NCBI GenBank assembly: GCA_016713675.1
Contig: JADJOS010000005.1
Coordinates: forward strand, 144,018-208,017
Direction: 5' to 3'
Source: Acidobacteriota bacterium
GTDB lineage: Bacteria > Acidobacteriota > Blastocatellia > Pyrinomonadales > Pyrinomonadaceae
Length of the DNA stretch: 64,000 bases
Part shown: in pieces, positions 1-64,000 of the stretch
How positions within the stretch are numbered: position 1 is the first letter of the stretch
How the letters are laid out: each line of letters opens with the position of its first letter
The notes under the pieces: generated by a model
Databases searched by the model: none
What the model saw: the letters and a program-made list of their open reading frames with translations, nothing else
What the model was told of the DNA's origin: nothing
Program-made: the position numbers and the translations under genes

Positions 1-1718
1 TTTGGACGCCCGCGACGACGGAGGCGTTTGCGACCTACGGAACGACCGACCAAAACGGAGCTATCGTCCAACCCGTACAGACGCCGGGCGATGTTTACCC
101 GCAATTTGGCGGGCTTGAAGTAACGACATCTTCGACGCAATTGCAGGAGCTCACCGATGCGTTCCTCTATCTTACAAACTATCCGTACGCCTGTTCCGAG
201 CAGATATCATCGCGGATGATCTCGATCGCCGCGATGCGAGATGTTCTGTCGGCGTTCAAAGCAAAGGATATGCCGACAGCGGCTCAGCTCGAAGGTTATT
301 ACAAACGCGATATCGAGATACTGCAGTCGCGTCAGCGTAATGACGGCAGTTTTGGCCTCTGGAAACGTGATAAGGAGCGTTACGAGTATCCGTTCCTGAC
401 GGTCCACGTTGCACACGCTCTGGCCCTTGCAAAAGCAAAAGGCTATAAGGTTCCGCAGGAGATGATCGATAAGGTCAAACCGTACTTGAAAGACGTCGAA
501 AAGCACTACGACGAATGGTACAAGTCCTCGCCTGAGGTCCGATGGACGATCTCTGCATACGCCTTGTACATCCGCGACATGATGGGCGACAAGGACGTTG
601 CCAAGACCAAGAAACTCTTGGCCGAAGCAAAGATCGAGAAGATGCCGTTCGAGGCTCTGGGCTGGGTGTTGTCGGTGCTCGCTAACGATCCGAACTCAAA
701 GGTCGAAACTGACGCGATCATCCGACATTTGATGAACCGCACGACCGAAACCGCCGCGACGGCAAATTTCGTCACCAACTACGGCGATGGTGCTTGGCTT
801 ATCATGTACTCAAACCGTCGTGCTGACGGTGTTCTGCTAGAAGCAATGATCAAAGCCGATCCAAAGAACGATCTCATTCCAAAGCTCGTTCGCGGATTAC
901 TCGATCACCGGACAAAAGGTGCATGGTCGAACACACAGGAGAATGTATTCATACTGTTGGCACTCGACAAGTATTTCAACACGTTCGAAAAGGTCACGCC
1001 TGACTTTGTCACGCGGATCTGGCTGGGAAATACCTATGCCGGCGAAGAAGCGTTCAAGGGACGCAGTGTCGACTCGAAAGAACTGAACATTCCGATGTCG
1101 TACCTTGCCGATCAAGGCGGAACGTCTAATCTGATCCTTGATAAACAGGGTGCGGGACGACTGTACTACCGTATCGGCATGAAATACGCGCCGAAGAATC
1201 TTAAGCTCGAACCGGCAGATTACGGCTTCACGGTTCTAAGGAAATACGAGGCGGTTGATGACAAAGAAGACGTCAAACAAAACGCGGACGGTAGCTGGAC
1301 GATCAAGGCTGGAGCGAGGGTTCGTGTTCGACTCACGATGGTCGCACAGGCCCGGCGGTATCACGTCGCGTTGGTCGATAATCTACCGGCAGGACTCGAG
1401 ATACTCAATCCCGGACTCGCGACAACCGAAGCGATCCCGGGTGATTCCGGCGGCAGCACCGGCGTTCTAACCTACGGCAGCCGTTCATATGGTTACGGTT
1501 CGTGGTGGTGGCGACAGTACTGGTTCGACCATCAGAACTTCCGCGACGAGCGAGCAGAGGCATTCGCTTCGTTGTTGTGGGAAGGGGTCTACAACTACTC
1601 GTATGTCACGCGGGCAACTACTCCCGGACAGTTCGTTGTTCCGCCTGCCAAAGCTGAGGAGATGTACCATCCCGAAACCTTCGGACGGACGGGCACTGAT
1701 TTTGTGATCGTCGAATAG
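1..1718 (+). CDS. alpha-2-macroglobulin family protein, C-terminal part (5' end lies outside the window)
   Basis: The frame is open from nt 3 (WTPATTEAF...GGLEVTTSSTQLQEL), upstream of the listed start. It carries the thioester motif YPYACSEQ (CxEQ), followed by a long region typical of bacterial A2M (YfhM-like). Confidence 0.85.
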   Translation, partial: WTPATTEAFATYGTTDQNGAIVQPVQTPGDVYPQFGGLEVTTSSTQLQELTDAFLYLTNYPYACSEQISSRMISIAAMRDVLSAFKAKDMPTAAQLEGYYKRDIEILQSRQRNDGSFGLWKRDKERYEYPFLTVHVAHALALAKAKGYKVPQEMIDKVKPYLKDVEKHYDEWYKSSPEVRWTISAYALYIRDMMGDKDVAKTKKLLAEAKIEKMPFEALGWVLSVLANDPNSKVETDAIIRHLMNRTTETAATANFVTNYGDGAWLIMYSNRRADGVLLEAMIKADPKNDLIPKLVRGLLDHRTKGAWSNTQENVFILLALDKYFNTFEKVTPDFVTRIWLGNTYAGEEAFKGRSVDSKELNIPMSYLADQGGTSNLILDKQGAGRLYYRIGMKYAPKNLKLEPADYGFTVLRKYEAVDDKEDVKQNADGSWTIKAGARVRVRLTMVAQARRYHVALVDNLPAGLEILNPGLATTEAIPGDSGGSTGVLTYGSRSYGYGSWWWRQYWFDHQNFRDERAEAFASLLWEGVYNYSYVTRATTPGQFVVPPAKAEEMYHPETFGRTGTDFVIVE

Positions 1719-1739
1719 ATGCTATGCAGATAAACCATC

Positions 1740-1790
1740 GGGCTGCCGGGAAATGCGAGTTCTCCGGCGGCCCAACCTAATTTTTATTCC
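1740..1790 (+). terminator. hairpin plus T-rich tract downstream of the A2M gene
   Basis: gggctgccgg (1740-1749) pairs with ccggcggccc (1764-1773) with one G-U pair. aatttttatt follows a few nt later. Confidence 0.4.
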
Positions 1791-1847
1791 GTTCCGGTAT
1801 GATATTATCTTGTCTGGCCGGAGAACAGTTGGTTCGTAATAGTTCAC

Positions 1848-2816
1848 GTGAAAACAAACCACCAAAGAGTGTCGGAAATACTAAATATCGAGGCAGAAGC
1901 AATCTCGCACGCGGCATCGAATCTTGATTCCAAAAGTGTAGATGATGCGATAGATGTATTATCAAAATGCCGCGGAAAGGTGATCGTTACCGGCGTCGGT
2001 AAATCTGGAGTCATCGCTGAGAAGATCGCCCAGACATTGACAAGTACCGGAACGATAGCGGTGTTCGTTCATCCGACGGATGCTCTGCACGGCGGTCTTG
2101 GGGTCGTTGCTCGCGAAGATGTGGTGATCGCACTGAGTAACTCGGGTGAAACTGATGAGATCCTTGCAATAATGCCGGCGATCAAACAGCGCGGAGCCGC
2201 CGTGGTCGCGCTCGTCGGTAATGTCAATTCGACATTGGCCCGTAACTCTGACGTGGTGCTCGACGGGAAAGTCGATCGAGAAGCGTGTCCGCTTAATCTT
2301 GCTCCGACGGCTTCAACCACCGTCGCTCTCGCAATAGGTGACGCGTTGGCGATGACGCTGATGGAAGCAAAAGGCCTAACGGCGACTGACTTCGCTGTCA
2401 ATCATCCCGCCGGCCGCCTCGGCAAGCGGTTGACGTTGACGGTCCGCGATCTGATGCACCCGAGCCCGAATGTCGATCCTAAAGCAAACTGGCTTGACGT
2501 AGTAAAGGCGATCTCGACCAACGCCCTTGGTGCTGTAAATGTGGTAGATCACGATTCCACCTTGATTGGGATCGTTACCGATGGCGACCTTCGCAGAACC
2601 ATCGAGCGAACGCATCCGGAATCATTTTCAGCGTTGACCGCCGAAGCTATGATGACGGTCCGACCAATCACCGCAACTCCGGAAATGCTTGCCTTTGATG
2701 CCCTCAGACTGATGGAAGACCGCCCTTCGCAAATATCCGTACTTCCAATTGCTGATGATCTTGGGAAATGTGTCGGCCTTCTTCGGCTTCACGATGTTGT
2801 GCGGAGCGGACTTTGA
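1848..2816 (+). CDS. kdsD: arabinose-5-phosphate isomerase (KpsF/GutQ/KdsD family; SIS domain plus tandem CBS)
   Basis: GTG start. It has the SIS motif VTGVGKSG...SNSGET and a C-terminal CBS pair (VNVVDHDSTLIGIVTDGDLRR, ISVLPIADDLGKCVGLL). Confidence 0.85.
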   Translation: MKTNHQRVSEILNIEAEAISHAASNLDSKSVDDAIDVLSKCRGKVIVTGVGKSGVIAEKIAQTLTSTGTIAVFVHPTDALHGGLGVVAREDVVIALSNSGETDEILAIMPAIKQRGAAVVALVGNVNSTLARNSDVVLDGKVDREACPLNLAPTASTTVALAIGDALAMTLMEAKGLTATDFAVNHPAGRLGKRLTLTVRDLMHPSPNVDPKANWLDVVKAISTNALGAVNVVDHDSTLIGIVTDGDLRRTIERTHPESFSALTAEAMMTVRPITATPEMLAFDALRLMEDRPSQISVLPIADDLGKCVGLLRLHDVVRSGL

Positions 2817-2897
2817 ATCGAAATGGATGAACAACCCGAAAGTTTCATCATTCATCTGAGATGTGTATTACGTCAATTGCGAAAAGGGCAGCGAAAT

Positions 2898-3596
2898 ATG
2901 TTGTTAAGTAGAACGATCACAGCGATTTTTACAGTTTTTCTATTTGTTTCCGCCGTTGCGGCGCAGAAGGCCGAAGTTACGATCAGTCTAAACGAGCCGT
3001 TTTTCGACGCTTTGCTTGATTCGGTTTTTCTGAATTACGAGCCGCCACAGTTTTCGATAGCACGGGTCGGCAGCTACGATGATGCCGCGAATTCGGCTCT
3101 CTCGTTTTTTGGCTATCGTGGGCCTTCGGCAGAATCGGAACCTGGATTTTGCACCGAAACGGTAAAGATATTACGTGAAAACAACGGCGTCCGAACCGCC
3201 GTCCGATTCCGCGACGGCAAGGTCTATGTACCGCTTGCCTTTTCAGGCGGATATGCCCCACCTTTCATCGGATGTGTTGACTTTGCGGGAATGGCTGAAG
3301 CTGACGTCGATCTTGAGTTTGACGCAACAACACAACGTCTTGTCGGCCGGGCACGAGTTACCAACGTCAACCTAAATGGTACAGGAGGACTCGGCGGGAC
3401 GGTGATCGCAAGGCTGATCCAGGGTTCTATCGATAAAAAGCTTAATCCTATCGAGATCCTAAGTCTTGAGAAAGTGTCGTTTGGCTTGCCGATACCGAAT
3501 ACCGGCCCGCTGAAGATGAAGGCAACCGGTGTCCGTCCCGAGATCTTGAACGGTTCCGTTCAGATCCGAATAACCTACGATTTCCTCAAAGGTTGA
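2898..3596 (+). CDS. hypothetical secreted protein
   Basis: The long ORF is 2823-3596. The internal ATG at 2898 starts a clear signal peptide (MLLSRTITAIFTVFLFVSAVAAQ). I recognise no family. Confidence 0.5.
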   Translation: MLLSRTITAIFTVFLFVSAVAAQKAEVTISLNEPFFDALLDSVFLNYEPPQFSIARVGSYDDAANSALSFFGYRGPSAESEPGFCTETVKILRENNGVRTAVRFRDGKVYVPLAFSGGYAPPFIGCVDFAGMAEADVDLEFDATTQRLVGRARVTNVNLNGTGGLGGTVIARLIQGSIDKKLNPIEILSLEKVSFGLPIPNTGPLKMKATGVRPEILNGSVQIRITYDFLKG

Positions 3597-3762
3597 GAAG
3601 GAACGAAATCGTGCCGACAGGTGACGATTTAGTGCCTCAGATTCCATTTCAGCACGGAAAAGCCCCTAAACTCCAACATTTCAGCGAATGGAACGGTAAT
3701 TGCTGTTACCATTGCAGGACGAATCAATATTCGCCCTTTAGCAATATGAAAAGGGGTGTCAA

Positions 3763-4998
<1,236 letters not shown>

Positions 4999-5020
4999 GA
5001 GTTGGACGATAGACGATCTG

Positions 5021-5057
5021 CGGCCTCGCTGAACCAAATTCGGCGAGGCCGTTTTTT
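5021..5057 (+). terminator. rho-independent terminator
   Basis: cggcctcgc (5021-5029) pairs perfectly with gcgaggccg (5043-5051), followed by tttttt (5052-5057). Confidence 0.75.
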
Positions 5058-5102
5058 GTTCAAAGATGCATGTTCCCCCAATATCTACTATGCTTGTCAG
5101 TA

Positions 5103-6455
5103 ATGAAAGCACCGCTAGTCGCCATCATTGGCCGGCCGAACGTCGGAAAATCCACTTTGTTCAATCGCCTTGTCGGTTCGCGAAAGGCGATCGTAGGCGA
5201 TGAGCCGGGCATCACGCGCGACCGAATGTTCGGTGAGGTCGATTGGAAAGCAGAGACGTTTAGGCTAGTAGATACGGGCGGTATCGTACCCGATGATGAT
5301 GCAATAATCCCGCCAAATATTTTCAAACAGGCATCGCATGCGATCGACGAATCAGTCGCGATCATTTGGGTTCTCGATTCACGTGCGGGCATAACGCCGC
5401 TTGACGAGGAACTAGGCGTCTTGCTGCGAAATACCGGCAAACCGGTAATAATTGCTGCTAATAAATGTGAATCGAGAACGGTCGAAAACGAAGCCGGCGA
5501 GTTTTATCAATTCGGTTTCGAAATGTCTCCGGTCTCGGCAGAACACGGCACAGGCATAGGCGACCTGCTCGATATGGTCTTTGACCATCTTGTTTTTGAA
5601 GAAGAAGTCGAGACAGAAGCTTCAAACGAGATCAAGCTCGCGATCATTGGTAGGCCTAATGTCGGTAAATCTTCTTTGCTCAATCAGCTTCTCGGCGAAG
5701 ACCGCGTTATCGTATCGCCGATCGCCGGCACGACCCGCGATGCGATCGACACGCATTTGACGGTCGACGGCCAAGACTATCTACTCATCGACACCGCCGG
5801 GATCCGCCGTAAAGGCAAAACGACCGAGATGGCCGAAAAGCTCTCAGTCATCATGGCCCGTAAGGCCCTTGAAAGAGCAGACGTCGCCATAATCGTCATA
5901 GACGCCGTCGAAGGCGTGACAAATCTTGATGCGAATATAGCGGGTTACGCCGTGGATTCGGGCTGCTCGGTAATAATCGCCGTTAACAAATGGGACGCTC
6001 TCGAGGAAAAAGAGACGAACACCATTTACGAATTTGAGCGCACGCTCCGAATGGCGATGAAGTTCCTCGATTGGGCACCGATCGTCACGATGTCCGCGCT
6101 AACCGGCCAACGAGTCAAGAATTTACTCCCGTTGGTAAATAAGGCAAACGCTGCCCGCAATTTGCGTGTTTCAACATCGAAACTGAACAAATTTTTCGAA
6201 GAGTCTATTTTGCAGCCAAAGGGCGGTTCGGCTCCGGCCCCGGTCAAAGGCGGCTTTTCGCGGCTAAAGGTGCAGTTTCTCACACAGGCAGGAATGCGTC
6301 CACCATTATTCATTTTGTTCACCTCGGGCGGGAAAGCCGGCCTTCATTTTTCGTATCTACGCTATATCGAAAACCAACTTCGGGAAGAGTTTGAGTTTTT
6401 CGCCACCCCTATCAGGCTTGTTGAGAGGCACAAAATGAAGCCTAAGAAGGGCTAG
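5103..6455 (+). CDS. der: ribosome-associated GTPase Der/EngA
   Basis: Two tandem G domains each carry GRPNVGKS(T/S)L, plus DTAG and NKxD motifs and a KH-like C-terminus. The ATG at 5103 (MKAPLVAIIG) fits the usual N-terminus better than 5070. Confidence 0.95.
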   Translation: MKAPLVAIIGRPNVGKSTLFNRLVGSRKAIVGDEPGITRDRMFGEVDWKAETFRLVDTGGIVPDDDAIIPPNIFKQASHAIDESVAIIWVLDSRAGITPLDEELGVLLRNTGKPVIIAANKCESRTVENEAGEFYQFGFEMSPVSAEHGTGIGDLLDMVFDHLVFEEEVETEASNEIKLAIIGRPNVGKSSLLNQLLGEDRVIVSPIAGTTRDAIDTHLTVDGQDYLLIDTAGIRRKGKTTEMAEKLSVIMARKALERADVAIIVIDAVEGVTNLDANIAGYAVDSGCSVIIAVNKWDALEEKETNTIYEFERTLRMAMKFLDWAPIVTMSALTGQRVKNLLPLVNKANAARNLRVSTSKLNKFFEESILQPKGGSAPAPVKGGFSRLKVQFLTQAGMRPPLFILFTSGGKAGLHFSYLRYIENQLREEFEFFATPIRLVERHKMKPKKG

Positions 6456-6522
6456 GTTCAACACAAATTTGGCAAACAAATTGGGTTTCGATAAGATGAG
6501 ACGGTCGAACTGACAATAAACA

Positions 6523-8001
6523 TTGGAACTTGCACTCTTAATATTCAAGCTGTTTCTGGCAGCGGTATTCGCCCTTGCGGGTTTCGCAAAATTGGCGGAC
6601 CTAGCGGGCTCGCGAAAGGCCGTCGCGGATTTTGGTGTTCCGTCTCCTTTTGTCGGCTTCGTCGGTGTCGCGTTGCCCGCTATCGAGATAGCCGTCGCAG
6701 TTTCGCTGCTTTTTGCTATTTCTTCATGGTATGGTGCAATCGGCGCTGTCGTCTTGCTGACGATTTTCATCGCCGGAATGATCTATCAAATCGCAAAGGG
6801 CAATGCACCTGATTGTCATTGTTTTGGTCAGATTCACAGCGAACCTGTCGGAATTTCAAGTTTGATCCGGAACATCATCTTCCTTGTTCCGGCAGTGATC
6901 ATCATTTCGAAAGGACCGGCCGGACAGGGCATGAGCGTGACGAGTATCGATCGTGATTCGCTCCAGTTGATCTTGGTCATCGCTGCGGTATTTCTGCTCG
7001 GAATTGCGGTCGAATTCTTGCGGAGAATATCGAAAGGGCAGGACGAGATCGCGAAACGGATAGACCTGCTCGAATTGGTTGCCAAAAACGGTGGTCAGGT
7101 TGAGCGCGAAACTGCAGGCCACCCGCACGATGGATTGCCGATCGGTGCAATTCTCCCCGATTTTGAGATCTCTGACATCGATGGGAACCCGACGACAACG
7201 AGAAGCCTCGTTTCCGGTGATGTTCCGCTTCTCTTGTTCTTTGTCAGTCCTAGCTGCAGTCCGTGTAAGGCACTTGTGCCTAAATTTCAGGAGTGGGCAG
7301 AAGAGCTTTCGGGGCGTGTGAAAGTCGTTTTGATAAGCTCAGGTACCGTCGAAGATAACGTCGATAAATTCGGCGGACAGATCACCAGAGCCCTGTTTAT
7401 AGGCAAAGAAAGGGATTTCGCTGAATCCGTTAACGCGAAATGGACGCCTTCAGCATTGTTTGTTGATACAAACAGCAGGATCTCGAGCCATGTTGCGGCG
7501 GGCGACTCTGCAATAATTGAATTGGTCGAAAAGATCCGCACCGCCGACCTTCGCGACAAATTCTTGCATTTTACGGTTGGAAACGGGAGCGGACGCCATA
7601 GTCACGTTGATCTCGGTTCTCAAATACCGGAATTTACGATCGACGCGATCGACGGAAGCAAGATAAAGTCGAGCGAAATGCCCGGCAAACGAACATTGAT
7701 CACTTTCTGGAGTACGACGTGTCCGCATTGCGATCGAATGGCCCCTGATCTGAGGGAATGGGATCTTGCCCGCACGCCTGATGATCCTGCCCTCATCTTA
7801 TTTTCAGACGGAGAAAAGGAGCCGCATACAAAATTGGGGTTCAGGGCGCCGATAGTACTTGATAAGGGCAATAAACTATCGGCGAAGCTAGGCATGTTTG
7901 GCACGCCATCGGCGATCCTTATCGATGAAGAGGGAAGGTTCGCATCGGAGATTGCGGTCGGTGCTCCACAGATCTGGTCATTGATCGGAAAGACGAAATA
8001 G
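6523..8001 (+). CDS. membrane MauE/DoxX-like domain fused to two TlpA/ResA-type thioredoxin domains
   Basis: TTG start. The N-terminal region has about four TM segments with DCHCFG. Two thioredoxin-fold modules follow, with the CxxC motifs CSPC (FFVSPSCSPCKAL) and CPHC (FWSTTCPHCDRM). Confidence 0.75.
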   Translation: MELALLIFKLFLAAVFALAGFAKLADLAGSRKAVADFGVPSPFVGFVGVALPAIEIAVAVSLLFAISSWYGAIGAVVLLTIFIAGMIYQIAKGNAPDCHCFGQIHSEPVGISSLIRNIIFLVPAVIIISKGPAGQGMSVTSIDRDSLQLILVIAAVFLLGIAVEFLRRISKGQDEIAKRIDLLELVAKNGGQVERETAGHPHDGLPIGAILPDFEISDIDGNPTTTRSLVSGDVPLLLFFVSPSCSPCKALVPKFQEWAEELSGRVKVVLISSGTVEDNVDKFGGQITRALFIGKERDFAESVNAKWTPSALFVDTNSRISSHVAAGDSAIIELVEKIRTADLRDKFLHFTVGNGSGRHSHVDLGSQIPEFTIDAIDGSKIKSSEMPGKRTLITFWSTTCPHCDRMAPDLREWDLARTPDDPALILFSDGEKEPHTKLGFRAPIVLDKGNKLSAKLGMFGTPSAILIDEEGRFASEIAVGAPQIWSLIGKTK

Positions 8002-8114
8002 CCGTAAAGGCCGATAGAGCCGCTTGCCGCGACTAGCCGTAGGAATGAAATAGTCACTGATCTTGCGCCTGCATATTTTTTGCGTCTTTATGGCAGTGAT
8101 ATTTAGTTTTTTTA

Positions 8115-9299
8115 GTGATGAATAGACCTATCGAATGGAAAGTGACCGCTATTGACGGCGAGGCACGAACGGGAATTTTAAGGACGAGGCGTTCCGAGAT
8201 CGAAACGCCTGTTTTTATGCCTGTCGGAACACAGGGAGCAGTTAAAGGTGTCCGCTTCGAGTGGCTCGAAAAAGAGATGGACGCCCGCATCATTCTTGGC
8301 AACACATATCATTTGTTCCTGCGGCCTGGAGTCGAAATAATTCGAAAACTCGGGGGGCTTCATAAATTCAGTACGTGGGATCGCTCACTACTGACAGATT
8401 CAGGCGGATTTCAAGTGTTTTCGCTGACAAAACTGCGAAAGCTCACTGAAGCCGGCGTGGAGTTCCAATCACACCTTGACGGCAGCAAGCAATTTCTCTC
8501 TCCAGAGGTGTCGATGGAGATCCAGGCTGCACTTGGTTCGGAGATTGTGATGGTCTGTGACGAAGGTCCGCCGGGGAACGCAGGCTTTGATGCCACCAGG
8601 GAAAGCCTTGAGATGACGGCCCGCTGGGCAATACGTTCTAAGGACCGTTTTGATGAATTACAGTCCAAGGGCGCCGATACCGGTTTTAAGGATACCGGCG
8701 GGCTAAGCGGTAACCAGTCGCTCTTTGGCATCATCCAGGGTGCCGGTCATTTGGAACTTCGAAAGGAAAGCCTGGAGCGAACGGTGAATATCGGCTTTGA
8801 CGGATATGCGATCGGCGGACTCAGCGTCGGCGAAGAAAAAATTGTAATGTACGAGGTGCTCGATTATCTTGCAACCAAGATGCCGGCCGACGCCCCACGA
8901 TATCTAATGGGCGTTGGCACGCCGGAAGATCTGATCGAAGGAGTGAATTGCGGTGTGGACATGTTTGATTGCGTTATACCGACCCGAAATGGTCGCACCG
9001 GAAGCGCCTTCACGTCGCGTGGCAAGATCAATATTCGCAATGCAAAATTCGCCGATGATGCCGGCCCGCTCGATCCGGATTGCCGCTGCTCGGTTTGCAC
9101 GCGATATTCACTTGCATATTTGCGGCATTTGTATCAAGCAGGTGAAATGACCGCGGCGATCTTGATATCGCACCATAATGTGCATTTCTTCCTCGATACG
9201 ATGCGGCGTGTCAGAGAATCGATTAGATCGGGAGCCTTTCAAACCTTTCGAAAGGAATTTCTGGCGAAATTAGCCGAGAACGACGCCAATTGCGTTTGA
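8115..9299 (+). CDS. tgt: queuine tRNA-ribosyltransferase
   Basis: It shows ETPVFMPVGTQGAVKG, LTDSGGFQVFS, GLSVGE, DCVIPTRNGR and the zinc motif CRCSVCTRY...H. Confidence 0.95.
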   Translation: MMNRPIEWKVTAIDGEARTGILRTRRSEIETPVFMPVGTQGAVKGVRFEWLEKEMDARIILGNTYHLFLRPGVEIIRKLGGLHKFSTWDRSLLTDSGGFQVFSLTKLRKLTEAGVEFQSHLDGSKQFLSPEVSMEIQAALGSEIVMVCDEGPPGNAGFDATRESLEMTARWAIRSKDRFDELQSKGADTGFKDTGGLSGNQSLFGIIQGAGHLELRKESLERTVNIGFDGYAIGGLSVGEEKIVMYEVLDYLATKMPADAPRYLMGVGTPEDLIEGVNCGVDMFDCVIPTRNGRTGSAFTSRGKINIRNAKFADDAGPLDPDCRCSVCTRYSLAYLRHLYQAGEMTAAILISHHNVHFFLDTMRRVRESIRSGAFQTFRKEFLAKLAENDANCV

Positions 9300-9339
9300 T
9301 AATGGGAACTTTAACGTATATGATTGAGTTTTTGTCTGC

Positions 9340-9660
9340 ATGTCGTACCAAATGATGAATAACTTACTCTTGTTTTTCCAGGGTGATCCGGCCGCGGGAG
9401 GTTTCCCGTGGTCAATGATCTTCATGATGCTCGCAATTTTCGGCATCTTTTACTTTTTGGTCATCCTTCCACAGAAGCGTCAGAAACAAAAGCTTCAGGA
9501 GATGATCGCAGAACTTAAGATCAATGACGAAGTCGTCACCAATGGCGGCATTATAGGCAAGATCAAAGAGGTCAGGGAGACCAGTTTCATCATCATGAGT
9601 GCCGATAAATCGCTGCTCGAAGTTGGAAAGGCCGCGGTCGTTGGCAAAAAAGCAGAATAG
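9340..9660 (+). CDS. yajC: preprotein translocase subunit YajC
   Basis: Single TM segment followed by ILPQKRQKQK...L..GD.VVT.GGI.GKI, in the position between tgt and secD. Confidence 0.85.
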   Translation: MSYQMMNNLLLFFQGDPAAGGFPWSMIFMMLAIFGIFYFLVILPQKRQKQKLQEMIAELKINDEVVTNGGIIGKIKEVRETSFIIMSADKSLLEVGKAAVVGKKAE

Positions 9661-9756
9661 TTGGTTAGTAGATCGTAAAACGGTAGATCGAGGAACTCGC
9701 ATAGATGTAATGTCTTGTTGAGCAGATCGATCGGCAATTTACGATTCACGAGTTAT

Positions 9757-11445
9757 ATGAAAAACACAGGTTTGTGGATCAGAACAGCAATCATTATCGC
9801 GATCACGCTCGCCGGGACTTATCTTGTCTTTGGCCCGCGTCGAATGCCCACCGGTGCTGACCTTACGTGGACGGGGATCAAGGCTAATTTGGCCGAGAAT
9901 ATCAATCTTGGCCTTGACCTTAGAGGCGGTTCGCATCTGGTCATGCGAGTTAAAACCGACGAGTATCTCAAAACGCTTACGGAAAATAGTGCACAAGCTG
10001 CACTTACGGCCGCTCAGGACGCAAAACTGCCTGTGACCGGCAACGTAATTGCAGCCGAGAATGGAAGCTATTCGGTCACACTCAATATTTCAGATCCGTC
10101 GCAGAGCCAGGCGGTGATCGATGAAGTAAAGAAAAAGGTCGATTTCATCAATTGGGCAGAGAGCAATAATGGTTCGACCGTCAGTTGGTCGCTCGGTGCG
10201 GCCGCCCAGGATGTAATGAAAAGGCAGTCGGTCGATCAGGCGTTGAAGATCATTGATAGCCGAATTAATGCATTCGGGGTCAAGGAGCCGACGCTCCAGA
10301 AGCACGGTGCTGAGACATCTGGCCAGATATTGCTTCAAATGCCGGGTGTAGATGATCCGGAACGCGTCAAAAAGCTGATCGGATCTGATTCGAATCTGGC
10401 GTTGGCAAAGATCGTGAGTCCTCCAAATCCTTCGCCCGTTCAGACATATCCGACACGCGAGGCTGCGTTGGCTTCGATCGGAGGTAAGGACACGCAAACG
10501 CGAAGGGTATTTCCTTATGCGGACCGCGACGAACCGACAAAAGCCGGAGCAAAACCAGCAGATCCGAAAGCTCCTTCACAGTTTGTCGTTATCGAATACC
10601 CATATGTGATTGACGGAAGCGAGCTTCGCGATGCGAACGCTGTGTCCCGTACCGGCAGCGAGGGCGATTATCAGATCTCGTTCTCATTCAAACCGGCCGG
10701 AGCTCAGAAATTTGGCGAATGGACCGGAAAGAACATTAATAACTATATGGCCGTCGTTCTCAACGACGAGGTGAAATCTGCTGCGTTCATCAAATCGCAG
10801 ATCTTCGACAGCGGTGAGATCTCCGGCAAGTTTACAAAGACCTCTGCCGAAGACCTGGCACTCACGCTTAAATCGGGAGCATTACCGGCAAAGATCGAAT
10901 ATCAGGAAGAGCGCACCGTCGGGCCGAGCCTCGGTGCCGATTCGATCAAGTCAGGAGTAGAAGCCTCGCTCGGCGGGGTGGTGTTCATCGTAATATTCAT
11001 GCTGTTCTACTACCGCGGAGCCGGAGTTAATGCAGTCGTTGCATTATTGTTGAACCTGCTGCTCACGATGGCTGCGCTGATCACGATCAAGTCTACATTG
11101 ACATTGCCGGGTATCGCCGGGCTGATCCTTGGTATCGGCATGGCGGTAGACTCGAATGTGCTTATATTCGAGAGGATCCGTGAGGAGCTCCGAGCCGGAC
11201 ACGATGTTGCCAAATCGATTTATACCGGATTTGACAGAGCGTTTATTACGATCATCGATACTCACGTGACGACGATCATTTCAGCTGCCATTTTGTACCT
11301 TTACGGTACCGGCCCGATTCGCGGATTCGCAGTCACTCTGGTGCTGGGACTTTTGATCAATCTGTTCTCAGCCGTCTTTGTTTCACGTACCATATTTATG
11401 TGGATCCTGCATCGAAACAAGGATTTGAAAACCGTCAGTATTTAG
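9757..11445 (+). CDS. secD: protein translocase subunit SecD
   Basis: It has a large periplasmic domain and the C-terminal 6-TM SecD/F module (GIAGLILGIGMAVDSNVLIFERIREE). The ATG at 9757 (MKNTGLWIRT) is preferred over the TTG at 9715. Confidence 0.95.
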   Translation: MKNTGLWIRTAIIIAITLAGTYLVFGPRRMPTGADLTWTGIKANLAENINLGLDLRGGSHLVMRVKTDEYLKTLTENSAQAALTAAQDAKLPVTGNVIAAENGSYSVTLNISDPSQSQAVIDEVKKKVDFINWAESNNGSTVSWSLGAAAQDVMKRQSVDQALKIIDSRINAFGVKEPTLQKHGAETSGQILLQMPGVDDPERVKKLIGSDSNLALAKIVSPPNPSPVQTYPTREAALASIGGKDTQTRRVFPYADRDEPTKAGAKPADPKAPSQFVVIEYPYVIDGSELRDANAVSRTGSEGDYQISFSFKPAGAQKFGEWTGKNINNYMAVVLNDEVKSAAFIKSQIFDSGEISGKFTKTSAEDLALTLKSGALPAKIEYQEERTVGPSLGADSIKSGVEASLGGVVFIVIFMLFYYRGAGVNAVVALLLNLLLTMAALITIKSTLTLPGIAGLILGIGMAVDSNVLIFERIREELRAGHDVAKSIYTGFDRAFITIIDTHVTTIISAAILYLYGTGPIRGFAVTLVLGLLINLFSAVFVSRTIFMWILHRNKDLKTVSI

Positions 11446-11481
11446 CCGAGATCCAGTAGTGAAAAGAGCTACAAATTTAAG

Positions 11482-12552
11482 ATGATAGAAATTTTTAAGA
11501 ACATCAATGTTGATTGGATGGGATGGCGCAAGCCGCTGATCTTTATCTCGATCATTGTCCTGCTCGCGGGACTATTTTCAGCAATTGGCCGCCAGCTAAC
11601 CCAGGGCGGGACTGATGCCTTTAATCTGGGTGTAGATTTTCAGGGCGGGACGGTCGTGACGGCCAAGTTTCGGCAAAAGCCCTCGACTGATGAGATTCGC
11701 TCAGCACTTCAGACCGCCGGAGTGTCCGAAGCTGTCATCCAGGATTCGACCGATAAGACGGACGAAGTGCTGATAAAGGTCCCGAATATTGGCGAGCGTA
11801 AAGACGTTTGTCCGGATGTTGAGGGCGAGGCCAGCCGATGTTTTGTTAAGAAAGGTCTTGACACGCTTGGTAAGGAGGCCGAAGGCGCCGCAACGCTTGC
11901 CGACGACACTGCGGCTGCATACAAGATCGTTGGAACTGACACAGTTGGGCCCGTGGCCAGCGAACAGCTTCGAAACCAGGCTGTGATTGCTACATTGCTC
12001 GGGCTTGTCGGTATCTTGTTGTTCATCGCATTCAGATATGACTGGACCTATGCTGCCGGAGCGGTCATAGCCGTTTTTCACGATGTCCTGATCACACTGG
12101 CGTTCTTCTCGGTCTTTCAATGGGAGATTAGTCTTACCGTTTTGGCTGCAATGTTGACGTTGGTTGGTTTCTCGGTAAATGACTCGATCGTTATTTTTGA
12201 CCGAATCCGAGAGAATATTACCTTGCACCGAGGAAAATCGATCTACCTGTTGACCAATGACTCGATCAATCAGACGATGTCGCGAACCATTGTTACCAAC
12301 GGTCTGGTCTTCTTGTCGGTCCTTGCACTCGTCCTGTTTGGGGGTGAAGTTCTCAGGGGATTCTCGTTGGCGTTGTTCGTTGGTTCGATCTCGGGAACAT
12401 ATTCGACGATTGCGATCGCCAGCCCGATAGCTATTTGGTGGCAGGGTAAACTTGGCGGAACAAAAGTCAAAGAGGTTCTGGTTCCGGAAATGGGCGAGAA
12501 ACTGGCGACGGCTTCACGCCGCAGCGTGACTCGAAGGCCCGTTACGAGATAG
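11482..12552 (+). CDS. secF: protein translocase subunit SecF
   Basis: It has the SecF N-terminal motif (NLGVDFQGGT) and the SecD/F TM module (GFSVNDSIVIFDRIREN). Confidence 0.95.
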   Translation: MIEIFKNINVDWMGWRKPLIFISIIVLLAGLFSAIGRQLTQGGTDAFNLGVDFQGGTVVTAKFRQKPSTDEIRSALQTAGVSEAVIQDSTDKTDEVLIKVPNIGERKDVCPDVEGEASRCFVKKGLDTLGKEAEGAATLADDTAAAYKIVGTDTVGPVASEQLRNQAVIATLLGLVGILLFIAFRYDWTYAAGAVIAVFHDVLITLAFFSVFQWEISLTVLAAMLTLVGFSVNDSIVIFDRIRENITLHRGKSIYLLTNDSINQTMSRTIVTNGLVFLSVLALVLFGGEVLRGFSLALFVGSISGTYSTIAIASPIAIWWQGKLGGTKVKEVLVPEMGEKLATASRRSVTRRPVTR

Positions 12553-12628
12553 AAGAATCCGGACCGGAAATTGGTGAGACCAAAACGTTAAAAAAAGTGC
12601 AAAACAGCTGAAATCAAGGCAATTATTC

Positions 12629-12657
12629 TTGACTTTCATTTTGTAAACTTTTAGACT
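12629..12657 (+). promoter_or_regulatory. candidate sigma-70-type promoter ahead of the tonB-exbBD cluster
   Basis: TTGACT (12629-12634), a 17-nt spacer, then TAGACT (12652-12657). It would leave a leader of about 280 nt before the tonB ATG. This is pattern match only. Confidence 0.3.
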
Positions 12658-12939
12658 TCTTTACGTTGCTGGTCAATTTAAGATCTATCTGCTTTTTTCC
12701 GTGTTCGATAAGGGAACGGAATTCGTGGAACTTTGTACGTTCGACCGGCGAGAATCCGAAAAGCCCGCATTGATCGAACGAAGAGAAGTAAAAGCGAAAT
12801 GAGCGACCAGGTCTCTCTGGCGTGAGCAGCAGTATCGTACTTGGTTGTTCGCGAAGGTTTTAGTATATATAAGCAATTTTAGGTTTCGTAACCCTTGACC
12901 TAATGTTTGGCACCGGTAAGCAGTAACGGAGGAATTATT

Positions 12940-13752
12940 ATGCTGGATCAATTAGTTGAATCTAAAAGCAATTCAAGGGAAAACGCACGTAAGAGCCAGT
13001 TCTTTCTGGCGATTGGTGTTTTGGCGGTCATCACACTGCTTAGCAGCTGGACGTACAGCCTTTTTGGTAAGGATTACGCGATGGGTGGCGGCGATCTAGA
13101 ATTAACATCGCTGGTAGCCCCGCCGCCGCCGGACGAAGAGCCGCCGCCCAAACCGGAAAAGGAGCCTGAAAAGCAAAAGCAGCCTGACGTGGACGTCCGC
13201 AAGGAGCTGATCGCAAACATCAATCAAACGCCGCCAAAGGTTCCGGATAAGGTTGAAACGGCGAATACAAAATTTGTTGCAATGCGTGAGAACGTGAAGA
13301 CGGTTCAGGGCGACAGCAACGTGACGAACCCGGATGCTGTCGCGCGACGAGGCGAGGGAGCTGTCGTTGGGCAGCCTACGCTTGGCGGCGGAGGTAATGA
13401 CGCCGATTTTGACAACGATGACCCCGTTTCTAAACCGCCCGATGTCAAACCGCCGACACCTAAGCCGGCTCCGAAAACCGTTTCGGGCGGCGTATTGAAC
13501 GGTAAGGCAACGAGTTTGCCAAAGCCGGCTTATCCGGCTGCAGCAAAAGCGGTTCGAGCGTCTGGAGCGGTGAGCGTACAGGTCCTGATCAGTGAAACCG
13601 GCAGCGTGATCTCGGCCTCGGCCGTTAGCGGTCATCCGCTGCTGAGGGCCGCGGCAGCCAGCGCAGCTCGAGGGGCACGCTTTAGTCCGACATTATTGTC
13701 GGGACAGCCCGTCAAGGTTTCGGGCGTTATCACTTACAATTTCGTTCCATAA
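12940..13752 (+). CDS. tonB: energy transducer TonB
   Basis: The ATG at 12940 is preceded by ggagg at a 7-nt spacing. It has an N-terminal TM anchor, a Pro/Glu/Lys-rich spacer (PPPPDEEPPPKPEKEPEKQKQP) and a TonB C-terminal domain (LPKPAYPAAAKAVRASGAVSVQVLI...). Confidence 0.85.
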   Translation: MLDQLVESKSNSRENARKSQFFLAIGVLAVITLLSSWTYSLFGKDYAMGGGDLELTSLVAPPPPDEEPPPKPEKEPEKQKQPDVDVRKELIANINQTPPKVPDKVETANTKFVAMRENVKTVQGDSNVTNPDAVARRGEGAVVGQPTLGGGGNDADFDNDDPVSKPPDVKPPTPKPAPKTVSGGVLNGKATSLPKPAYPAAAKAVRASGAVSVQVLISETGSVISASAVSGHPLLRAAAASAARGARFSPTLLSGQPVKVSGVITYNFVP

Positions 13753-13768
13753 GCGGACGACCTTAACG

Positions 13769-13795
13769 GAAGGGAACGGTTGAGCCGTTCCCTTC
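13769..13795 (+). terminator. perfect 11-bp hairpin after tonB (no U-tract)
   Basis: gaagggaacgg (13769-13779) pairs with ccgttcccttc (13785-13795). The downstream sequence is not T-rich, so it may be an attenuator or stabiliser rather than a full terminator. Confidence 0.4.
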
Positions 13796-13852
13796 GATAA
13801 AAAGTTTACGCAATTATCAGATTAAGTTTTCGATTTCTTTGGAGGAAAAATC

Positions 13853-14602
13853 ATGACATTTCTTGGCAGCCTGGTCGCATCAGACATCTCGGGCTTGTTT
13901 CTAATGCTTACCGGCGAGGGCGTTTCGTTCGGTATTTACGATATCGCAAAGAGCCTTACAATTCCCGGCTGGGGCGTTATCATCACTCTGCTGTTTCAGT
14001 CGGTCTACATGATCGCGGTCGGTATCGAACGCTGGCTTACATACAGCAAAGCGAAGGCTCAATCCCGTCAGTATGCACCTAAAGTCGCACAGGCACTTAA
14101 GAACAGCAACATTGACGAGGCCATCAACATCGGCGACAAGCACAAAGATTCACATCTCGCGATGGTCGTTTCGTCGGGTTTGAAAGAATTCGCTGCTCAT
14201 CAGGGCAACACGGATATTTCGGCTGATGAAATGGAAGCTTCGAAGCGTGCTCTTGAGCGAGCGATCGCTGTTAAGACCGCCGAACTCAAACGCGGCCTCT
14301 CGGGACTCGCAACTGTCGGTTCGACCGCTCCGTTCGTCGGACTGTTCGGTACGGTCGTCGGTATCATCGGTGCTTTCCAGGCTCTTAAAACCAACGAATC
14401 AGCCGGTATCGGTGCGGTTGGTGGTGCTATCGCCGAAGCTCTCGTCGCTACCGCTTTTGGTATCCTCGTGGCAATTCCGGCCGTTTGGCTCTTCAACTAC
14501 TTCACAAGCAAGGTAACGAGCTTTGGTGTGGAAATGGAGAACTCGGCTTCGGAACTGGTTGACTACTTTATTAAACAGCGTGCAAAGTCACTACGCGGCT
14601 AA
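13853..14602 (+). CDS. exbB: MotA/TolQ/ExbB proton-channel protein
   Basis: It has three TM segments and the conserved LATVGSTAPFVGLFGTVVGI...AIAEAL.ATAFG motif. Confidence 0.9.
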   Translation: MTFLGSLVASDISGLFLMLTGEGVSFGIYDIAKSLTIPGWGVIITLLFQSVYMIAVGIERWLTYSKAKAQSRQYAPKVAQALKNSNIDEAINIGDKHKDSHLAMVVSSGLKEFAAHQGNTDISADEMEASKRALERAIAVKTAELKRGLSGLATVGSTAPFVGLFGTVVGIIGAFQALKTNESAGIGAVGGAIAEALVATAFGILVAIPAVWLFNYFTSKVTSFGVEMENSASELVDYFIKQRAKSLRG

Positions 14603-14644
14603 TTGCTTCGTAGTGATCTTTGACAGTTCAGGAGATTTACTGCC

Positions 14645-15088
14645 ATGGGTGCACAAATAGGTGGATCATCCGAATACAATTCGGATATTAACGTTACTCC
14701 GATGGTTGACGTGATGTTGGTGCTGCTGATCATTTTCATGATCGTGACACCGCTGCTCCAACAGGGAGTTTCAGTCAACCTTCCGCGTGACATGATCAGC
14801 CCCGATGAAGATGCGGATATTGCCAAAGATACATCAGTGATCGTCGCGATCCCTGATAACAGCAATTTCTACATCGGTAAGGAAATTTATCCTCTCGATC
14901 AACTCGGTGAAGTGATCAAACGGCGTATGGAAGGAAAAACGCCTGAAAAACGGATCGTTTACATCAAGAGCGGTATCGAGGTCGAATACGGTCAGGTCGT
15001 CAAGGCGATAGATACTATTCGTAAGCAGGATATTGATAAGATCGGGCTGGTCGCTGACAAGAAAAAGGGCGGCGAAGCGCCGAAATAG
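14645..15088 (+). CDS. exbD: biopolymer transport protein ExbD/TolR
   Basis: INVTPMVDVMLVLLIIFM N-terminal TM motif and a periplasmic ExbD fold. Confidence 0.9.
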   Translation: MGAQIGGSSEYNSDINVTPMVDVMLVLLIIFMIVTPLLQQGVSVNLPRDMISPDEDADIAKDTSVIVAIPDNSNFYIGKEIYPLDQLGEVIKRRMEGKTPEKRIVYIKSGIEVEYGQVVKAIDTIRKQDIDKIGLVADKKKGGEAPK

Positions 15089-15130
15089 GCTGTTGTGTTG
15101 TTTTAGCAGCGACTTAGGAAGGATACAGAT

Positions 15131-15607
15131 ATGGGAATGTCAACAGGCGGCGTTGGCGGCGATGCCAAGCCGACCATCAATGTTACACCGTTGATCGATG
15201 TGCTTCTCGTGCTCATCATCATCTTTATGGTCATCACGCCTCTCAAGCCGAGCCGGTTTGAGGCAAAGGTTCCGGCTGAGCCGAAGAATGAGCCGCAGGT
15301 AAACGTTAAGCCCAATCCGCTAACGCTTGTCGTGTCGATCAGTCGTGAAGATAAGAAGATATTGCTCAATAATGAGCCTTTCGGTGATGTTACGGATACG
15401 GAAAAATTATCCGAACGTCTTCGTTCTATCTTTAAGGAACGCGAAACCAACGGTGTGTTGCGGGAAGGAACCAATGAGGTCGAAAAGACATTGTTCATCA
15501 AATCGCCCAAGACCGTTCGTTATGGTGATGTTGTCAAGGTGATCGATGCGGTCAAATCAGTCGGTGCTTCGCCGATCGGTTTGCAGATCGACGATTTAAC
15601 AGATTAA
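15131..15607 (+). CDS. exbD: biopolymer transport protein ExbD/TolR (second paralog)
   Basis: INVTPLIDVLLVLIIIFM motif; tandem with the first exbD. Confidence 0.9.
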   Translation: MGMSTGGVGGDAKPTINVTPLIDVLLVLIIIFMVITPLKPSRFEAKVPAEPKNEPQVNVKPNPLTLVVSISREDKKILLNNEPFGDVTDTEKLSERLRSIFKERETNGVLREGTNEVEKTLFIKSPKTVRYGDVVKVIDAVKSVGASPIGLQIDDLTD

Positions 15608-15683
15608 ATTTGCCCGGCCGGTGTCGCACATCAGCAGAAATTCTCGACGTGCACCCGTAAGGGTTGGTGAATGGAGTCAAATA

Positions 15684-16619
15684 ATGAGATTGTCTCGTTT
15701 TTGGATATTAGCTTTAATATCTGCTGCAGTTTTATTGGGAACTAACTGCTCCTATTATAATAAGGTCATGGCTCGTAAGAACCTGGTCGATGGTTCCAAG
15801 GCTTACAAGGACAGAAAGTTCCCGGAAGCTGAGAGGCTTTTCCGCTATGCCGCGTCACTTGATCCAAATGGCGACACGGTTGAAGGCAGGACCGCACAGT
15901 TGTCCTTGGCACGCACACTTCACTCGATGTTCATCGGCGATCGCCAGAACAAGGCAAAGGCGGAAGAGGCACTGGCCGAGTATAATAAGAGCCTTCCGCA
16001 GTCGCTGAAAGATCTGAAAGAAGTTACGGCGGTATACGAGAAGAACAAGGCAGACGTTGATTCCCAACGTAAGTACTTTAATACACTTTCGGCACTCAAC
16101 AGTACGACAAGTGCAATCGCAAGTCTTTACGAGAACCTGACACAGCCCGAAAAAGCACGCGAATGGCAGGTGCAGGTTGCTAACAATGCCGAGATGCCGG
16201 CGACTGCACGAGCACGAGCCTTGAGTTCGCTTGCGTCAAAGGCTAACTCATGTGCCAACGAGATTTCGGATACTGAAGCGACGAAGAAGACCGTTCAAAA
16301 GGACGGAAAGGACGTCTTTCAATTCACAAAACCTGCGAACGCGGACGATTTCGCCAAGCTGAAACAATGCGTTGACGAAGGCACTAAGTTGATCGATCAA
16401 GCCGTTGCTCTTGAACCGGATGAGGTAAAGAACGCCGCCACGTTTGATATTACCGGGGCTTCTGATCCTCAGCTGCAGCTGAACAGTGAGATCATGAAGG
16501 TTTTTGAATCGACCCGTTCTTATAAAGCGAGTCTTACTATTCAGGCGATGAGGATCGCTGAAATGGATGGTAATAACGCCGAACGTGACAGACTCAAAGC
16601 CGAGGGCGATGCTCTTTAA
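15684..16619 (+). CDS. TPR-like helical protein with signal/anchor sequence, last gene of the TonB-ExbBD cluster
   Basis: The ATG at 15684 gives MRLSRFWILALISAAVLLGTNC. The protein has helical repeat content (YKDRKFPEAERLFRYAASLDP). A coding-like frame continues after the stop (see findings). Confidence 0.6.
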   Translation: MRLSRFWILALISAAVLLGTNCSYYNKVMARKNLVDGSKAYKDRKFPEAERLFRYAASLDPNGDTVEGRTAQLSLARTLHSMFIGDRQNKAKAEEALAEYNKSLPQSLKDLKEVTAVYEKNKADVDSQRKYFNTLSALNSTTSAIASLYENLTQPEKAREWQVQVANNAEMPATARARALSSLASKANSCANEISDTEATKKTVQKDGKDVFQFTKPANADDFAKLKQCVDEGTKLIDQAVALEPDEVKNAATFDITGASDPQLQLNSEIMKVFESTRSYKASLTIQAMRIAEMDGNNAERDRLKAEGDAL

Positions 16620-16783
16620 GGCGAAATTCACTCCAATTGAGTGATGTCGTTAAGAAGCTCCAAGCCGAGATCGAAGCTCGCATTGCTGCTAAGGAAGAGG
16701 CCGAAAAGACCGAAGCTCAGAAGCAGGCAGACGCCAGCAAGAACACTAATAAATAATGTAGGCAAATTTTTCTTTCCAACTCT

Positions 16784-16825
16784 GGCGGTGCTCAATTACA
16801 ATTTATTGAGCATCGCCATTTTTCT
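16784..16825 (+). terminator. rho-independent terminator
   Basis: ggcggtgctcaat (16784-16796) pairs with attgagcatcgcc (16805-16817) with one G-U pair, followed by atttttct. Confidence 0.7.
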
Positions 16826-16884
16826 ATCGGATGGATGAAACGGTGACAAGGTGCCGCTATTGATACTGTGGCCTTATCAAACAG

Positions 16885-19089
16885 ATGATCAGGATCGAGG
16901 ATGTAATTGAGAAAGTGAATGCCAATCGGCCGAATGCCGATGTGGATCTCATTCGCCGAGCATACCTCTTTTCCGCCCTTCATCATCGGGGGCAAACGCG
17001 TGCATCCGGCGAACCTTATCTCGTTCATCCTATCGAGGTTGCCGAGATCCTCGCAGATATGCGGCTGGATGAGGTTAGTGTTTCGACCGGCCTTTTGCAC
17101 GACGTCGTCGAGGATACACTCGTCGATCTCGACACGATCCGCTCGTACTTTGGCGACGAGATCACACTGCTTGTCGACGGCCTGACTAAGATCGCTCACA
17201 TCAGTAATCTTTCAAAAGAAAAACAGCAGGCGGAGAATGTCCGCAAGATGGTCCTCGCAATGATCACCGACGTACGCGTCGTGTTGATCAAACTTGCGGA
17301 TCGTTTGCACAACATGCGGACGATGCAATTTCTCAAACCCGAGAAACGAGCACGTATCTCGCAGGAAACCCTCGACATTTACGCACCGATCGCGCATCGG
17401 CTCGGTATGGGTAAAATGCGAAGCGAACTCGAGGACCTGTCGTTTCAGAATCTATATCCCGACGATTATAAGCGGCTCGCAAAAGAGGTCGATGCCCGGC
17501 GGCCGGAATTGGAGGCGGCTCTCGATAAGATCAAGGAAAGGATAGCGATCCAACTTACTGAGCACGAGGTTCCATATGTAGCCATAGAGGGTCGTGTTAA
17601 GCGTCTTTATTCCCTCTGGAAAAAGCTCAAGAAGCAAAAGATCATGATCGAGCAGGTCTACGATCTGATCGCTGCCCGCATCATCACTCCGAATGACCGG
17701 AAATACTGTTATCTGACGCTTAGCGTCATACACGACATCTGGACGCCTGTTCCCGAGCGATTCAAGGACTGGATAGCAATACCACGCGATAACCTCTATC
17801 AGTCGCTCCATACGTCCGTGATCGATAAGGGTGGCCAGGCCTTTGAGGTGCAGATCCGTACCGAAGAGATGCATCAGGTCGCCGAGGAAGGTGTTGCGGC
17901 ACACTGGAAGTACAAGGAAAGCTCGCTTGGGGCCCACGAAGACGATAATAGTCTTGACGAATTGCGTGCAACGGTCGAAAAGCTGCTCTTGCCGCTCGTC
18001 GAGTCTAGCGACCAGACCGGCGACAGTGAGGATTTCATTGAATCTCTGAAGTTAGACCTGTTTCCAAAGGACGTCTATGCGTTTACGCCGATGGGTAAGG
18101 TGATCCAGTTGCCGCGCGGATCGACACCGATCGATTTTGCTTACGCCATACACTCCGTCGTGGGTGATACCTGTACCGGTGCAAAGATAAACGGCCGAAT
18201 CGTGCCACTCCGTCACGAGATCCAGAATGGCGACGTGATCGAGATCCTTACCACGCAAAATTCAAAGCCGTCGCGTGACTGGCTCAACCATGTCATCACG
18301 TCCAAGGCCCGAAACCGTATCCGCCATTGGATATCGCTCCAGCAGCGTGAGGAATCGGTCGAAATGGGCCGGAAACTCCTCGAACGAGAGGCTGAAAAAT
18401 TTCGCGTCACGCCTAAAAAACTACTTAATAACGATCCGGAAATGAAGCGGATAGCCAATGAATACGGCCTCGGCCGAGGCGATGATCTGCTTGCTTCGAT
18501 CGGTTATGGCAAGACTTTGCCGCGAAATGTTCTCGCGAAATATCTTGGCGATAAATTTGACGAACTTGATCCCGAAAAGAAAAAGGAAACCCGAATTGGG
18601 ACCGGAATGAAGGCCGTTCGCAAATTCATCGGATTAGGCGAAGATGCAATTGTCGTCCGCGGTGTCGACAATTTGCTGACGACGCGGGCCCGTTGCTGCA
18701 ATCCGCTAAGGGGCGAAGATATCATCGGATACATTTCGCTGGGAAAGGGAATCGTAGTTCACAACAAACGCTGCAAGAATGTCAATCAGCTAATGGTTAA
18801 CCGCGACCGTATCGTGGAGGTCGAGTGGGCCAAGAGCGACGAGAAACAGGTCCAATCTGTGCAGTTGCTGGCTACTACCGAGAACCGAACCGGTATGCTC
18901 GCCGGCATCACAAATGCGATTGCCGACATCAAAACAGGTATTCGAGATGCCCGTGCAAATGTCTCAAAGGACGATATAGGTTTGATCGAGGTGACGGTCG
19001 AAGTTTTCGACAAGAAACACCTCGACAAGGTCGTCGGAGCGATCGAACACGTCCCGGGCGTGATCGCGGTAGAACGTGTAAATGCATAG
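16885..19089 (+). CDS. rel: bifunctional (p)ppGpp synthetase/hydrolase (RelA/SpoT homolog)
   Basis: It has the HD hydrolase motif (HRGQTRASGEPYLVHPIEVA...HD), the synthetase domain (YQSLHTSV, EVQIRT), a TGS domain (VYAFTPMGKVIQLPRGSTPIDFAY) and a C-terminal ACT domain. Confidence 0.95.
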   Translation: MIRIEDVIEKVNANRPNADVDLIRRAYLFSALHHRGQTRASGEPYLVHPIEVAEILADMRLDEVSVSTGLLHDVVEDTLVDLDTIRSYFGDEITLLVDGLTKIAHISNLSKEKQQAENVRKMVLAMITDVRVVLIKLADRLHNMRTMQFLKPEKRARISQETLDIYAPIAHRLGMGKMRSELEDLSFQNLYPDDYKRLAKEVDARRPELEAALDKIKERIAIQLTEHEVPYVAIEGRVKRLYSLWKKLKKQKIMIEQVYDLIAARIITPNDRKYCYLTLSVIHDIWTPVPERFKDWIAIPRDNLYQSLHTSVIDKGGQAFEVQIRTEEMHQVAEEGVAAHWKYKESSLGAHEDDNSLDELRATVEKLLLPLVESSDQTGDSEDFIESLKLDLFPKDVYAFTPMGKVIQLPRGSTPIDFAYAIHSVVGDTCTGAKINGRIVPLRHEIQNGDVIEILTTQNSKPSRDWLNHVITSKARNRIRHWISLQQREESVEMGRKLLEREAEKFRVTPKKLLNNDPEMKRIANEYGLGRGDDLLASIGYGKTLPRNVLAKYLGDKFDELDPEKKKETRIGTGMKAVRKFIGLGEDAIVVRGVDNLLTTRARCCNPLRGEDIIGYISLGKGIVVHNKRCKNVNQLMVNRDRIVEVEWAKSDEKQVQSVQLLATTENRTGMLAGITNAIADIKTGIRDARANVSKDDIGLIEVTVEVFDKKHLDKVVGAIEHVPGVIAVERVNA

Positions 19090-19268
19090 GGTGAAGATAA
19101 GTTGGGAAATGTACAAAATATCGCCAAACAAAGCGTTTATTTTCGCGTTCTTTTGAGTATTGTGGGTTTCGAATAGTATCTTATTTCTTTCGTCCGCTTT
19201 TCTTTCCTCCCTTAATTTGCTACAATTCGCGTTTTGCTTGAGTATTCAAGTCGCAGTTTATTGGTGCT

Positions 19269-19646
19269 ATGAAAGAGATCATTTCGACAGAAAAAGCCCC
19301 CGGAGCGATCGGCCCTTATTCGCAGGCAATCAAGGCAGGAGGCATGGTCTTTTGCTCGGGCCAGATACCTATCGATCCGGCTACAGGAAATTTTGTATCG
19401 GAAATTGTGGCTGAGCAGACCGAGCAGGTTTTGAAGAATCTGAACGAAGTGCTCGCCGCTGCTGGAGCGAGCTTGAACGATGTGGTCAAGACGACGGTCT
19501 TTCTCGCCGATATGAATGATTTTGCAGAGATGAACGAAGTTTACGGCAGGTTTTTCAGTGAGAATAAGCCTGCGAGGGCAACGGTTCAAGCAGCTCGTCT
19601 GCCGCGAGATGCCAAGGTTGAGATCGAGTGCGTGGCTGTTGTTTAG
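19269..19646 (+). CDS. ridA: RidA/YjgF-family enamine/imine deaminase
   Basis: It shows [11 protein letters not shown]...GQIP...VKTTVFL.DM.DF..MN.VY..FF....PAR..V.. and is 125 aa long. Confidence 0.9.
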
Positions 19647-19687
19647 GATACAAGCTTTGTTTTGTACGACTGAGCATTTGCGTAACA

Positions 19688-19725
19688 CAAAAAAACCAAA
19701 CGCTTGAATTGCTTCAAGCGTTTGG
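19688..19725 (-). terminator. rho-independent terminator of rpmB
   Basis: ccaaacgcttgaa (19696-19708) pairs with ttcaagcgtttgg (19713-19725). The A7 run at 19689-19695 gives a U-tract on the minus-strand transcript. Confidence 0.7.
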
Positions 19726-19758
19726 CAACCAAAGGTGAGACTCATGTCTCAAATGATA

Positions 19759-19953
19759 TTACGCAGCCTTAACGATCTTCCCAGATTTGATACATCGGGT
19801 ACAAACCTTAGCACGTCCGTTTCCGCCGGCCGGAAGCGAGACGCGAACCGATTGAAGATTCGGATTAAAGCGTCGTCGGGTCTTGTTATTAGCGTGTGAT
19901 ACGTTATTTCCAAATTGTGGGCCTTTCCCACATACGTCGCAGCGTTTTGCCAT
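19759..19953 (-). CDS. rpmB: 50S ribosomal protein L28
   Basis: The protein reads [34 protein letters not shown] and is 64 aa long. Confidence 0.95.
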
Positions 19954-20047
19954 ATTATTATTGCCTCCTATTACTGAGGTATTAAGAAGAGTTATTCAAA
20001 ACTCAAAAGTAGAGTTTATAGCAAATTAGAGTAGGTTAAGTCAAGTT

Positions 20048-21295
20048 ATGATACAGATCGATAGGAAAGAGGGAGTGAGAGCCATAGTGCAAAATAACAC
20101 AAAACGAATTTTGACCGTCGCCGTAATATCGGTTTTTACAGCGATGTTTGCCGCTTGCGGTGCCGGAGGCCCGGGTACGGGTGCCTCGAATGAAACAGCC
20201 GCGAACGTAAATGGTAAGGTCATCAAGATGGAAGAGGTCGACCGAGCGGTCAAACAACAGGCTCAGGGACAGGAAGCAAAAATGTCACCGCTTGAACTTG
20301 CCGGTGCCCGCCTCCAGGTTCTACAGTCGCTCATTGAACAGGAAGTGATGTTCCAAAAGGCGGAGAAGGAGAATCTTGTGCCGACGGAAGAAGAGATCAC
20401 TGCTGAGGTGAACAAGCAAAAGCAGGACAGCCGTGTTTCCGCCGAAGAATTTGATAAGCAGATGAAAGACGCAGGCTTTAGCGAGGCTGCACTTCGCGAC
20501 ACAACGAAACGAGGCCTCGCAATCAAAAAGCTCGTTGACAAGATCACGGCCCGCATCGAAGCACCGAAAGACAAGGAGATCACCGATCTCTACTCGGCAA
20601 ATCCTGAATCGTTCGTGAAGAAGCGCGGCGTAAAGCTTGCTGCTATTGTTATTGATCCGACGAACAACGGTCAGGGCGATGTTACGACAAATGACGCCGA
20701 AGCGAACGTCCGCATCAAGGAACTTCTTACCAAACTCTCGCAGCCGGCCAGCGATTTTGCTGCTTTGGCTCGTGAGTATAGCGAAGACCCGAGCAAATTG
20801 CAGGGCGGCGATCTTGGATATCTTAGCGAAGACGAATTGAAGCAGAATTTTGGTGCACAGAATGCTGCGGGATTCATGAATCCACAGTTTAGCGTTGGAG
20901 GCGTTACGAATGTGATACCTCTCAACGGAAAGGGCTATATTTTCAAGCTGCAGGAACGGATCGAAAAGGAAGAAGCGTTGACTCTCGAGAGCCCGGGCGT
21001 TCGTCAGCAGATCATCGATCTATTGACAAACAACCGTAAGCAGCTGCTTGCCGCATCGTATCAAGCGCTTGCCCTGAACGAAGCGAAAATCGAAAATTTG
21101 CTTGCTAAGAAAGTGGTCGAGAACCCGAATGAGCTCAGCGGAGCACGTCCTGCCGGTTCAGCTGCGGCGACCCCGGCGGCTCCTGCCGCTGCGACACCTG
21201 CGGCACCGGCCGCGGCTACACCGGTCAAACCGGCGGCGGCGACACCTGCGAAGACCGAAGCTAAACCGGAAGCCAAGAAACAGGCGACCAAATAG
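20048..21295 (+). CDS. parvulin-type peptidyl-prolyl isomerase lipoprotein (SurA/PrsA-like) with an Ala/Pro-rich C-terminal repeat
   Basis: It has the lipobox FAAC, a SurA-like N-terminal helical part and a rotamase motif (EDPSKLQGGDLGYLSEDEL). The tail reads AATPAAPAAATPAAPAAATPVKPAAATPAK. Confidence 0.8.
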   Translation: MIQIDRKEGVRAIVQNNTKRILTVAVISVFTAMFAACGAGGPGTGASNETAANVNGKVIKMEEVDRAVKQQAQGQEAKMSPLELAGARLQVLQSLIEQEVMFQKAEKENLVPTEEEITAEVNKQKQDSRVSAEEFDKQMKDAGFSEAALRDTTKRGLAIKKLVDKITARIEAPKDKEITDLYSANPESFVKKRGVKLAAIVIDPTNNGQGDVTTNDAEANVRIKELLTKLSQPASDFAALAREYSEDPSKLQGGDLGYLSEDELKQNFGAQNAAGFMNPQFSVGGVTNVIPLNGKGYIFKLQERIEKEEALTLESPGVRQQIIDLLTNNRKQLLAASYQALALNEAKIENLLAKKVVENPNELSGARPAGSAAATPAAPAAATPAAPAAATPVKPAAATPAKTEAKPEAKKQATK

Positions 21296-21328
21296 CCACA
21301 AGGATCGCGTTTTTATCAATTCAAGGTG

Positions 21329-21363
21329 AAAGGCAAATTTCATTTTTTGCCTTTTGCCTTTTT
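21329..21363 (+). terminator. hairpin plus T-rich tract after the PPIase gene
   Basis: aaaggcaaa (21329-21337) pairs with tttgccttt (21346-21354), followed by a T-rich tract. It lies just upstream of the ABC-F ATG at 21375. Confidence 0.5.
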
Positions 21364-21374
21364 GCTTAAGTGAC

Positions 21375-23318
21375 ATGCTATTTAGACTTTCAGATGTGTG
21401 GAAATCGTACGGCGGGACCGAGATACTAAAAGGTGTCTCGTTTCAGGTCAACCCGAACGAAAAGGTCGGTCTCGTCGGCCGCAATGGCGCCGGGAAGACC
21501 ACGGTATTTCGCATAATCACGCAGCAAGAGGCTCCTGATGATGGTGACGTGATCAAAATGAACGGCCTCAAATTGGGCCTCCTTGATCAGCACGTCGATT
21601 TTGGCGAGGCTGAGACAGTTCACACTGCAGCACTTTCAGCGTTCAAAGAGATACACGACATGGAGGCCGAAATGCGGCGGCTCGAAAAAGAGATGGAAAC
21701 GGATCACTCCGAAGCTATTCTCGACCGATATGCCGATCTCCAAACCGCATTTGAGCACGCCGACGGATTTTCGTATGCTGCGAAGGCCGAATCTGTTCTG
21801 CTCGGAATGGGCTTCGCGCCCGAATCGTGGGGCGACGATGTGCGAACGCTTTCCGGCGGACAAAAGAACCGGCTTGGCATGGTGCGTTTGCTGCTTTCCG
21901 GTTCGGACGTTCTGCTGCTCGATGAGCCGACGAATCATTTGGACGTCGATGCTGTCGAATGGCTCGAAGAGTTTCTAAAAACATACGATAAAAGCTATGT
22001 CGTAATTAGCCACGACCGCTATTTCCTTGATCGCACGACCAACCGTGTGATCGAGATCGATCGCGGTCAGGCGGTAACGTACAAAGGTAATTATTCAAAA
22101 TATCTCGAAGAACGCGAACTTCGTAGAGAGCAGCAGATCCGCGAATACGAAAATCAGCAGCAGCTGATCAACAAAACGCAGGAATTCATCCGCCGCAATC
22201 TCGAAGGCCAAAAGACCAAACAGGCAAAATCACGCCGTACGCTCCTTGCCAAAATGGAACGTATCGAAGCAGTTACAAGCGAAAGATCGGGCGGCAATTT
22301 TGGCCTCAGGCAGGTGCAGCGAACCGGCAACAACGTGCTGACCGCCGAAGATCTGGCGATCGGTTATGGCGACAAGGTTCTCGCCCGAGATATCAAATTC
22401 TCACTTCATCGAGGCGACGCGCTCGGCATTATTGGCGGCAATGGTACTGGAAAGACGACGCTCGTGAAAACGATCCTCGGCAACATTCGTGAACTCGACG
22501 GCAAGATACACTGGGGCACAAAGGTAAACATCGGCTATTACTCGCAGAATCTTGAGGGCCTCGAACCGCGAAATGAGGTGATCCAGGAGCTCCGACGCGT
22601 AGCCCCAACTGCCGATAACGGCACACTCCGCGGTTTTCTCGCCAAATTCCTTTTCATGGGCGAAGATGTTTTCAAGCCCGTTTCAGCCCTTTCGGGAGGC
22701 GAAAAGGGTAGGCTCGCCCTTGCTAAGCTGATCTATTCGCAAAAGAACGTGCTGGTGCTCGATGAGCCTACCAACCATCTCGATATCCCATCACGCGAGT
22801 CGCTCGAAAATGCGCTCGAGGAATACGACGGAACGATCATCACGGTCAGCCACGACCGCTTTTTCCTCGACAAGATAGCGAGCCAAATGCTGTCATTCGA
22901 ACCCGACGGCACGGTACTTAGTTTTGACGGCAACTACACCGAATTTCACGACTGGAAATTGTCAGAACCACCTGCAGCAGCGGGTGGTCTTCTACACAGA
23001 TCCGTGGCCAACTTAGAGCCGCAGGCAAAAATAACGGTGGCATCGTCCGGCATCGAGCAAGCAAATGCCAACGATAAACCGGCATCGACTCTGTCAAAGA
23101 ATCAGATCAACCAGCTCGAAAAACGTATCAAAAAGATCGAATCCGATCTCCCTGAACTCGAAGACGAGGCCGCAAAACTAGCTGCAGAAATGGCCGATCC
23201 AAAGGTCGCATCGGATTATGCCCGTCTCGCCGAAGTCACACAAAAGCTCACCGAAACAGAAGCAAAGATCAAGGATCTCTACTCCGAATGGGAATCTGCC
23301 GCTGAACAGTTGTCGTAA
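21375..23318 (+). CDS. ABC-F family ATPase (two ABC domains, no TM domain)
   Basis: It has Walker A GRNGAGKTT and GGNGTGKTT, the signatures LSGGQKNR and LSGGEKGR, a charged inter-domain linker and a C-terminal coiled coil. The ATG at 21375 (MLFRLSDVWKSYGG) is preferred. Confidence 0.9.
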   Translation: MLFRLSDVWKSYGGTEILKGVSFQVNPNEKVGLVGRNGAGKTTVFRIITQQEAPDDGDVIKMNGLKLGLLDQHVDFGEAETVHTAALSAFKEIHDMEAEMRRLEKEMETDHSEAILDRYADLQTAFEHADGFSYAAKAESVLLGMGFAPESWGDDVRTLSGGQKNRLGMVRLLLSGSDVLLLDEPTNHLDVDAVEWLEEFLKTYDKSYVVISHDRYFLDRTTNRVIEIDRGQAVTYKGNYSKYLEERELRREQQIREYENQQQLINKTQEFIRRNLEGQKTKQAKSRRTLLAKMERIEAVTSERSGGNFGLRQVQRTGNNVLTAEDLAIGYGDKVLARDIKFSLHRGDALGIIGGNGTGKTTLVKTILGNIRELDGKIHWGTKVNIGYYSQNLEGLEPRNEVIQELRRVAPTADNGTLRGFLAKFLFMGEDVFKPVSALSGGEKGRLALAKLIYSQKNVLVLDEPTNHLDIPSRESLENALEEYDGTIITVSHDRFFLDKIASQMLSFEPDGTVLSFDGNYTEFHDWKLSEPPAAAGGLLHRSVANLEPQAKITVASSGIEQANANDKPASTLSKNQINQLEKRIKKIESDLPELEDEAAKLAAEMADPKVASDYARLAEVTQKLTETEAKIKDLYSEWESAAEQLS

Positions 23319-23366
23319 CAGAATTATGCTTGCAAAGGCGTTTTTCTCAATGATACATTTTGTTCA

Positions 23367-23717
23367 ATGGATCGAATTGAAAAATATGTCGACGCCGAGA
23401 TCCTCGAAGCCGACCGTAAGATCGCGATCGGCGATCTCTCTTCCGCGTTTCGTCACCTGGAACGTGCCCACGTGCTTGGCCAAGCAAGCACATATCATCA
23501 CACGCGTGTTCACTGGCGGATGTTTAGGCTTGCGTTAATGATGCATTCTGCACTCGAGATCTGGGGGCAATTCATACGGATCATCGGTGCTGCGACCAAG
23601 ACACCGCTGGGAATTTACCCGACAGGCAACACGGGCGGAGCTAACGTTTGGTTCTTCAAACCGATGCCCGTACCTGACGACTTGCAGGAGATCCTCAATC
23701 AAGCGAAAATAAAATGA
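23367..23717 (+). CDS. DUF3703-like small helical protein
   Basis: The motif HLERAHVLGQ....HTRVHWRM......D..E..GQ..R matches my recollection of DUF3703. Not verified by search. Confidence 0.5.
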   Translation: MDRIEKYVDAEILEADRKIAIGDLSSAFRHLERAHVLGQASTYHHTRVHWRMFRLALMMHSALEIWGQFIRIIGAATKTPLGIYPTGNTGGANVWFFKPMPVPDDLQEILNQAKIK

Positions 23718-23718
23718 A

Positions 23719-24042
23719 GTGAAAGTTCTTTGTTTCAGCTTTATCGTCTATCTCCTGCTCCTCATGACACAGCCGTGTCAGGACTTGCTTGCAATGGAGA
23801 ATGATTGCACTGATAGTAGGACAGAGATCACTAGCATTCAGCCAACAAGTGACAGGCACTCTGACGATTGCTCCCCATTCTGTCTTTGTCCATGCTGTAG
23901 CCTGTCGGTTGCTGATCATTCTTTCCGGACATTTGCTTCAAGCGATGTTGAAAGTAAAGCGATTCCAACGAACGTCATCGAGTATGCAAACCCATACTCA
24001 AAAGCCCACCAAAACTCCATTTGGCAGCCGCCAAAAGCTTAA
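23719..24042 (+). CDS. Cys-rich exported mini-protein (DUF6660-like, from memory)
   Basis: GTG start 2 nt after the preceding stop. It has an N-terminal hydrophobic segment ending in PCQD, a central DDCSPFCLCPCCS motif and a C-terminal WQPPKA. Proteins of this architecture sit next to TonB-dependent receptors in Bacteroidetes, as far as I recall. Confidence 0.5.
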   Translation: MKVLCFSFIVYLLLLMTQPCQDLLAMENDCTDSRTEITSIQPTSDRHSDDCSPFCLCPCCSLSVADHSFRTFASSDVESKAIPTNVIEYANPYSKAHQNSIWQPPKA

Positions 24043-24116
24043 CTGCCCCGCACCACTGCGCCCGCTTTTCGTCACCATTTTGTAAAGGTGACATGGTTCG
24101 AGTTAGAGCTAAGGTT

Positions 24117-26297
24117 ATGGAGTTTATGAGAAGAGCAATTATATTTCTCGTCGTCGTTCTGACAGCCAACACCGTGTTGGCGCAAAGCGCAACTACGGTC
24201 ACGATCATTGTAAAGAACAGAGATACAAAGGCGAATATCGCCGAAGCGACAGTTCGCCTAAAGGGCACCGAGGTGTCTGCGGTCACTGATATAAACGGTA
24301 GGGCGGAGCTTAGGATCGCAGCTGATGGTGACCAAACTATCGAGATATTCTCACCCGGATTCGAAACGTTGGAACTCAAACTTACTTACCCGCTGACCGA
24401 TCCGTCCGAACGAGTCGCATTCCTTGAGATCAACAATGAAGTTGGCGAGGTGACGATAACCTCGACTCGAACCGGCCGCGAGATCGAATCGGAACCTTCA
24501 CGTGTCGAGGCGATCGACGAAGAAGAGATAGATGAAAAGATCAATATGCGGCCCGCGAATGTCTCGATGGTCTTACATGAGAGCACTGGCATTCAGGTGC
24601 AGCAGACATCGGCAACATCGAATACACAAAGTGTTCGGATCCAGGGCCTTTATGGCCGTTATACTCAGATCTTAAAGGACGGTTTTCCGGCATTTGGCGG
24701 CTTTTCCGGCAGTCTTAGCATTCTTGAAATACCACCTCTCGATCTTAAACAGGTCGAGGTTGTAAAGGGTCCTGCCGCGACTCTGTTCGGCGGTGACGCG
24801 ATCGCCGGAGTCGTCAATTTTGTCACGAAAGACCCCACGGACGAGCCTGTGACTACGCTGATCCTGAATCAAACGTCGGCATACGGCACTGACTTTTCGG
24901 TTTTCAATTCACGCAAATACTCGCGGTTCGGCTATACGCTCCACGGCTCTACAAATTATCAACGACCGTATGACGTTGATGACGACGATTTTACGGAGTT
25001 GCCGCAAACTACGGCTTTCGGTTTCCGCCCAAAGTTGCTCTTCTATATCGATCAGAAAACTACTTTAACGGTTGGCAACTCGATGTCCTATCAAAACCGC
25101 AAGGGGGGGGACACTTTTGTGCTAAATGGCAACGCTACGGCGTTTCATCAGTATTTCGAACAAAATCGATCCTTTCGAAACATCACGTCGTTCAATCTCA
25201 ACCGCGAATTCGCAACCGGCGGACGATTGTTTGCAAAACAAAGTCTTGCGTTCTTCGATCGCGAACTGACGACGCAAAGTTACGTATTCAAGGGAAGCCA
25301 GTTCAATTCATTTACTGATATATCTTATGCACAGGCATTTGGTAGGCATGCAGTCGTTTTTGGCGGAAGTGTTGTCTACGATCAGTTTCGGGAAAAGACG
25401 ACGAACGGTATCGATCCTCGCGATGAAACTCGATCGACTGTCGGAGTATTTGTTCAAGACACAGTCGACCTAACCGACAGATTTTCGCTCGAAGCCGGGT
25501 TTCGACTCGACTATTCCAAGGATCATGGCGTTTTCGCTTTACCCCGAGTCTCACTACTCTATCGGTTCAGCGAACATTTGACCACTCGCGTCGGATTCGG
25601 CCTAGGATACAAGACGCCAACAATGTTCACTGAAGACGCCGAGACACTTTTGTTCAGAAATGTGTCACCTGTTGACGAACTTCTAAAAGCAGAACGAAGC
25701 AAAGGCGGGACGTTTGATGTTAATTACAAGGATAGTATCGGCGAGAACTTTACCTATTCCCTCAACCAGATGTTCTTTTACACAGAAATAACCGATCCGA
25801 TCATCCTGAGGCCCGATACCAATAACATCTTTCGGTTTAGCAACGCCCCGTCACTTGTGATCAGCAAAGGTTTTGAGACGAACGCACGGGTCGGCTACTC
25901 GATCACGAAGCTCTTCTTCGGCTATACTTTCACCGACGCGAAGGCCGGATTCCTCACTGGTGACCACACACTGACTTTGTTGCCGAGACATAGGGTCAAC
26001 TCATCGCTCGTTTTCGAAAAACACGAGAGCTTTAAGGCCGGAGTTGAGTTTTACTATGGAAGCCGGCAGACACTCGATGACCGTTCGCTGACGCGATCAA
26101 CTGCTGAGTTAGGATTGTTTGGCGAGAAGAGCTTCGGCAAGTTCAGTCTGTTTATCAATGCCGAGAACCTGACCGATGTCCGTCAGGGACGTTATGGTCG
26201 GGTTGTTCTCGGAACGCATCAGAATCCGACATTCGCTGAACTCTATACACATACCGAGGGTCGTATTTTTAACGGCGGAATTAAGATAAGATTGTAA
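24117..26297 (+). CDS. TonB-dependent outer-membrane receptor with an N-terminal carboxypeptidase-regulatory-like domain
   Basis: The signal peptide starts from the ATG at 24117 (MEFMRRAIIFLVVVLTANTVLAQ). It has a CarboxypepD_reg-like beta-sandwich, a plug (IQGLYGRYTQILKDG.P) and a barrel ending in an aromatic-rich terminal strand (GGIKIRL). Confidence 0.9.
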   Translation: MEFMRRAIIFLVVVLTANTVLAQSATTVTIIVKNRDTKANIAEATVRLKGTEVSAVTDINGRAELRIAADGDQTIEIFSPGFETLELKLTYPLTDPSERVAFLEINNEVGEVTITSTRTGREIESEPSRVEAIDEEEIDEKINMRPANVSMVLHESTGIQVQQTSATSNTQSVRIQGLYGRYTQILKDGFPAFGGFSGSLSILEIPPLDLKQVEVVKGPAATLFGGDAIAGVVNFVTKDPTDEPVTTLILNQTSAYGTDFSVFNSRKYSRFGYTLHGSTNYQRPYDVDDDDFTELPQTTAFGFRPKLLFYIDQKTTLTVGNSMSYQNRKGGDTFVLNGNATAFHQYFEQNRSFRNITSFNLNREFATGGRLFAKQSLAFFDRELTTQSYVFKGSQFNSFTDISYAQAFGRHAVVFGGSVVYDQFREKTTNGIDPRDETRSTVGVFVQDTVDLTDRFSLEAGFRLDYSKDHGVFALPRVSLLYRFSEHLTTRVGFGLGYKTPTMFTEDAETLLFRNVSPVDELLKAERSKGGTFDVNYKDSIGENFTYSLNQMFFYTEITDPIILRPDTNNIFRFSNAPSLVISKGFETNARVGYSITKLFFGYTFTDAKAGFLTGDHTLTLLPRHRVNSSLVFEKHESFKAGVEFYYGSRQTLDDRSLTRSTAELGLFGEKSFGKFSLFINAENLTDVRQGRYGRVVLGTHQNPTFAELYTHTEGRIFNGGIKIRL

Positions 26298-26319
26298 TAC
26301 GTTGGATCGAGTAGAGAAT

Positions 26320-26742
26320 ATGTCAATAAATGGAATAGCCAGCCTGCTGCCCTATATCGCTTGGATAATCGTGCTGTTGTCTATCGCCGGCAGCTTGTTT
26401 TTCAGTGAAGTGATGCAGCTGCCGCCATGCGTCTTGTGTTGGGTTCAGCGGATCGCGATGTATCCGCTGCTGCTGATCATCGGTGCGGGAATAATCACTC
26501 GTGACGCAAAGATGAAGATCTACGCCTTGCCGCTGTGTCTCTCCGGGTTGGCCGTTGCCATTTATCACAATCTGCTCTACTACGGAATTATCCCCGAGAC
26601 GATCGCGCCATGTTCAGAAGGCGTTCCTTGCAACGCCGTGCAGATCGAGCTTCTCGGCTTTATTACGATACCGTTGATGGGGCTCGCGGCTTTCGCCACG
26701 ATAGCGCTTTGTTTGATATTTTATAAACCAAAGGAAAATTAA
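26320..26742 (+). CDS. disulfide bond formation protein B (BdbC/DsbB family)
   Basis: It has four TM segments, the first-loop CxxC (PPCVLCWVQR) and a second Cys pair (APCSEGVPC). The ATG at 26320 is preferred over the TTG at 26302. Confidence 0.8.
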   Translation: MSINGIASLLPYIAWIIVLLSIAGSLFFSEVMQLPPCVLCWVQRIAMYPLLLIIGAGIITRDAKMKIYALPLCLSGLAVAIYHNLLYYGIIPETIAPCSEGVPCNAVQIELLGFITIPLMGLAAFATIALCLIFYKPKEN

Positions 26743-26744
26743 TT

Positions 26745-27437
26745 ATGCGTAAAGAGATCATTATATTAGGGGCGATAATCGCCCTTGTCGTTGTCGGGGC
26801 TGTGATCGGTTCAAACTATTATCGTAGTTCCGTTCAAAAAGAATCGGTCGTCGGTAACAGCAATTCCGGTGGAAAGCCAAAGATCGCTCCAGAACAGCTG
26901 GTTCGGCCCGACAGCCCGTCATTAGGGCCCGCGGACGCGAAAGTAACACTAGTTGAGTTTTACGATCCCGAATGCGAATCATGTGCGTCGTTTGCACCGG
27001 TCGTCAAAAAGATCCTCAAAGAATACGAAGGCAAGATTCGTTTCGTGACGAGATACATGCCGCTCCATCCAAACTCCTTGACAGCCGCGAACTTCACCGA
27101 GGCCGCAGGCGAGCAAGGCAAGTATTGGGAAGCCCAGGACATTCTATTCAGAAAACAGCCTGAATGGGGAACAAAACACGGCCCGCCGACCGCTGCTCCG
27201 CTGCCCAATATCAACGAGTTGTTCGACAAATACGCCAAGGAACTCGGCCTCGATATGGAAAAAGCGTCGGCCGCGATCAAGTCAAAGAAATTCGACGCGA
27301 AGATCGAGCAGGACCGAAAAGACGGCCAGGCCATCGGCGTCCGACGGACCCCTACATTTTTCGTCAACGGCCGAGAACTTGCTACCTTCGGCGAATCATA
27401 TTTACGTGCTCTGATCGAAGAGGAAATGAAAAAGTAG
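26745..27437 (+). CDS. DsbA/BdbD-like thiol:disulfide oxidoreductase, membrane-anchored
   Basis: It has an N-terminal TM anchor and a thioredoxin fold with FYDPECESCASF (CxxC). It starts 2 nt after the dsbB-like stop. Confidence 0.85.
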   Translation: MRKEIIILGAIIALVVVGAVIGSNYYRSSVQKESVVGNSNSGGKPKIAPEQLVRPDSPSLGPADAKVTLVEFYDPECESCASFAPVVKKILKEYEGKIRFVTRYMPLHPNSLTAANFTEAAGEQGKYWEAQDILFRKQPEWGTKHGPPTAAPLPNINELFDKYAKELGLDMEKASAAIKSKKFDAKIEQDRKDGQAIGVRRTPTFFVNGRELATFGESYLRALIEEEMKK

Positions 27438-27454
27438 TTAACCACGAAAAAAAG

Positions 27455-27495
27455 GAAAAGACGCAAAAAGGAGAATCTCTTTTTTGCGTCTTTTC
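27455..27495. terminator. bidirectional terminator between the dsbA-like gene and guaB
   Basis: gaaaagacgcaaaaag pairs with cttttttgcgtcttttc (one bulged T). It is flanked by an A-run and a T-run and lies between convergent genes. Confidence 0.6.
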
Positions 27496-27518
27496 TCGTT
27501 TCTCGCGGTCATATCTTC

Positions 27519-28994
<1,476 letters not shown>

Positions 28995-29062
28995 TTATAA
29001 ACAAAAATGCCCGCAAAATGCTTGCGGACATTCACAATTATGAGCTTTCCTACAGACACTGA

Positions 29063-30073
29063 TCAATTCGGCCCGTTCGCTGCCGGTTTGGCAGTGGTAG
29101 GAGCAGCCCTCGGCGTTGCGGCCGGCTTTGGATCGGGTGTTTTTGCAGGCGAAGTCGCCGTGTTTGCGGCCGTTGTAGGCTTCGGTGCAGGAGTAGGCTT
29201 TACAACGGTTAGGCCGGTTGCGGCCGGAGGCGTCGTGCTTGTATTCGTTTCGGTTGTTGTCGCCGGCGGAACCTCATTCGAGATCGAACCGCTGGTCCAC
29301 ACCGTAGCGATATTTTCTTTCGATATTGTGAAATTGATCCGGTCTTTGTCAGCAGGAGTAAGCGGAGCACTCGGCAACGCGATCGTCTTTCCGTTTATTG
29401 TTAGCTGAACAACGGACGAATTCCAACGGTTATAGTTCAGCGTTATGCTTTCTTTTGGTTCGAACAGCTTCGATGAACCGGCCGCGACGACATTGTCGCT
29501 CTTTTCGCCATCGACCGTTGAAAGCAGCCGAACGGGTTGGCTGGTCGTCTTGAATTCGATCTTCAGTGTCGCCATTTCAGGCACTGTGGCGTCAGAAGTT
29601 GTCCCGGCCACAGCCGAATTCGAATTTGTACCCGTGTTAGAGGAATTGGCGTTTGCGGCTTTCGGCGGATCTGCGGGTGAATTCAAATAATCGAGTCCGA
29701 AGAGAATGCCTGCAGTCATCAGCCCAAGGATCAAAGCGGCGATAATGATAGTTGGGATCATTGATCTCGCGGAACTATCGTCCGTGAGCACCTCAGGCTT
29801 ATAGACCTTTAGATCTGCTTCATCACTGCCTTCCTTTGCTGCAATTGCCCGGGAATAATCGGCAAGAGCCTCTTGTTCATCGACCCCAACATATTTGGCA
29901 AATGATTTGACAAAGCCTTTGTTGAATATACCGCCGGGAAGCGGTTTATAATCGTCACGTTCGATCGACTCGATGTAGTGAGGTGAAATACGGGTTTGCT
30001 CCGCGACTTCACTTAAGGAAATACCGCGTTCTTCGCGGGCTTCCCGCAACTTTTCGCCTAGAGTTTGTGACAT
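29063..30073 (-). CDS. rodZ: RodZ-like cytoskeleton protein (HTH + TM + DUF4115-type C-terminal domain)
   Basis: It has an N-terminal XRE-type HTH (LGEKLREAREERGISLSEVAEQTRISPHYIESIE), a single TM segment, a low-complexity linker, a C-terminal beta domain and a Pro/Ala/Thr-rich tail. Confidence 0.75.
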   Translation of the reverse strand: MSQTLGEKLREAREERGISLSEVAEQTRISPHYIESIERDDYKPLPGGIFNKGFVKSFAKYVGVDEQEALADYSRAIAAKEGSDEADLKVYKPEVLTDDSSARSMIPTIIIAALILGLMTAGILFGLDYLNSPADPPKAANANSSNTGTNSNSAVAGTTSDATVPEMATLKIEFKTTSQPVRLLSTVDGEKSDNVVAAGSSKLFEPKESITLNYNRWNSSVVQLTINGKTIALPSAPLTPADKDRINFTISKENIATVWTSGSISNEVPPATTTETNTSTTPPAATGLTVVKPTPAPKPTTAANTATSPAKTPDPKPAATPRAAPTTAKPAANGPN

Positions 30074-30264
30074 TTTCGACGTGTGTGAACTAGTGACCCG
30101 AACAACGTTCTTAAGTGTGAAATATATCGTTGTTTAACACATTCTGTCAATCGAATCATTTCGGTTTTATCACGAGAGAGTGGCTTGATTATTGACTACT
30201 CGCGTGTTACGTTTAGGCTTTGTCACGAAATCCATCTGCTAGTTAGAAAAGTGAGGAATTATCA

Positions 30265-30660
30265 ATGAGTTTAGAAGCGCTCGGAATGATCGAGACCAAG
30301 GGCTTTATCGGTGGTGTCGAAGCTGCTGATGCTATGGTCAAGGCAGCCAATGTACAGCTTGTCGGCAAAGAGTATATTGGGGCCGGATACATGACCATCT
30401 TTGTTCGCGGAGACGTCGGAGCCGTCAAAGCAGCTACTGATGCAGGAGCAGCAGCAGCTCGCCGTGTTGGCGAACTTATCAGTGTCCACGTCATACCGCG
30501 TCCGCACGGTGAGGTCGAACGAATCTTGCCGAAAGGCGGGACTGTCGGCGTGAGTCCTGACGAAAAAGCTCTGCAGGGCGGCGAAAGACAGCTTAGCTCC
30601 GGCGGTGCCGGATCATCGTCAGCTATCTCTAACGAGGGCACCAAGTCCAAGACAAAATAG
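30265..30660 (+). CDS. bacterial microcompartment shell protein, BMC-H (PF00936 type) with a ~40-aa Gly/Ser-rich C-terminal tail
   Basis: The protein reads [31 protein letters not shown]...[33 protein letters not shown]. The SD gagga lies upstream. Confidence 0.9.
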
Positions 30661-30752
30661 CGTAAGATCGACTCGGGGATAACGGGACGCTGAAATGCAG
30701 GGACCCAAGTTCCTGCTGACTCACGTCTTGGCCTCTCCCGATTTTTTAGCGT

Positions 30753-32455
30753 ATGAGTGACAAGGATCTGGCAGCCCAACAGGAAGCTCGTGATGCGGTC
30801 TCTGCCGCCCACGAGGCGTTCGCCATTGTTGCCGGATTTGATCAAAAAAGATCGATGAGATCTGTGCGGCAATGTCAGCGGCGGCGTTGTCCGATGCGGC
30901 CCGTCTGGGGCAGATGGCTCGCGAAGAGACCGGATTTGGAAAACCTGAAGACAAGCGGGAAAAGAACAGGTTTGCCGCTGAGGATGTCTGGAATTATTTT
31001 AAGACCCTCAAGACTGTTGGGGTCGTCCGGGAAACCGAAAGTATTGTCGAAATAGCGAGTCCCCGCGGTGTCGTGGCCGCTATCATTCCTTCCACAAATC
31101 CGACCTCGACTGCAATATTCAAGATCATAATTGCGATCAAGTCACGCAATACCATTGTCTTGTCACCTCACCCTTCAGCTGCTAAATGTATTGCCGAAAC
31201 GGCTCGAATCATGCTTGACGCCGGTATCAAGCACGGCCTCCCGGCGGATTCTGTCAAATGCCTGAAACTCACAACGATCGAGGGCACCGAAGCCCTGATG
31301 AAGCACAAACAGACAGCGGTGATCCTGGCTACAGGCGGTACCGGCTTGGTTCGAGCGGCATATTCTTCGGGCAAGCCAGCGTTTGGAGTCGGACCGGGGA
31401 ATGTTCCGGTTTACATTGACAAGTCAGCTGACGTTGCAAAGGCCGTCGCAGATATTCTGACAAGTACTTGTTTTGATAACGGTACGATCTGTGCGTCTGA
31501 GCAGTCTGTCGTAGCCGACTCCGCGGTCGCTGATGAGGTGCGATCACAGTTTCGTGCTCAGGGCGGGCATTTTCTAAACGCGAACGATGCTGAGTCGGTC
31601 GGTAAGATCCTTTTGACGCCGCAACGCACACTTAATCCGGCCATTGTAGGGAAATCAGCCGCGTTTATCGCCGATTTGGCCGGTGTTGTGATCCCTGAAG
31701 GCACTAGATGTCTGTTGGCTGATTGCTTGGGTGTCGGACGGGATCATCCATGGTCGATCGAAAAATTATCGCCCACGCTTGCGTTCTTTGTCGTCGATGG
31801 GGTCGAAGCGGGAGCCGCGCGCTGTTTGGAGATCTTGCAGTTTGGAGGCATGGGCCATACGTCGGGAATGCACACCCAAGATCGGTCGGCGGCGATAAGG
31901 TTCGGCGAAAAAATGCCGACCGCAAGGGTCATAATAAATTCGCCGACAACCCATGGCGCGATCGGATTTTCGACGGGTCTTTCACCGTCGATGACGCTCG
32001 GCTGCGGTTCTTGGGGCGGAAATGTAACGTCGGATAACGTATCGCCTATTCATTTGATCGACATCAAACGGGTAGCGTTCGAAACGAAGCCCGTGAATAA
32101 AAGGTCGCCGGCAGTTTCGGCGGTAAAGACCGATGCCGCTGTTACTCAACCTTTCATCAAACCGAGATCGGTCACCCGCGAAGATATTGCTGCACTAGTT
32201 GACAGCTTCTTAAGCAAACATGTTAAACGGGAGGCTCCGGCGCCGGTTGCTGAACCGGTCAAACAAACGATCGTGCATCACACTTACCCGCTTCCTGAGC
32301 CGAAAAAGCCGCCCGCACCGCTGGATTTTGTCAGCGAGGATGACGTTCGCAGAGCATTGGATAAAGGTCAGCGGATATTTATAACAAAGAAAGCGATCCT
32401 GACGCCTTCGGCTCGAGACCTCGGCACTGAGAAGGATATTTTTACGATCGTCTAG
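30753..32455 (+). CDS. CoA-acylating aldehyde dehydrogenase (EutE/PduP-like), interrupted by a frame change in an A6 run (30844-30849), with a ~115-aa C-terminal extension
   Basis: The N-terminal 32 codons are in the frame of 30753 and the remainder in the frame of 30848/30872. The junction reads GFDQK|[14 protein letters not shown] once one A is added. The catalytic Cys is in [12 protein letters not shown]. Confidence 0.85.
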
Positions 32456-32461
32456 TTCTGT

Positions 32462-32839
32462 ATGGCTGAAGCGGTTCTCGAAAAAGCGATTTGTGCTGCA
32501 TGTGGCGTTGACGTCCGTGAAGGCACCCAGTTTTGTTATAATTGCGGAAAGCCGGTTCCGAATGGACTCGAATCAACCGTGGTCCCGGCGGAACTGAGCG
32601 GTAATGCCGATCCCGGATCGAACATCGAAAATGACGACAAGATCGAAACAAACGATAAAGCAGAGAAGCTAGCAGCCGCGGCGACCGAACGTAAAAGGTC
32701 GCGCGTGGGCCAGCGAAAGCCAAAAAAGGTCATTTGGGAAGAGCCCGGTGCGGCATCGAACAGGATGTTCATTCTAGTCTGTTTACTTATCACCGTGATC
32801 GCAGGTGCTTTGGTCTTCCTGATGGTTTTCATGAAGTAA
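32462..32839 (+). CDS. zinc-ribbon protein with a C-terminal TM helix
   Basis: It has CAACG...(12 aa)...CYNCG, an acidic/basic linker and a C-terminal hydrophobic helix (MFILVCLLITVIAGALVFLMVFM). It starts 7 nt after the AldDH stop. Confidence 0.55.
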   Translation: MAEAVLEKAICAACGVDVREGTQFCYNCGKPVPNGLESTVVPAELSGNADPGSNIENDDKIETNDKAEKLAAAATERKRSRVGQRKPKKVIWEEPGAASNRMFILVCLLITVIAGALVFLMVFMK

Positions 32840-32849
32840 CGGTGAACGA

Positions 32850-32951
32850 ATGGTCGCAGCAGCTGGTATTTTCTTTATCGCCTTGTTCGTCGGTTTAGCC
32901 TTGCTTTCGGTCGCGATATTCATCATTTGGCGTTTGAAACGGCGGAAATGA
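32850..32951 (+). CDS. candidate 33-codon single-TM micro-ORF (not in the ORF track)
   Basis: My hand translation gives MVAAAGIFFIALFVGLALLSVAIFIIWRLKRRK*. It fills the gap between the zinc-ribbon gene and the second BMC-H gene. No strong SD is present. Confidence 0.3.
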   Translation: MVAAAGIFFIALFVGLALLSVAIFIIWRLKRRK

Positions 32952-32969
32952 TCTTAAAAGGGTAATTTT

Positions 32970-33287
32970 ATGCAAGCTTTAGGGATGGTTGAGTGTTTTG
33001 GACTTGTCGCGATGATCGAGGCGGCGGATGCGATGGTCAAGGCGGCAAATGTTACACTCGTCGGCTACGAAAAGATCGACGCCGGGTTGGTCACTGCGAT
33101 CGTTCGCGGAGAGGTCGGAGCAGTCAAGGCCGCGGTGGATGCCGGCGCTGCTGCGGCTCGTCGTGTCGGTACGGTAACGGCCGTCCATGTCATTCCGCGA
33201 CCGCATAGTGAGGTCGACGAAGGGATTCCGGTGTTGGTGACCGGCGAAACGAACCGCAAAAAGATCTCCGGTTCCGTGCCCGAATAG
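32970..33287 (+). CDS. bacterial microcompartment shell protein, BMC-H (PF00936 type)
   Basis: The protein reads [31 protein letters not shown]...[33 protein letters not shown]. Confidence 0.9.
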
Positions 33288-33311
33288 ATCGGCTCAAGTT
33301 AGATAACAATC

Positions 33312-33346
33312 AAAAAGAGGCCGTCCTTTGGGCAGCCTCTTTTTTT
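33312..33346. terminator. bidirectional terminator-like hairpin between convergent genes
   Basis: The sequence is aaaaagaggccgtcctttgggcagcctcttttttt: an imperfect GC stem flanked by A5 and T7. Confidence 0.5.
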
Positions 33347-33351
33347 AGCAG

Positions 33352-34455
33352 CTATGGTTTCGTCGGCGTAGTTGACGGCTTTGTTTGATTCGAACCATCC
33401 GCTTCAGCCGTCCTGCCCGTACGTGTGATCGGAATACGCTTCTGTTTGTTTGGGCCGTCTTCAACGACGACCTTAATGTTGCGGTATGTGCCGTCCTTTT
33501 TGTCGTTCGAGGGTACGTAGCCTATCGAAAACTGGGTACGCAGTTCACTGGCAATGTCCTTTGCGACTGCCGGCAATTCGCTCGGACCCGATGGGAAATA
33601 CGCCTTTCCTCCTGTCTCTGTTGCCATTCTTTCAAGAAAAGCTCTCGCTTTTCCCTGCGGGCTCTTGCCGATAAAGCCGCCCTCTTTGCTCAGGTCGCCA
33701 ACAAACCCGACAACATAGATCTGAGCTTCTGATTCACGAAGCAGCTCAAAAAGCTGCTTCTCGTTGTAATAGCTGTCGCGGTCTTCTCCATCGGTTACCA
33801 GAACGATCGCACGTCTTTTACGGTCCGCGGCACTTTGTGACTTCTCGTATTCCTCGACATTTTCCACCGCGAGATAAACGGCATCGATTATTGCGGTCTG
33901 GCCGCCCTCGATATAGAGATTATCAAGCGAATCGATGAGGTCAGCTTTGTTGGTCGTGAAAGGCTGTTCAATACTGATCTTTTCTCGCCCGACGAATCTA
34001 ATGATCGCTGTCTCATCCAGCGGGCCGTTTGTGTTTACCAATATCTTTCCGGCCTCGATCACCTTTTCAAGCTGCGGACGAAGCGAACCGGAATTATCGA
34101 TCACAAGTGCGTAATTTGTCGGGACTTCCGAGCGCGAAAAATAATCGATCTGCTGGAGGACGCCATCTTCGTAGATCTTAAAATCACCCTGCTTTACATC
34201 ATTTACCGGACGGCTATTGCGGTCGATCACCCTGATGTTGAGGTTAACAAGTTCAGTGTCGACCTTTTCGATGGTGTCGTCGTTCAGCACATTCGGTGTC
34301 GGTTTCGGCGTTGGCGAAGGTGTTGGTACAGGTGTAGGAGTCGCATTAACCGCTTTCGTTGAGGCTATCTGAGCATTCGACGCAAAAAAAGACTGGAATA
34401 AGATCGCCACCGCAAAGGTTGTTCCGGATAAAAAGAGAAAAAGGTTTCGTTTCAT
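33352..34455 (-). CDS. secreted von Willebrand factor A domain protein (Acidobacterial VWFA-related type)
   Basis: It has a signal peptide from the ATG at 34455 (MKRNLFLFLSGTTFAVAILF), a Pro/Thr linker, an N-terminal beta domain and a VWA with the MIDAS-like motif VIDNSGS. It is a paralog of the upstream gene. Confidence 0.85.
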   Translation of the reverse strand: MKRNLFLFLSGTTFAVAILFQSFFASNAQIASTKAVNATPTPVPTPSPTPKPTPNVLNDDTIEKVDTELVNLNIRVIDRNSRPVNDVKQGDFKIYEDGVLQQIDYFSRSEVPTNYALVIDNSGSLRPQLEKVIEAGKILVNTNGPLDETAIIRFVGREKISIEQPFTTNKADLIDSLDNLYIEGGQTAIIDAVYLAVENVEEYEKSQSAADRKRRAIVLVTDGEDRDSYYNEKQLFELLRESEAQIYVVGFVGDLSKEGGFIGKSPQGKARAFLERMATETGGKAYFPSGPSELPAVAKDIASELRTQFSIGYVPSNDKKDGTYRNIKVVVEDGPNKQKRIPITRTGRTAEADGSNQTKPSTTPTKP

Positions 34456-34468
34456 GGTTGCGTCGTTT

Positions 34469-35461
34469 TTATCGATAACTGACATTTGGAGTTGCGTAGT
34501 AGCCTTCGCGACTGCGAACCGTTAGACGCGGTAAACCCCGCGGAGGTTTGACCTTAACTTTAACTTTCCGCCACTTTCCATCCGGTGCAAAGTCCTTCGG
34601 CGTATATCCAATGGAGTATTGATGCCTCAGTTCGAGGGCGATCCGCTCGAATATCTCGTCCATTTCGACGTCGGTGTCAGGATAGAACGACTTGCCGCCA
34701 GTCACCGAGCTGATCTCATCCAGAAAAGACTGCCCTTGCATTCCGGGCCCACTCATTGTGTCGCCTCGGCTCATTATCCCGACCGAATACGTGACGACAT
34801 CAGCTTCTTTCATCAATCGACGAACCTCGCCAAAATTATACCGCGATGCGTTGTCTTGTCCATCACTGATTATTAAAAGTGCCCGCTTTTGATGAGAGCC
34901 GCGAGTGACTCGCTCGATCCCAAGATAAACGGCATCGTAAAGTGCCGTGTTGTTCTTTGGTTGAACAAGCGTTAATTTTTGCAGGACAGCATCGCCGTCA
35001 CGGGTTCGATCGAGCAGCAACTGGGCCCGGCTGTTGAAAGCGATCAGGAAATACTCGTCCGACGGGTGACTTGTTAGGATGAATCTGGACAACGCTTTCC
35101 GAGCTTTGTTGATCTTGTCACCGCTCATCGATCCGGAAACGTCAAACAGGATCCCTACGGAAACCGGGGCATCACTATCACTGAAAAATGTAATTTCCTG
35201 AGGCTCGCCATTGTCCGCTATTTGGAAGGCGTTTTTGTTCAGTCCCGAAACATATCTTCCGTAAAGGTCGGTAACCGTAAGCGTTAGCGTGACGAGATCG
35301 GTCTTCACCTTGACCGGAGCATTGTCGTCATCTGCAAGCGGCGGAGTCGGTGTCGGTTCCTGAGCAAACATTGTGGCGAACACGATGGCAAACGTAAACG
35401 CAATATATACCGCTCGAGCAACCAAGGGCCGTGCCAATACCACCAACGCATTTAAGGCCAT
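34469..35461 (-). CDS. secreted von Willebrand factor A domain protein (paralog)
   Basis: The ATG at 35461 is preceded by aggaga. It has a signal/anchor sequence (MALNALVVLARPLVARAVYIAFTFAIVFA) and a VWA with FDVSGSMSG. The C-terminus (KVKVKVKPPRGL.LTVRSREGYYA) parallels that of the other copy. Confidence 0.85.
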   Translation of the reverse strand: MALNALVVLARPLVARAVYIAFTFAIVFATMFAQEPTPTPPLADDDNAPVKVKTDLVTLTLTVTDLYGRYVSGLNKNAFQIADNGEPQEITFFSDSDAPVSVGILFDVSGSMSGDKINKARKALSRFILTSHPSDEYFLIAFNSRAQLLLDRTRDGDAVLQKLTLVQPKNNTALYDAVYLGIERVTRGSHQKRALLIISDGQDNASRYNFGEVRRLMKEADVVTYSVGIMSRGDTMSGPGMQGQSFLDEISSVTGGKSFYPDTDVEMDEIFERIALELRHQYSIGYTPKDFAPDGKWRKVKVKVKPPRGLPRLTVRSREGYYATPNVSYR

Positions 35462-35715
35462 AAACTCTCCTAAGGGTAACCTACATAGTAGGTAATGAAC
35501 GGAAACCGTGCAAGACAAAAAATGAGATGTTTGCAGCACGATATAGGTTGTTCGATCGACATCGAAATTCGGCAAAGATTCTTAGTGTGCAACAATTATC
35601 GCCGGCCTGCGTGATATAATCTGAAGCATCGCAAGGTCTATATTGTCGATTCGAGATCTTTCGCAAATCGGATTCCGATCTCGCAACATTGTGGCTCTTT
35701 AAAACGTCCTAATTT

Positions 35716-36954
35716 ATGGCTGAATTCATTTGTCGACTCGGCACCCCATCGGGTGAGATCGTAACAAAAGTAGTCGAAGCGGCTGCAGCTGCCGATGCCC
35801 GTTTGAGGCTTGAGGCCGATGGATTTCGCGTTTTTGCCATCTCGTCTGCCGAAGAAGGGCTTACGTCAGTACTTTCGCTTGGCGGCTCGACCAAGGGCAA
35901 GGTCAAGTCAAGCGATTTCCTGTTATTTAATCAACAACTTTCAGCATTGCTTCGGGCCGGAATTCCGGTTTTGCAAGCGATCGGATTGTTAAAAACGCGC
36001 TCAGGTTCAGCAAATCTGCGTGCAGTTCTGGTAGATGTCGAGGAAAAGATCAAGAACGGCATTCCGCTTTCTGATGCTTTTGAATCGCAGGGTATCTTTC
36101 CGCGTATCTACACTGCCTCGATCCTGGCCGGCGAAAAGAGCGGTGCGCTGGACGATGTGCTGGAACGTTTTGTTACATATCTGAAACGAAGCGTAGGCAT
36201 ATCGCGAAAGCTTCGCGGAGCTTTGGCATATCCCGCATTCCTGCTTTTGGCCGCCACCTTGATGGTCGCATTCTTGACCTTCTACATCGTGCCGCGAATG
36301 TCCGATCTTTTCAAAGGGTTAAGTGCCAATCGAGCTTTGCCGACTCTAACTGTCTGGGTGCTTGCCTTTTCCAACGCCATCATCGGAAATATTTGGTGGC
36401 TGCTGCCCTTAGTAATAATCATAACTGTCGCCTTGGTCTTATGGCTGCGCACGGCAAATGGTAAGCTGATGCTGCACAAATTGCTGCTCCGCATACCGGT
36501 CGCAGGCCAGCTGATCCGAAATATGGCGGCGTCATCATTGGCCCGTTCATTGTCAACACTTTTGTCCGGCGGTATCACGGTCCCCGAATCGTGGGACATT
36601 GCCTCGCAATCCATAAACAATCTGGAACTCCGACGCCGAAGCCAAGGCGTTCTGCCGATGATCCGTGAAGGACGCGGTTTTACCGAAGCTCTTGAGCAGG
36701 CCAATTGGCTTCCTGAACTTGCATTGGACATGATCGGCATTGGTGAAAAATCCGGCAGCTTGCGGGAGATGCTCGACGAGGTCGCAACTTTCTATGATGC
36801 CGAGGCGGAAGTACGTCTCGAACAGCTAACAACACTTCTGGAACCGGCGATCTTACTGTTCATGGCCGGAATCGTTGTTATTATTTTGCTTGCTATCTAC
36901 TTGCCGATCATCCAGACCATCTCGTCAGGGCCGTTCGGCGGAAGAAAGCAGTAA
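35716..36954 (+). CDS. type II secretion / type IV pilus platform protein (GspF/PilC family)
   Basis: It has two T2SSF repeats (FNQQLSALLRAGIPVLQAI..., LARSLSTLLSGGITVPESW) and three TM segments. Confidence 0.9.
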   Translation: MAEFICRLGTPSGEIVTKVVEAAAAADARLRLEADGFRVFAISSAEEGLTSVLSLGGSTKGKVKSSDFLLFNQQLSALLRAGIPVLQAIGLLKTRSGSANLRAVLVDVEEKIKNGIPLSDAFESQGIFPRIYTASILAGEKSGALDDVLERFVTYLKRSVGISRKLRGALAYPAFLLLAATLMVAFLTFYIVPRMSDLFKGLSANRALPTLTVWVLAFSNAIIGNIWWLLPLVIIITVALVLWLRTANGKLMLHKLLLRIPVAGQLIRNMAASSLARSLSTLLSGGITVPESWDIASQSINNLELRRRSQGVLPMIREGRGFTEALEQANWLPELALDMIGIGEKSGSLREMLDEVATFYDAEAEVRLEQLTTLLEPAILLFMAGIVVIILLAIYLPIIQTISSGPFGGRKQ

Positions 36955-36967
36955 CGGTATAGAATTT

Positions 36968-38659
36968 ATGAGTGTGGAAACTGAAGAAGTTGCAGTAAGC
37001 AACCCATCGGCGCCAAAGATCGAATTGTCTGATTTTTTGGAAAATGAACCGCCGGAAATGATCGATGCCAAGATCCTTGCGCGTCGATACCGTATGCCTT
37101 TCATCGACTTGCTGCCGCCCGACGGGCCATCGCCGGTCGATCACGACGAACTAGCTCGGCTGCCCGTCGATCTGATGCTCCGAAACCAATTCGTCCCCTT
37201 ACAACGCGAAGGTAACAACCTGCATGCCGCGATGGCGGATCCGACGAATCTGGAACGGCTCGATGAGCTCGAAAACGTTCTCAATATGCGGATCGTTCCA
37301 TATGTTGCGACCGCCGGTTCGATCGATGTTGTCCTTCGAAAGGGCGATTCGACACAGCGAGTACTGCAGGAGGCAGCATCCGGATTTAAGATCTCGCTCG
37401 TCAAGGAAACCGATCAGGGCGAAGAGGTTCTCGACCTCGACAGGCTCGCGTCGGACAGCGATATGTCGCCGATCATTAAGCTCGTCGACACGATCCTATA
37501 CAATGCGATGGAATCGCGAGCTTCTGACATACACATCGAAACGCGCGAGCGTGACGTTCAGGTCAAGTTCCGCATCGATGGAGCACTGTACGCCAAAGTC
37601 GACCCGATTGACATCGCCTATCACCAACAGCTCATTTCGCGTATCAAGGTCATGTCCGAGCTCGACATCGCCGAACGCCGCATCCCGCAGGACGGCCGTT
37701 TTCGTGTGCGTTACAAGGGCCGCACGGTTGATTTTCGTGTATCGATCATGCCGACCGTTTTCGGTGAGGACGCCGTTATCCGTATTCTCGACAAAGAGCA
37801 GATCAACGAGGAATTTAAGAATCTCGATCTCAATGTAGTTGGATTCGATCCTGACGATGTTGCTCGATTTCGGCTTTATATCAAAGAGCCATACGGAATG
37901 GTGCTCGTCACCGGGCCGACGGGTTCGGGTAAAACGACCACGCTCTATGCTGCACTCAACGAGATCCGTAATGAAGAAGACAAGATCATCACCATCGAAG
38001 ATCCTGTCGAGTATCAGCTTCACGGCATTGTCCAAATTCCCGTTAACGAGAAAAAGGGCCTGACGTTTGCCCGCGGACTGCGTTCGATCCTACGTCACGA
38101 TCCTGACAAGATCATGGTCGGTGAGATCCGTGACGAAGAGACCGCTCAGATCGCCATCCAGTCGGCATTGACCGGCCACCTCGTATTCACGACGGTTCAC
38201 GCCAACAACGTTATCGACGTCATCGGCCGATTCCTGAATATGGGCGTCGAGCCGTACAACTTTGTTTCGTCGCTCAACTGCGTGCTCGCACAACGCCTGG
38301 TTCGATTGCTTTGTCCGACATGTAAACGAGCCTATACGCCGACGCCCGAGGAACTTGCAGAATCGGGCCTGCATCAGAAGGATATTAGTGACAAAGTGTT
38401 TTACAAGAGCGTCGGGTGCGATGCCTGCAACCACACCGGCTATCGCGGCCGAACGGCAATTCACGAACTTCTCGACATGTCCGACACGATCCGCGAAATG
38501 ATCATCGAACGCCGCCCCGGCTCAGAGATCCGACGCCAAGCGGAAAAGGAAGGCCTCTCATCACTTCGCGAATCGGCTGTAAAGAAGGTGTTTCTGGGTA
38601 TGACGACTCTATATGAGATCAATCGAGTGACATTTGTCGAAGAGATCGGAAAGGTTTAG
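36968..38659 (+). CDS. type II secretion / type IV pilus assembly ATPase (GspE/PilB family)
   Basis: It has a T2SSE_N-like N-terminus, Walker A GPTGSGKTT, an Asp box, Walker B IMVGEIRD, a His box and the tetracysteine motif CPTC...CDAC. The ATG at 36968 avoids overlap with the upstream gene. Confidence 0.9.
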   Translation: MSVETEEVAVSNPSAPKIELSDFLENEPPEMIDAKILARRYRMPFIDLLPPDGPSPVDHDELARLPVDLMLRNQFVPLQREGNNLHAAMADPTNLERLDELENVLNMRIVPYVATAGSIDVVLRKGDSTQRVLQEAASGFKISLVKETDQGEEVLDLDRLASDSDMSPIIKLVDTILYNAMESRASDIHIETRERDVQVKFRIDGALYAKVDPIDIAYHQQLISRIKVMSELDIAERRIPQDGRFRVRYKGRTVDFRVSIMPTVFGEDAVIRILDKEQINEEFKNLDLNVVGFDPDDVARFRLYIKEPYGMVLVTGPTGSGKTTTLYAALNEIRNEEDKIITIEDPVEYQLHGIVQIPVNEKKGLTFARGLRSILRHDPDKIMVGEIRDEETAQIAIQSALTGHLVFTTVHANNVIDVIGRFLNMGVEPYNFVSSLNCVLAQRLVRLLCPTCKRAYTPTPEELAESGLHQKDISDKVFYKSVGCDACNHTGYRGRTAIHELLDMSDTIREMIIERRPGSEIRRQAEKEGLSSLRESAVKKVFLGMTTLYEINRVTFVEEIGKV

Positions 38660-38700
38660 GAGTATGCAAGTAACGGCCGAGATCCCCGTTCATTGATTAG

Positions 38701-39414
38701 ATGAGTATTCGCAGCATAAGCATAAAGTTTATCGTTTTGACCGTGGTATTGTGCGGCAATACCGTCTTTTCACAAATTCCCGGCAATCCTGACAACTGGT
38801 GCCGACAGGGGGTTTTTACTCAAGAATCTGACGATTTTGGCGTCAGTACAGTAAAGGGCAAAAAGGGCACACGTGCGTATTTTTACGGTGATGATTCCGA
38901 AAAGTGTCCCGGTTCGTTGAGCTGTAAAACCAGGAGTTATGTTGTTTCCGGCGACTCGGTCGTCACTAATCGAAAACGCGGCGACTATGTCTGCGCTTGG
39001 TTTGCCCCGCTCCAGGGTGCTCCGACGGTTGGATGGCTTAAAGCGAGTGATCTAGATCCGTGCGAGGATCTTTCTGACGCAAGTGCGAAAGTCTGGGTCG
39101 GCGAATGGAAATATGCGCAAAACGACATTATTTTCGCTTCCGCAGATGAACCGAACACTTTCTCCGTCAAAGGCAACGCATTTTGGAAAGGCCTCGGAGA
39201 CAACATTCACATCGGTGAACTCGACGGTGTTGCCAAACACAAAGACGGCTCGCTGGAATATTCGGACGGCAACGGCGAATTCGATTGCCGTGCATCGATG
39301 CGCCTCGCAACAGAGTCGTTCCTGATCGTTGCGGACAACATGAATTGCGGCGGAGCGAATGTAACGTTTTCGGGCGTTTACAGAAAAGCACCGGCAAAAC
39401 CGAAAAAGAACTGA
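38701..39414 (+). CDS. hypothetical secreted Cys-containing protein
   Basis: It has a signal peptide (FIVLTVVLCGNTVFSQ). I recognise no family. Confidence 0.5.
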   Translation: MSIRSISIKFIVLTVVLCGNTVFSQIPGNPDNWCRQGVFTQESDDFGVSTVKGKKGTRAYFYGDDSEKCPGSLSCKTRSYVVSGDSVVTNRKRGDYVCAWFAPLQGAPTVGWLKASDLDPCEDLSDASAKVWVGEWKYAQNDIIFASADEPNTFSVKGNAFWKGLGDNIHIGELDGVAKHKDGSLEYSDGNGEFDCRASMRLATESFLIVADNMNCGGANVTFSGVYRKAPAKPKKN

Positions 39415-39415
39415 A

Positions 39416-40327
39416 CTATTCGCGGATCAGATCAGCATATACCGAAGGATCGACATTCCCGCCGCTAACGACAACGCAGACCTTTTTATCCGCGAATATC
39501 TCAGGCTTTTCAAGCACGGCCGCGAGGCTCAGGGCTCCGGTCGGTTCGCTTTTCAGATTGGCAAGGTCAAAGTATAACTTCAATGCTGTCTTGATGTTAT
39601 CTTCGGACACTTCAAGTATGTCTCTAACTCCGTCCCTCACGATCGGCCAATTTAGTTTCCCCAATGATAGAGTTCTTGTCCCGTCGGCAATTGTCTGAGG
39701 TTCAAGCTCGTTTGCGACCAGCTTGCCCGAATGAAGCGATCGTGCGGCATCATTGGCCATAAGCGGCTCCGCTCCGATCACCGCAGTCATCTTGCCGTGG
39801 CGGCAAAAGCTCTGAATGATCCCCGAGATCAGGCCGCCGCCGCCGACCGGCACGATAACAACATCAAAATCGTGTGCTGCAAGTTCATCTCCGAGAGTCG
39901 AGTTTCCGTCAATTACTAGTTGATCGTCATACGCGCTTGCAAGATAGGCACCCGGACGCTCAGCGGCTAACTGAGCGAGACGTTCGGCACGGCTCACAAG
40001 CTTTACGTCGATCAGATCGGCCTCGGCACCGTAATTTCGCACCGCATCTACCTTAACCTGAGCCGAATTATGCGGCATTATCACTATGCATTTCTTGCCG
40101 AGCAATTTTGCGGCGTATGCGAGAGCCTGGCCGAAATTGCCTGACGAGACGCCGATCAATTCGTCGTTCGGCACTTTGAGGGCAACATTGTACGCCGCTC
40201 TGAACTTAAAGCTTCCGGTATGCTGAAACGTTTCCGTCGCGATCGTGATGTCGAGGCCGAGATGATCGTTGAGTTTTGATGATGAAATGAGTGTGGTCGG
40301 GCGAATGGCGTCTTGTAGTGATAACAT
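39416..40327 (-). CDS. fold-type II PLP enzyme, threonine ammonia-lyase / serine racemase-like
   Basis: It has the PLP-lysine motif TGSFKFRAA and the glycine loop VGGGGLISG. At about 300 aa it has no ACT regulatory domain. Confidence 0.8.
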   Translation of the reverse strand: MLSLQDAIRPTTLISSSKLNDHLGLDITIATETFQHTGSFKFRAAYNVALKVPNDELIGVSSGNFGQALAYAAKLLGKKCIVIMPHNSAQVKVDAVRNYGAEADLIDVKLVSRAERLAQLAAERPGAYLASAYDDQLVIDGNSTLGDELAAHDFDVVIVPVGGGGLISGIIQSFCRHGKMTAVIGAEPLMANDAARSLHSGKLVANELEPQTIADGTRTLSLGKLNWPIVRDGVRDILEVSEDNIKTALKLYFDLANLKSEPTGALSLAAVLEKPEIFADKKVCVVVSGGNVDPSVYADLIRE

Positions 40328-40401
40328 GTTTTGTAAACGCAGTTTATTATCCTAGGCCCAACTGGGCAAGTTTCGCGGGTTCGGAGGTTGATGCATTCAC
40401 G

Positions 40402-40725
40402 ATGCCAAACAAGGAAATAAAGGAAATGATGGACATGCTCTATACTCAAGCGCAGATGCGCTTTGGGTCGGCGATCAAGGGCCGTTGGTTCTACGACGGT
40501 GATGATTGTCCCGGATGCGGCAAGAAGATCGGTGCAATGAAATACAAAGGGAAAGACGCTCTGTCTCTAAACGCCTTTATCTTTCGAGAACACGGCGTCT
40601 TGATAGCATATTTGCTTTGCGGCAAATGCGGGAATAAGGTCATCAGGGCAACCAGCGACACGCCTTTGCACGGCGAGATCGAAAAGAATCTTAAGAGCGG
40701 CTTTATTAAACAGCTGGGACATTGA
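40402..40725 (+). CDS. small zinc-ribbon hypothetical protein
   Basis: The ATG at 40402 follows a plausible SD (ggagg at 40383-40387). It has CPGCG...(about 45 aa)...CGKCG. The upstream part of the long ORF overlaps the divergent gene and is not credible. Confidence 0.45.
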   Translation: MPNKEIKEMMDMLYTQAQMRFGSAIKGRWFYDGDDCPGCGKKIGAMKYKGKDALSLNAFIFREHGVLIAYLLCGKCGNKVIRATSDTPLHGEIEKNLKSGFIKQLGH

Positions 40726-40730
40726 AAATA

Positions 40731-42143
40731 ATGACAAAGGCACATTTTGGAATGATCGGCCTCGGCACAATGGGCCGCAATTTTCTGCTCAATATCGCCG
40801 AACACGGCATCCCCGGCGTCGGTTACGACCTCGACGCCGATAAACGCGAATTGCTTCTCAAAGAAAGTGCAGGGACGCCGGTCGATGTCGGCACCGATCT
40901 AACCGATTTCATTGCAAAACTCGAATCTCCACGCAACATCATGATGCTCGTCCCTGCGGGACCGATCGTTGACAAAGTGATCGCCGACCTGGCACCGCTC
41001 CTTGATAAGGACGACCTGATCATAGACGGCGGCAACTCGCATTTTACCGACACCGACCGCCGTATCGCCGAGCTTGAGGCAAAAGGCGTCGGTTTTATGG
41101 GCATCGGCGTTAGCGGCGGCGAAGAAGGTGCTCGTCACGGGGCAAGCATAATGCCCGGCGGGAAACGCGAGCATTACGAACGCATCGAAACCACGCTGCA
41201 AGCCGTTTCTGCGAAGGTAAACGGCGAACCGTGCGTCGCGTACATGGGCTCGGGCTCTGCCGGGCACTTCGTCAAGATGGTTCACAACGGCATCGAGTAC
41301 GGCATGATGCAGCTTCTCGCTGAAACGTACGATTTCATGCAGCGTGTCCTGCGGATGGCAAATACCGAGATGCACCGCACATTTACCGATTGGAACGGCG
41401 GCGAACTCAATTCGTTCCTCGTCGAGATCACGGCCGAGGTTTTGAGAAAGACCGATCCCGAGACCGGAAATCCTCTGGTCGCGATGATCCTCGACACTGC
41501 CGGCCAAAAGGGAACCGGCAAATGGACGTCGCAAGCAGCTATGGATCACGGTGTGCCGATCCCGACGATCGATACCGCCGTCTCGATGCGTCAGATCTCG
41601 TCGCAGAAGGCAGTTCGAACCAAGATCGCATCGAAATACTCGGGGATGTCGACCACCGCCGATCAGAGTCATTCGAGAACGTCGGTCGGCGAACTCAAAG
41701 ATGCACTTTTGTGTGCATTTATCCTTACCTACGGACAGGGAATGTCCCTGCTTCAAAAAGCGTCGGTCGAAAGCAGCTACGGCCTCGATCTCGCCGAGAT
41801 CGCCCGAATTTGGCGTGGCGGCTGCATCATTCGCTCAAAACTGCTCGAAACGATCCGCGTGGCGTACTCATCGGATCCGTCGCTCGACAACCTTATGCTT
41901 GATAAGACGTTCGCCGACATGTTGAATTCACGCATCGGTTCGCTTCGAAAGGCTGTCGTCGCATTCAACGAAAACGGCATTCCGGCGGCATGTTTCTCGT
42001 CTGCTCTCGCATATTTCGACGCCTTCCGCACCGAACGCCTCCCCGCAAACCTCATCCAGGCCCAACGCGACTACTTCGGTGCCCACACCTACCAACGGGT
42101 AGACAAAGATGGCACTTTTCATACTGACGATTGGGATAAGTAG
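40731..42143 (+). CDS. gnd: 6-phosphogluconate dehydrogenase, decarboxylating
   Basis: It shows GMIGLGTMGRN (NADP site), GGNSHF, GVSGGEEGAR.G.S.MPGG, FVKMVHNGIEYG.MQ and RDYFGAHTY. Confidence 0.95.
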   Translation: MTKAHFGMIGLGTMGRNFLLNIAEHGIPGVGYDLDADKRELLLKESAGTPVDVGTDLTDFIAKLESPRNIMMLVPAGPIVDKVIADLAPLLDKDDLIIDGGNSHFTDTDRRIAELEAKGVGFMGIGVSGGEEGARHGASIMPGGKREHYERIETTLQAVSAKVNGEPCVAYMGSGSAGHFVKMVHNGIEYGMMQLLAETYDFMQRVLRMANTEMHRTFTDWNGGELNSFLVEITAEVLRKTDPETGNPLVAMILDTAGQKGTGKWTSQAAMDHGVPIPTIDTAVSMRQISSQKAVRTKIASKYSGMSTTADQSHSRTSVGELKDALLCAFILTYGQGMSLLQKASVESSYGLDLAEIARIWRGGCIIRSKLLETIRVAYSSDPSLDNLMLDKTFADMLNSRIGSLRKAVVAFNENGIPAACFSSALAYFDAFRTERLPANLIQAQRDYFGAHTYQRVDKDGTFHTDDWDK

Positions 42144-42260
42144 CGATCAGCAAGAGTGTCGCATCGCGACGCGTTGAATTTAGCCGTGGGCGTTTGTTCA
42201 CGGAAAAGTAAAAATATGCGATCTCGTCGCTTGGCGAAGCCTGAAAACGAGCACGGCGCG

Positions 42261-42491
42261 ATATCAAACGACCGCGTAGCAACATCTATCGACCGCGAAG
42301 CCCGTACAATTGATCGCGTAGCAACTTACAACGACCGCGAAGCTTGATGAATCGACCGCGTAGCTGCATCAAACGACTGCAAAGTTAATTACATTCATTC
42401 CGCAGCCGCTTTCGACGACCGCGTAGCCACTTTCATTCACTCCGTAGCTGCTTTCACTCACCAAATAGCGACTTTCAAACATCCCTCACCT
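42261..42491 (+). repeat. degenerate tandem array, 11 units of exactly 21 nt (core CGACCGCGTAGC decaying toward the 3' side)
   Basis: I phased the units by hand. They start at 42261, 42282, 42303, 42324, 42345, 42366, 42387, 42408, 42429, 42450 and 42471. Units alternate ...cgaccgcgtagc / ...cgaccgcgaagc, and later units keep a (g/a)ctttc prefix. Confidence 0.8.
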
Positions 42492-42499
42492 GCTTTTGC

Positions 42500-42565
42500 T
42501 CCCCTCCTTACTAAGGAGGGGTGGCGTCCCGACGCTTTTGGTCGGGGCGACGGGGTGGTTCTCTC
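42500..42565 (+). repeat. nested-hairpin repeat element, copy 1 (intergenic, long inner hairpin)
   Basis: The sequence is tCCCCTCCTTactAAGGAGGGGTGGcgtcccgacgcttttggtcggggcgacGGGGTGGttctctc. Its ends are shared with the copies at 54996 and 62991. Confidence 0.8.
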
Positions 42566-42619
42566 ATTCTCGACTCCGAACACTGGCCACTTTTCACCTT
42601 TCACTGTTCACTATTTTCC

Positions 42620-42647
42620 TTGACAACACCAAAAACAGGCGTATTAT
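42620..42647 (+). promoter_or_regulatory. near-consensus sigma-70-type promoter for the 42705 gene
   Basis: TTGACA (42620-42625), a 16-nt spacer, then TATTAT (42642-42647). GGAGG lies at 42686-42690 before the ATG at 42705. Confidence 0.5.
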
Positions 42648-42704
42648 CGACTTACCGCAAAATCTTCACGGTAAAAACTATAATTTGGAGGTTCATAACA
42701 CCCT

Positions 42705-43364
42705 ATGAACGATAAAAACCGCAGATACCTTGAGGCAGGCCAGCGTTGCCGTCAATGGATCGTAGATTACGTTGCTCTCATTCCGGTCGGCAGTATGTTC
42801 GAAACGAGGACCGGAGAACTCACCGCACAGGTCGATCTGTTAGAGGATCTGGCCGGCGAGATCGAATCTTTCACCGGCGAAGGCCTTTCCGCCACCGATG
42901 TCAAAGGCTCAGAACGCATCGACCTGCTCGACATTATGGAAAAGGTCCGCAACGCCGCTCGCGCCGCCGAACCCGCAAATCCCGGCACCCGCGACCGTTA
43001 TCGCTACACCACCAATATGTCGCATCAGCTCTTGCTCGCCACAGGCCGGGCATTTGCCGCAGGCGGAGCCGCCGACGAAGCTTTGCTTCAAAGTTACGGC
43101 GCACCCGGCAGCTGGCCCGACCACGTCACCGACGCCTGCAACGCCTTCGAAGCCTCATTCGGCCAACAAGACTCCGCCGTCGGCAGCCGCATCGCCAAAA
43201 ATGCCGAGTTCAACGACAAAATGGCCCAAATGATCGCCACCAAAGCCACCGTCGGCCACATGGTCCCAAACTTCTGCACCGGCAACCCCGGCGCCATCGC
43301 CGCCTGGAACTCCGCCGCCCACGTCGAAGCACCGCCAAAGAAAAAGGTGCCACCGACACCTTAG
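42705..43364 (+). CDS. hypothetical helical protein (visibly GC-rich gene)
   Basis: This frame has balanced amino-acid composition, whereas the overlapping Arg/Pro-rich frame (42746-43402) does not. It is preceded by a promoter and an SD. I recognise no family. Confidence 0.6.
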   Translation: MNDKNRRYLEAGQRCRQWIVDYVALIPVGSMFETRTGELTAQVDLLEDLAGEIESFTGEGLSATDVKGSERIDLLDIMEKVRNAARAAEPANPGTRDRYRYTTNMSHQLLLATGRAFAAGGAADEALLQSYGAPGSWPDHVTDACNAFEASFGQQDSAVGSRIAKNAEFNDKMAQMIATKATVGHMVPNFCTGNPGAIAAWNSAAHVEAPPKKKVPPTP

Positions 43365-43502
43365 TTACTATTCAGTTGTTCTCGAAAGAAAACGACGTTT
43401 AGGCTTGCATCATGGGAGAATCTAGCACACGATAGGCTGCGCGGACGAGTCGGGTTCGATACTGACCAGCGTCGACACCGTCCGAGTTACGATAACAGGA
43501 TA

Positions 43503-43862
43503 ATGGAGGCCAAAATGGTAAAACTTTCCCGTAAAGCAATTAAAGTCGGCGTCGCAGTCTTTGCTGCCATATTACTATGGGGCTGTAGTAATGCGTTAAC
43601 AGAATCTTCCGCAGTCAGAATCCTTCAAAAGAACATGGATGAGCAATACGAAAAATACAAGTCGGATGAGCACCTTAAGGACGTTGTTGAGCATTTGGTG
43701 GTTGAAAGTTGCGAACGTCTGGTCTTAACTGCGGAAACAATGGCCACAGCTCGATGCAAGGTAAGCAGGAAGAATAAGACCACTGCAGTTCTACCTGAGG
43801 TTGTCTTTGGAAAGAAACCTGACGGTACCTGGACTGTCACGTCTGTAACTAGCGCGTTTTAG
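43503..43862 (+). CDS. hypothetical lipoprotein
   Basis: It has a signal peptide with the lipobox LLWGC. The gene is visibly more AT-rich than its neighbours. Confidence 0.6.
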   Translation: MEAKMVKLSRKAIKVGVAVFAAILLWGCSNALTESSAVRILQKNMDEQYEKYKSDEHLKDVVEHLVVESCERLVLTAETMATARCKVSRKNKTTAVLPEVVFGKKPDGTWTVTSVTSAF

Positions 43863-43874
43863 CTTGGAGGCAAA

Positions 43875-44996
43875 ATGAAAACCTTATTCGCCCTAGCAGG
43901 CATTCCCGTTATTTGTTTTCTTCTTTGTACAGACACCGTTAAATGTCAAAAGAGACCATTCGTTCGAACAATCGTTGGATCGATCTCAGCTTTTGAATGC
44001 GGCGATAATTGTTATTTAACGATTATGGACGACTACGGAAAGACACACGTCGGGTTATGCTCGGCTCGTGAATGTGACTCTTGGGTTGATGAAGCCGTAT
44101 TGCCAGTTAGTGCGAAAGGAAAACGAGTCAAGATAACGGTTGGTAGGGGTACGCAATTCGACGGTTCTGGTAGAGCCGTAGGCAAAATGGACGCTTTTAC
44201 TAAAATCCAGTACTTGCCGGATACGCTAACGACTATTAGTTCGGACTGTAGGTATTGCGGAACTTGGAAATATACTGCTGAGGGAAACATGTTTCAAGGC
44301 CAAACAGGTTATCTAAGAGTATCGCAAGAGGGCAAAGCTCGGTTTAAGCTTCTTACCGGGTTTCCTGACCTAGCAGGTCAAATCGAATGGACTGACTTCG
44401 AAATCAAGAATTCGAATGGCATTTACCTAACAGAGGTGGGCGGAAAGTTAACTGGAAGATTTGTTTCACCCAACTTTCTCCCCACCCGTTGGCAGGATTA
44501 TTCTTACCGCATAACTTGTGCTCTTAGATCCGACGGCAAAATGGATTATTCAGTTTGGTCTTCACCTGGTGCTAAAGCTGTAGGGCCTAGCACGACGGAA
44601 CGTTTCGTTGCAACGAGAATTCAAAAGACTAAATCGGAACTTCCAAAAGCCGCTGGGACAAATTCGATGACTGGAACGGTAATTGATAACCCAACGGGAA
44701 TTTGTGGCGTAGGCGAGCTTATCGTATTCTGGTCCGCTATTATTATCAAAGTTGGCGACGAGAGATACTATGTTGCTACCTATGACCCCTGTGTTCTAAA
44801 TTCTGGTAAGCCTACTGCTTTTTCGGCGAAGACAGTTGGGTCAGTTGAACGGGTCGGAAGCACCGTGCAAGTATTCTACTCGAGGAGAGCCCCGGATACG
44901 CGCTCGACCCGCCTAGACTTGGAAGGCCGTCCGAAAGTATTCGAGGGATACGATGGTGAACTTACGGCAACTAGGATTGTTGAAGTGAAAGAATAA
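43875..44996 (+). CDS. hypothetical secreted protein
   Basis: It has a signal peptide and an N-terminal Cys-containing module (FECGDNCYLTIMDDYGKTHVGLCSARECDSW). It starts 12 nt after the lipoprotein gene. I recognise no family. Confidence 0.6.
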   Translation: MKTLFALAGIPVICFLLCTDTVKCQKRPFVRTIVGSISAFECGDNCYLTIMDDYGKTHVGLCSARECDSWVDEAVLPVSAKGKRVKITVGRGTQFDGSGRAVGKMDAFTKIQYLPDTLTTISSDCRYCGTWKYTAEGNMFQGQTGYLRVSQEGKARFKLLTGFPDLAGQIEWTDFEIKNSNGIYLTEVGGKLTGRFVSPNFLPTRWQDYSYRITCALRSDGKMDYSVWSSPGAKAVGPSTTERFVATRIQKTKSELPKAAGTNSMTGTVIDNPTGICGVGELIVFWSAIIIKVGDERYYVATYDPCVLNSGKPTAFSAKTVGSVERVGSTVQVFYSRRAPDTRSTRLDLEGRPKVFEGYDGELTATRIVEVKE

Positions 44997-45212
44997 AAGT
45001 TACTCAATCGCCTGTACGCCTAGGTTCCCAGTTATCGTTGACGACGTCTTTCGCCTAAACCATCTATGTAAGCATCATGATCGATACTTAACTTCACCGA
45101 TTTCTGCAACAATGTAATTCGGCGTGGCGTTTATATTTGCGGAGGATATTTTCTCGATGACTGCGAAGGAACATAATTCCGGAGCCTGATACCCCAATTC
45201 TTTCGACGAAAG

Positions 45213-45587
45213 CTATTCTTCGTTACTTCTGATCTTTTCAACTAATCCTCGTATTTCGGCGGTGGCGGGTGCGTCTGGGTGGTCTTGCTCCACGTATTCG
45301 AGTACCATCTCGGCCCGTTCTTCGAGGTCGAGCATCGTCAGGTCGAGGTCGTTTTGGGCATCGACAAGAGCGACGGCCGAGGCGTACTCATCAGCTAGGG
45401 CCTTTTCCATCTTAGGTATTCTAATTTCCATCTCGGCGAGGTCAGCCAAAAACGGGACGAGCGGCTCCTTCGGCAGAATGCCCGCCGCGAGATTTGCTTT
45501 CGCAATTGCGATCGCCGCTTTAAGGTCATCGAGCCGCTTCGCGGCCTCGGTGTAGCCGCTTTCGCCGAGATGTTTTTGAAGGTCCAT
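45213..45587 (-). CDS. hypothetical acidic helical protein (paralog of 46434-46841)
   Basis: Both proteins share SGYT, EY.S.V..VD..NDL... and an acidic C-terminal helix. Confidence 0.6.
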   Translation of the reverse strand: MDLQKHLGESGYTEAAKRLDDLKAAIAIAKANLAAGILPKEPLVPFLADLAEMEIRIPKMEKALADEYASAVALVDAQNDLDLTMLDLEERAEMVLEYVEQDHPDAPATAEIRGLVEKIRSNEE

Positions 45588-45673
45588 AGCTTTTCCTTCG
45601 AAAATTATGCCGCTAAATCATTCAAAAAACTAACGCCGTCTTCGCTACCGGCCGCAAGAGGCGATCGGCTATG

Positions 45674-46363
45674 TCATATAACCTGCATGATTTCGTCGAG
45701 CGGCTTTCGCTTGATGTCGGGGACTCTTGCGTCGTCAGCGGGATAGCCGACGGGGATCAGGACGAACGGTACTTCGTTCTTTGGGCGTCCGAGTATCTCT
45801 TGCAGGAACTTCATCGGCGAGGGCGTGTGCGTCAGCGTCGCGAGGCCCATATTATGAAGTGCGGCGAGTAATAAACCGACCGCGATACCGACCGATTCCT
45901 GCGAGTAATACGTCGGCTCGCTCTCGCCTGCTTCGACTATCGTCGTGATGCGAAATACTACGATCAGATAAGGTGCGATCTCGAGAAAAGGCTTGTGCTC
46001 GTCAGTGCCGAGCGGTGCAAGACGCCGCAGCCATTTGTCGCTCATTCGATGGTGGTAGCTCTCGTGTTCCTCGACCTCGGCGGCCTCGCGTATCTTCGAC
46101 TTGACTTGCGGGTCACGAACCACGACAAACCGCCAGGGCTGCAAATTTGCCCCCGAAGGCGCCGTCCCAGCCGTCGCGATGGCTCGTTCGATCAGCTCGA
46201 TCGGCACATCGCGGTCCGAATATTCCCTGACCGTTCGCCGCCGAGCGATCAACTCAAAGAATCGCCGTGCCCTCTCAAGCTGCTCGTCCGGTTCGACCTC
46301 AACAAACTCAAGAGGATTGAATTTCGGTGATGCATGTTCCATATTGGTCGATTCGCCCGTCAA
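45674..46363 (-). CDS. nitroreductase-family flavoprotein (iodotyrosine-deiodinase/BluB-like subgroup by length and motifs)
   Basis: It shows RRTVREYSDRDVP.ELIE.AI..AGTAPSGAN.QPW.FVVV and a C-terminal G.P. Confidence 0.8.
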   Translation of the reverse strand: MTGESTNMEHASPKFNPLEFVEVEPDEQLERARRFFELIARRRTVREYSDRDVPIELIERAIATAGTAPSGANLQPWRFVVVRDPQVKSKIREAAEVEEHESYHHRMSDKWLRRLAPLGTDEHKPFLEIAPYLIVVFRITTIVEAGESEPTYYSQESVGIAVGLLLAALHNMGLATLTHTPSPMKFLQEILGRPKNEVPFVLIPVGYPADDARVPDIKRKPLDEIMQVI

Positions 46364-46433
46364 CAGAGCGTACTACTTCTCCAAACACCTAGCAATTTCT
46401 TTCTGACAGTCGTCCGTCATGCGGGCGGTGGCG

Positions 46434-46841
46434 TCATTTAAGATCGCCGAATACCGAGCGGATCTTGGCGGCTTGTTCGGGGTCGGTTTCTTCGAGTTGT
46501 TCGGCGGCGAGTTCGAGTTGTTCCTGGGTTTGCAGGAGTGCGAATTCGAGGTCGTTGCGGGTATCGACGATCCTGACCGTTGATTCGTACTCAGCGGCTA
46601 GGGCGGCGGCTTCGTCGATGACCGCCTTCTCGAATTCAAGCATTTCCGGCGGCAACGCGTTACCGCTTAGCTCAAACTCTCGCCTCGCGTTCTCGACCAG
46701 CCGCATGTCCCGCTCGTTGTCCGCCAGCCGCTTCGTGTATCCGCTCCTTTCAAGCCTTTCCTCTAATGTATTCACTGATTCCTCCGCTGTGTGGCATTTG
46801 CGATCATATCGCGACACGCGCTTTTCTCTTGCGTATTCCAT
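46434..46841 (-). CDS. hypothetical acidic helical protein (paralog of 45213-45587)
   Basis: See the paralog. Its 135 aa are predicted to be all-helical from composition. Confidence 0.6.
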   Translation of the reverse strand: MEYAREKRVSRYDRKCHTAEESVNTLEERLERSGYTKRLADNERDMRLVENARREFELSGNALPPEMLEFEKAVIDEAAALAAEYESTVRIVDTRNDLEFALLQTQEQLELAAEQLEETDPEQAAKIRSVFGDLK

Positions 46842-46902
46842 GGTAAATCGCTAGAATCGCTGAGACATCCCTTCTGTCAGATAGATTATATAATAACGGA
46901 GA

Positions 46903-47265
46903 ATGATGATTATGAGTTTCAGCAGCAAATTGTTCAGAATGAGTGTGTTAAGTGCATTTCTCGTTTTGATGAGTTTTTCCGCCACCTATGCCCAGGATGG
47001 TGAAGTTAGTTTCACGGTTTACAACAAAACGAACTCGCGTATCACGAGACTGCTCGTTGCCGAGCCGGGCAAGAAAACATGGAGCTACTTTGACATCGGA
47101 AAGGGTATCGCTCCGGGCGGCTCAATGGTACTGGCCTGGGATAAATCAGCCTACAACGAAGATTGCGTACAGTGGATAAAAGCCGTGTATGCGGACAAAT
47201 CGCAATCCCCCGCGGTCAAGTTCGACTTCTGCGAAGACGATCTCGAGTTGGAATTCACGGAATAA
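46903..47265 (+). CDS. small hypothetical secreted protein
   Basis: It has a signal peptide (SVLSAFLVLMSFSATYAQ) and is followed by a strong terminator. Confidence 0.55.
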   Translation: MMIMSFSSKLFRMSVLSAFLVLMSFSATYAQDGEVSFTVYNKTNSRITRLLVAEPGKKTWSYFDIGKGIAPGGSMVLAWDKSAYNEDCVQWIKAVYADKSQSPAVKFDFCEDDLELEFTE

Positions 47266-47289
47266 GCAAACACTTTCTCCAAAATAAGC

Positions 47290-47330
47290 AAGGCCGGCCG
47301 AATTTCAACATTCGTCCGGCCTTTCTGTTT
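47290..47330 (+). terminator. rho-independent terminator
   Basis: aaggccggccgaat (47290-47303) pairs with attcgtccggcctt (47310-47323) with one mismatch, followed by tctgttt. Confidence 0.7.
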
Positions 47331-47444
47331 GATCGCCCGACTTCAATACTGCTTCTTTCAAGCCATCCCTCTGAGGTATTCACCAATGCCTCCATTATGT
47401 GGTCTATGGTAAGATACCGCGAAAAGCTCAAGGAGAGAGACGAT

Positions 47445-47906
47445 ATGGCGTATCCAAACATATTCGACAAAGAGGTTGCGGACGGAGTTATCGCGAGGCT
47501 GAATACTTTGACGCCGGAGTCGCAGCGGCAGTGGGGCAAGATGGACGTTGCGAGGATGTTCGCACATTGCAATGTCGCGTATGAGTGCATCTACGAGCCG
47601 GACAAGCATCCGAAGCCGAAATTTCCGATGAGTTTTATACTCAAATACATCGTTGCTCCGATCGTCGTCGGAGAAAAACCGCCCAAGAGGAATTCGCCTA
47701 CGGGCCCGCAGTTCATTATCGCCGACGAACGCGAGTTCGAACGCGAACGATCGCGACTCATCGATTACATAAACCGAACGACCGAGCTTGGCGAAGCAGA
47801 GTTCGACGGCAAAGAATCGCACTCTTTCGGCGTGCTGAACAAGACGCAGTGGTCGAATATGCTCTATAAGCACCTCGATCATCACTTGCAGCAATTCGGG
47901 GCTTAG
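47445..47906 (+). CDS. DUF1569/DinB-like four-helix protein
   Basis: The ATG at 47445 is preceded by aaggagag. It shows RQWGKMDVARMFAHC...YKHLDHHLQQFG. The upstream part of ORF 47163-47906 crosses a terminator and is rejected. Confidence 0.6.
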   Translation: MAYPNIFDKEVADGVIARLNTLTPESQRQWGKMDVARMFAHCNVAYECIYEPDKHPKPKFPMSFILKYIVAPIVVGEKPPKRNSPTGPQFIIADEREFERERSRLIDYINRTTELGEAEFDGKESHSFGVLNKTQWSNMLYKHLDHHLQQFGA

Positions 47907-47953
47907 GGGCAGGAGTTAACCGCGAAACAGGCGAAAAGAGCTAAATAAAAAGA

Positions 47954-47998
47954 TCATTTGTTCGTACATTTCGCGTATTTAGCGGTTAATAGTTCTTA
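47954..47998 (+). repeat. copy C of the three-unit ATTTCGTG-type motif ending GGTTA..TTCTTA
   Basis: The sequence is tcatttgttcg tacatttcgcg tatttagcg gttaatagttctta. The final tta is the complement of the lpxC stop codon. Confidence 0.5.
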
Positions 47999-48850
47999 GT
48001 CTTCCTGTTCGACGATCTCCCAGGCGTGTTCGGCTTTTAGAAGTTTGGACATAAGGGAAGCGTGAACGGCGTGGCCGCTTTTTTCGGCAGTGATCTTGCC
48101 CTCGATCGGCATACCAAGCAGGGCGAGATCGCCGATGATGTCGAGGATCTTGTGACGGACGAATTCGTCGTCAAAACGCAGCGGCGTTTCGTTGAGCATG
48201 CCGTTTTCCGTGAGGACGATAGCGTTATCGAGCGAACCGCCGAGTGCGAGATTTGCTTTTCGCAGCATCTCGATCTCGTGTGTAAAGCCGAATGTCCGTG
48301 CCGACGCTATTTCGCGGCCAAATGAGCCGTTATTAAAGACGAATTTCAGATGCTGCCGTTCGATGAACGGATGAGGGAAGTCGATGACGCAGTCGATCTC
48401 AAATCTATCCGCCGGTTCGATAGACATCTTGCGGTCGCCTTGGCTGTATTCGACGCGTTCGAGAATTCGCAGGATGTGCCGCCGAGAATGTTGCTCGACG
48501 ACGCCCGCGTTTTCGATCAGCTCGATGAAATTCTCGCTCGAACCGTCCATGATCGGTATCTCGATGTTGTCGAGATCTATAAAACAATTGTCGACGCCTG
48601 ATCCTCGCAATGCGGACAACAAATGTTCGCACGTTGATAGAACAACACCTCGCCGCATCAACGTGGTCGCGTAGCTGCAGTGCGAGATGTATTCGACCGA
48701 AGCCGGTATCTCAAAATCATCGAGGTCCGTCCGTACAAAGATATAACCGGTGTTCTCCGGTGCCGGCCGCAGCCTCATGTTTACCTCGACACCGGTATGC
48801 AGCCCGACGCCGGTGATCTCAATTTGATTAGCAATAGTGGTCTGGTTCAT
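47996..48850 (-). CDS. lpxC: UDP-3-O-acyl-N-acetylglucosamine deacetylase
   Basis: It shows GVGLHTG, TTL...GV.L.T.EHLLSAL.G.G.DN, EIPI.DGS and the C-terminal GH.L...L motif. Confidence 0.95.
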   Translation of the reverse strand: MNQTTIANQIEITGVGLHTGVEVNMRLRPAPENTGYIFVRTDLDDFEIPASVEYISHCSYATTLMRRGVVLSTCEHLLSALRGSGVDNCFIDLDNIEIPIMDGSSENFIELIENAGVVEQHSRRHILRILERVEYSQGDRKMSIEPADRFEIDCVIDFPHPFIERQHLKFVFNNGSFGREIASARTFGFTHEIEMLRKANLALGGSLDNAIVLTENGMLNETPLRFDDEFVRHKILDIIGDLALLGMPIEGKITAEKSGHAVHASLMSKLLKAEHAWEIVEQED

Positions 48851-49026
48851 TTCTCAAAATTTTCATTACAAGTTCTATGCCAATAGGCCGGTAAAGCAAT
48901 TTCAAGGTATTTCCCAGTGTTTTATCCGTGTGATCGGTGGCAAAATCACCTTTATGTTGCGTTCCCGCCACATTGATGTCTCGGATTTACTATTAACGAT
49001 CCACGATTTACAATTAGTCATTAATT

Positions 49027-49611
49027 ATGGCAATAGAAACCGCCGGCCAAAAGGCCGCGAAAGTAACTAAGATACGTATTGATAATGGGTCGACGTTGAC
49101 GATTCCTAAGGATACGGAGGCGACGATAAACAAGATCCTCGATTTTCTGCCGGTCGAACAATACCGCGGCGTAGAAAAGATCAAACTCGTCGACTTTATC
49201 AACGATCCCCGGCTTAAGAACATGGACACGCCGCTAAAGGGCGACTTACCAGGGCTTTATCATCCGCGGGCAGGCAATCAGGCTCCGTGGTTCGAGATGT
49301 CGATGGGGGCGTTGCTTCAGCCGACCGAGACATATATCAAAAAATTCATGGCAAAGAGCTCGTTCAAGGGCAACATTGCGGGGTTGATGTTCTCACTCGT
49401 CGGGCAGCATTATTACCTGACCCAGAAGCATTCGATCAAACGTACAGCCCTCGAACCGCAGATCCGTCAGTACGCCGAAAAGAACCTAAAGGTCTGGAGC
49501 GAAAAACAATCCGAAGGCAGTTTTCGTGCGAAACTCTTCAAGCCGTTCCGCCCATACCTCGAACGATGGGCAAAATGGCTGAATAAAAAGGCAGCGGAAT
49601 CTAAGAAATAA
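49027..49611 (+). CDS. hypothetical basic protein
   Basis: This is a long ORF with plausible composition. I recognise no family. Confidence 0.5.
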   Translation: MAIETAGQKAAKVTKIRIDNGSTLTIPKDTEATINKILDFLPVEQYRGVEKIKLVDFINDPRLKNMDTPLKGDLPGLYHPRAGNQAPWFEMSMGALLQPTETYIKKFMAKSSFKGNIAGLMFSLVGQHYYLTQKHSIKRTALEPQIRQYAEKNLKVWSEKQSEGSFRAKLFKPFRPYLERWAKWLNKKAAESKK

Positions 49612-49632
49612 GGCATTATCGCCGCGAAGAAG

Positions 49633-49684
49633 CGCGAAAGGCGCAAAGTAAACAAAGCTTCTGCGCACTTTGTGCCTTTTCGCG
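49633..49684 (+). other. long imperfect hairpin (17 bp stem, 17 nt loop) in a short intergenic spacer
   Basis: cgcgaaaggcgcaaagt (49633-49649) pairs with actttgtgccttttcgcg (49667-49684) with one G-U pair and one bulged T. No U-tract follows. Confidence 0.5.
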
Positions 49685-49699
49685 GCAAATTACAAAACT

Positions 49700-50098
49700 A
49701 TGAACTATTGGATGGTCAAACAGGAACCGGATTCGTATTCGTGGGATGATTTTGTCGCTGATGGCGCTACTGATTGGACGGGCGTTCGTAATTATCAGGC
49801 CCGAAATAATCTCAAGGCGATGAAGAAGGGCGACAAAGTGTTCTATTATCACTCGAATATCGGCAAAGAGATCGTCGGTATTGCCACAGTTTCCAAGGCC
49901 GAATTTCCCGATCCGACCGACGAAAAATGGGTCGCGGTCGAACTAAAGCCGGTCAAGGCTCTTAAGAAACCAGTCACGCTCGCACAGCTTAAGGCAAACC
50001 TCGCTCTCGCAAATCTCGGCCTGCTCCGCCAATCGCAGCTGTCGGTCAGTCCGGTGACCAAAGACGAATACGAAGAAATACTTAGCATGGCGAAATAA
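49700..50098 (+). CDS. EVE (PUA-like) domain protein
   Basis: The protein reads MNYWMVKQEPDSYSWDDF...W.GVRNYQARNNLKAMKKGDKVFYYHS...IVGIA.V. Confidence 0.8.
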   Translation: MNYWMVKQEPDSYSWDDFVADGATDWTGVRNYQARNNLKAMKKGDKVFYYHSNIGKEIVGIATVSKAEFPDPTDEKWVAVELKPVKALKKPVTLAQLKANLALANLGLLRQSQLSVSPVTKDEYEEILSMAK

Positions 50099-50099
50099 T

Positions 50100-51455
50100 A
50101 TGTTAAAACAAGCCGTCGCTCATTATCACGAACTCCTCGAAGACGCCGACCTCGCGACTGCATCGCAGCAGATGCTCGACTCGCAGCTTGAGAGCTCGAA
50201 ACTGATCTTTGGCGGCCGCCGCCTTTCGCCATATCTTCGGCCCCATTTTGTGATGGAGAGCGATTGGGTACTGATCAAGAAGACCTGCGAGACGATCTTC
50301 GGGGCACTTCAAAAGGTCAAAGATGCGGCGATCGAAAGCGATGAGATCCTCAACGAACTAGGCGTCACCGAGATCGAACGCGAACTCGTCCGTATCGATC
50401 CGAAATATTCACATGTCTCACCAACTTCACGGCTCGATTCGTTTCTCACCAGCGAATCGTACAGTTATGTCGAACTCAACGGCGAAAGCCCCGCGGGCGT
50501 AGCGTTTTCCGATTCGGCGACAGAGATCTTCAAACTGCTGCCGGTGATGCAGAAATTCGCCGAACGTTATGAGATCACAGGACTCGAGGGTTCGTCGAAA
50601 TTGTTGGATGTGCTGATCGAGTGTTATGCCGAATTCTGCGGCAGCTCGCCTAAATCGGATCCGCTCATTGCGATCGTCGATCTCGAAGACCTGCCGACGA
50701 TCAAGGAATTTGAGCTGTTTCGCGATTATTTTGAATCGAACGGCTATCGAGCGATCATTTGCTCGCCGGGCGAACTCACATTTGACGGCTCGCGGCTGTC
50801 GTGTAACGGAACTGAGATCGACATCGTGTACAAACGCTTGCTCGTCAATGAGTATTTGCCGATCATGGAGGCCCAACCGGCACTGCTAGATGCATACCGG
50901 GCCGGTGCGATATGCATGGTCAACAGTTTTCGCGGGAAATTGGTTCACAAAAAGGCTGTGTTCGCGGTACTAACCAATGAGCGATACAGACACCTCTTTA
51001 GCGACGCCGAGCTCGATGCGATCGGTAAGCACATTCCTTGGACGCGTTCATTTCGTGAAGAGAAGACCGAGAACAAAGGCGAAACTATCGACCTGGTCGA
51101 ATGGACTCGTTCAAACCCGCATAAACTGGTTTTGAAACCCAATGACGACTACGGCGGCAATGGTATTTACATTGGCTGGAATTCAAGCGTATCCGAATGG
51201 GATGACGCGATCGAAGCAGCATTGGAGGACGGCGACTACCTCGTCCAGGAGCGTGTCAAAACCGCTAAAGAGCTCTTCCCGATGTTCACCGATGAAGAAG
51301 GTAACTGGGAACTCGTTGAGCAGTTGGTCGATCTCGATCCGCTGCTTTTCATGGGTAAAGTAGGTTCGGCTTTCACGCGGCTTTCCTCGACCGAACTGGC
51401 AAATGTTTCGTCTGGCGGAGGGATGGTTCCGACGTTCATTATTAAGGAGAGATAA
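50100..51455 (+). CDS. circularly permuted ATP-grasp superfamily protein (glutathionylspermidine-synthase-like pre-ATP-grasp type)
   Basis: SRLDSFLTS..YSYVELNGESPAGVAF and the C-terminal NVSSGGGMVPTFI resemble the CP-ATP-grasp families as I remember them. Not verified by search. Confidence 0.5.
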   Translation: MLKQAVAHYHELLEDADLATASQQMLDSQLESSKLIFGGRRLSPYLRPHFVMESDWVLIKKTCETIFGALQKVKDAAIESDEILNELGVTEIERELVRIDPKYSHVSPTSRLDSFLTSESYSYVELNGESPAGVAFSDSATEIFKLLPVMQKFAERYEITGLEGSSKLLDVLIECYAEFCGSSPKSDPLIAIVDLEDLPTIKEFELFRDYFESNGYRAIICSPGELTFDGSRLSCNGTEIDIVYKRLLVNEYLPIMEAQPALLDAYRAGAICMVNSFRGKLVHKKAVFAVLTNERYRHLFSDAELDAIGKHIPWTRSFREEKTENKGETIDLVEWTRSNPHKLVLKPNDDYGGNGIYIGWNSSVSEWDDAIEAALEDGDYLVQERVKTAKELFPMFTDEEGNWELVEQLVDLDPLLFMGKVGSAFTRLSSTELANVSSGGGMVPTFIIKER

Positions 51456-51456
51456 T

Positions 51457-52944
51457 ATGCGAAGCGTTTCGGTGTGCCTCTGGTTGTTGATGTCTGCGTG
51501 TATTTTCTTGGTCGACTCATTTGCGCAGGGCAAGGCGTCAGGCGGGCTTTTTTCCATCAACGAATCTCCGAAAGTTGTTTCCGAAACAGATCGCTCGTCC
51601 ATTGCGTCGGTACGTGAAGCTGCCATCATATTCGAGGTCAGGAGGTTCAACGGAACTGACGACGGAATATTGAGTATTCCGCTTTTCGACGGACGTGAAT
51701 ACCAGGCGAAACGTCTGCAAAGAGAAGGGCTCGAACTGCGTTCGTCCGATGACTTCACTTGGCGTGGCAAGATCGACGAAGGCAGTTTTTCCGGCGACGT
51801 TGTCATAACTTACAAAAAAGGCCACTATGCCGGCCTTATCTATTCGCCAAACGCCGTCTATGAGATCGTTCCAAAGGGTAACGCGCATATATTGGTCGAA
51901 CTCGACCAGTCGCTGTATCCGTCGTGTGCGGGCGGCGTGAAAGGTGACGAAGCTCGATCGCGGGTCGGTCGAGCGGCCGGAGCGGCTGTCGATTCGGGCG
52001 ATCGGATCGATGTAATGGTCCTTTACACTGCTGCGGTTCGAACGTCTGCCGGCGGTGATACACAAGCTCAAACGATAGCTCAAAACGCGATCGACGCAAC
52101 AAATACTGCATACATTAACAGTAAGATCCGCCAGCGCGTCCGCTTGGTCGGAGCCGAGAACACTTCGCTGGTCGAGACAGGAAATTTCAGCACCGAATTG
52201 AGTAATTTAAGGGCAGACGCGACCGCTGCCACAAGGCGGGACGCTCTCAAGGCCGATCTCGTCTCGATGCTGACGAATTCAACAGCTGCTTGCGGGATCG
52301 GTTATTTGATGGGTTCGCTAGGCGGCAACCAGAACAACGGTTTTTCCGTCACGGCCCGAACATGTGCCGTAGGTAACCTAAGTTTCGCCCACGAGCTTGG
52401 CCATAACATGGCCAGCCATCACAATCCTGAGAACGGAGGCACGGCCGTTTATGCCTACGGCTACGGCCATTACGTCAATGGCAGCTACCGCACCGTCATG
52501 TCGTATTCGGACCCGTGTACGTCGGGCTGCACGCGGGTGCCGTATTTCTCCAATCCAACGGTGATCTTCAATAATCAGCCGACCGGAGTCGATAATGCCC
52601 GCGACAATGCACGTTCGATCAACAACACTGCCGATTGGATCGCAAATTACCGCTACAGCGGATCTAGCATCACGTTGGGCAGCTTTAACGGCGATCAGAT
52701 CGTTCCTCGACATTTACTCCGGAGCCTCATCTGGACAAGCGACAACGTCACCGGCAATGTCAAGATCGAGATCTCACGCGATGGCGGATCTTCGTGGCAG
52801 ACCCTCTTCGATCCAACGCCTAATGATCATCAGGAATATTTTTCATTTGGAAATCGGGCAACTCGTCGGGCGAGAATTCGCATCACTAGCCTCAGTGATC
52901 CGGCCGTGAGTGACAGCAGTGTCGCCAATATCTCGATTCGTTGA
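51457..52944 (+). CDS. secreted metzincin zinc metalloprotease (reprolysin-like) with a C-terminal beta domain
   Basis: The ATG lies 1 nt after the upstream stop, with aaggag 8 nt upstream. It has a signal peptide (VCLWLLMSACIFLVDSFAQG) and the zinc motif HELGHNMASHH (HExxHxxxxxH). Confidence 0.75.
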   Translation: MRSVSVCLWLLMSACIFLVDSFAQGKASGGLFSINESPKVVSETDRSSIASVREAAIIFEVRRFNGTDDGILSIPLFDGREYQAKRLQREGLELRSSDDFTWRGKIDEGSFSGDVVITYKKGHYAGLIYSPNAVYEIVPKGNAHILVELDQSLYPSCAGGVKGDEARSRVGRAAGAAVDSGDRIDVMVLYTAAVRTSAGGDTQAQTIAQNAIDATNTAYINSKIRQRVRLVGAENTSLVETGNFSTELSNLRADATAATRRDALKADLVSMLTNSTAACGIGYLMGSLGGNQNNGFSVTARTCAVGNLSFAHELGHNMASHHNPENGGTAVYAYGYGHYVNGSYRTVMSYSDPCTSGCTRVPYFSNPTVIFNNQPTGVDNARDNARSINNTADWIANYRYSGSSITLGSFNGDQIVPRHLLRSLIWTSDNVTGNVKIEISRDGGSSWQTLFDPTPNDHQEYFSFGNRATRRARIRITSLSDPAVSDSSVANISIR

Positions 52945-53068
52945 CATTTCTCTGGGCGGCAATAAATCGGAAATACAAGGCAATTGAACGTTTGCTTGCG
53001 GCAGATCTAAATCATGCGGAATTCGGGGAGTTTTCTTCCGTCCGCATCATCTGTCGAGGGATGCTTGT

Positions 53069-54067
53069 ATGAAAAAGAGAATTCTTGCCCTAAGTCTGTT
53101 TTCGATGGCGTTGATCACGGTATCGTATTTGGCCGCAAATGCGGTCAAGGCGAACGGCTATTATCTTGAGATAGCCGCCGGTGCTCCGCTCTTACAGAAC
53201 TGGACGGATACGACTCTGCTCAATGGCCCCGACGATTGGACACAGATCGTCGCGATCGAGGCGTTTACCGGTGCCAATCTGGCTCCGATGCGCGGTTCGG
53301 ACGCAAGAACCATCCTTGCCGATAATGCGTCCGGAACAATGCGTGTCGTTCCAAATCAAACTGATCCTGTTAGTTCGACAGCCGATGCAGTTGCTGAATT
53401 CGAGATAGCGAATCCTACGATCGCATTAAAAGGCTCAGATTCCTCGTCGGCGCCGAATCTCGTGATCCATGTGAATACCACCCAAGGCTGTGCCGGCAAA
53501 GCAGTTACGGTTCGATATGATGTTCGCGATATTGACGCATCGCCGGTTGACGCTGTTTCACAGGTAAATACCCAGTATCGAATTGGCGGCACCGGCCCGT
53601 ACATCAACGTACCATTCGGCTATCTCGCCGACGGCACGACGGGCGTGGGCCAGGCGACCGCGGTCAATTCTCGATACATCACACTCCCGCTCGCGGCAAC
53701 AGGACAGCCGATGGTGGATATACGGATCATGACGGTCAATTCTGCCGGAGCGGACGAATGGGTCGGGATCGACAATATCGGCGTCGATTGTGTCATGGTG
53801 AGTGCGGGAACGGCTGTGGTTACGGGGCAAGTGAGAGATTCGCAGGGCCGCGGTATTGCCAAAGCCCGCATCACCGTCACCGATCCGAACAGCGGCGTGA
53901 CCTATACGGCGATCTCGGGAGCTTTTGGGTATTATCACTTTGATGGCCTCGAGGTCGGTTCGACCTACATCATTTCCGTCGGCCACAAAGGCTACACGTT
54001 CAGAAACACGACACAGTCGTTAATGCTGCTGCAATACACGGATGGTGTCGACTTTGAGACGAATTAG
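53069..54067 (+). CDS. hypothetical secreted protein with a C-terminal carboxypeptidase-regulatory-like domain
   Basis: It has a signal peptide. The C-terminus (VVTGQVRDSQGRGIAKARITVTD.....TAISGAFGYYHFDGLEVGSTYIISVGHKGY) is CarboxypepD_reg-like. Confidence 0.6.
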   Translation: MKKRILALSLFSMALITVSYLAANAVKANGYYLEIAAGAPLLQNWTDTTLLNGPDDWTQIVAIEAFTGANLAPMRGSDARTILADNASGTMRVVPNQTDPVSSTADAVAEFEIANPTIALKGSDSSSAPNLVIHVNTTQGCAGKAVTVRYDVRDIDASPVDAVSQVNTQYRIGGTGPYINVPFGYLADGTTGVGQATAVNSRYITLPLAATGQPMVDIRIMTVNSAGADEWVGIDNIGVDCVMVSAGTAVVTGQVRDSQGRGIAKARITVTDPNSGVTYTAISGAFGYYHFDGLEVGSTYIISVGHKGYTFRNTTQSLMLLQYTDGVDFETN

Positions 54068-54093
54068 CGTGTTGCTGCAATTCCGTAAGCGAG

Positions 54094-54121
54094 TGCCCTG
54101 CGTCAGAAAGCGGGGCATTTT
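54094..54121 (+). terminator. rho-independent terminator
   Basis: tgccctgc (54094-54101) pairs with gcggggca (54110-54117) with one G-U pair, followed by tttt. Confidence 0.6.
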
Positions 54122-54173
54122 AGTGCCGGTTTGCTCTCGTTAGCATCAACGGCTAAAATTCAAGCTAAACAGA

Positions 54174-55844
54174 ATGAAATTATCTACGCCCTGGCAGAAG
54201 CAAAACCCAACGAGCAGACTGCAAAAGCTGACCGATGAATACCGCGTACTCGAGGCGCGCCTCAAACTCGGCGGCGGCACCGAAAAGATCGAAAAGATAC
54301 ACAAACAAGGCAAACTGACCGCTCGCGAACGGATCGACTTGCTCCTTGACCCCGACTCGTTCCAACAAGAGATCGGCTTACTCGTCGCTTATGATCAATA
54401 CGACGGTCAGGCTCCCGCAGCCGCAGTCGTTACCGTCGTCGGCAAGATCCACGGCCGCGAATGTGTGGTAATCGCAAATGACGCGACGATCAAAGCCGGA
54501 GCATGGTATCCCGAGACTATCAAAAAGATCCTTCGGGCTCAGGAGATCGCGATGCGCAACCGCGTGCCGATCATCTATCTGGTCGATAGTGCCGGCGTCA
54601 ACCTGCCGTACCAGGGCGGTGTCTTTCCGGGGCAATACGGTGCAGCACGCATCTTTTACTACAATTCGATCATGCGGAAATACCTCAAGGTCCCGCAGAT
54701 CTCGGCCGTCATGGGAATGTGCGTCGCCGGTGGGGCATATTTGCCCGCCTTAAGCGATGTGATCCTTATGGTCGAAGGCACCAGCTTTATGGGCCTAGGC
54801 GGTGCCAATCTCGTCAAAGGAGCAACGGGCCAATCCATCGACAACGAAACCCTCGGCGGAGCCATGACCCACAACGCCATCTCCGGCGTCGCCCACTTCC
54901 GGACCAAAGATGACAAAGCATGTTTGGAGAAAATAAGGGAACTCGTCAGTGAACTGCCGGCAAAAGAACCAACGCGCGTGTCGGTCGTTCCGAACTCCCC
55001 TCCTTACAAAGAAGGGGTGGCAGCCGCTTCGGCTGACGGGGCGGTTCTCTCCGACGAGCATTCGCTCTACAACCTGCTTCCCGAAGACCACCGAGCACCG
55101 TATGAAATGCACGACGTCCTCAACACCTTTCTCGACGAAGGCGGCATCGACGAATTCCAAGCCGACTTTGCCAAAGAGATGATCTGCGGAACTGCCCGCA
55201 TCGGCGGTATTCTCGTCGGTGTGATCGCAAACAGCCGCGGCATGTCGAAAGGGAAGCCGGGAACTCCGCCGCGATTCGGCGGGATCGTCTATACCGAATC
55301 TGCCGAGAAGACCGCGTATTTCATCGAGAACTGCGACCGCCATTCTACGCCGTTGCTCTTTGTACAGGACGTCTCCGGCTTTATGGTCGGTGCTGAGGCT
55401 GAACACAGCGGCATCATCCGGGCCGGTGCCCGTTTTGTCGAAGCAATGGCGACCGCCGCCGTGCCTAAGATCGTCCTGACGATAAACCACGCCAGCGGTG
55501 CAGGTTATTACGCGATGGCCGGACAGGGCTTCGACCCCGACTTCATCTTCTCGCTCCCGACGGGCCGCATGGGCGTCATGGAAGGCGATTCCGCCGCCCA
55601 GGCTATCTACGGGACCCAGATCGAAAAACTCAAAAAAGAGGGTAAGGAACCGCCGCCCGAAATGCTCGAAGAAATGCAAAAGGTCCGCGAAACCTATGAC
55701 CGCGAACTTGACGCCAAACATGCCGCGGCCAGAGGTTTGGTCGATGCAATTGTCACCCCCGAGGACCTTCGGGAGTCGTTGATGTTGGCTTTGCAGACAT
55801 GTTTGAATACTAACCAACCCCACATTGGAGCCTTCGTCCTTTAG
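54174..55844 (+). CDS. acyl-CoA carboxylase carboxyltransferase (beta) subunit, methylcrotonyl-/propionyl-CoA carboxylase type, carrying a ~19-aa repeat-encoded insertion
   Basis: It has two crotonase-fold CT domains (ANDATIKAGAWYPETIKK..RAQEIA; GIVYTESAEKTAYFIENCDRHSTPLLFVQDVSGFMVG). The inter-domain linker contains [19 protein letters not shown], which is encoded by the repeat element. Confidence 0.9.
   Translation: MKLSTPWQKQNPTSRLQKLTDEYRVLEARLKLGGGTEKIEKIHKQGKLTARERIDLLLDPDSFQQEIGLLVAYDQYDGQAPAAAVVTVVGKIHGRECVVIANDATIKAGAWYPETIKKILRAQEIAMRNRVPIIYLVDSAGVNLPYQGGVFPGQYGAARIFYYNSIMRKYLKVPQISAVMGMCVAGGAYLPALSDVILMVEGTSFMGLGGANLVKGATGQSIDNETLGGAMTHNAISGVAHFRTKDDKACLEKIRELVSELPAKEPTRVSVVPNSPPYKEGVAAASADGAVLSDEHSLYNLLPEDHRAPYEMHDVLNTFLDEGGIDEFQADFAKEMICGTARIGGILVGVIANSRGMSKGKPGTPPRFGGIVYTESAEKTAYFIENCDRHSTPLLFVQDVSGFMVGAEAEHSGIIRAGARFVEAMATAAVPKIVLTINHASGAGYYAMAGQGFDPDFIFSLPTGRMGVMEGDSAAQAIYGTQIEKLKKEGKEPPPEMLEEMQKVRETYDRELDAKHAAARGLVDAIVTPEDLRESLMLALQTCLNTNQPHIGAFVL
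54996..55051 (+). repeat. nested-hairpin repeat element, copy 2 (inside the carboxyltransferase CDS, in frame)
   Basis: The sequence is tcccctccttacaaagaaggggtggcagccgcttcggctgacggggcggttctctc. It differs at only 3 positions from the reverse complement of copy 3. Confidence 0.85.
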
Positions 55845-55870
55845 AGTGACAGTGACCTGGAAGTACCAAT

Positions 55871-56581
55871 ATGCGAACTCCTAACTTCGTTTTTTGTTTA
55901 ACCTTATTCGTGTTCATTTACGGCAACGCCTATGCTCAGACTGTTCCCGCAGATTCGGAGCCCGTGATCAAAGGATCCACCAGCTACCAGCTTCCACGGT
56001 CAGCGATCGACGCGGGAATTGATGGAACCATTACTGTAGCGATACGAATTGACGAAAGCGGAAAGCCAAAGGCATTGGCTCTGATTTCCGGGCCCATGTG
56101 GCCGTGCGGTTCGACGCCGCAGGCCGCTCTGAATGACCTTTCCGCTACGCTGTCCGAGACGTTGATGAAGGTCGAATTCACACCTGCGGTAAAGAAGGGC
56201 AAGCCTTACGAGACGACGATCGGCCTGACATTCAAGCTAAAAAACCCAAATATCAAACCGGCAAAGGTCGAGCTCGACCAAATGACCGGCAAACCAAAGC
56301 CTGCGATGATCAATGCAGGTGTCGTTAACGGGAAGGCCGTATCACTCCCGAAACCGGCATATCCGCGCGAAGCAAGGATGAACCGCGACGGCGGTGCGGT
56401 CTCGATCCAGGTGGTGATCGATGAAAAAGGGAATGTTATCCGGGCCGGGGCCGTCAACGGGGCACCTTCGCTCCAATTTGCCTCACGAGATGCTGCCTGC
56501 GGTGCCAAATTCGAACCGACGCTCCTTCAAGGAAGCCCGATCATGGTCTCGGGCGTAATAACTTACAATTTCGTTCCATAA
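55871..56581 (+). CDS. periplasmic protein with two TonB C-terminal-like domains
   Basis: It has a signal peptide rather than a TM anchor and no Pro-rich spacer. The second domain (LPKPAYPREARMNRDGGAVSIQVVI...VSGVITYNFVP) ends identically to TonB at 12940-13752. Confidence 0.7.
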   Translation: MRTPNFVFCLTLFVFIYGNAYAQTVPADSEPVIKGSTSYQLPRSAIDAGIDGTITVAIRIDESGKPKALALISGPMWPCGSTPQAALNDLSATLSETLMKVEFTPAVKKGKPYETTIGLTFKLKNPNIKPAKVELDQMTGKPKPAMINAGVVNGKAVSLPKPAYPREARMNRDGGAVSIQVVIDEKGNVIRAGAVNGAPSLQFASRDAACGAKFEPTLLQGSPIMVSGVITYNFVP

Positions 56582-57462
56582 ATGATGTGCGGCCGCCTTT
56601 GATCGTGGATTCTCAGTATAGATCTAATGTTGTTGATTTTGACGTACTTCGAATGGACTCGCGTAAACCACTCGGATTCGAGTCGATAAGATCTCTCAAA
56701 CATCAAGTGGATGGTGTCCAGACCTGTCGAATCAGAACTGATAACGGGGCTTTGTAGTATTACATCGGCATCTTCTCCGCTTCTCCTTATCTTGTTTTCA
56801 GGATTTCTACTTCGATTAGAACTTTCCTCAACCCAAGCAGGGCCGCAATACGTCAAGTAGTTCAGAGCTGGAGTTATTTCATGTTTCCTCGGCTCCGAAC
56901 GCGGCCTTGCTCTTTATCGCTTCACTTGAGCCGCTGCGCCGGATCACTTTCACATTCCCGATATCGAATCATTATCTTCGAGTAATTTGTCCGGTCGACC
57001 TCGATCTCTTTCTGTAGCCAGCCAGCTTTCTTAAGCAAGCGCATGGCCTACATTTCCTGCTTGGTCCGTTAATTTCTGTCAGCCGTTGTCTCTTCGATGA
57101 CATCCGCAATGATCGAATAAGTCGAAGTCGTCGAACCCGTCAAACTTGTCGCCCAAATGGCTACGAGACGAGCGGTTTTCGGTCCCGTTGATGGATTTGA
57201 TCATATTCGTCGGAGCTGTCGGCTTGGTCGGTTTTATCATTTTTACTGATTGAGCGTTGAACGGGGATTTATGACGGAATTATGTAAATGACCGCCGAAT
57301 TACTCAAAAAAAGCAATTGTCGCAAGGCCCATTTTTATTGTCGCCTATGGGCTGTGGGAATGTTGCAGTACCACAAAACACTGTTGCAACCAGCCTTTTC
57401 GACTGTCGCAAATGCCGAAAAATAGACCTAAAACTCAAAAATATCGTTTTTTGTTGAGTTAT

Positions 57463-57480
57463 TTGTGGTACGTACCACAA
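57463..57480. promoter_or_regulatory. perfect 18-bp palindrome (operator-like)
   Basis: TTGTGGTAC|GTACCACAA was read directly from the sequence. An extra half-site gtaccacaa lies at 57368-57376, and a perfect TATAAT at 57561-57566 lies downstream, before the 57637 gene. Confidence 0.4.
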
Positions 57481-57636
57481 TTTGATCGATAGAGGTAAAA
57501 ATACACGATCGGTCATTTTACAGGGGGAAGATTTTTCTTCCGTTTTTCCTCTCGAAAAGCTATAATCACAAGTGCCATGTCGCTCGACATTGGTTTCCGA
57601 TCCTGCCTGCTGACGTTCCTGTCACACTTTTCGATA

Positions 57637-58005
57637 ATGAAACAATACATCCTTCCGGCGTTTGTGCTGTGCGCAGTTCTTTCGATCTTCGGCATCTCTG
57701 CCAACGGCCAAAAAAAGGCAGAGTCTAAGCAAAACGGAGCTATCACACAGGTCGCTGACTTTGCCGGCCAGGTGACCGTTGTCATCGTTAAGTCTGCCGG
57801 CAAAGCCGCCTGGGAAACGACCAAGTTCACCGCAAAGGACATTGCCAAGCCGATCATACTAGGCATCGCTAAACCGCTGCTTCTGAAAGCCGCACCAAAG
57901 CTCTCGATGTTTGCCTTAAAATTAACGGGAAACGCCCTAAAAAAGGGCATCCCATTTGCCGGCAAGCTTGGACTGGCGTATCTGAAGGCTAAGCTTCCGA
58001 TCTGA
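57637..58005 (+). CDS. small secreted Lys/Ala-rich amphipathic protein
   Basis: The ATG at 57637 gives the signal peptide MKQYILPAFVLCAVLSIFGISANG. The mature part is rich in K/A/L/P repeats (AKPIILGIAKPLLLKAAPKL...). The 3' end overlaps ppa by 17 nt in convergent orientation. Confidence 0.45.
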   Translation: MKQYILPAFVLCAVLSIFGISANGQKKAESKQNGAITQVADFAGQVTVVIVKSAGKAAWETTKFTAKDIAKPIILGIAKPLLLKAAPKLSMFALKLTGNALKKGIPFAGKLGLAYLKAKLPI

Positions 58006-58606
58006 CGAGTTCATCGTAGTCCGCGATCGAGGACTCGATCACGCGGTAGCTTTCTTCGCGGCCGTATGAATAGGCAATCTCGCAGATATTCGGTTCGTCG
58101 GGCAGTGATTTATAGGTCAGGAAATAGTGTTCGAATCGTTCGAGAATGCCTTTTGGCAATTGGCTGATCTCGGTATATTGCTCGAAGACCTTGTCGCCCT
58201 TGAGCACGGCAATTATCTTGTCATCCGCTTCGCCGCCGTCGATCAGGCAAAAACCGCCGATCGGCGTCGCCTTAAGAATAATGTCGCCGCGTGGGATGTG
58301 GTGTTCGCTTAGCACCAAGATATCAAGCGGATCGTTATCACCGTCGCTTATGGCTTTCCCGCTTTTTGATCGTGCCATATCCGCGATACGCGTTCCGCAA
58401 TACGTCCGAGGAATAAATCCGTAATTCGCTGGAACCACATTTGAATATTGCTGCGGCCGGTCGATCTTAAGGTAGCCGGTTTCCTTATCAACCTCATATT
58501 TTACCGTGTCACGCGGCACGATCTCGATGAAAACGGTGACTTCCGCCGGGGAGTTCCCGTTGATCGGAATGCCGTGCCACGGGTGCGCTTTGTTTGTTCG
58601 AAACAT
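57989..58606 (-). CDS. ppa: inorganic pyrophosphatase (family I)
   Basis: It shows HPWHG, EIP....KYE.DKE.G....DR, Y.FIP.T...DGDP.D.L and DDK..AV. Confidence 0.9.
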   Translation of the reverse strand: MFRTNKAHPWHGIPINGNSPAEVTVFIEIVPRDTVKYEVDKETGYLKIDRPQQYSNVVPANYGFIPRTYCGTRIADMARSKSGKAISDGDNDPLDILVLSEHHIPRGDIILKATPIGGFCLIDGGEADDKIIAVLKGDKVFEQYTEISQLPKGILERFEHYFLTYKSLPDEPNICEIAYSYGREESYRVIESSIADYDELVRSEA

Positions 58607-58635
58607 AACCTCTATTATTTAGTTCGCGGCAACAA

Positions 58636-59217
58636 ATGTCTAACGAACTACTCATCGAACGAAGCGGCGAGACAATGATCGTCCGATTTACAAGGCCCGA
58701 GATCCGAAACCCGTTATCTCGCAAAGTCGTCGAACGGCTGCACGAGATCGTCGAAGACGTCGCAACAAGCGATATTCGCGGACTGATCTTCACCGGCAGC
58801 GGCGATGCGTTTGCGAGTGGTGCTAACTTAAACGAGATCGCCGCACTTTCAGCCGACAAAGCGCCCGAATTCGCGCGTCTCGGCCAGTCTCTAATGCAAA
58901 AGATCGACGAATTACCGCAGCTTGTCATCGCCGCGATCAACGGCCACTGTTTCGGCGGAGCGTTAGATCTGGCATTGTCGTGCGACGTTCGCATCGCATC
59001 GCCGAATGCGAAATTCGCACATCCCGGAGCCGGTCTCGGTATCATCACGGGCTGGAGCGGAACGCAGCGTTTGCCGCGACTGATCGGTCAGGGGAACGCA
59101 CTCGAGATGTTCTTTACAGCGTCCCCGATCGATGCCGAACGTGCGTTACAGATCGGCCTTATTGGCTCGATTGCTGAAGATGTGGTCGGGGCCGCTTTAT
59201 CAATCGATGTCGGATAG
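58636..59217 (+). CDS. enoyl-CoA hydratase/isomerase family protein (short form)
   Basis: It has a crotonase fold (FTGSGDAFASGANL, AAINGHCFGGALDLALSCDVRIAS). Confidence 0.85.
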   Translation: MSNELLIERSGETMIVRFTRPEIRNPLSRKVVERLHEIVEDVATSDIRGLIFTGSGDAFASGANLNEIAALSADKAPEFARLGQSLMQKIDELPQLVIAAINGHCFGGALDLALSCDVRIASPNAKFAHPGAGLGIITGWSGTQRLPRLIGQGNALEMFFTASPIDAERALQIGLIGSIAEDVVGAALSIDVG

Positions 59218-59231
59218 CCGATAATGTCTTT

Positions 59232-59582
59232 ATGAAAATACAACTTGTAAAACTCGCCCATGCCCGCTCCGGCGATAAAGGCGATACCGCAAACGTCGGC
59301 GTGATCGCTCTCAAGGACCAGATCTATCCGATTCTCGTCCGCGAAGTGACCGCGGAAAATGTCAAACACCACTTCGGCTCTATGGTCCAAGGCAATGTCG
59401 AACGATTTGAGCTACCAAATCTCGGAGCCCTTAATTTCCTTCTGCACGGCAGCCTTGGCGGCGGCGGCACGCTCAGCCTGATGACCGATGCACAAGGAAA
59501 GACATTCTCGACCGCGTTACTTCGGATGTTTGTTGACATAAGCGACGCAGAAGCAAAGGATCTAGGCCTGTCAGTGGGCTAG
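59232..59582 (+). CDS. small protein resembling the C-terminal module of full-length AtuA-type proteins
   Basis: LAHARSGDKGDTANVGVIA...LHGSLGGGG matches what I recall of the AtuA C-terminal region. Not verified by search. Confidence 0.45.
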   Translation: MKIQLVKLAHARSGDKGDTANVGVIALKDQIYPILVREVTAENVKHHFGSMVQGNVERFELPNLGALNFLLHGSLGGGGTLSLMTDAQGKTFSTALLRMFVDISDAEAKDLGLSVG

Positions 59583-59606
59583 AATACGCATACAATTGGA
59601 GACATA

Positions 59607-61840
59607 ATGAACGCACGACTGATCTGCTATCTTTTTCTTTTTCACTTGTAACAACTACTCTTGCCCAGTCGTCGCCTTCGCCTTCGACGTTAGGTTTTAC
59701 TGGGCGATCGTCGGGTGAACAGCGGGAAAACGAGGCGAAGTTTGACTCGTTCTTAAGTGCTGAGAACCAGCGTGCTTGGATGAAACGCCTTTCCGCACGT
59801 CCGCATTATCTTGGCTCGCCTTACAATAAGGAAAATGCCGAGTTCATGGCATCGCTGTATAGATCGTGGGGCTATGAGACGCAGATCGAAGAGTTTCACG
59901 TGCTGTTTCCGACGCCGAAAACGCGTCAGGTCGAGATGACCGCACCTGAGAAATTCACGATGAAGCTCAACGAACCCGCCGTCGCTGGCGATGCCTCATC
60001 GGAGCAGCAGAGCGAACAGTTACCGACCTATAACGCATACTCGATCGACGGCGACGTAACGGCGCCCGTCGTTTATGTAAATTACGGAACGCCTGCCGAT
60101 TACGAAGAACTCGAACGCCGCGGCGTCAGTGTCAAAGGAAAGATCGTGCTTTCTCGTTACGGTGGAGCATGGCGTGGCATCAAGCCGAAGGTCGCCGCTG
60201 AGCACGGCGCCGTCGGCTGTATTATCTATTCCGATCCTCGCAACGACGGCTATTACCAAGGCGACGTTTACCCGAAAGGCGCTTGGCGAAATGAGAATGG
60301 CGTCCAACGCGGTTCGGTGATGGACATGCCGCTTTATCCCGGCGATCCGCTGACTAAAGGCATCGGCTCCACAAAAGACGCAAAGCGAATCGACATCAAG
60401 AACGCCGAAACGCTGACCAAGATCCCTGTCTTGCCTGTTTCCTACGCTGACGCTCTGCCAATTCTCAAGAATCTCGACGGCGCTGTTGTGCCTGACGCGT
60501 GGCGCGGAGCTTTGCCTGTTACATATCATTTCGGCGGTTCGACGCCGACCGTGCGGATGAAGCTCGAATTCAACTGGGACACGAAGCCGATCTACAATGT
60601 CATCGCCAAGATGAAGGGAACTGAGCTTCCCGATCAGTGGATCATTCGGGGCAATCATCACGACGCTTGGGTGAACGGTGCCGACGATCCGACCAGCGGC
60701 CAAGTCGCGATGCTCGAAGAGGCACGCGGCATTGCCGAGCTCGCAAAGACAGGTTGGAAACCTAAACGCACGATCGTTTTCTGCTCATGGGATGCTGAGG
60801 AAGAAGGATTGCTTGGCTCGACCGAATGGGTCGAGACGCACGCGGCAGAGCTTAAACAAAAGGCCGCCGTTTATATCAACACCGATTCCAACGGACGCGG
60901 ATTCCTCGGCATGGGAGGTTCGCACACGCTGGAAAAATTTATCAACGAAGTCGCCCGCGATATCTCCGATCCGCAAACTAAGATGTCGGTTTGGGAGCGT
61001 GCGAGAGCGAATCAAGTCATAAACGGTTCACCCGCCGCGCGCACCGAAGCGATGTCTCGCGGCGATCTGCGGATCGGAGCATTGGGCTCAGGCTCCGACT
61101 TTACACCGTTCCTGCAGCATCTTGGGATAGCATCGCTTAATCTCGGCTTCGGCGGCGAGGACGGTGGTGGTTCATATCATTCGATCTACGATTCGTTTGA
61201 GCACTACACTCGGTTCGGCGATCCGGGTTTTCAATACGGCATCGCTCTGTCGAAAGTCTGCGGCCACGCCGTGATCAGGCTGGCGAGTACCGAGACGCTG
61301 CCGTTTGAGTTCACGAACTTTGCGGACACCATCGGCGTCTACGTCGGCGAAGTCACACGCCTGACCGACACCATGCGCGAAGACACCAAGGTCCTCAACC
61401 AACAGATCGCGAGCGGGATGCTCAAGGCGGTGCAGGACCCGACCGAAACTTTCGTCGTCCCGAAACAGAAGGACGCCGTCCCGTTCGTCAATTTCGCTCC
61501 GCTGCAGAATGCTCTCGCTAAATTGCAGGACAGCGCGAAGAACTATCAGAAAGCCGCTGGCAAAACGCTCTCGCCCGCTGCTCAAAAAGACCTCGACCGC
61601 ATCCTGCTCAATACCGAACGCACTCTGACAAATCCAAACGGCCTGCCGCGACGCGATTGGTTCACTCACCAGATCTACGCTCCGGGATTTTACACTGGCT
61701 ATGGCGTCAAGACTCTGCCGGGCGTCCGCGAGGCAATCGAACAGCGTGACTGGAAAGAAGCAGGCGAGCAAATTCTCATCGTCTCGAAAACACTGGAGAA
61801 CTTCGCCGCAGAGATCGATAAAGCCGCAAAGCTTTTTTAA
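59607..61840 (+). CDS. M28-family peptidase, glutamate carboxypeptidase II / transferrin-receptor-like (PA domain + M28 + dimerisation domain); the signal peptide is separated by a frame break in a T5 run
   Basis: The ATG at 59607 encodes MNARLICYLFLF and then hits a stop. The frame of the main ORF is open back to about 59573 and reads SLVTTTLAQSSPSPS...EQRENEAKFDSFLSAENQRAWMKRLSARPH, but has no start codon there. One extra T in ttttt (59638-59642) joins the two. Confidence 0.85.
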
Positions 61841-61890
61841 GATTTGGAACCGCGAAAGTCCACTAAAGCCCACGAAAAATAGATCGTGCC

Positions 61891-61930
61891 TTATTTAGTG
61901 TTATTTCGTGTAATTTAGTGGTTACTTCTT
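61891..61930 (+). repeat. copy A of the three-unit ATTTCGTG-type motif, abutting the start codon of the enoyl-CoA hydratase gene
   Basis: The sequence is ttatttagtg ttatttcgtg taatttagtg gttacttctt, followed by the ATG at 61931. Confidence 0.6.
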
Positions 61931-62689
61931 ATGCCTGATGTATTAGTTACAACCGAAGGTGCGATACGCACGCTCACGCTCGATCGGCCTGATAAACGCA
62001 ATGCGTTGAATGATGCGTTGATTGCGGCGTTGAAGGATGCTTTGCGTGAGGCCGATGCGGACGAATCGCTGTGGGCGATCGTGATTCGAGGGGCGGGGAA
62101 GGATTTTTGTTCTGGGGCGGATCTTAGTGCTTTGCAGAAGATCGCGACGGCTTCGTATGAAGAGAATATTGAGGACGCTCGCGGCTTAGCTGAGTTGTTT
62201 GCGTTGATCAGGAGCGTTCGGGTGCCGGTCATTGCGGCGGTGCATGGAAGGGCTTTGGCGGGCGGGTGCGGGCTTGCTTTGGGGTGTGATCTGGTTGTTG
62301 CGGGTGAATCCGCTAGGTTTGGTTTTCCGGAAGTGAAGATCGGGTTTGTTCCGGCGATGGTGGCGGCGATATTGCGGCGGAATCTTGGGGAAAAGAAGAG
62401 CTTCGAGCTGCTCACCCAAGGCTTCGAGTTCACCGCCGCCGAAGCGTTGCAGCTCGGCCTCATCAACCGCGTCGTCCCCGACGACGAACTCGCCGCCGCC
62501 GTGATCGACTTCGCCGACGTTTACACAAAAGTCAGCGGCTCCGCCGTCGCGATGACCAAACGCCTCCTCTACGACATCGACGCCGACACCTACCAAACCG
62601 CCATCGAAAAAGGCGTCACCGTCAACGCCACCGCCCGCATGACCGACGACTGTCAGAAGGGAATTGCCAAGTTTCTTAAGAAAGATTAA
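61931..62689 (+). CDS. enoyl-CoA hydratase (methylglutaconyl-CoA hydratase-like)
   Basis: It has a crotonase fold (IRGAGKDFCSGADL, AAVHGRALAGGCGLALGCDLVVA, GFPEVKIGFVP). Confidence 0.9.
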   Translation: MPDVLVTTEGAIRTLTLDRPDKRNALNDALIAALKDALREADADESLWAIVIRGAGKDFCSGADLSALQKIATASYEENIEDARGLAELFALIRSVRVPVIAAVHGRALAGGCGLALGCDLVVAGESARFGFPEVKIGFVPAMVAAILRRNLGEKKSFELLTQGFEFTAAEALQLGLINRVVPDDELAAAVIDFADVYTKVSGSAVAMTKRLLYDIDADTYQTAIEKGVTVNATARMTDDCQKGIAKFLKKD

Positions 62690-62716
62690 CGACGAAACAG
62701 TACCAATGTGAACGCA

Positions 62717-62758
62717 GGTTTTCGTGTCATTTCGTGCAGTTTCATGGTTACGTTCTTA
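62717..62758 (+). repeat. copy B of the three-unit ATTTCGTG-type motif, immediately after the enoyl-CoA hydratase gene
   Basis: The sequence is ggttttcgtg tcatttcgtg cagtttcatg gttacgttctta. By hand count, 32 of 41 aligned positions are identical to copy A. The final tta is the complement of the AtuA-like stop codon. Confidence 0.6.
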
Positions 62759-64000
62759 CGCTGCGATGATCTCAACCTTTGGCGTGATCAGCGACTTCGG
62801 GATCAGGGCCGGGAAGTAGGCCATGATCTCTTCGACTTTGGGGCGGCCGCCGGCGAAGCCTGTGACGGAGGGCGGGCCGGTGAGGATTAGTGGGGCGATC
62901 TCTTTTGTGAAGCGTTCGACGTCGGCTTTGTTTTGGCTGCGGACGCCGATGCGGAGTTGGACTTCGGGGATGTCGCGGTCTCGTGCGGGAGAGAGAACCA
63001 CCCCGTCAGCCGAAGCGGCTGCCACCCCTCCTTCGTAAGGAGGGGAGCCTGACTCGCGGCCTGCGGTCGCAAGAGCGAGGTGGCCGTGGGTGGCGTTGAC
63101 GCCGACGTATTCGGTTAGGATGACTTCGAATTCGAGGCCTAGGTTTTTTAGGCGTTCGCGGAGGATCTTGTCGGCGGCTTGGGCTTTTTCTAGAGCATCT
63201 GGCCATGAATAGACTAATGTGCCGACGGATTTGTAGCCGCCGGTGTAGGCGATGGAGACTTTGTAGAAATCGGTCTTTGGGTGGCCGGTGATGCCGTGGA
63301 CGCGGACGCGGTTGTCGCCGGCGGGTTCGAGATTGATCGACGCGAAATCGGCGACTACGTCGGGCGTGATGTACTCGTGCGGGTCGCCCATTTCGTAGAG
63401 GAGCTGCTCTTTGACAGACTGAATGTTGACGCGGCCGCCGGTGCCTTCGTGTTTGGTGACGATGAAGGTGCCGTCGGGTGAAGCTTCGACGATCGGGAAG
63501 CCGATGTTCGCCATGTCGGGGATGTTTTGCCAATCGTACTGGCAGTTGCCGCCGCTCGATTGGGCACCGCATTCGATGATGTGGCCCGCGATCGTGCCGG
63601 CCGAGACCTTGTCCCAGTCGTCAAAGCTCCAGCCGAATTCGTGCATCAGCGGTGCGAGCGTCAGGCCCGTATCGGTCAAGCGGCCGCCGACGATGACGTT
63701 CGCGCCTTTGCCTAGAGCCTCTACCAACGCTTCGGCACCGAGATAGACGTTGGCGGACTGGACTTTGTCGCGGATCGCGGACAAAGGCGTACCGTCGTCC
63801 ATGCTGTTGATCGCGACGCCGTCGGCGATAAACTGATCGAGCCGATCGAGAACGTCATCTCCGGTGACGACGCCGATCTTTACTTTGCCTTGCAGGCCGA
63901 GCTCGCGCGCGACGTTGGCGATGGCGTTCGCACAGCCTTCAACGTTGACGCCGCCGGCGTTTGAGAGGACCTTGATATCTTTTTCGACGCAATCGGGCAA
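62756..64000 (-). CDS. AtuA-like (DUF1446) acyclic-terpene-utilisation family protein, 5' end outside the window, carrying a repeat-encoded insertion
   Basis: It shows [45 protein letters not shown] and [13 protein letters not shown]. The insertion is [20 protein letters not shown]. Confidence 0.8.
62991..63046 (-). repeat. nested-hairpin repeat element, copy 3 (inside the AtuA-like CDS, in frame)
   Basis: On the minus strand it reads tcccctccttacgaaggaggggtggcagccgcttcggctgacggggtggttctctc. Confidence 0.85.

Follow-up and report, generated by a model that had tools for sequence, protein, structure and literature searches.

The window analysed here, a 64,000-nucleotide stretch from an Acidobacteriota genome of the Pyrinomonadaceae, contains a string of five genes in which a small Cys-rich peptide precedes a TonB-dependent receptor (TBDR) and a DsbB-DsbA pair (DsbBA). 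This locus raises the question of what such a peptide does directly ahead of a receptor. The original prediction was a self-contained module, in which an exported Cys-rich metal- or redox-binding peptide would be matured by the adjacent oxidase pair and/or recaptured by the receptor.

The gene string and its conserved core

All five genes were present on the plus strand at the predicted coordinates, and all ORFs and domains were confirmed. The first encodes a DUF3703 protein of 116 aa (23367..23717; PF12487, E 1.8e-37), which has no Cys and no signal peptide. The Cys-rich ORF of 107 aa (23719..24042) has a GTG start 1 nt past the DUF3703 stop. The peptide family is not nameless; it corresponds to Pfam DUF6660 (PF20365, E 7.5e-10, above the gathering score); this name was absent from the literature searched. 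The TBDR of 723 aa (24126..26297) has a signal peptide, Pfam CarboxypepD_reg, Plug and barrel domains, and 0 Cys. Its ORF is open from 24021, and comparison with orthologues, which are 69-77% identical in relatives, placed the true start at ATG 24126, so DUF6660 is followed by an 83-nt spacer. No NCBIfam equivalog cut-off was reached by the receptor, and its best PDB relative was CirA, at only 5.5e-17. The gene for a BdbC-type DsbB membrane thiol oxidase with the Cys pairs C43/C46 and C104/C110 (26302..26742; PF02600, 3.2e-12; NF002849 BdbC-like, 1.9e-30) starts 4 nt past the TBDR stop. The gene for a membrane-anchored DsbA-like thioredoxin with CESC at residues 77-80 (26745..27437; Thioredoxin_4, E 6.3e-30) starts 2 nt past DsbB.

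The neighbours of the family were then compared across 80 genomes/species. Directly downstream of 79 of the 82 DUF6660 genes, on the same strand, was a CzcCBA-type pump (CzcA/OEP; 55 genes) or a TBDR (24 genes), with median gaps of 78-119 nt. These neighbours support a metal-related locus. The linkage of peptide and TBDR is also conserved, as it was kept in all 7 closest TBDR orthologues of the genus, but the co-occurrence did not extend to DsbBA. Across species, DsbBA followed DUF6660-TBDR at only 1 of the 24 loci of TBDR type, and within the genus it did so at 4 of 12 orthologous loci. The conserved core is DUF6660 plus its downstream gene only, and the self-contained five-gene module is not supported.

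The partner of the peptide is not fixed. The source genome has three DUF6660 copies, and the other two precede OEP-CzcB(-CzcA) operons. Moreover, the closest relatives of the window's peptide (61-64% identity) head CzcCBA pumps, and its sister on the family tree leads an RND pump. At least 7 swaps between pump and receptor were found on this tree, at least 2 of them forced by well-supported branches. The peptide also evolves much faster than its neighbours (38 vs 76% identity); at syntenic loci DUF6660 is 34-50% identical, compared with 70-77% for the TBDR and DsbA.

These results bear on the secreted module, in which the Cys-rich peptide is matured by a dedicated DsbBA, released as a metallophore-like metal or redox binder and recaptured by the TBDR. 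The tight spacing of five genes on one strand agrees with it, as do the recurrence of the full string in one other genome (G036, locus L124) and of DUF6660-TBDR-DsbB-DsbA at locus L015, and the position of DsbBA as an accessory pair rather than the sole oxidase system. However, two thirds of the DUF6660 members, including the nearest relatives of this peptide, head efflux pumps without a receptor. The string contains no exporter, protease or modification enzyme, there is no evident outer-membrane route for a 9-kDa peptide, and DsbBA is missing from 23 of the 24 TBDR-type loci and occurs in metal islands without DUF6660. We consider release and recapture of the peptide very improbable.

Anatomy of the DUF6660 peptide

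The peptide bears DDCSPFCLCPCCS. Its predicted export signal (23719..23784), seen in both sequence and AF2 model, consists of MK, a 14-residue hydrophobic helix and a conserved QPCQD. In 74 of 78 family members, PC lies 18 residues from the start, and two homologues were named 'Secreted protein' by their sources. An acidic/His-rich linker precedes the Cys cluster C51-S-P-F-C55-L-C57-P-C59-C60 (23869..23898). In an alignment of 65 sequences, C51, S52, P53 and C57 were invariant, while F54, C55, C59 and C60 were at least 90% conserved. The same alignment showed invariant P104 and P105, and at least 90% conservation of I, W and Q, in the arrest-like C-terminal motif I-W-Q-P-P-K (24019..24036), which lies 2 codons before the stop. 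IWQPP(K/Q/R) was found in 62 of 82 members, and family-wide the PP is 2-6 residues from the stop. The first cluster Cys and the first Pro are separated by 49-54 residues (53 in 51 of 82 members). The family layout is thus a signal, PCxD at residue 18-19 and the His/acid-rich linker, then a cluster that includes CxxxC, and a hypervariable spacer that leads to the PP tail. In the AF2 model, helix 2-17 alone was confident (pLDDT 85-93); the remainder was disordered, with no fold beyond the signal helix. Metal-binding peptides can likewise appear disordered in AF2.

At the level of sequence, these features support a peptide that is exported and Cys/metal-directed. They do not resemble a folded secreted product; the anatomy is instead that expected of a cis-acting ribosome-arrest leader of the CutF/CruR type.

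A stable envelope protein was weighed as well, namely a metallothionein-like chaperone or buffer with a CusF-like role, either signal-anchored or periplasmic, which would give a thiophilic metal to an RND pump or take it from a TBDR while DsbA manages its cysteines. The predicted export, the six conserved Cys, the His/acid-rich linker and the co-location with envelope-spanning metal transporters are consistent with this role. Furthermore, beside DsbBA it is the only Cys-bearing product of the string with predicted export, and metal-binding peptides are often disordered without metal. But a chaperone would have no need of a Pro-Pro that is invariant at 2-6 codons from the stop, or of a distance that stays at 49-54 residues although the spacer in between is hypervariable. 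In addition, DUF6660 is found immediately upstream of the transporter gene and at no other place in the operon, its divergence far outpaces that of its partners, and it has no co-varying partner class, since pumps and receptors interchange. CutF, the analogous protein, is degraded rapidly once exported and cannot be detected (PMC9973294). A stable protein is therefore improbable, though less so than a recaptured one.

The DsbB-DsbA pair and DUF3703

The DsbB-DsbA pair is a second, accessory oxidase pair. Its DsbB is the only one in the source genome, which also carries a VKOR with an adjacent DsbA-like gene. DsbB was found in 21 of 36 other same-genus genomes and in 1 of 24 other genera. Among 20 loci compared from relatives, 17 had a DsbA call directly after DsbB; in the rest, one call was missing, the contig ended, or no DsbA was there. 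In other genus members, DsbBA trails CDF, P1B-ATPase or multicopper-oxidase cassettes, a CzcCBA-CDF operon or a sigma-54 regulator, and metal islands carry it in about half of the genus. In its AF2 model (pLDDT 79), DUF3703, a putative cytoplasmic protein, has four TPR-like helices together with a GNTGG loop and a C-terminal helix, and its best PDB fold match reached only E 0.3, to TPR-like folds. The second DUF3703 copy of the source genome follows a CDF, with YnfA. DUF3703 and DsbBA are most likely facultative passengers of the metal-resistance islands of the genus.

They could be passengers in a stricter sense, as independent cargo of a mosaic island that is mechanistically untied to a unit consisting of DUF6660-TBDR only. 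The varied metal genes ahead of DsbBA, the second DUF3703 copy after a CDF, and the low share of orthologous loci at which DsbBA or DUF3703 joins the TBDR (only 4 of 12 for each) point in this direction. However, 4 of 12 far exceeds chance in a 3.6-Mb genome, and the 2-4 nt gaps suggest co-translation of DsbBA with the TBDR. Moreover, same-strand clusters with a Cys-rich, PP-tailed leader at their head repeatedly end in DsbBA; the leader is DUF6660 in the window and at L124, L015 and L136, a DUF6660-like ORF at L141, and a member of the 'YRPPP' family at L127, L136 and L138. Complete independence is rather unlikely on this evidence, but it is the strongest of the three alternatives.

Envelope thioredoxin-fold proteins are tied to metal stress elsewhere, for example in Salmonella scsABCD and in the DsbC dependence of E. 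coli copper tolerance. The window likewise combines an envelope thioredoxin fold with metal islands, but Scs is a reductase/isomerase system, whereas the BdbC-type DsbB plus DsbA form a predicted oxidase pair here. This pair is probably co-expressed with metal-stress genes so as to maintain the cysteines of the envelope in oxidised form, and the Cys cluster of the DUF6660 leader may itself be among its substrates. Action of DsbA on DUF6660 is plausible because the peptide is the sole Cys-bearing exported product and because, in the published CutF model, the nascent chain either forms disulfides in the periplasm or binds metal (PMC9973294; bioRxiv 10.1101/2025.02.05.636593). Thus, the predicted tie between DsbA and the peptide may hold, but not as maturation of a secreted, recaptured product.

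Leader RNA and a candidate metal-sensing switch

Between DUF6660 and the TBDR lies a structured leader of 83 nt (24043..24125), in which a CUGCGCC box (24056-24062) and a U-run (24066-24069) are followed by a hairpin (24071-24076 with 24087-24092) and then by the SD GGAG (24119-24122). At acidobacterial TBDR and RND loci alike, a UGCGCC box is found about 14 nt past the DUF6660 stop, and a U-rich run and a sequence-variable hairpin come after it. In the MFE fold, 24012-24020 pairs with the SD region 24117-24125 (z -2.6). Two results lend an arrest leader no support: in a thermodynamic test across loci, SD unmasking by the arrested ribosome was no better than with a control footprint (p 0.13), and RNAalifold found no covarying long-range helix in the leader RNA. 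RNA contigs of two metatranscriptomes, both low-depth and one from a variant strain, span only 23743-24119.

DUF6660 shares its layout with the leader peptides CutF and CruR, which sense copper, and with CzcI. CruR (Bp2923; DUF2946) heads cruR-bfrG-bp2921 in Bordetella pertussis (Roy et al., 2022; PMC9426467). Like DUF6660, it is encoded by a small ORF just ahead of the gene for a TonB-dependent transporter, and it has an N-terminal export signal, a Cys metal motif, a conserved spacer and, close to the stop, a Pro-Pro arrest motif. Its first Cys-to-first Pro distance is 51, vs 53 here, and this spacing is functionally required (PMC9426467). Both have a long structured intergenic region, and PepSY_TM genes near some homologous loci. 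They differ in Cys motif (CXXC vs CxxxCxCxCC), tail (RAPP vs IWQPPK) and phylum (Proteobacteria vs Acidobacteriota/Bacteroidota). DUF6660 showed no detectable sequence homology to DUF2946/CzcI: the hhalign probability was only 8.6%, and the Pfam search found no PF11162 match in the string's proteins.

The second known system is CutF of Rhodobacter capsulatus cutFOG (Ozturk et al., 2023; PMC9973294). [quoted passage not shown] DUF6660 fits this definition in full, and shares with CutF these neighbour classes and a CxxxC motif plus an upstream Cys. It differs in the downstream gene (TBDR/RND pump vs multicopper oxidase) and the tail (PP vs PPP), and the SD-masking stem-loop logic of CutF gained no support at DUF6660 loci from the unmasking test above. 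CzcI of Cupriavidus metallidurans pMOL30 (czcNICBADRSE), a proposed metal-sensing regulator, is a further parallel. Its 115-aa ORF lies 75 nt ahead of czcC and encodes a signal, an early Cys and a His-rich linker, as well as DxDCxxC and, at the C-terminus, RAPDRP (first Cys to second Pro, 46). Its neighbours czcN (PEMT/ICMT) and czcD (CDF) have counterparts in DUF6660 loci, where PEMT genes occur. It has no diproline (PMC9973294) and shows no homology to DUF6660 by hhalign.

We therefore propose, with a probability of about 0.6, that the functional core is a two-gene switch of the CutF/CruR type, in which a DUF6660 arrest leader gates the TBDR. Most likely, DUF6660 acts as a leader peptide that senses metal and, by stalling the ribosome that translates it, controls the receptor gene downstream. 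Direct results on family membership, gene order, motif and spacing conservation, the lack of a predicted fold and the DsbBA distribution argue for this proposal, together with the peptide layout, its fast divergence, the pump/receptor swaps, the conserved leader RNA, the CutF-like definition with its neighbour classes, the CzcI parallel and the RNA contigs. It is weakened by a tail that is IWQPP rather than RAPP or PPP, with arrest being assumed, and by DUF6660 not being first in the string, given that DUF3703 precedes it with a gap of 1 nt. Leaders that closely resemble each other stand ahead of importers and exporters, which would also need opposite logic, unless metal excess induces the receptor.

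By analogy with CutF and CruR, from which every step is taken, DUF6660 would be translated and exported co-translationally via its N-terminal signal. When the ribosome reaches the I-W-Q-P-P codons, about 50 nascent residues would fill the exit tunnel and translocon, and the CSPFCxCxCC cluster and the PCxD Cys would just have emerged in the periplasm. There the cluster would bind a thiophilic metal or be oxidised to disulfides, and the outcome would alter the length of the Pro-Pro pause. The paused or released ribosome would remodel the leader RNA with its box, U-run, hairpin and SD, and in this way the receptor gene would be controlled at the level of transcription read-through or of translation initiation. 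The same leader would drive CzcCBA pumps at the two paralogous loci of the source genome and in most other species, and DUF6660 is most likely an acidobacterial addition to the already known CutF/CruR type.

Gene string and layout of the DUF6660 peptide

ORF calls, Pfam and NCBIfam bore out the predicted order of five genes, all on the + strand. The first encodes a DUF3703 protein of 116 aa (23367-23717, Pfam E 1.8e-37), and a GTG 1 nt past its stop codon opens an ORF of 107 aa (23719-24042), which matched Pfam DUF6660 with an E-value of 7.5e-10 and above the gathering score. The PF20365 profile aligned with this protein over its full length (1-107) at 39.6 bits against a cut-off of 27, and the same copy scored 36.8 bits in a search of its own genome. 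The ORF of the TonB-dependent receptor (TBDR) opens at 24021 and ends at 26297; comparison with orthologues placed its start at the ATG at 24126 (MRRAIIF..., with GGAG ahead), and the spacer behind DUF6660 is therefore 83 nt. The receptor carries an N-terminal CarboxypepD_reg domain, a Plug domain (PF07715, 5.1e-18) and a barrel (PF00593, 3.3e-28), which place it among the TBDRs. It is followed by a BdbC-type DsbB of 146 aa (26302-26742, Pfam and NCBIfam), which showed 47.5 bits to PF02600 against a cut-off of 22.1 and has two Cys pairs (43/46 and 104/110); its score to NF002849 was 105.8, under the cut-off of 124. The last gene encodes a membrane-anchored Thioredoxin_4/DsbA-like protein of 230 aa (26745-27437, Pfam, 105 bits) with a CESC motif, and its position next to DsbB identifies the two as a DsbB/BdbC and its DsbA partner.

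The Cys-rich mini-gene of the original prediction is real, but its family, there said to be of unknown function, does have a name, Pfam DUF6660. The entry still assigns it no function, and we found no paper under this name or under DUF3703. The latter is predicted to be helical and TPR-like, and its GNTGG loop is conserved; the fold search returned weak TPR-like matches alone and no informative structural match. The C-terminus of one DUF3703 homologue (P0100, ...NSLLQPPKA) resembles the DUF6660 tail; either a fusion or a frameshift at a DUF3703-DUF6660 junction in that genome may have produced it.

The layout of DUF6660 was constant in alignments of 23 and 65 members. M(K/R) and a hydrophobic helix closing in PCxD at residue 18-19 precede a His/acid-rich linker, more variable (28-36 residues) than the Cys-to-Pro distance given below, and then the nearly invariant Cys cluster D-x-C-S-P-F-C-x-C-x-C-C. 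After a hypervariable stretch, the protein ends in S-I-W-Q-P-P-(K/Q), 2-6 codons ahead of the stop, with both Pro invariant. The window copy begins with MK and a 14-residue hydrophobic helix, and its P104-P105, invariant in 65 sequences, lie 2 residues from the end of the 107 aa. AlphaFold2, run with the 65-sequence alignment, gave confidence for helix 2-17 only (pLDDT 85-93) and left the remainder unstructured; no related solved structures were found. Some homologues carry the source name "Secreted protein". At syntenic loci DUF6660 was 34-50% identical, compared to 70-77% for the adjoining receptor and DsbA. This divergence fits a peptide in which motifs and spacing alone are constrained.

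Comparison with CruR, CutF and CzcI

The window locus is most likely a CutF/CruR-type leader-controlled receptor gene in a mosaic metal island. CruR of Bordetella pertussis (Bp2923, DUF2946) heads a TBDR operon, and copper at its CXXC relieves the arrest on a C-terminal RAPP, leading to Rho-dependent termination; the spacing of ~45 residues between Cys and arrest motif is conserved and functionally required (PMC9426467). [quoted passage not shown] In the 2025 model of CutF, periplasmic disulfide formation pulls the chain from arrest and bound copper blocks the pulling (bioRxiv 10.1101/2025.02.05.636593). To count as CutF-like, a protein had to be shorter than 150 aa, carry a signal peptide and a PP among its last 15 residues, and have a neighbour gene on the same strand (Ozturk et al. 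2023, PMC9973294). That survey counted 5,334 of them, 40% in Bacteroidota after normalisation and with other phyla minor, next to OEP, ACR_tran, HlyD_D23, CusF, TonB-type and PCuAC genes (PMC9973294).

DUF6660 has the size, the terminal PP and the same-strand neighbour (the TBDR) that this rule asks for, and its hydrophobic N-terminal helix is a putative export signal, which may be cleaved or serve as an anchor. Its cluster C-SPF-C-x-C-x-CC contains CxxxC, as in CutF, alongside CxC and CC. In 82 distinct sequences the first Pro lies 49-54 residues behind the first Cys of the cluster, 53 in 51 of them, which agrees with the 51 residues of CruR (C90, P141). We therefore file DUF6660, which with its putative signal fits the rule-based CutF-like definition, as a family that would work like CutF/CruR. 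Membership in DUF2946 itself was also weighed. Both families keep a terminal PP, but the DUF6660 cluster has no CXXC copper motif, and where CruR has RAPP ~3 residues from its end, the window tail IWQPPKA has Trp-Gln in place of Arg-Ala. PF11162 did not match the window protein at E <= 0.01 and found nothing at cut-off in the own genome, CzcI itself reaching merely E 0.026; hhalign of DUF6660 against CzcI gave a probability of 8.6%, with no detectable homology. DUF6660 is not filed as DUF2946 because of the missing PF11162 match, the hhalign result and the tail without Arg-Ala.

In layout, CzcI of pMOL30 is nevertheless DUF6660-like: czcI lies 75 nt ahead of czcC and encodes a signal, YCQHE, a His-rich linker, DTDCGVCH, a spacer and RAPDRP. 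CzcN of the same plasmid is a PEMT/ICMT protein, and PEMT genes also occur in DUF6660 loci.

A second leader-like family, named YRPPP here, was seen at L017:12691-13140, L029:2748-3197, L127:10030-10464 (- strand), L136:13613-14065 (- strand) and L138:13059-13565 (- strand). Its members have ~145-170 aa, no Pfam match, an N-terminal TM helix (FCLSHC or CLTYC), HC and CC motifs and the C-terminus PVYRPPP...NCVIRI. Downstream lie a Cys/Met/His-rich protein with "CCGDSCPMK" repeats and then a multicopper oxidase, an arrangement similar to CutF-CutO.

The leader-peptide concept is already in the literature, with a count of Bacteroidota members from 2023. New are the placing of Pfam DUF6660 in the CutF/CruR class, the acidobacterial branch, the IWQPP tail and the common leader-RNA box, as well as the near-identical leaders ahead of both importers and exporters and the accessory DsbB-DsbA pair that recurs.

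Leader RNA and transcripts

In the acidobacterial loci, with both types of cargo, the region behind DUF6660 contains in order a UGCGCC box ~14 nt past the stop, a U-rich run, a hairpin of locus-specific sequence, an AU-rich stretch and AGGAG. The (C)UGCGCC box and U-run were invariant, at 24056-24069 in the window and at the same place in L006, L013-L036 and L124, with TBDR or RND pump cargo; no convincing pairing partner was found for the box. Flavobacterial loci have conserved hairpins of their own.

In the minimum-energy fold of the window, the Asn-Ser-Ile codons (24012-24020) pair over 9 bp with the Shine-Dalgarno (SD) region of the receptor (24117-24125, z -2.6), which resembles the CutF-type arrangement. 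In a partition-function test of 21 loci, SD exposure by an arrested ribosome was no greater than with a control footprint (p 0.13), and RNAalifold on a MAFFT alignment found a local UGGC/GCCA hairpin only, with no long-range covarying helix. The Trp-Gln-Pro-Pro-Lys codons (24021-24034) form a small hairpin (UUGGC/GCCAA), which folding predicts for almost every acidobacterial homologue; it may simply follow from codon choice. A Rho site in the leader was rejected, since leader and coding region have the same C>G skew. The + strand scan for sigma-70 promoters and terminators gave nothing informative.

In two bioreactor metatranscriptomes (X23, X24), the sole contigs mapping to 23000-27800 span 23743-24119, that is DUF6660 and its leader, and end 7 nt short of the TBDR start. 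Their depth was ~3x and one came from a variant strain; at this depth no contigs mapped to the receptor and Dsb genes. This confinement is a weak hint at attenuation and goes no further. Based on motif, spacing, position, leader RNA and these contigs, DUF6660 is a putative ribosome arrest peptide, which would act on the receptor gene by attenuation or by translational unmasking.

Cargo genes and the accessory DsbB-DsbA pair

A pattern scan, in which each species was represented by a single genome, yielded more than 431 relatives from Acidobacteriota and Bacteroidota; the best 80 loci were kept with 10-kb flanks. Among the 84 DUF6660 genes of these best 80 loci, the next same-strand gene was CzcA in 47, OEP in 8 and TBDR in 24; three had another gene and two met the contig end. 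Thus, an RND pump or TBDR lay directly downstream of 79 of 82 DUF6660 genes in this set, with median gaps of 78-119 nt. At 61-64% identity, the nearest homologues of the window DUF6660 head CzcCBA operons; a homologue at 51% identity heads an orthologous TBDR, then PEMT and CDF. On the family tree the sister of the window copy is pump-type, and cargo switched between pump and receptor at least 7 times by parsimony, at least 2 of these forced by well-supported branches.

The proposed metal link of the locus was supported. Metal genes surround DUF6660 loci throughout. Regulators of the Fur family, ArsR or NikR were found, together with multicopper oxidases, HMA, P1B-ATPases, CDFs, PEMT/ICMT methyltransferases, PepSY_TM and ars genes. 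NCBIfam gave no equivalog at cut-off for the TBDR ligand, and in the PDB the closest relative was a generic CirA-level match. No single metal can be named for the receptor, because the neighbours differ by locus (NikR, CDF, multicopper oxidase, ars, PepSY_TM). In 12 loci of Bacteroidota (L037-L093), a Fur-family regulator of ~135-137 aa stands directly upstream of DUF6660, often with an HMBD-multicopper oxidase ahead of the Fur gene; many of these loci have CzcA and OEP in one similarity cluster.

The own genome has three DUF6660 and two DUF3703 copies. The second DUF6660 (L006, G000:C5:8087-17926) is followed by OEP, CzcB, CzcA, a 146-aa hypothetical protein, CDF, DUF3703 and YnfA, and a second CDF on the opposite strand closes the locus; this gene order parallels czcNICBAD of pMOL30. 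The third (L007, G000:C4, 7022-8833, - strand) is truncated to 84 aa without the IWQPP tail. Behind it lie an OEP split into two overlapping ORFs by an apparent frameshift and a CusB-like gene, and upstream are a histidine kinase, a sigma-54 regulator, two DUF4198 genes and a YHS/HMBD P1B-ATPase. It looks like a decaying efflux operon.

Twelve genus loci with a TBDR orthologue were compared. DUF6660 was upstream of the receptor in 8 of them, including all 7 at >=69% identity, while a same-strand DsbB behind it and an adjacent DUF3703 were each present in 4. The exact five-gene string recurred in one other genome (L124) with different flanks, and in a further one (L136/L154) it was split by a copper cassette. 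The linkage of DUF6660 to the TBDR is conserved; DsbB-DsbA and DUF3703 are facultative neighbours. Synteny of the upstream ABC-F gene with L019 was ruled out by tblastn. In L015, NikR is directly upstream of DUF6660-TBDR-DsbB-DsbA. Another locus (L128, G027:C3, 7884-14638, - strand) has no DUF6660 and contains NikR, a divergent TBDR of 787 aa, a 119-aa ORF, DUF3703, DsbB, DsbA and Redoxin/AhpC-TSA, pointing to a variant of this neighbourhood under nickel control.

The DsbB of the window is the only one in its genome. A role of the pair as the housekeeping oxidase was ruled out by a VKOR with an adjacent Thioredoxin_4/DsbA-like gene (G000:C1:891136-892106, - strand), probably the housekeeping disulfide-forming pair, and by the patchy DsbB in the genus (21 of 36 other same-genus genomes, compared to 1 of 24 genomes of other genera). 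Since the genome has the VKOR pair, the DsbB-DsbA of the window is accessory. A third Thioredoxin_4 domain of the genome lies at C1:2078102-2078578 in a 459-aa frame. In 17 of 20 relatives' DsbB loci DsbA was called directly after DsbB, and about half of the 20 sit amid CDF, P1B-ATPase, CzcCBA, NikR-TBDR or copper cassettes, for example multicopper oxidase-DUF3347-DUF305. Several DsbB-DsbA pairs are the last genes of same-strand clusters that begin with a Cys-rich PP-tailed leader of the DUF6660 or YRPPP family.

The original prediction of a secreted peptide matured by DsbB-DsbA and recaptured by the receptor was not supported, as the Dsb pair is optional in the comparative data and DUF6660 mostly heads efflux pumps. 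The window DUF6660 has 8 Cys and the receptor and DUF3703 have none, so action of DsbA on the leader is plausible, yet optional by the same comparison. Two extensions of the leader-controlled receptor model are, taken jointly, improbable in our judgement. In the first, the DsbB-DsbA at the 3' end of the operon would oxidise the nascent Cys cluster; this would set how a disulfide-versus-metal switch stands without metal, and a feedback loop would be closed. In the second, the receptor would be induced, not repressed, by metal excess, since near-identical leaders with the common CUGCGCC box drive pumps and this receptor; it would then serve detoxification or metal exchange rather than scavenging.

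In Bacteroidota and Acidobacteriota, DUF6660 stands at the head of hundreds of operons for heavy-metal efflux or receptors. If it is a nascent-chain metal sensor of the CutF/CruR type, these operons would gain a testable regulatory logic, the switch would extend to a phylum and to motifs (IWQPP, CxxxCxCxCC) beyond DUF2946, and annotators would be warned off calling the ORF a structural protein. With the DsbB-DsbA that recurs at operon ends, the disulfide-pulling step proposed for CutF could be examined in a natural system.

Follow-up and report, generated by a model that had tools for sequence, protein, structure and literature searches.

An aldehyde dehydrogenase operon of Pyrinomonadaceae, most probably a satellite locus of an ACI-type microcompartment, with a conserved membrane-anchored zinc-ribbon protein

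Two PF00936 hexamer genes at 30265-33287 of a 64-kb stretch of DNA (the window, by which we mean the whole stretch analysed) bracket three others, which encode an acylating aldehyde dehydrogenase, a zinc-ribbon protein with a membrane tail anchor and, in 33 codons, a small membrane protein. This arrangement raises the question of whether so small a set of genes encodes a compartment of its own or serves one that is encoded elsewhere. A first-pass annotation had entertained both readings. We judge it highly likely that 30265-33287 is the AldDh-bearing satellite locus of an ACI-type microcompartment in the Pyrinomonadaceae (Acidobacteria subdivision 4), the main locus being deduced from a published catalogue. 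The arrangement is thus very probably an expected and already catalogued one, and the locus largely ordinary. Two things are new here: the operon includes a conserved zinc-ribbon partner anchored in the membrane, and the window copy of the dehydrogenase gene is frameshifted.

The five genes form a single operon, with gaps of 92, 6, 10 and 18 nt between them. All five open reading frames lie where the first-pass annotation had placed them, except that the dehydrogenase truly starts at 30753; the start previously proposed, at 30872, overlooked a 1-nt deletion in a run of A residues. The features of the locus are as follows.

30185..30213, plus strand: candidate promoter, TTGATT-17 nt-TACGTT (sequence reading and alignment)
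30250-30258, plus strand: Shine-Dalgarno-like AGTGAGGAA, 3' of the candidate promoter
30265..30660, plus strand: BMC-H shell protein 1, 131 aa (PF00936, E 2.9e-29)
30753..32455, plus strand: AdhE-N-type CoA-acylating aldehyde dehydrogenase; the intact protein has 567 aa (TIGR02518, AdhE, PF00171)
30844..30849, plus strand: A6 homopolymer with the 1-nt deletion (comparison with other assemblies of the species)
32177..32224, plus strand: encapsulation-peptide-like amphipathic helix of the dehydrogenase (conservation; helicity predicted)
32321..32452, plus strand: C-terminal ~45-aa domain of the dehydrogenase, candidate shell-docking module (conservation and AF2)
32462..32839, plus strand: tail-anchored zinc-ribbon membrane protein, 125 aa (PF13240, AF2)
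32850..32951, plus strand: 33-codon single-pass membrane micro-protein, iGIFFlAIFxG...RRKKR (protein-level conservation in 38 related loci)
32970..33287, plus strand: BMC-H shell protein 2, 105 aa (PF00936, E 4.4e-29)
33360..33378, plus strand: terminator-like hairpin, an 8-bp stem then a T-rich tail, 3' of the last gene

Aligning 76 upstream regions revealed a conserved promoter block, gcttgatt...gcgtg.tacgTTT.Ggc, and a likewise conserved AGGAGGAa 5' of the ATG. The candidate promoter was absent from the list returned by a simple sigma-70 scan, and for this reason we infer rather than assert it. No terminator-like site falls between the five genes on the plus strand. The hairpin downstream of the last gene is weak evidence of a terminator, since the count of terminator-like sites does not exceed the shuffled expectation. 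An Rfam search gave no credible match. The operon is flanked by a rodZ-like gene and two acidobacterial VWA genes (TIGR03436), as had been noted at first pass, and throughout the family synteny extends over the wider neighbourhood (rodZ-like gene, IMPDH, the two VWA genes and T2SS/T4P genes).

Both small proteins belong to the PF00936-type hexamer shell proteins, as initially proposed. Scoring them against PF00936, a check that the first-pass annotation had suggested, gave 101.3 and 100.7 bits (E about 1e-29), far above the Pfam gathering threshold of 24.5 bits. When the two are aligned to EutM of E. coli, the edge lysine K26 (D-A-M-V-K) and the PRPH motif (I-P-R-P-H) prove invariant. BMC-H 1, which is 62% identical to EutM, contains a single BMC domain at residues 5-80 with the pore loop IGAGY, followed by a Gly/Ser-rich tail of 41 aa that ends in KSKTK (encoded at 30535-30657). 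BMC-H 2 has the pore loop IDAGL and a short tail of 18 aa (33231-33284). The presence of C-terminal tails on both proteins had been pointed out before, and we found each of them conserved across species. BMC-H 1 sits upstream of the dehydrogenase in all complete related loci. The exact sequence of BMC-H 2 occurs in 5 public contigs, and the gene is missing from three related loci (L052, L055 and L084), each of which retains a full downstream flank.

The dehydrogenase had been described as EutE/PduP-like and CoA-acylating. The second part of this description holds, and the first gives way to an AdhE-type assignment: identity to E. coli EutE is 30%, and PDB matches comprise 5j78 at 470 bits and AdhE at 380-404 bits, with 3k9d also related. 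The protein scores 536 bits against TIGR02518 and 515 bits against AdhE, with a much weaker match to PF00171. Its TIGR02518 score (536.3 bits, from a query without the first 40 residues) lies below the equivalog cutoff of 620.1, and by sequence the protein is a relative of that family. A catalytic-cysteine motif of the FDNGxICASEQ type at 31469-31504 is conserved in 81 sequences. Together with the relationships to 5j78, 3k9d and AdhE, this motif places the predicted enzyme in the CoA-acylating AdhE-N class. It shares the motif with stand-alone acetylating acetaldehyde dehydrogenases and the AdhE N-domain, to which it scores 400-470 bits over residues 2-450, but it differs from AdhE-N and TIGR02518 proteins by an extra C-terminal extension of ~120 aa made up of an encapsulation peptide (EP), a linker and a small domain. 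Among its protein homologues, the best 120 listed are all at least 72% identical.

Comparison with a published catalogue of microcompartment loci, a second check proposed at first pass, matched the operon to the ACI satellite type. ACI microcompartments are restricted to Acidobacteria, mainly subdivisions 4 and 6; their AldDh is consistently encoded on a satellite locus, occasionally with a BMC-H alongside, and carries an EP close to its C-terminus followed by a ~50-aa domain of unknown function (Sutter et al. 2021, Nat Commun 12:3809). At the corresponding main locus lie a BMC-P triplet, a BMC-H, a hydroxyacid dehydrogenase and a PF00596 aldolase with an EP at its C-terminus, and the BMC-P tree of the catalogue includes ACI main-locus pentamers from Blastocatellia MAGs (Sutter et al. 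2021). The window is 99.4-99.9% identical to Pyrinomonadaceae MAG contigs (for example, GCA_016703135.1), and the proteins it encodes are recorded under Pyrinomonadaceae bacterium. Its 80 closest loci all belong to Pyrinomonadaceae/Blastocatellia, acidobacterial TIGR03436 VWA genes adjoin the locus, and the gene order H-ALDH-ZnR-(micro)-H recurs in 80 related species-level genomes of this group. The dehydrogenase and 81 aligned orthologues share the catalogued architecture of EP, linker and terminal domain. The catalogue description fits the locus feature for feature, from the host clade and the separation of AldDh from pentamers and aldolase to the EP followed by a ~50-aa domain and the BMC-H with standard interface motifs beside AldDh, and this fit supports the satellite reading. 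The locus departs from the catalogue in three respects: almost all species of the family have a BMC-H on each side of AldDh, whereas the catalogue says 'occasionally'; the operon also holds the zinc-ribbon gene and often that of the 33-aa membrane protein, on both of which the catalogue text is silent; and AldDh of the window copy is frameshifted. Other systems offer partial parallels. PVM (Planctomycetes-Verrucomicrobia) metabolosomes likewise combine a class II aldolase as aldehyde source with an acylating AldDh, and the catalogue assigns the ACI main-locus aldolase to that family too. PVM metabolosomes differ in keeping all genes, pentamers and PTAC included, in one locus and in having an AldDh of another clade. 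CcmK3/CcmK4 and HO-type satellite loci also place shell paralogues, with or without an enzyme, outside the main locus; they differ in belonging to carboxysomes or HO metabolosomes and in having no membrane-protein genes.

The C-terminal extension of the dehydrogenase suggests how the enzyme might reach the shell. Among 81 dehydrogenases, the EP-like segment is conserved as 'Re.IAaiVD.FLs.k' between variable linkers, and a Pro-rich variable linker separates it from the terminal 45-aa domain. This domain has 13 invariant columns in 60 sequences and is modelled by AF2 (pLDDT 84) as a beta-alpha-beta-alpha-beta fold. Foldseek with this model against PDB folds found no match better than E 0.9, a PDB sequence search with the domain profile gave chance matches only, and Pfam returned just a sub-threshold hit to PF15953 (PDU_like; E about 0.1). 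Searching representatives with the domain yielded 645 matches; the best 150 of these 645 were mostly C-terminal fragments of AdhE-like dehydrogenases, with a few apparent chimeras. An hhalign comparison returned a weak match to EutQ residues 5-38 (E 2.9e-4, probability 40%), the score of which was reached by 6 of 20000 shuffles (p about 3e-4). The two regions have in common the motif (I/V)(S/T)xxD(I/V)RxAxxxG ... I(I/L)TPxAR(D/E) and two predicted helices at matching positions; the EutQ family search itself gave near-identical enterobacterial fragments. In EutQ, helices H1/H2 bind the EutL/EutM shell interface (PMC12487888). Going by these sequence likenesses, the terminal ~45-aa domain may be a EutQ-like shell-docking module fused to cargo. 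The two cases differ in that the EutQ region lies N-terminal to a cupin acetate kinase, EutQ being a separate adaptor, whereas here the module would be joined straight onto the cargo enzyme, after the EP; the AF2 model, unlike EutQ H1-H2, also has beta strands. The weak resemblance of this domain to the shell-binding N-terminus of EutQ had escaped the first-pass annotation.

We propose that the satellite locus supplies a CoA-acylating aldehyde dehydrogenase as cargo, along with two extra hexameric shell paralogues. A main locus elsewhere in the genome, with the content given in the catalogue, would contribute the BMC-P triplet as vertex pentamers, a further BMC-H, an aldehyde-producing class II aldolase and a hydroxyacid dehydrogenase. 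The dehydrogenase would be recruited by the amphipathic encapsulation peptide near its C-terminus, and the terminal ~45-aa domain, resembling EutQ H1-H2, probably docks it to the shell too. Inside the compartment, the presumed substrate, an aldehyde derived from the aldolase, would be converted to acyl-CoA by the dehydrogenase and would therefore not escape. The zinc-ribbon protein and the micro-protein would be lineage-specific membrane accessories.

These two small membrane proteins had been recognized at first pass, and both calls held up. The zinc-ribbon protein, with its CxxC...CxxC pairs and transmembrane end, scores 25.2 bits against PF13240, marginally above the cutoff of 25. It consists of a ribbon (32492-32548), an acidic disordered linker, a conserved basic helix (32654-32743) and a transmembrane helix (32765-32833). 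AF2 modelled the ribbon with a pLDDT of about 80, residues 37-60 below 50 and the C-terminal transmembrane segment at about 96. We found a homologue in 80 of 80 related loci, wherever the contig reaches the position. Both CxxC pairs are present in all 80 homologues and the C-terminal transmembrane segment in 76, the other four ORFs being cut by contig ends. C11, C14, C25, C28, R77, R81 and W92 are invariant, and these alignments point clearly to purifying selection on the ribbon and the basic helix. The gene is kept even in loci without the second BMC-H. The 33-codon transmembrane micro-ORF, conserved at the protein level, is absent where the spacer between the zinc-ribbon gene and the second BMC-H is too short, as in L029, L045 and L049. 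The first-pass annotation had remarked that a membrane-anchored zinc-ribbon partner was not known to it from characterized loci; the ACI catalogue text contains no mention of the protein (Sutter et al. 2021).

How far these genes could act alone, and whether the membrane proteins belong to the compartment at all, has to be weighed against other explanations. The canonical set of a complete metabolosome (PF03319, a signature enzyme, PTAC PF06130 and an alcohol dehydrogenase) is not present in the window: Pfam scans for PF03319, PF06130, PF00596 and an alcohol dehydrogenase found none anywhere in the 64 kb, bearing out the initial impression that pentamer, phosphotransacylase, signature enzyme and alcohol dehydrogenase were all missing. 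A phmmer search for BMC-P with EutN, CcmL and PduN sequences (the EutN query was confirmed against the E. coli genome record) found no match in the window or in fetched related loci, and no BMC-P gene lies within +-10 kb of 80 related loci. This absence of BMC-P, signature enzyme, PTAC and ADH from the 64 kb and from +-10 kb of 80 related loci counts in favour of a self-sufficient, pentamer-less compartment of two hexamers and a dehydrogenase, in a genome with no main locus. We nevertheless consider such a compartment very improbable. The dehydrogenase architecture and host clade are exactly those described for ACI satellites, which belong to genomes where a main locus supplies the BMC-P triplet, and some species can do without the second hexamer. 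From what is established about metabolosomes, an oxidizing aldehyde dehydrogenase has no obvious use when the same compartment lacks an aldehyde source or cofactor recycling. A pentamer-less compartment would also depart from all the BMC types in the catalogue, and the earlier suggestion of a stripped-down minimal aldehyde-handling compartment finds no support; its alternative, a satellite of a main locus elsewhere, agrees with the ACI description. Within this satellite, the zinc-ribbon protein and micro-protein might be unrelated to the microcompartment: they would be envelope-related passengers, kept in the operon, as the VWA and secretion genes nearby are kept beside it, by a gene order common to the family. 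Because the entire neighbourhood is syntenic across the family, conservation of the zinc-ribbon gene is by itself weak evidence; in at least 14 species the same position has received an unrelated gene for a secreted VWA protein, two more distant dehydrogenase lineages (among which are short contigs) show no downstream zinc-ribbon gene, and the protein is unlisted in the catalogue. Against this, the gene has BMC genes on either side of it, all on one strand, and its spacers measure 6 nt and 10 nt; it persists in every related locus, even where the second hexamer has been lost; and its ribbon and basic helix are clearly under purifying selection. We give the passenger explanation a little under even chances. 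A bolder proposal, that the two proteins are a dedicated accessory tying the ACI microcompartment to the cytoplasmic membrane, with the cytoplasmic ribbon or basic helix binding the outward-facing tails of the two satellite hexamers, we regard as unlikely.

The satellite copy in the window may also be damaged. Its dehydrogenase gene falls into two pieces, 30753-31055 in frame 3 and 30872-32455 in frame 2, the A-run deletion causing a frameshift after codon 32. The species' other assemblies have A7 wherever the stretch was read, and the intact 567-aa protein is encoded in same-species GCA_016703135.1, GCA_017997075.1, GCA_049663025.1 and GCA_020054605.1. In total, the gene is intact in 83 other copies. 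We set aside programmed -1 frameshifting at the A-run because every other copy carries an in-frame A7. The broken frame reflects either a mistake in the assembly or inactivation of the gene in this particular strain; given that break, the locus may be non-functional in this strain. Should the change from A7 to A6 be a real slipped-strand mutation, the dehydrogenase would be inactivated or phase-variable and the satellite copy pseudogene-bearing, possibly decaying. Over 9-20 kb of comparison with three other assemblies of the species, no clean single-base indel appears apart from this deletion, the remaining gaps relative to L001, one of those compared, being paired alignment gaps in divergent stretches near 42.3 and 43.1 kb. 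None of four other homopolymers of at least 7 bases in the compared region coincides with an indel, so pervasive homopolymer error is not apparent, and the frame-3 ORF continues for 100 codons. Yet no assembly error is commoner than a homopolymer miscall by one base, the genes downstream display no decay, other public assemblies covering the site encode the intact 567-aa protein, and in 80 of 80 related species, so far as their contigs extend over the gene, it is likewise intact, at 563-613 aa. A genuine mutation is a substantial possibility to which we give somewhat less than even weight. An A-run in the dehydrogenase gene can abolish the enzyme.

The frameshift, the membrane proteins and the possible docking module all leave unchanged the basic classification of the locus as, most probably, an ACI satellite. 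If the tether existed, it might position or partition the compartments or couple them to a membrane transporter, and bacterial microcompartments would gain their first described membrane anchor. The Acidobacteria that harbour ACI microcompartments are abundant in soil and wastewater, and the detail added here, with the zinc-ribbon protein a constant member of the dehydrogenase satellite operon in the Pyrinomonadaceae, helps the design of experiments.

All five open reading frames of the first-pass annotation were found on the + strand of the window, in an operon spanning 30265-33287:

30265-30660, +, first hexamer shell gene (BMC-H 1)
30753-32455, +, aldehyde dehydrogenase (ALDH)
32462-32839, +, zinc-ribbon membrane protein (ZnR)
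32850-32951, +, micro-ORF
32970-33287, +, second hexamer shell gene (BMC-H 2)

The two small proteins are BMC-H shell proteins, as had been proposed (PF00936, 101.3 and 100.7 bits, E about 1e-29). BMC-H 1 shares 62% identity with E. coli EutM, and alignment revealed that both paralogues retain the edge lysine and PRPH motif. The pore loop of BMC-H 2 reads IDAGL, with an aspartate. Their C-terminal tails, described as non-canonical in the first-pass annotation, are each conserved across species: 41 residues rich in Gly/Ser and ending in KSKTK in BMC-H 1, and 18 residues in BMC-H 2.

Judged by sequence, the large open reading frame encodes an AdhE N-domain-type CoA-acylating aldehyde dehydrogenase. 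An acylating enzyme had been predicted correctly, but its EutE/PduP assignment does not hold, with PRK15398 scoring only 227 bits against 536 for TIGR02518 and 515 for AdhE. The protein matches PDB 5j78 at 470 bits and shares 30% identity with E. coli EutE. Its true gene start lies at 30753, and the first 32 codons are out of frame with the long ORF, a frameshift that the first-pass annotation did not report. Reading the sequence placed the junction of the two frames at a single site:

30844-30849, +, A6 run

Public MAG contigs from this species match the window at 99.4-99.9% identity; the three that were examined across the site carry A7 instead of A6, and an intact 567-residue ALDH is called in all four that cover the gene. 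Over the 9-20 kb compared, no clean single-base indel occurs besides the A-run deletion, and none of four further homopolymers of at least 7 bases in that region coincides with an indel. Among the best 80 of more than 534 ALDH relatives, sampled by an ALDH scan with one genome per species, the gene is intact (563-613 residues) wherever the contig covers it. Either the assembly is in error at this site or the gene has truly been inactivated in this strain.

The catalytic core of ALDH extends to about residue 450 and is followed by an amphipathic segment that is conserved, a variable Pro-rich linker and a conserved 45-residue terminal domain. AlphaFold2, given an alignment covering the C-terminal 55 residues, confidently modelled a small beta-alpha-beta-alpha-beta fold (mean pLDDT 84); a fold search with this model found no structural relative in the PDB. 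Compared by profile, the domain matches E. coli EutQ over residues 5-38 (hhalign E 2.9e-4, probability 40%), and only 6 of 20000 shuffled EutQ sequences reached the HMMER score of the real one. The domain also has a sub-threshold Pfam match to the C-terminal end of PF15953 (PDU_like). The EutQ protein of Salmonella binds the shell at the EutL/EutM interface through helices H1-H2 and cargo encapsulation peptides through H3-H4 (PMC12487888). Given this resemblance, the terminal domain may be a shell-docking module fused straight to its cargo, a hypothetical lead. The same domain also lies behind unrelated N-terminal parts in two database proteins, P0269 (282 residues, arylamine-N-acetyltransferase-like) and P0175 (212 residues, malonyl-CoA-ACP transacylase-like); both are probably chimeras produced by assembly or gene calling, although true domain shuffling is possible.

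The predicted membrane proteins also stood up to scrutiny. ZnR has 125 residues, with an N-terminal CxxC...CxxC ribbon (PF13240, 25.2 bits; cutoff 25) followed by a disordered acidic linker, a basic helix that is conserved and, at the C-terminus, a TM helix, which makes it a tail-anchored membrane protein. The 33-codon micro-ORF encodes a real, conserved single-pass membrane protein, present in 38 loci. Across the 80 best loci, the ZnR gene occurs wherever the contig extends that far. BMC-H 2 is missing but ZnR retained in three species whose downstream flanks are complete, one of them represented by an Aridibacter chromosome (L052:11732-13465, L055:12361-14007 and L084:11736-13480; coordinates internal to each relative's locus), suggesting that ZnR is the more constant ALDH partner. 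Downstream of ALDH in two more remote lineages lies a gene that does not encode a zinc-ribbon protein. Any role of ZnR and the micro-protein in a microcompartment is hypothetical.

The best 80 relatives all come from Pyrinomonadaceae/Blastocatellia MAGs (67-85% identity). Essentially all keep the order BMC-H, ALDH, ZnR, (micro-ORF), BMC-H, and most deviations are contig ends. The wider surroundings (rodZ-like gene, IMPDH, two VWA genes, secretion genes) are syntenic family-wide too, so conserved adjacency alone is weak evidence of function. In the window, a DsbB/DsbA pair lies just upstream of IMPDH. At least 14 related species carry a small secreted VWA gene inserted between ALDH and ZnR on the same strand. 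Neighbouring features, with relatives' coordinates internal to each locus, are:

L010:11820-12368, L033:11715-12374, L050:11721-12410, L062:7007-7657 and about 10 more loci, inserted VWA gene (about 215 residues, signal peptide, DNSGS...TDGxD)
window 33352-35575, two larger convergent TIGR03436 VWA genes, just downstream of the operon
window 35716-38659, GspF/PilC-type platform protein and T2SS/T4P ATPase (MshEN + T2SSE), directly past the VWA genes
window 30121-30150, -, predicted near-consensus sigma-70 promoter (TTGACA-18-TATATT, 11/12) of the divergent rodZ-like gene

A recurring VWA link to the operon is possible, though confounded by the family-wide synteny; the GspF/PilC-type and ATPase genes are syntenic with the operon in 57 of 81 loci.

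Intergenic gaps within the operon are 92, 6, 10 and 18 nt, no terminator-like sites were found on its + strand, and a single hairpin lies beyond BMC-H 2. Upstream of BMC-H 1, 76 species share a conserved block that contains -35/-10-like hexamers and a strong Shine-Dalgarno sequence. Both rodZ-side hexamers (TTGACA, TATATT) are likewise kept in 76 species, pointing to a 190-nt intergenic region with two predicted divergent promoters. An Rfam search returned no match.

As first reported, the rest of the window holds no pentamer, PduL-type phosphotransacylase, class II aldolase or alcohol dehydrogenase, by Pfam on called genes of matching public contigs and direct scans of the remaining window ORFs. 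Searching with EutN, CcmL and PduN (phmmer) gave no matches in the window or in the related loci that were retrieved. The remaining genes are, by Pfam, housekeeping and envelope only. They include a TonB/ExbB/two-ExbD cluster (12907-15607), a TonB-dependent receptor with a DUF6660 gene (23719-26297) and, positionally unrelated to the BMC genes, a group resembling acyclic-terpene/leucine-type acyl-CoA catabolism (54174-64000: carboxyl transferase PF01039, two enoyl-CoA hydratases, AtuA ferredoxin-like protein, AtuA).

We compared the locus with the published microcompartment catalogue, as the first-pass annotation had suggested, and it matched the Acidobacteria-specific ACI type. That catalogue (Sutter et al. 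2021, Nat Commun 12:3809) restricts ACI to Acidobacteria, mostly subdivisions 4 and 6. It describes a main locus with a class II aldolase bearing a C-terminal encapsulation peptide, a hydroxyacid dehydrogenase, a BMC-P triplet, BMC-H and unknown proteins, and a satellite AldDh sometimes accompanied by BMC-H genes; the BMC-P tree includes ACI main-locus pentamers from Blastocatellia MAGs. Our ALDH has exactly the architecture of the AldDh described there (encapsulation peptide, then terminal domain), and the host is a Pyrinomonadaceae bacterium (Blastocatellia, subdivision 4). We therefore assign the locus to the ACI satellites. The earlier headline of a stripped-down microcompartment finds no support, and the alternative reading, a satellite of a main locus, is supported. 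The operon is an expected, already catalogued arrangement, in a species that did not itself appear in the catalogue files consulted. What is new is the conserved tail-anchored ZnR and micro-protein inside it, a terminal ALDH domain that may dock in the manner of EutQ, and the ALDH frameshift. By analogy with the catalogue, we infer a main locus and an aldolase-derived aldehyde substrate. The operon would supply a metabolosome with aldehyde-oxidising cargo and two shell paralogues, while its vertices, aldehyde-producing aldolase and cofactor-recycling dehydrogenase would be encoded elsewhere.

Follow-up and report, generated by a model that had tools for sequence, protein, structure and literature searches.

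A two-hairpin palindromic repeat read in frame in unrelated genes of Acidobacteriota, with a DUF559 nuclease gene as candidate partner

A palindromic repeat of about 57-63 nt was found in frame in two unrelated protein-coding genes, and once between genes, within the 64,000-nt stretch of an Acidobacteriota genome analysed here (the window). We consider it likely to be a non-autonomous selfish repeat of REP/RPE-like type that in its full form brackets a DUF559 endonuclease gene, the coding copies in the window being survivors of a filter. The element is repeated within and among genomes, its insertion is polymorphic, its reading frame and orientation in host genes are biased, its second hairpin covaries, and its units are tightly coupled to DUF559 genes. 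The features in the window were as follows.

54174-55844, plus strand: host gene 1, acyl-CoA carboxylase beta / carboxyltransferase, 556 aa (PF01039, E 8.8e-137), with the insert at residues 275-293
54991-55051, plus strand: element copy 1, in frame in the carboxyltransferase CDS, encoding (N)+19 residues (covariance model 81.0 bits, E 7.6e-22)
54997-55005 pairing with 55009-55017, plus strand: hairpin 1 of copy 1, with one C·A mismatch
55014-55020, plus strand: box 1 of copy 1 (GGGGTGG)
55021-55026 pairing with 55030-55035, plus strand: hairpin 2 of copy 1
55038-55044, plus strand: box 2 of copy 1 (GGGGCGG)
55045-55051, plus strand: tail of copy 1 (TTCTCTC)
62756-64000, running past the window end, minus strand: host gene 2, AtuA-family (DUF1446) protein (PF07287, E 2.7e-121; full protein 483 aa)
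62991-63051, minus strand: element copy 2, in frame in the AtuA-family CDS, of consensus sequence, encoding (G)+19 residues (89.4 bits)
42495-42565, plus strand: element copy 3, intergenic, 352 nt past the 6-phosphogluconate dehydrogenase stop (64.5 bits)

The first-pass annotation had described a 56-nt element at 54996-55051, inside the carboxyltransferase CDS and read as 19 residues; both the sequence and the translation, in frame 0 of the CDS 54174-55844, were confirmed. Its core stood, and the 56-nt extent was revised, since the unit takes in a few more 5' bases (consensus AAAGC) and reaches about 61-63 nt. The parts are arranged in the order AAAGC, a 9-bp hairpin 1 (CCCCTCCTT/AAGGAGGGG), GGGGTGG, a GC hairpin 2 of free sequence, a second GGGGTGG and TTCTCTC. 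The two consecutive hairpins proposed earlier were thus both recovered, hairpin 1 of copy 1 being imperfect at the C·A mismatch; the GGGGTGG/GGGGCGG direct repeats were present on either side of hairpin 2, and translation agreed with the statement that four of the six reading frames are free of stops. The further copies that had been reported in another gene and in an intergenic site correspond to copies 2 and 3. When a covariance model was run over the window, exactly these three copies and nothing else above noise were obtained, and the 25-nt core pattern occurred 3 times against 0.00 expected from shuffles of the window. Copy 2 matched copy 1 at 54 of 57 nt (62991-63047; 95% DNA identity), in the same orientation and frame relative to its host gene. 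In copy 3, hairpin 1 and both boxes were unchanged, hairpin 2 was a longer, different variant (CGTCCCGACGCTTTTGGTCGGGGCG), and a TAA within the hairpin 1 loop closed the SPPY frame.

Hairpin 1 and both GGGGTGG boxes were conserved in sequence, the invariance of hairpin 1 being partly due to the search pattern, which fixed it, while hairpin 2 varied in sequence with its pairing kept. Among 142 distinct units, both-side changes were found at all six pairs of hairpin 2 and 97% of the cells were paired; the covariation score was 0.181 compared with 0.037 in shuffles, and slid controls all remained at or below 0.015. Folding gave -25.2 kcal/mol for copy 1 (z -1.6) and -33.1 kcal/mol for copy 2 (z -3.3, or -3.26 to two decimals). 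The weaker fold of copy 1 is explained by its C·A mismatch in hairpin 1 and the T>C change in box 2. An alternative RNA pairing between hairpin 2 and box 2 appeared in the minimum-free-energy fold, but it hinged on a single hairpin 2 variant and found no support in the covariation, so it was rejected. No Rfam family was found on the element in the window at the gathering threshold, nor for the element in eight loci carrying it at E<=1, and a full-text literature search with strings of the element sequence returned unrelated eukaryotic papers only.

More than 120 stretches of other genomes also contained the element. The 120 loci derived from the pattern search were the first among the matches listed and are not a random sample. 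Units occurred as singlets of about 60 nt and as inverted doublets of about 150 nt with a variable spacer of 29-50 nt, and their numbers have risen in Pyrinomonadaceae and in other Blastocatellia. A unit was carried in frame by at least 18 distinct host genes, unrelated to one another. Those confirmed by Pfam included the housekeeping genes for ValRS (4e-132), Mfd, PurH (1.5e-114) and PriA, and also genes for asparaginase, a decarboxylase, an ABC transporter, a P-type ATPase and a PLP-dependent PALP-fold enzyme (threonine synthase by our reading of the translation). The earlier suggestion of a MITE/REP-like repeat is supported by these unrelated host genes, by the occurrence in other genomes and by the insertion polymorphism described below. 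When the element peptide was searched against a protein database with an artificial tandem query, 2 candidates only were obtained.

Reading frame and orientation were strongly biased. Of 36 ORFs that spanned a unit and extended 60 codons or more beyond it in both directions, 22 read the unit in the sense SPPY frame and none in the other open sense frame; the remaining 14 may partly be spurious shadow frames, and some of the insertions are orthologous and hence not independent. On its outward strand the unit consists of a hairpin, its loop containing TAA, and a following T-run, a layout that may account for the sense-only bias. A terminator scan of one locus (L154) detected CCCCTCCTTCGTAAGGAGGGG and then AGCTTTTTTT in both flanks, each time on the outward strand, and the DUF559 ORF ended at the TAA/TGA of the hairpin 1 loop in at least 11 of 64 loci whose ORFs were followed to a stop. 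From these sequence features, the outward strand may terminate transcription. The three window copies had the 5' flanks CGAAC, CAGGC and TTTGC with no A-run, and the U-tract feature of a terminator was therefore lacking in them.

The gene associated with the units was DUF559, which encodes a Vsr-like PD-(D/E)XK endonuclease of about 125 codons. Units in opposite orientation bracketed this gene in a cassette of about 550-600 bp, which was seen in metagenome-assembled genomes (MAGs) assigned to about 10 phyla, the module being near-identical across different phyla. The association was examined in both directions. A DUF559 gene or pseudogene lay beside the units in 10 of the 120 pattern-derived loci (the first among the matches listed), and a unit was present in 72 of 80 loci of the DUF559 subfamily from metagenomes. 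Within 250 nt upstream of DUF559, 60 loci had a unit, the nearest being on the plus strand in 46; within 250 nt downstream, 63 loci had one, the nearest being on the minus strand in 52. Unit density was 4.86 per kb within 150 nt of DUF559 and 0.05 per kb at a distance of 600-1000 nt, with no units further than 1 kb away, so that it fell some 100-fold over the first kb. For every DUF559 cassette there were more than 10 solo units and gene-less inverted doublets. Two cassettes (L193 and L194) were found on one contig, in a region that is a tangle of partial duplications.

The cassette nuclease matched Pfam PF04480 with E values of 1e-28 to 2e-32, and its profile matched the structures 3hrl (7.6e-26) and 3r3p, the homing endonuclease I-Bth0305I (1.6e-3). 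Residues E64, D66, H70 and D79 were invariant in the DUF559 alignment. The subfamily shared 53-60% identity across phyla, with hairpin 1 and the boxes conserved alongside. No DUF559 gene was found within the 64-kb window; it is through relatives, for instance the Pyrinomonadaceae locus L009, that the source genome is linked to DUF559. None of the papers found to mention DUF559 describes flanking repeats; one of them lists DUF559 among predicted inversion targets, with a 14-fold enrichment.

Whether by nicking or by homing, the DUF559 nuclease probably drives the spread of the units or accompanies it. A solo unit had no terminal inverted repeats of its own, and doublets and cassettes were bounded by inverted units. 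The left and right units of one cassette had an identical hairpin 2 in 1 of 28 cases, no more than chance; such unlike hairpins fit poorly with a transposon that copies itself through its own terminal repeats. To our knowledge, no PD-(D/E)XK nuclease acting alone is known to transpose DNA. The free sequence of the always-paired hairpin 2 could result from nuclease-triggered mismatch correction in an extruded hairpin, rather than from selection on function. We tentatively propose that the DUF559 cassettes might be an unrecognised class of selfish element, consisting of a minimal Vsr-like nuclease and bracketing hairpin units, comparable to a REPtron without a transposase, which would move horizontally across about 10 phyla and seed in-frame peptides in essential proteins.

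Alternatively, the units could be an independent repeat of REP/REPIN type moved by host recombination or by a different enzyme, for example a RAYT-like tyrosine transposase, and DUF559 a free-standing homing endonuclease that enters inverted doublets by break repair and parasitises rather than mobilises the repeat. We hold this to be possible but doubtful. The gene-less inverted doublets have the same arrow-to-arrow layout as the cassettes, with the variable spacer given above, and the unrelated hairpin 2 of left and right units would follow from entry of the gene into doublets already in place. The homology of the nuclease to the EDxHD homing endonuclease I-Bth0305I (PMC3239194, PMC3384342) points the same way, and in Blastocatellia the antisense of hairpin 2 reads CGTC-stem-loop-stem-GCCA, resembling the CGTC-tagged REPs that have no known transposase (PMC3733652); CGTC on the antisense side of hairpin 2 was confined to this subfamily, the others having CGGC. 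However, the stems of CGTC REPs measure 8-9 bp and have A-T in the first two positions, which the element does not share. Furthermore, hairpin 1 and the boxes were conserved from phylum to phylum, as was the DUF559 subfamily, which points to co-transfer and recognition by the nuclease. A tblastn search of about 200 loci also revealed no RAYT homologue, a weak argument given the short stretches searched and a single approximate E. coli query.

That the peptide is an insertion in its host proteins was evident from their orthologues, as the first-pass annotation had predicted. AtuA orthologues sharing 80-87% identity included clean empty alleles of 455 aa, and others carried 21 additional residues with the element peptide at that place; filled states ranged from 476 to 483 aa, and empty and filled alleles differed by 21 codons. 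Their flanks were about 15% diverged, too far for a target-site duplication or an exact insertion boundary to be read. For the carboxyltransferase, the insert lay where the N and C halves meet, in agreement with the placement between two carboxyltransferase domains made earlier. The majority of the 120 best-scoring orthologues (537-542 aa) were without the peptide, and the solved homologues 9tps and 9yx0 had a 14-residue gap at its position. A translated inverted doublet occupied the insert site in four orthologues. In the nearest insert-free orthologue, which is syntenic (L121), another repeat (GTCAGAACCGGGAGCGGTAGCGACCGG, read as SEPGAVATG) was present in the same linker, so that it did not provide a clean empty site, and the same host loops also house other repeat families. 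An AlphaFold2 model of the carboxyltransferase, built from a shallow alignment, had a mean pLDDT of 61 and was too poor to place the insert on the surface.

The surviving in-gene copies may be understood as those that passed a filter. A copy would have to preserve the reading frame by its net length, and it would have to lie sense to the gene, the antisense presenting a GC hairpin, AGC, a T-run and a TAA in the loop, a terminator-like signal with a stop. It would further need the SPPY frame, which yields a 19-residue peptide of small residues, and a permissive loop as its site. Selection would thus act on intragenic copies as a filter. The peptide itself had no evident function and decayed: orthologue inserts had been altered by substitution, by truncation and by changes of frame inside the unit, and were often absent or replaced by unrelated repeats.

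This decay makes it improbable that the intragenic copies were exapted, that is, that the mRNA hairpins together with the internal SD-like AAGGAGGGG serve to slow translation or to regulate it where two domains meet, or that the peptide is a functional flexible linker. Such a role would suit the strongly structured sense RNA of copy 2, the SD/anti-SD-like pair formed by hairpin 1, the position of the inserts at domain junctions and the repeated striking of the same loops among orthologues, but besides the decay it has against it that the carboxyltransferase copy has already lost one hairpin 1 pair and that the host genes are unrelated to each other. It is highly improbable that the host enzymes had the peptide as an ancestral linker motif or that the element is an assembly chimera. 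Many orthologues at 85-93% identity do carry the peptide at the same position, but the 57 nt are common to two genes that share nothing else, empty alleles and insert-free solved homologues exist, the insert state has to change at least 12 times in the carboxyltransferase and at least 28 times in AtuA on rough NJ trees, the reading frames are intact and homologous on either side of the element, and the insert recurs in 100% and 99% identical proteins from separate public assemblies (P0002 and P0003).

In-frame selfish palindromes are textbook knowledge for Rickettsia, with sporadic sightings elsewhere; the phenomenon thus has precedents in Rickettsia palindromic elements (RPEs) and intragenic REPs, and it is the partner gene DUF559 that looks new. 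As summarised in PMC10969869, RPEs are short palindromes found in frame in many unrelated, often essential Rickettsia genes and also between genes (Ogata et al. 2000). The element is similar in occurring in frame in many unrelated genes with a peptide that is apparently tolerated, and in intergenic sites. It appears to differ in sequence, and it differs in length (RPEs of about 100-150 nt, compared with the singlets and doublets given above), and further in its host, free-living soil Acidobacteriota instead of an obligate intracellular alphaproteobacterium, in the dominance of one frame and one orientation, and in having a candidate partner gene.

GTAG- and CGTC-tagged REPs occur as stem-loop singlets and inverted dimers, some of them in genes such as uvrA and those of tRNA synthetases, where they encode 20-30 residues (Di Nocera et al. 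2013, PMC3733652). The CGTC...CCA antisense of hairpin 2 in Blastocatellia recalls the CGTC class, from which the element departs in stem length, in the A-T-first pattern and in the absence of a CGTC-like tag from the subfamilies of other phyla; the unit differs from both tagged classes in its two hairpins, one invariant and one free, and its duplicated GGGGTGG boxes. The REPIN-RAYT system (PMC3116915, PMC3337134) likewise has non-autonomous hairpin singlets and inverted doublets that flank a single small gene and far outnumber it. In the element, however, the flanked gene is a Vsr-like PD-(D/E)XK nuclease (PF04480) and not an HUH/Y1 transposase, and whereas REPIN-RAYT inheritance is described as mostly vertical (10.1101/2022.05.22.493013), the DUF559 module was near-identical in MAGs of different phyla. 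With I-Bth0305I, the cassette nuclease shares the fold and, by homology, the catalytic constellation, as well as the character of a selfish, horizontally spread gene. I-Bth0305I is located within a group I intron of a phage and carries an extra DNA-binding region (PMC3239194, PMC3384342), whereas the cassette nuclease is minimal, at about 125 aa, and lies between repeated hairpin units at many chromosomal sites.

In-frame palindromes are pervasive in this abundant group of free-living soil bacteria and affect enzymes such as ValRS, Mfd, PriA and PurH. The reuse of the same loops by several repeat families provides a natural map of insertion-tolerant sites in the host proteins. For annotation, lineage-specific linkers and many small hypothetical proteins rich in the element peptide or in SPPYEGG are probably read-through of repeats. 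The coupling to DUF559 across phyla yields the testable hypothesis that the nuclease binds or nicks the hairpins of the units. If the cassettes are indeed a selfish class, this would be the first biological role for the large and very widespread DUF559 family, to which none is assigned, and it would offer a candidate partner for some REP-like repeats without a transposase, such as the CGTC class.

The first-pass annotation had described a 56-nt palindromic element translated in frame within a carboxyltransferase gene, with the same element in a second gene and at an intergenic site. The 56-nt sequence and its frame 0 reading were confirmed, translation gave the same four open reading frames out of six, and the other two copies were found at the positions listed here.

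Element copies, host gene and a neighboring gene in the window
54174-55844, plus strand: carboxyltransferase host ORF, 556 aa (PF01039, E 8.8e-137)
54996-55051, plus strand: element copy 1, in frame 0 of the carboxyltransferase ORF, read as a 19-residue peptide
62991-63047, minus strand: element copy 2, inside an AtuA-family ORF (PF07287, E 2.7e-121)
42495-42565: element copy 3, intergenic, after the 6-phosphogluconate dehydrogenase gene
45674-46363, minus strand: nitroreductase gene, in a 5.3-kb segment

Copies 1 and 2 were identical at 54 of 57 nt, and copy 2 had the same orientation and frame relative to its AtuA host gene, again giving a 19-residue peptide. Copy 3 kept hairpin 1 and both GGGGTGG boxes, with a longer hairpin 2 of unrelated sequence. 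Copy 1 had diverged by three substitutions, one of which disrupts a hairpin 1 pair, and its predicted fold was therefore weaker. A covariance model built from 24 units recovered the three copies over the 64 kb and no other credible match; shuffles of the window gave 0.00 expected occurrences of the 25-nt core. No DUF559 gene was found within the 64-kb window.

Copy 3 lies in a segment of about 5.3 kb (42137-47450) that starts directly after the 6-phosphogluconate dehydrogenase gene and is absent from the syntenic contig L121 (85% nucleotide identity on both sides). The segment contains several ORFs without a Pfam match, internal repeats (45343/46546 and 46743/47351) and, directly upstream of copy 3, about 7-8 tandemly repeated 21-nt units (42244-42453, consensus near CAAACGACCGCGTAGCAACAT). 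A 58-nt inverted match of 84% identity (46377-46434/62625-62682) joins a site in this segment with the 3' end of an enoyl-CoA hydratase gene. A 41-nt direct repeat of 90% identity (13712-13752/56541-56581) probably marks paralogous gene ends; its second copy is the 3' end of ORF 55871-56581 (...VITYNFVP*), whose L121 orthologue has a TonB_C match. A long imperfect CAG/CAA-rich repeat at 3937-4254 is apparently a glutamine-rich coding stretch.

Alignment with orthologues, proposed earlier as a check for extra residues, bore out an insertion. Solved carboxyltransferase structures had a 14-residue gap precisely at the element peptide. Among the 120 best-scoring carboxyltransferase orthologues listed (82-100% identity), most were 537-542 aa long and without the peptide, about 20 had it in the identical linker, and four (584-592 aa) contained a translated inverted doublet of the element. 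The nearest insert-free orthologue, in L121 (syntenic, 85% nucleotide identity), had a different repeat in the linker. For AtuA, many orthologues were 455 aa long with an uninterrupted 20-residue stretch at the insertion point, and others had 21 additional residues including the element peptide at the same point. The DNA alignment of the empty locus L123 with the filled loci L124, L125 and the window gave a 63-nt difference, with flanks too diverged to define a target-site duplication. These alignments show the element to be an insertion in both genes, AtuA being the cleanest case.

In still other orthologues the AtuA loop contained unrelated palindromic-repeat peptides of the type GTRTLLSA...ADKSVRVP. 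Since different repeats occupy the same carboxyltransferase and AtuA loops, repeats recurrently land or are retained there. Rough NJ trees required at least 12 changes of element state for the carboxyltransferase and at least 28 for AtuA, counts taken only as an indication that gain, loss and decay have recurred.

Other repeat families were translated in these very two loops in L121 and in orthologous proteins P0004, P0138-P0140, P0026 and P0040. The L121 linker repeat, at about 10790-10830, is GTCAGAACCGGGAGCGGTAGCGACCGG, translated SEPGAVATG, and low-complexity tails (DHRPPTTDH or EIRNPQSAIRN) occurred in the same places; the two loops are hotspots for several elements. Compared with solved homologues, the carboxyltransferase has a second lineage-specific insertion, SRGMSKGKPGTPPRF (55233-55277, residues 354-368), which is mostly conserved across the orthologue alignment and not repeat-derived.

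Frame usage was counted in frames that cover a unit and continue for 60 or more codons beyond it in both directions (n=36). The sense frame giving the element peptide (SPPY frame) accounted for 22, the other open sense frame (PLLTKEGWQ...) for none, and several of the remainder were antisense shadow ORFs or second halves of doublets. Pfam-confirmed host ORFs included valyl-tRNA synthetase, Mfd, PurH, PriA, isoaspartyl peptidase, an Orn/DAP-type decarboxylase, an ABC ATPase, a P-type ATPase and a PLP-dependent (PALP-fold) enzyme, a threonine synthase by reading of its translation. Some of these insertions are orthologous, which makes independence lower than the raw counts; even so, the orientation and frame bias of in-frame insertion is extreme. 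Selection may filter intragenic copies. An antisense copy would bring a terminator-like hairpin with a U-tract and a TAA in one frame, the third sense frame carries TGA, and the other open sense frame specifies Trp, Leu and Arg, which are bulky. The frame that is kept encodes a Gly/Ala/Ser/Pro-rich peptide that loops could absorb and that would then decay neutrally, as the carboxyltransferase and AtuA orthologue variants suggest.

The unit is a dispersed repeat. When a single genome of each species was scanned for the core pattern, at least 120 stretches matched, a non-random sample of loci, the majority from Pyrinomonadaceae, Chloracidobacterium and other Acidobacteriota MAGs and the others from Bacteroidota, Beta- and Gammaproteobacteria, Planctomycetota, Verrucomicrobiota, Chlamydiota, Patescibacteria, Armatimonadota and further phyla. 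MAGs supply many of the loci, and binning errors are possible in them; the unit nevertheless occurs in isolates of two phyla, those among the matches listed being Robertkochia marina, Pedobacter heparinus and Thiorhodospira sibirica. All 143 extracted units read CCCCTCCTT-nnn-AAGGAGGGG-TGG, then a hairpin, then GGGGTGG, the invariance of hairpin 1 being in part ascertainment. Hairpin 2 varied in length (7-50 nt) and came with a wide variety of stems. When 142 distinct units were aligned by the model, each of its six pairs had changes on both sides, 97% of cells were paired, and the covariation score was 0.181 vs 0.037 for shuffles and at most 0.015 for slid controls; hairpin 2 is maintained as structure only. 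No Rfam family matched the element, and a full-text literature search for its sequence returned no paper containing it.

Sister variants with the same architecture and different hairpin 1 and boxes (L089 3046-3101; L100 1560-1600 and 2036-2089), for example CTCCCCC/GGGGGAG with GAGGGGGTAG and CCTCCCC/GGGGAGG with GGAGGGGTT, adjoin the same DUF559 genes. In L056, an Acidobacteria MAG locus, at least three 78-nt repeats with one unit each are arranged head to tail and followed by an inverted unit (5378-5690); a weak, chance-level Rfam match to wcaG RNA overlaps them.

Inverted unit pairs surrounded degraded DUF559 genes in Bacteroidota. Intact DUF559 genes lay between units in Acidobacteriota (L009, L066), Planctomycetota (L089) and Bacteroidota (L100, L076). 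The proteins matched PF04480 (E 1e-28 to 2e-32), and four that were aligned (L009, L066, L089, L100) were 53-60% identical across three phyla. In the reverse direction, metagenome contigs were scanned with the DUF559 protein alignment and the best 80 loci were kept. The unit was present in 72 of these 80 (nhmmer), and the covariance model gave 291 matches in 201 kb. Of 60 loci with a unit up to 250 nt upstream, 46 had the nearest one on the plus strand; of 63 with a unit up to 250 nt downstream, 52 had the nearest one on the minus strand. Unit density was 4.86 per kb in the first 150 nt from the gene, dropped to 0.05 per kb at 600-1000 nt and was zero farther than 1 kb away. These data define a canonical module of about 550-600 bp, [unit, forward]-DUF559-[unit, reverse]. 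The DUF559 ORF often continues into the downstream unit, where the TAA in the hairpin 1 loop ends it (a 15-residue tail). On the outward strand of each flank, hairpin 1 is followed by AGC and a T-run, and a terminator scan detected both sides. These loci show physical coupling, in several phyla, of the unit with a DUF559 subfamily, and to the extent that the literature could be searched this partnership is the novel part. The protein profile matched the DUF559 structure 3hrl, with a weak match to the homing endonuclease I-Bth0305I as well; EDxHD homing endonucleases of the Vsr-like type are an established class (PMC3239194, PMC3384342).

Several cassettes had further features. In L193 and L194, 7 kb apart on the same contig, two DUF559 cassettes showed partial tandem duplications of the gene 3' end and right unit, and in L194 the whole block lay between direct repeats of about 50 nt. 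Viral contigs (2.9 million) contained only 9 stretches with the core pattern (L206-L214), mostly of the Blastocatellia-type unit; in L206 a DUF559 gene with 66% identity to the L009 protein adjoins the unit. In L136, L145 and L182 the DUF559 ORF passes through the downstream unit into about 190-220 more residues (motif ...YAVLHSPTYREKY...), which we take to resemble DNA methyltransferase C-terminal regions; the cassette may therefore have been inserted inside, or fused with, the gene of that extension. One study lists both DUF559 and N6 methylases as proteins with enrichment at predicted programmed inversions (PMC9881135).

Two kinds of in-frame palindromic repeat have been described: the RPEs of Rickettsia (reviewed in PMC10969869) and the intragenic GTAG/CGTC REPs of Opitutus, Thauera and others, for which repair genes and tRNA synthetases are notable hosts (PMC3733652). 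The REP/MITE-like reading of the first-pass annotation was supported, and the present family behaves as these systems do. REPINs/RAYTs are the model for a single gene flanked by its own repeats, but here the flanked gene is DUF559, which departs from the defining RAYT criterion; tblastn with one approximate E. coli query, a search of low sensitivity, found no RAYT homologue in about 200 loci. CGTC repeats have no transposase association, as stated in PMC3733652, and their stem pattern does not fit the present family.

DUF559 may home into pre-existing doublets, or it may instead mobilize the units. Hairpin 2 was hardly ever the same in the left and right unit of one cassette (identical in 1 of 28), and gene-less doublets of cassette-like geometry were common; both observations favor homing, or a process that rewrites hairpin 2. 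Speculatively, extruded hairpins might be substrates of a Vsr-like mismatch nickase that restores complementarity, and such repair would yield hairpin 2 covariation without selection on function.
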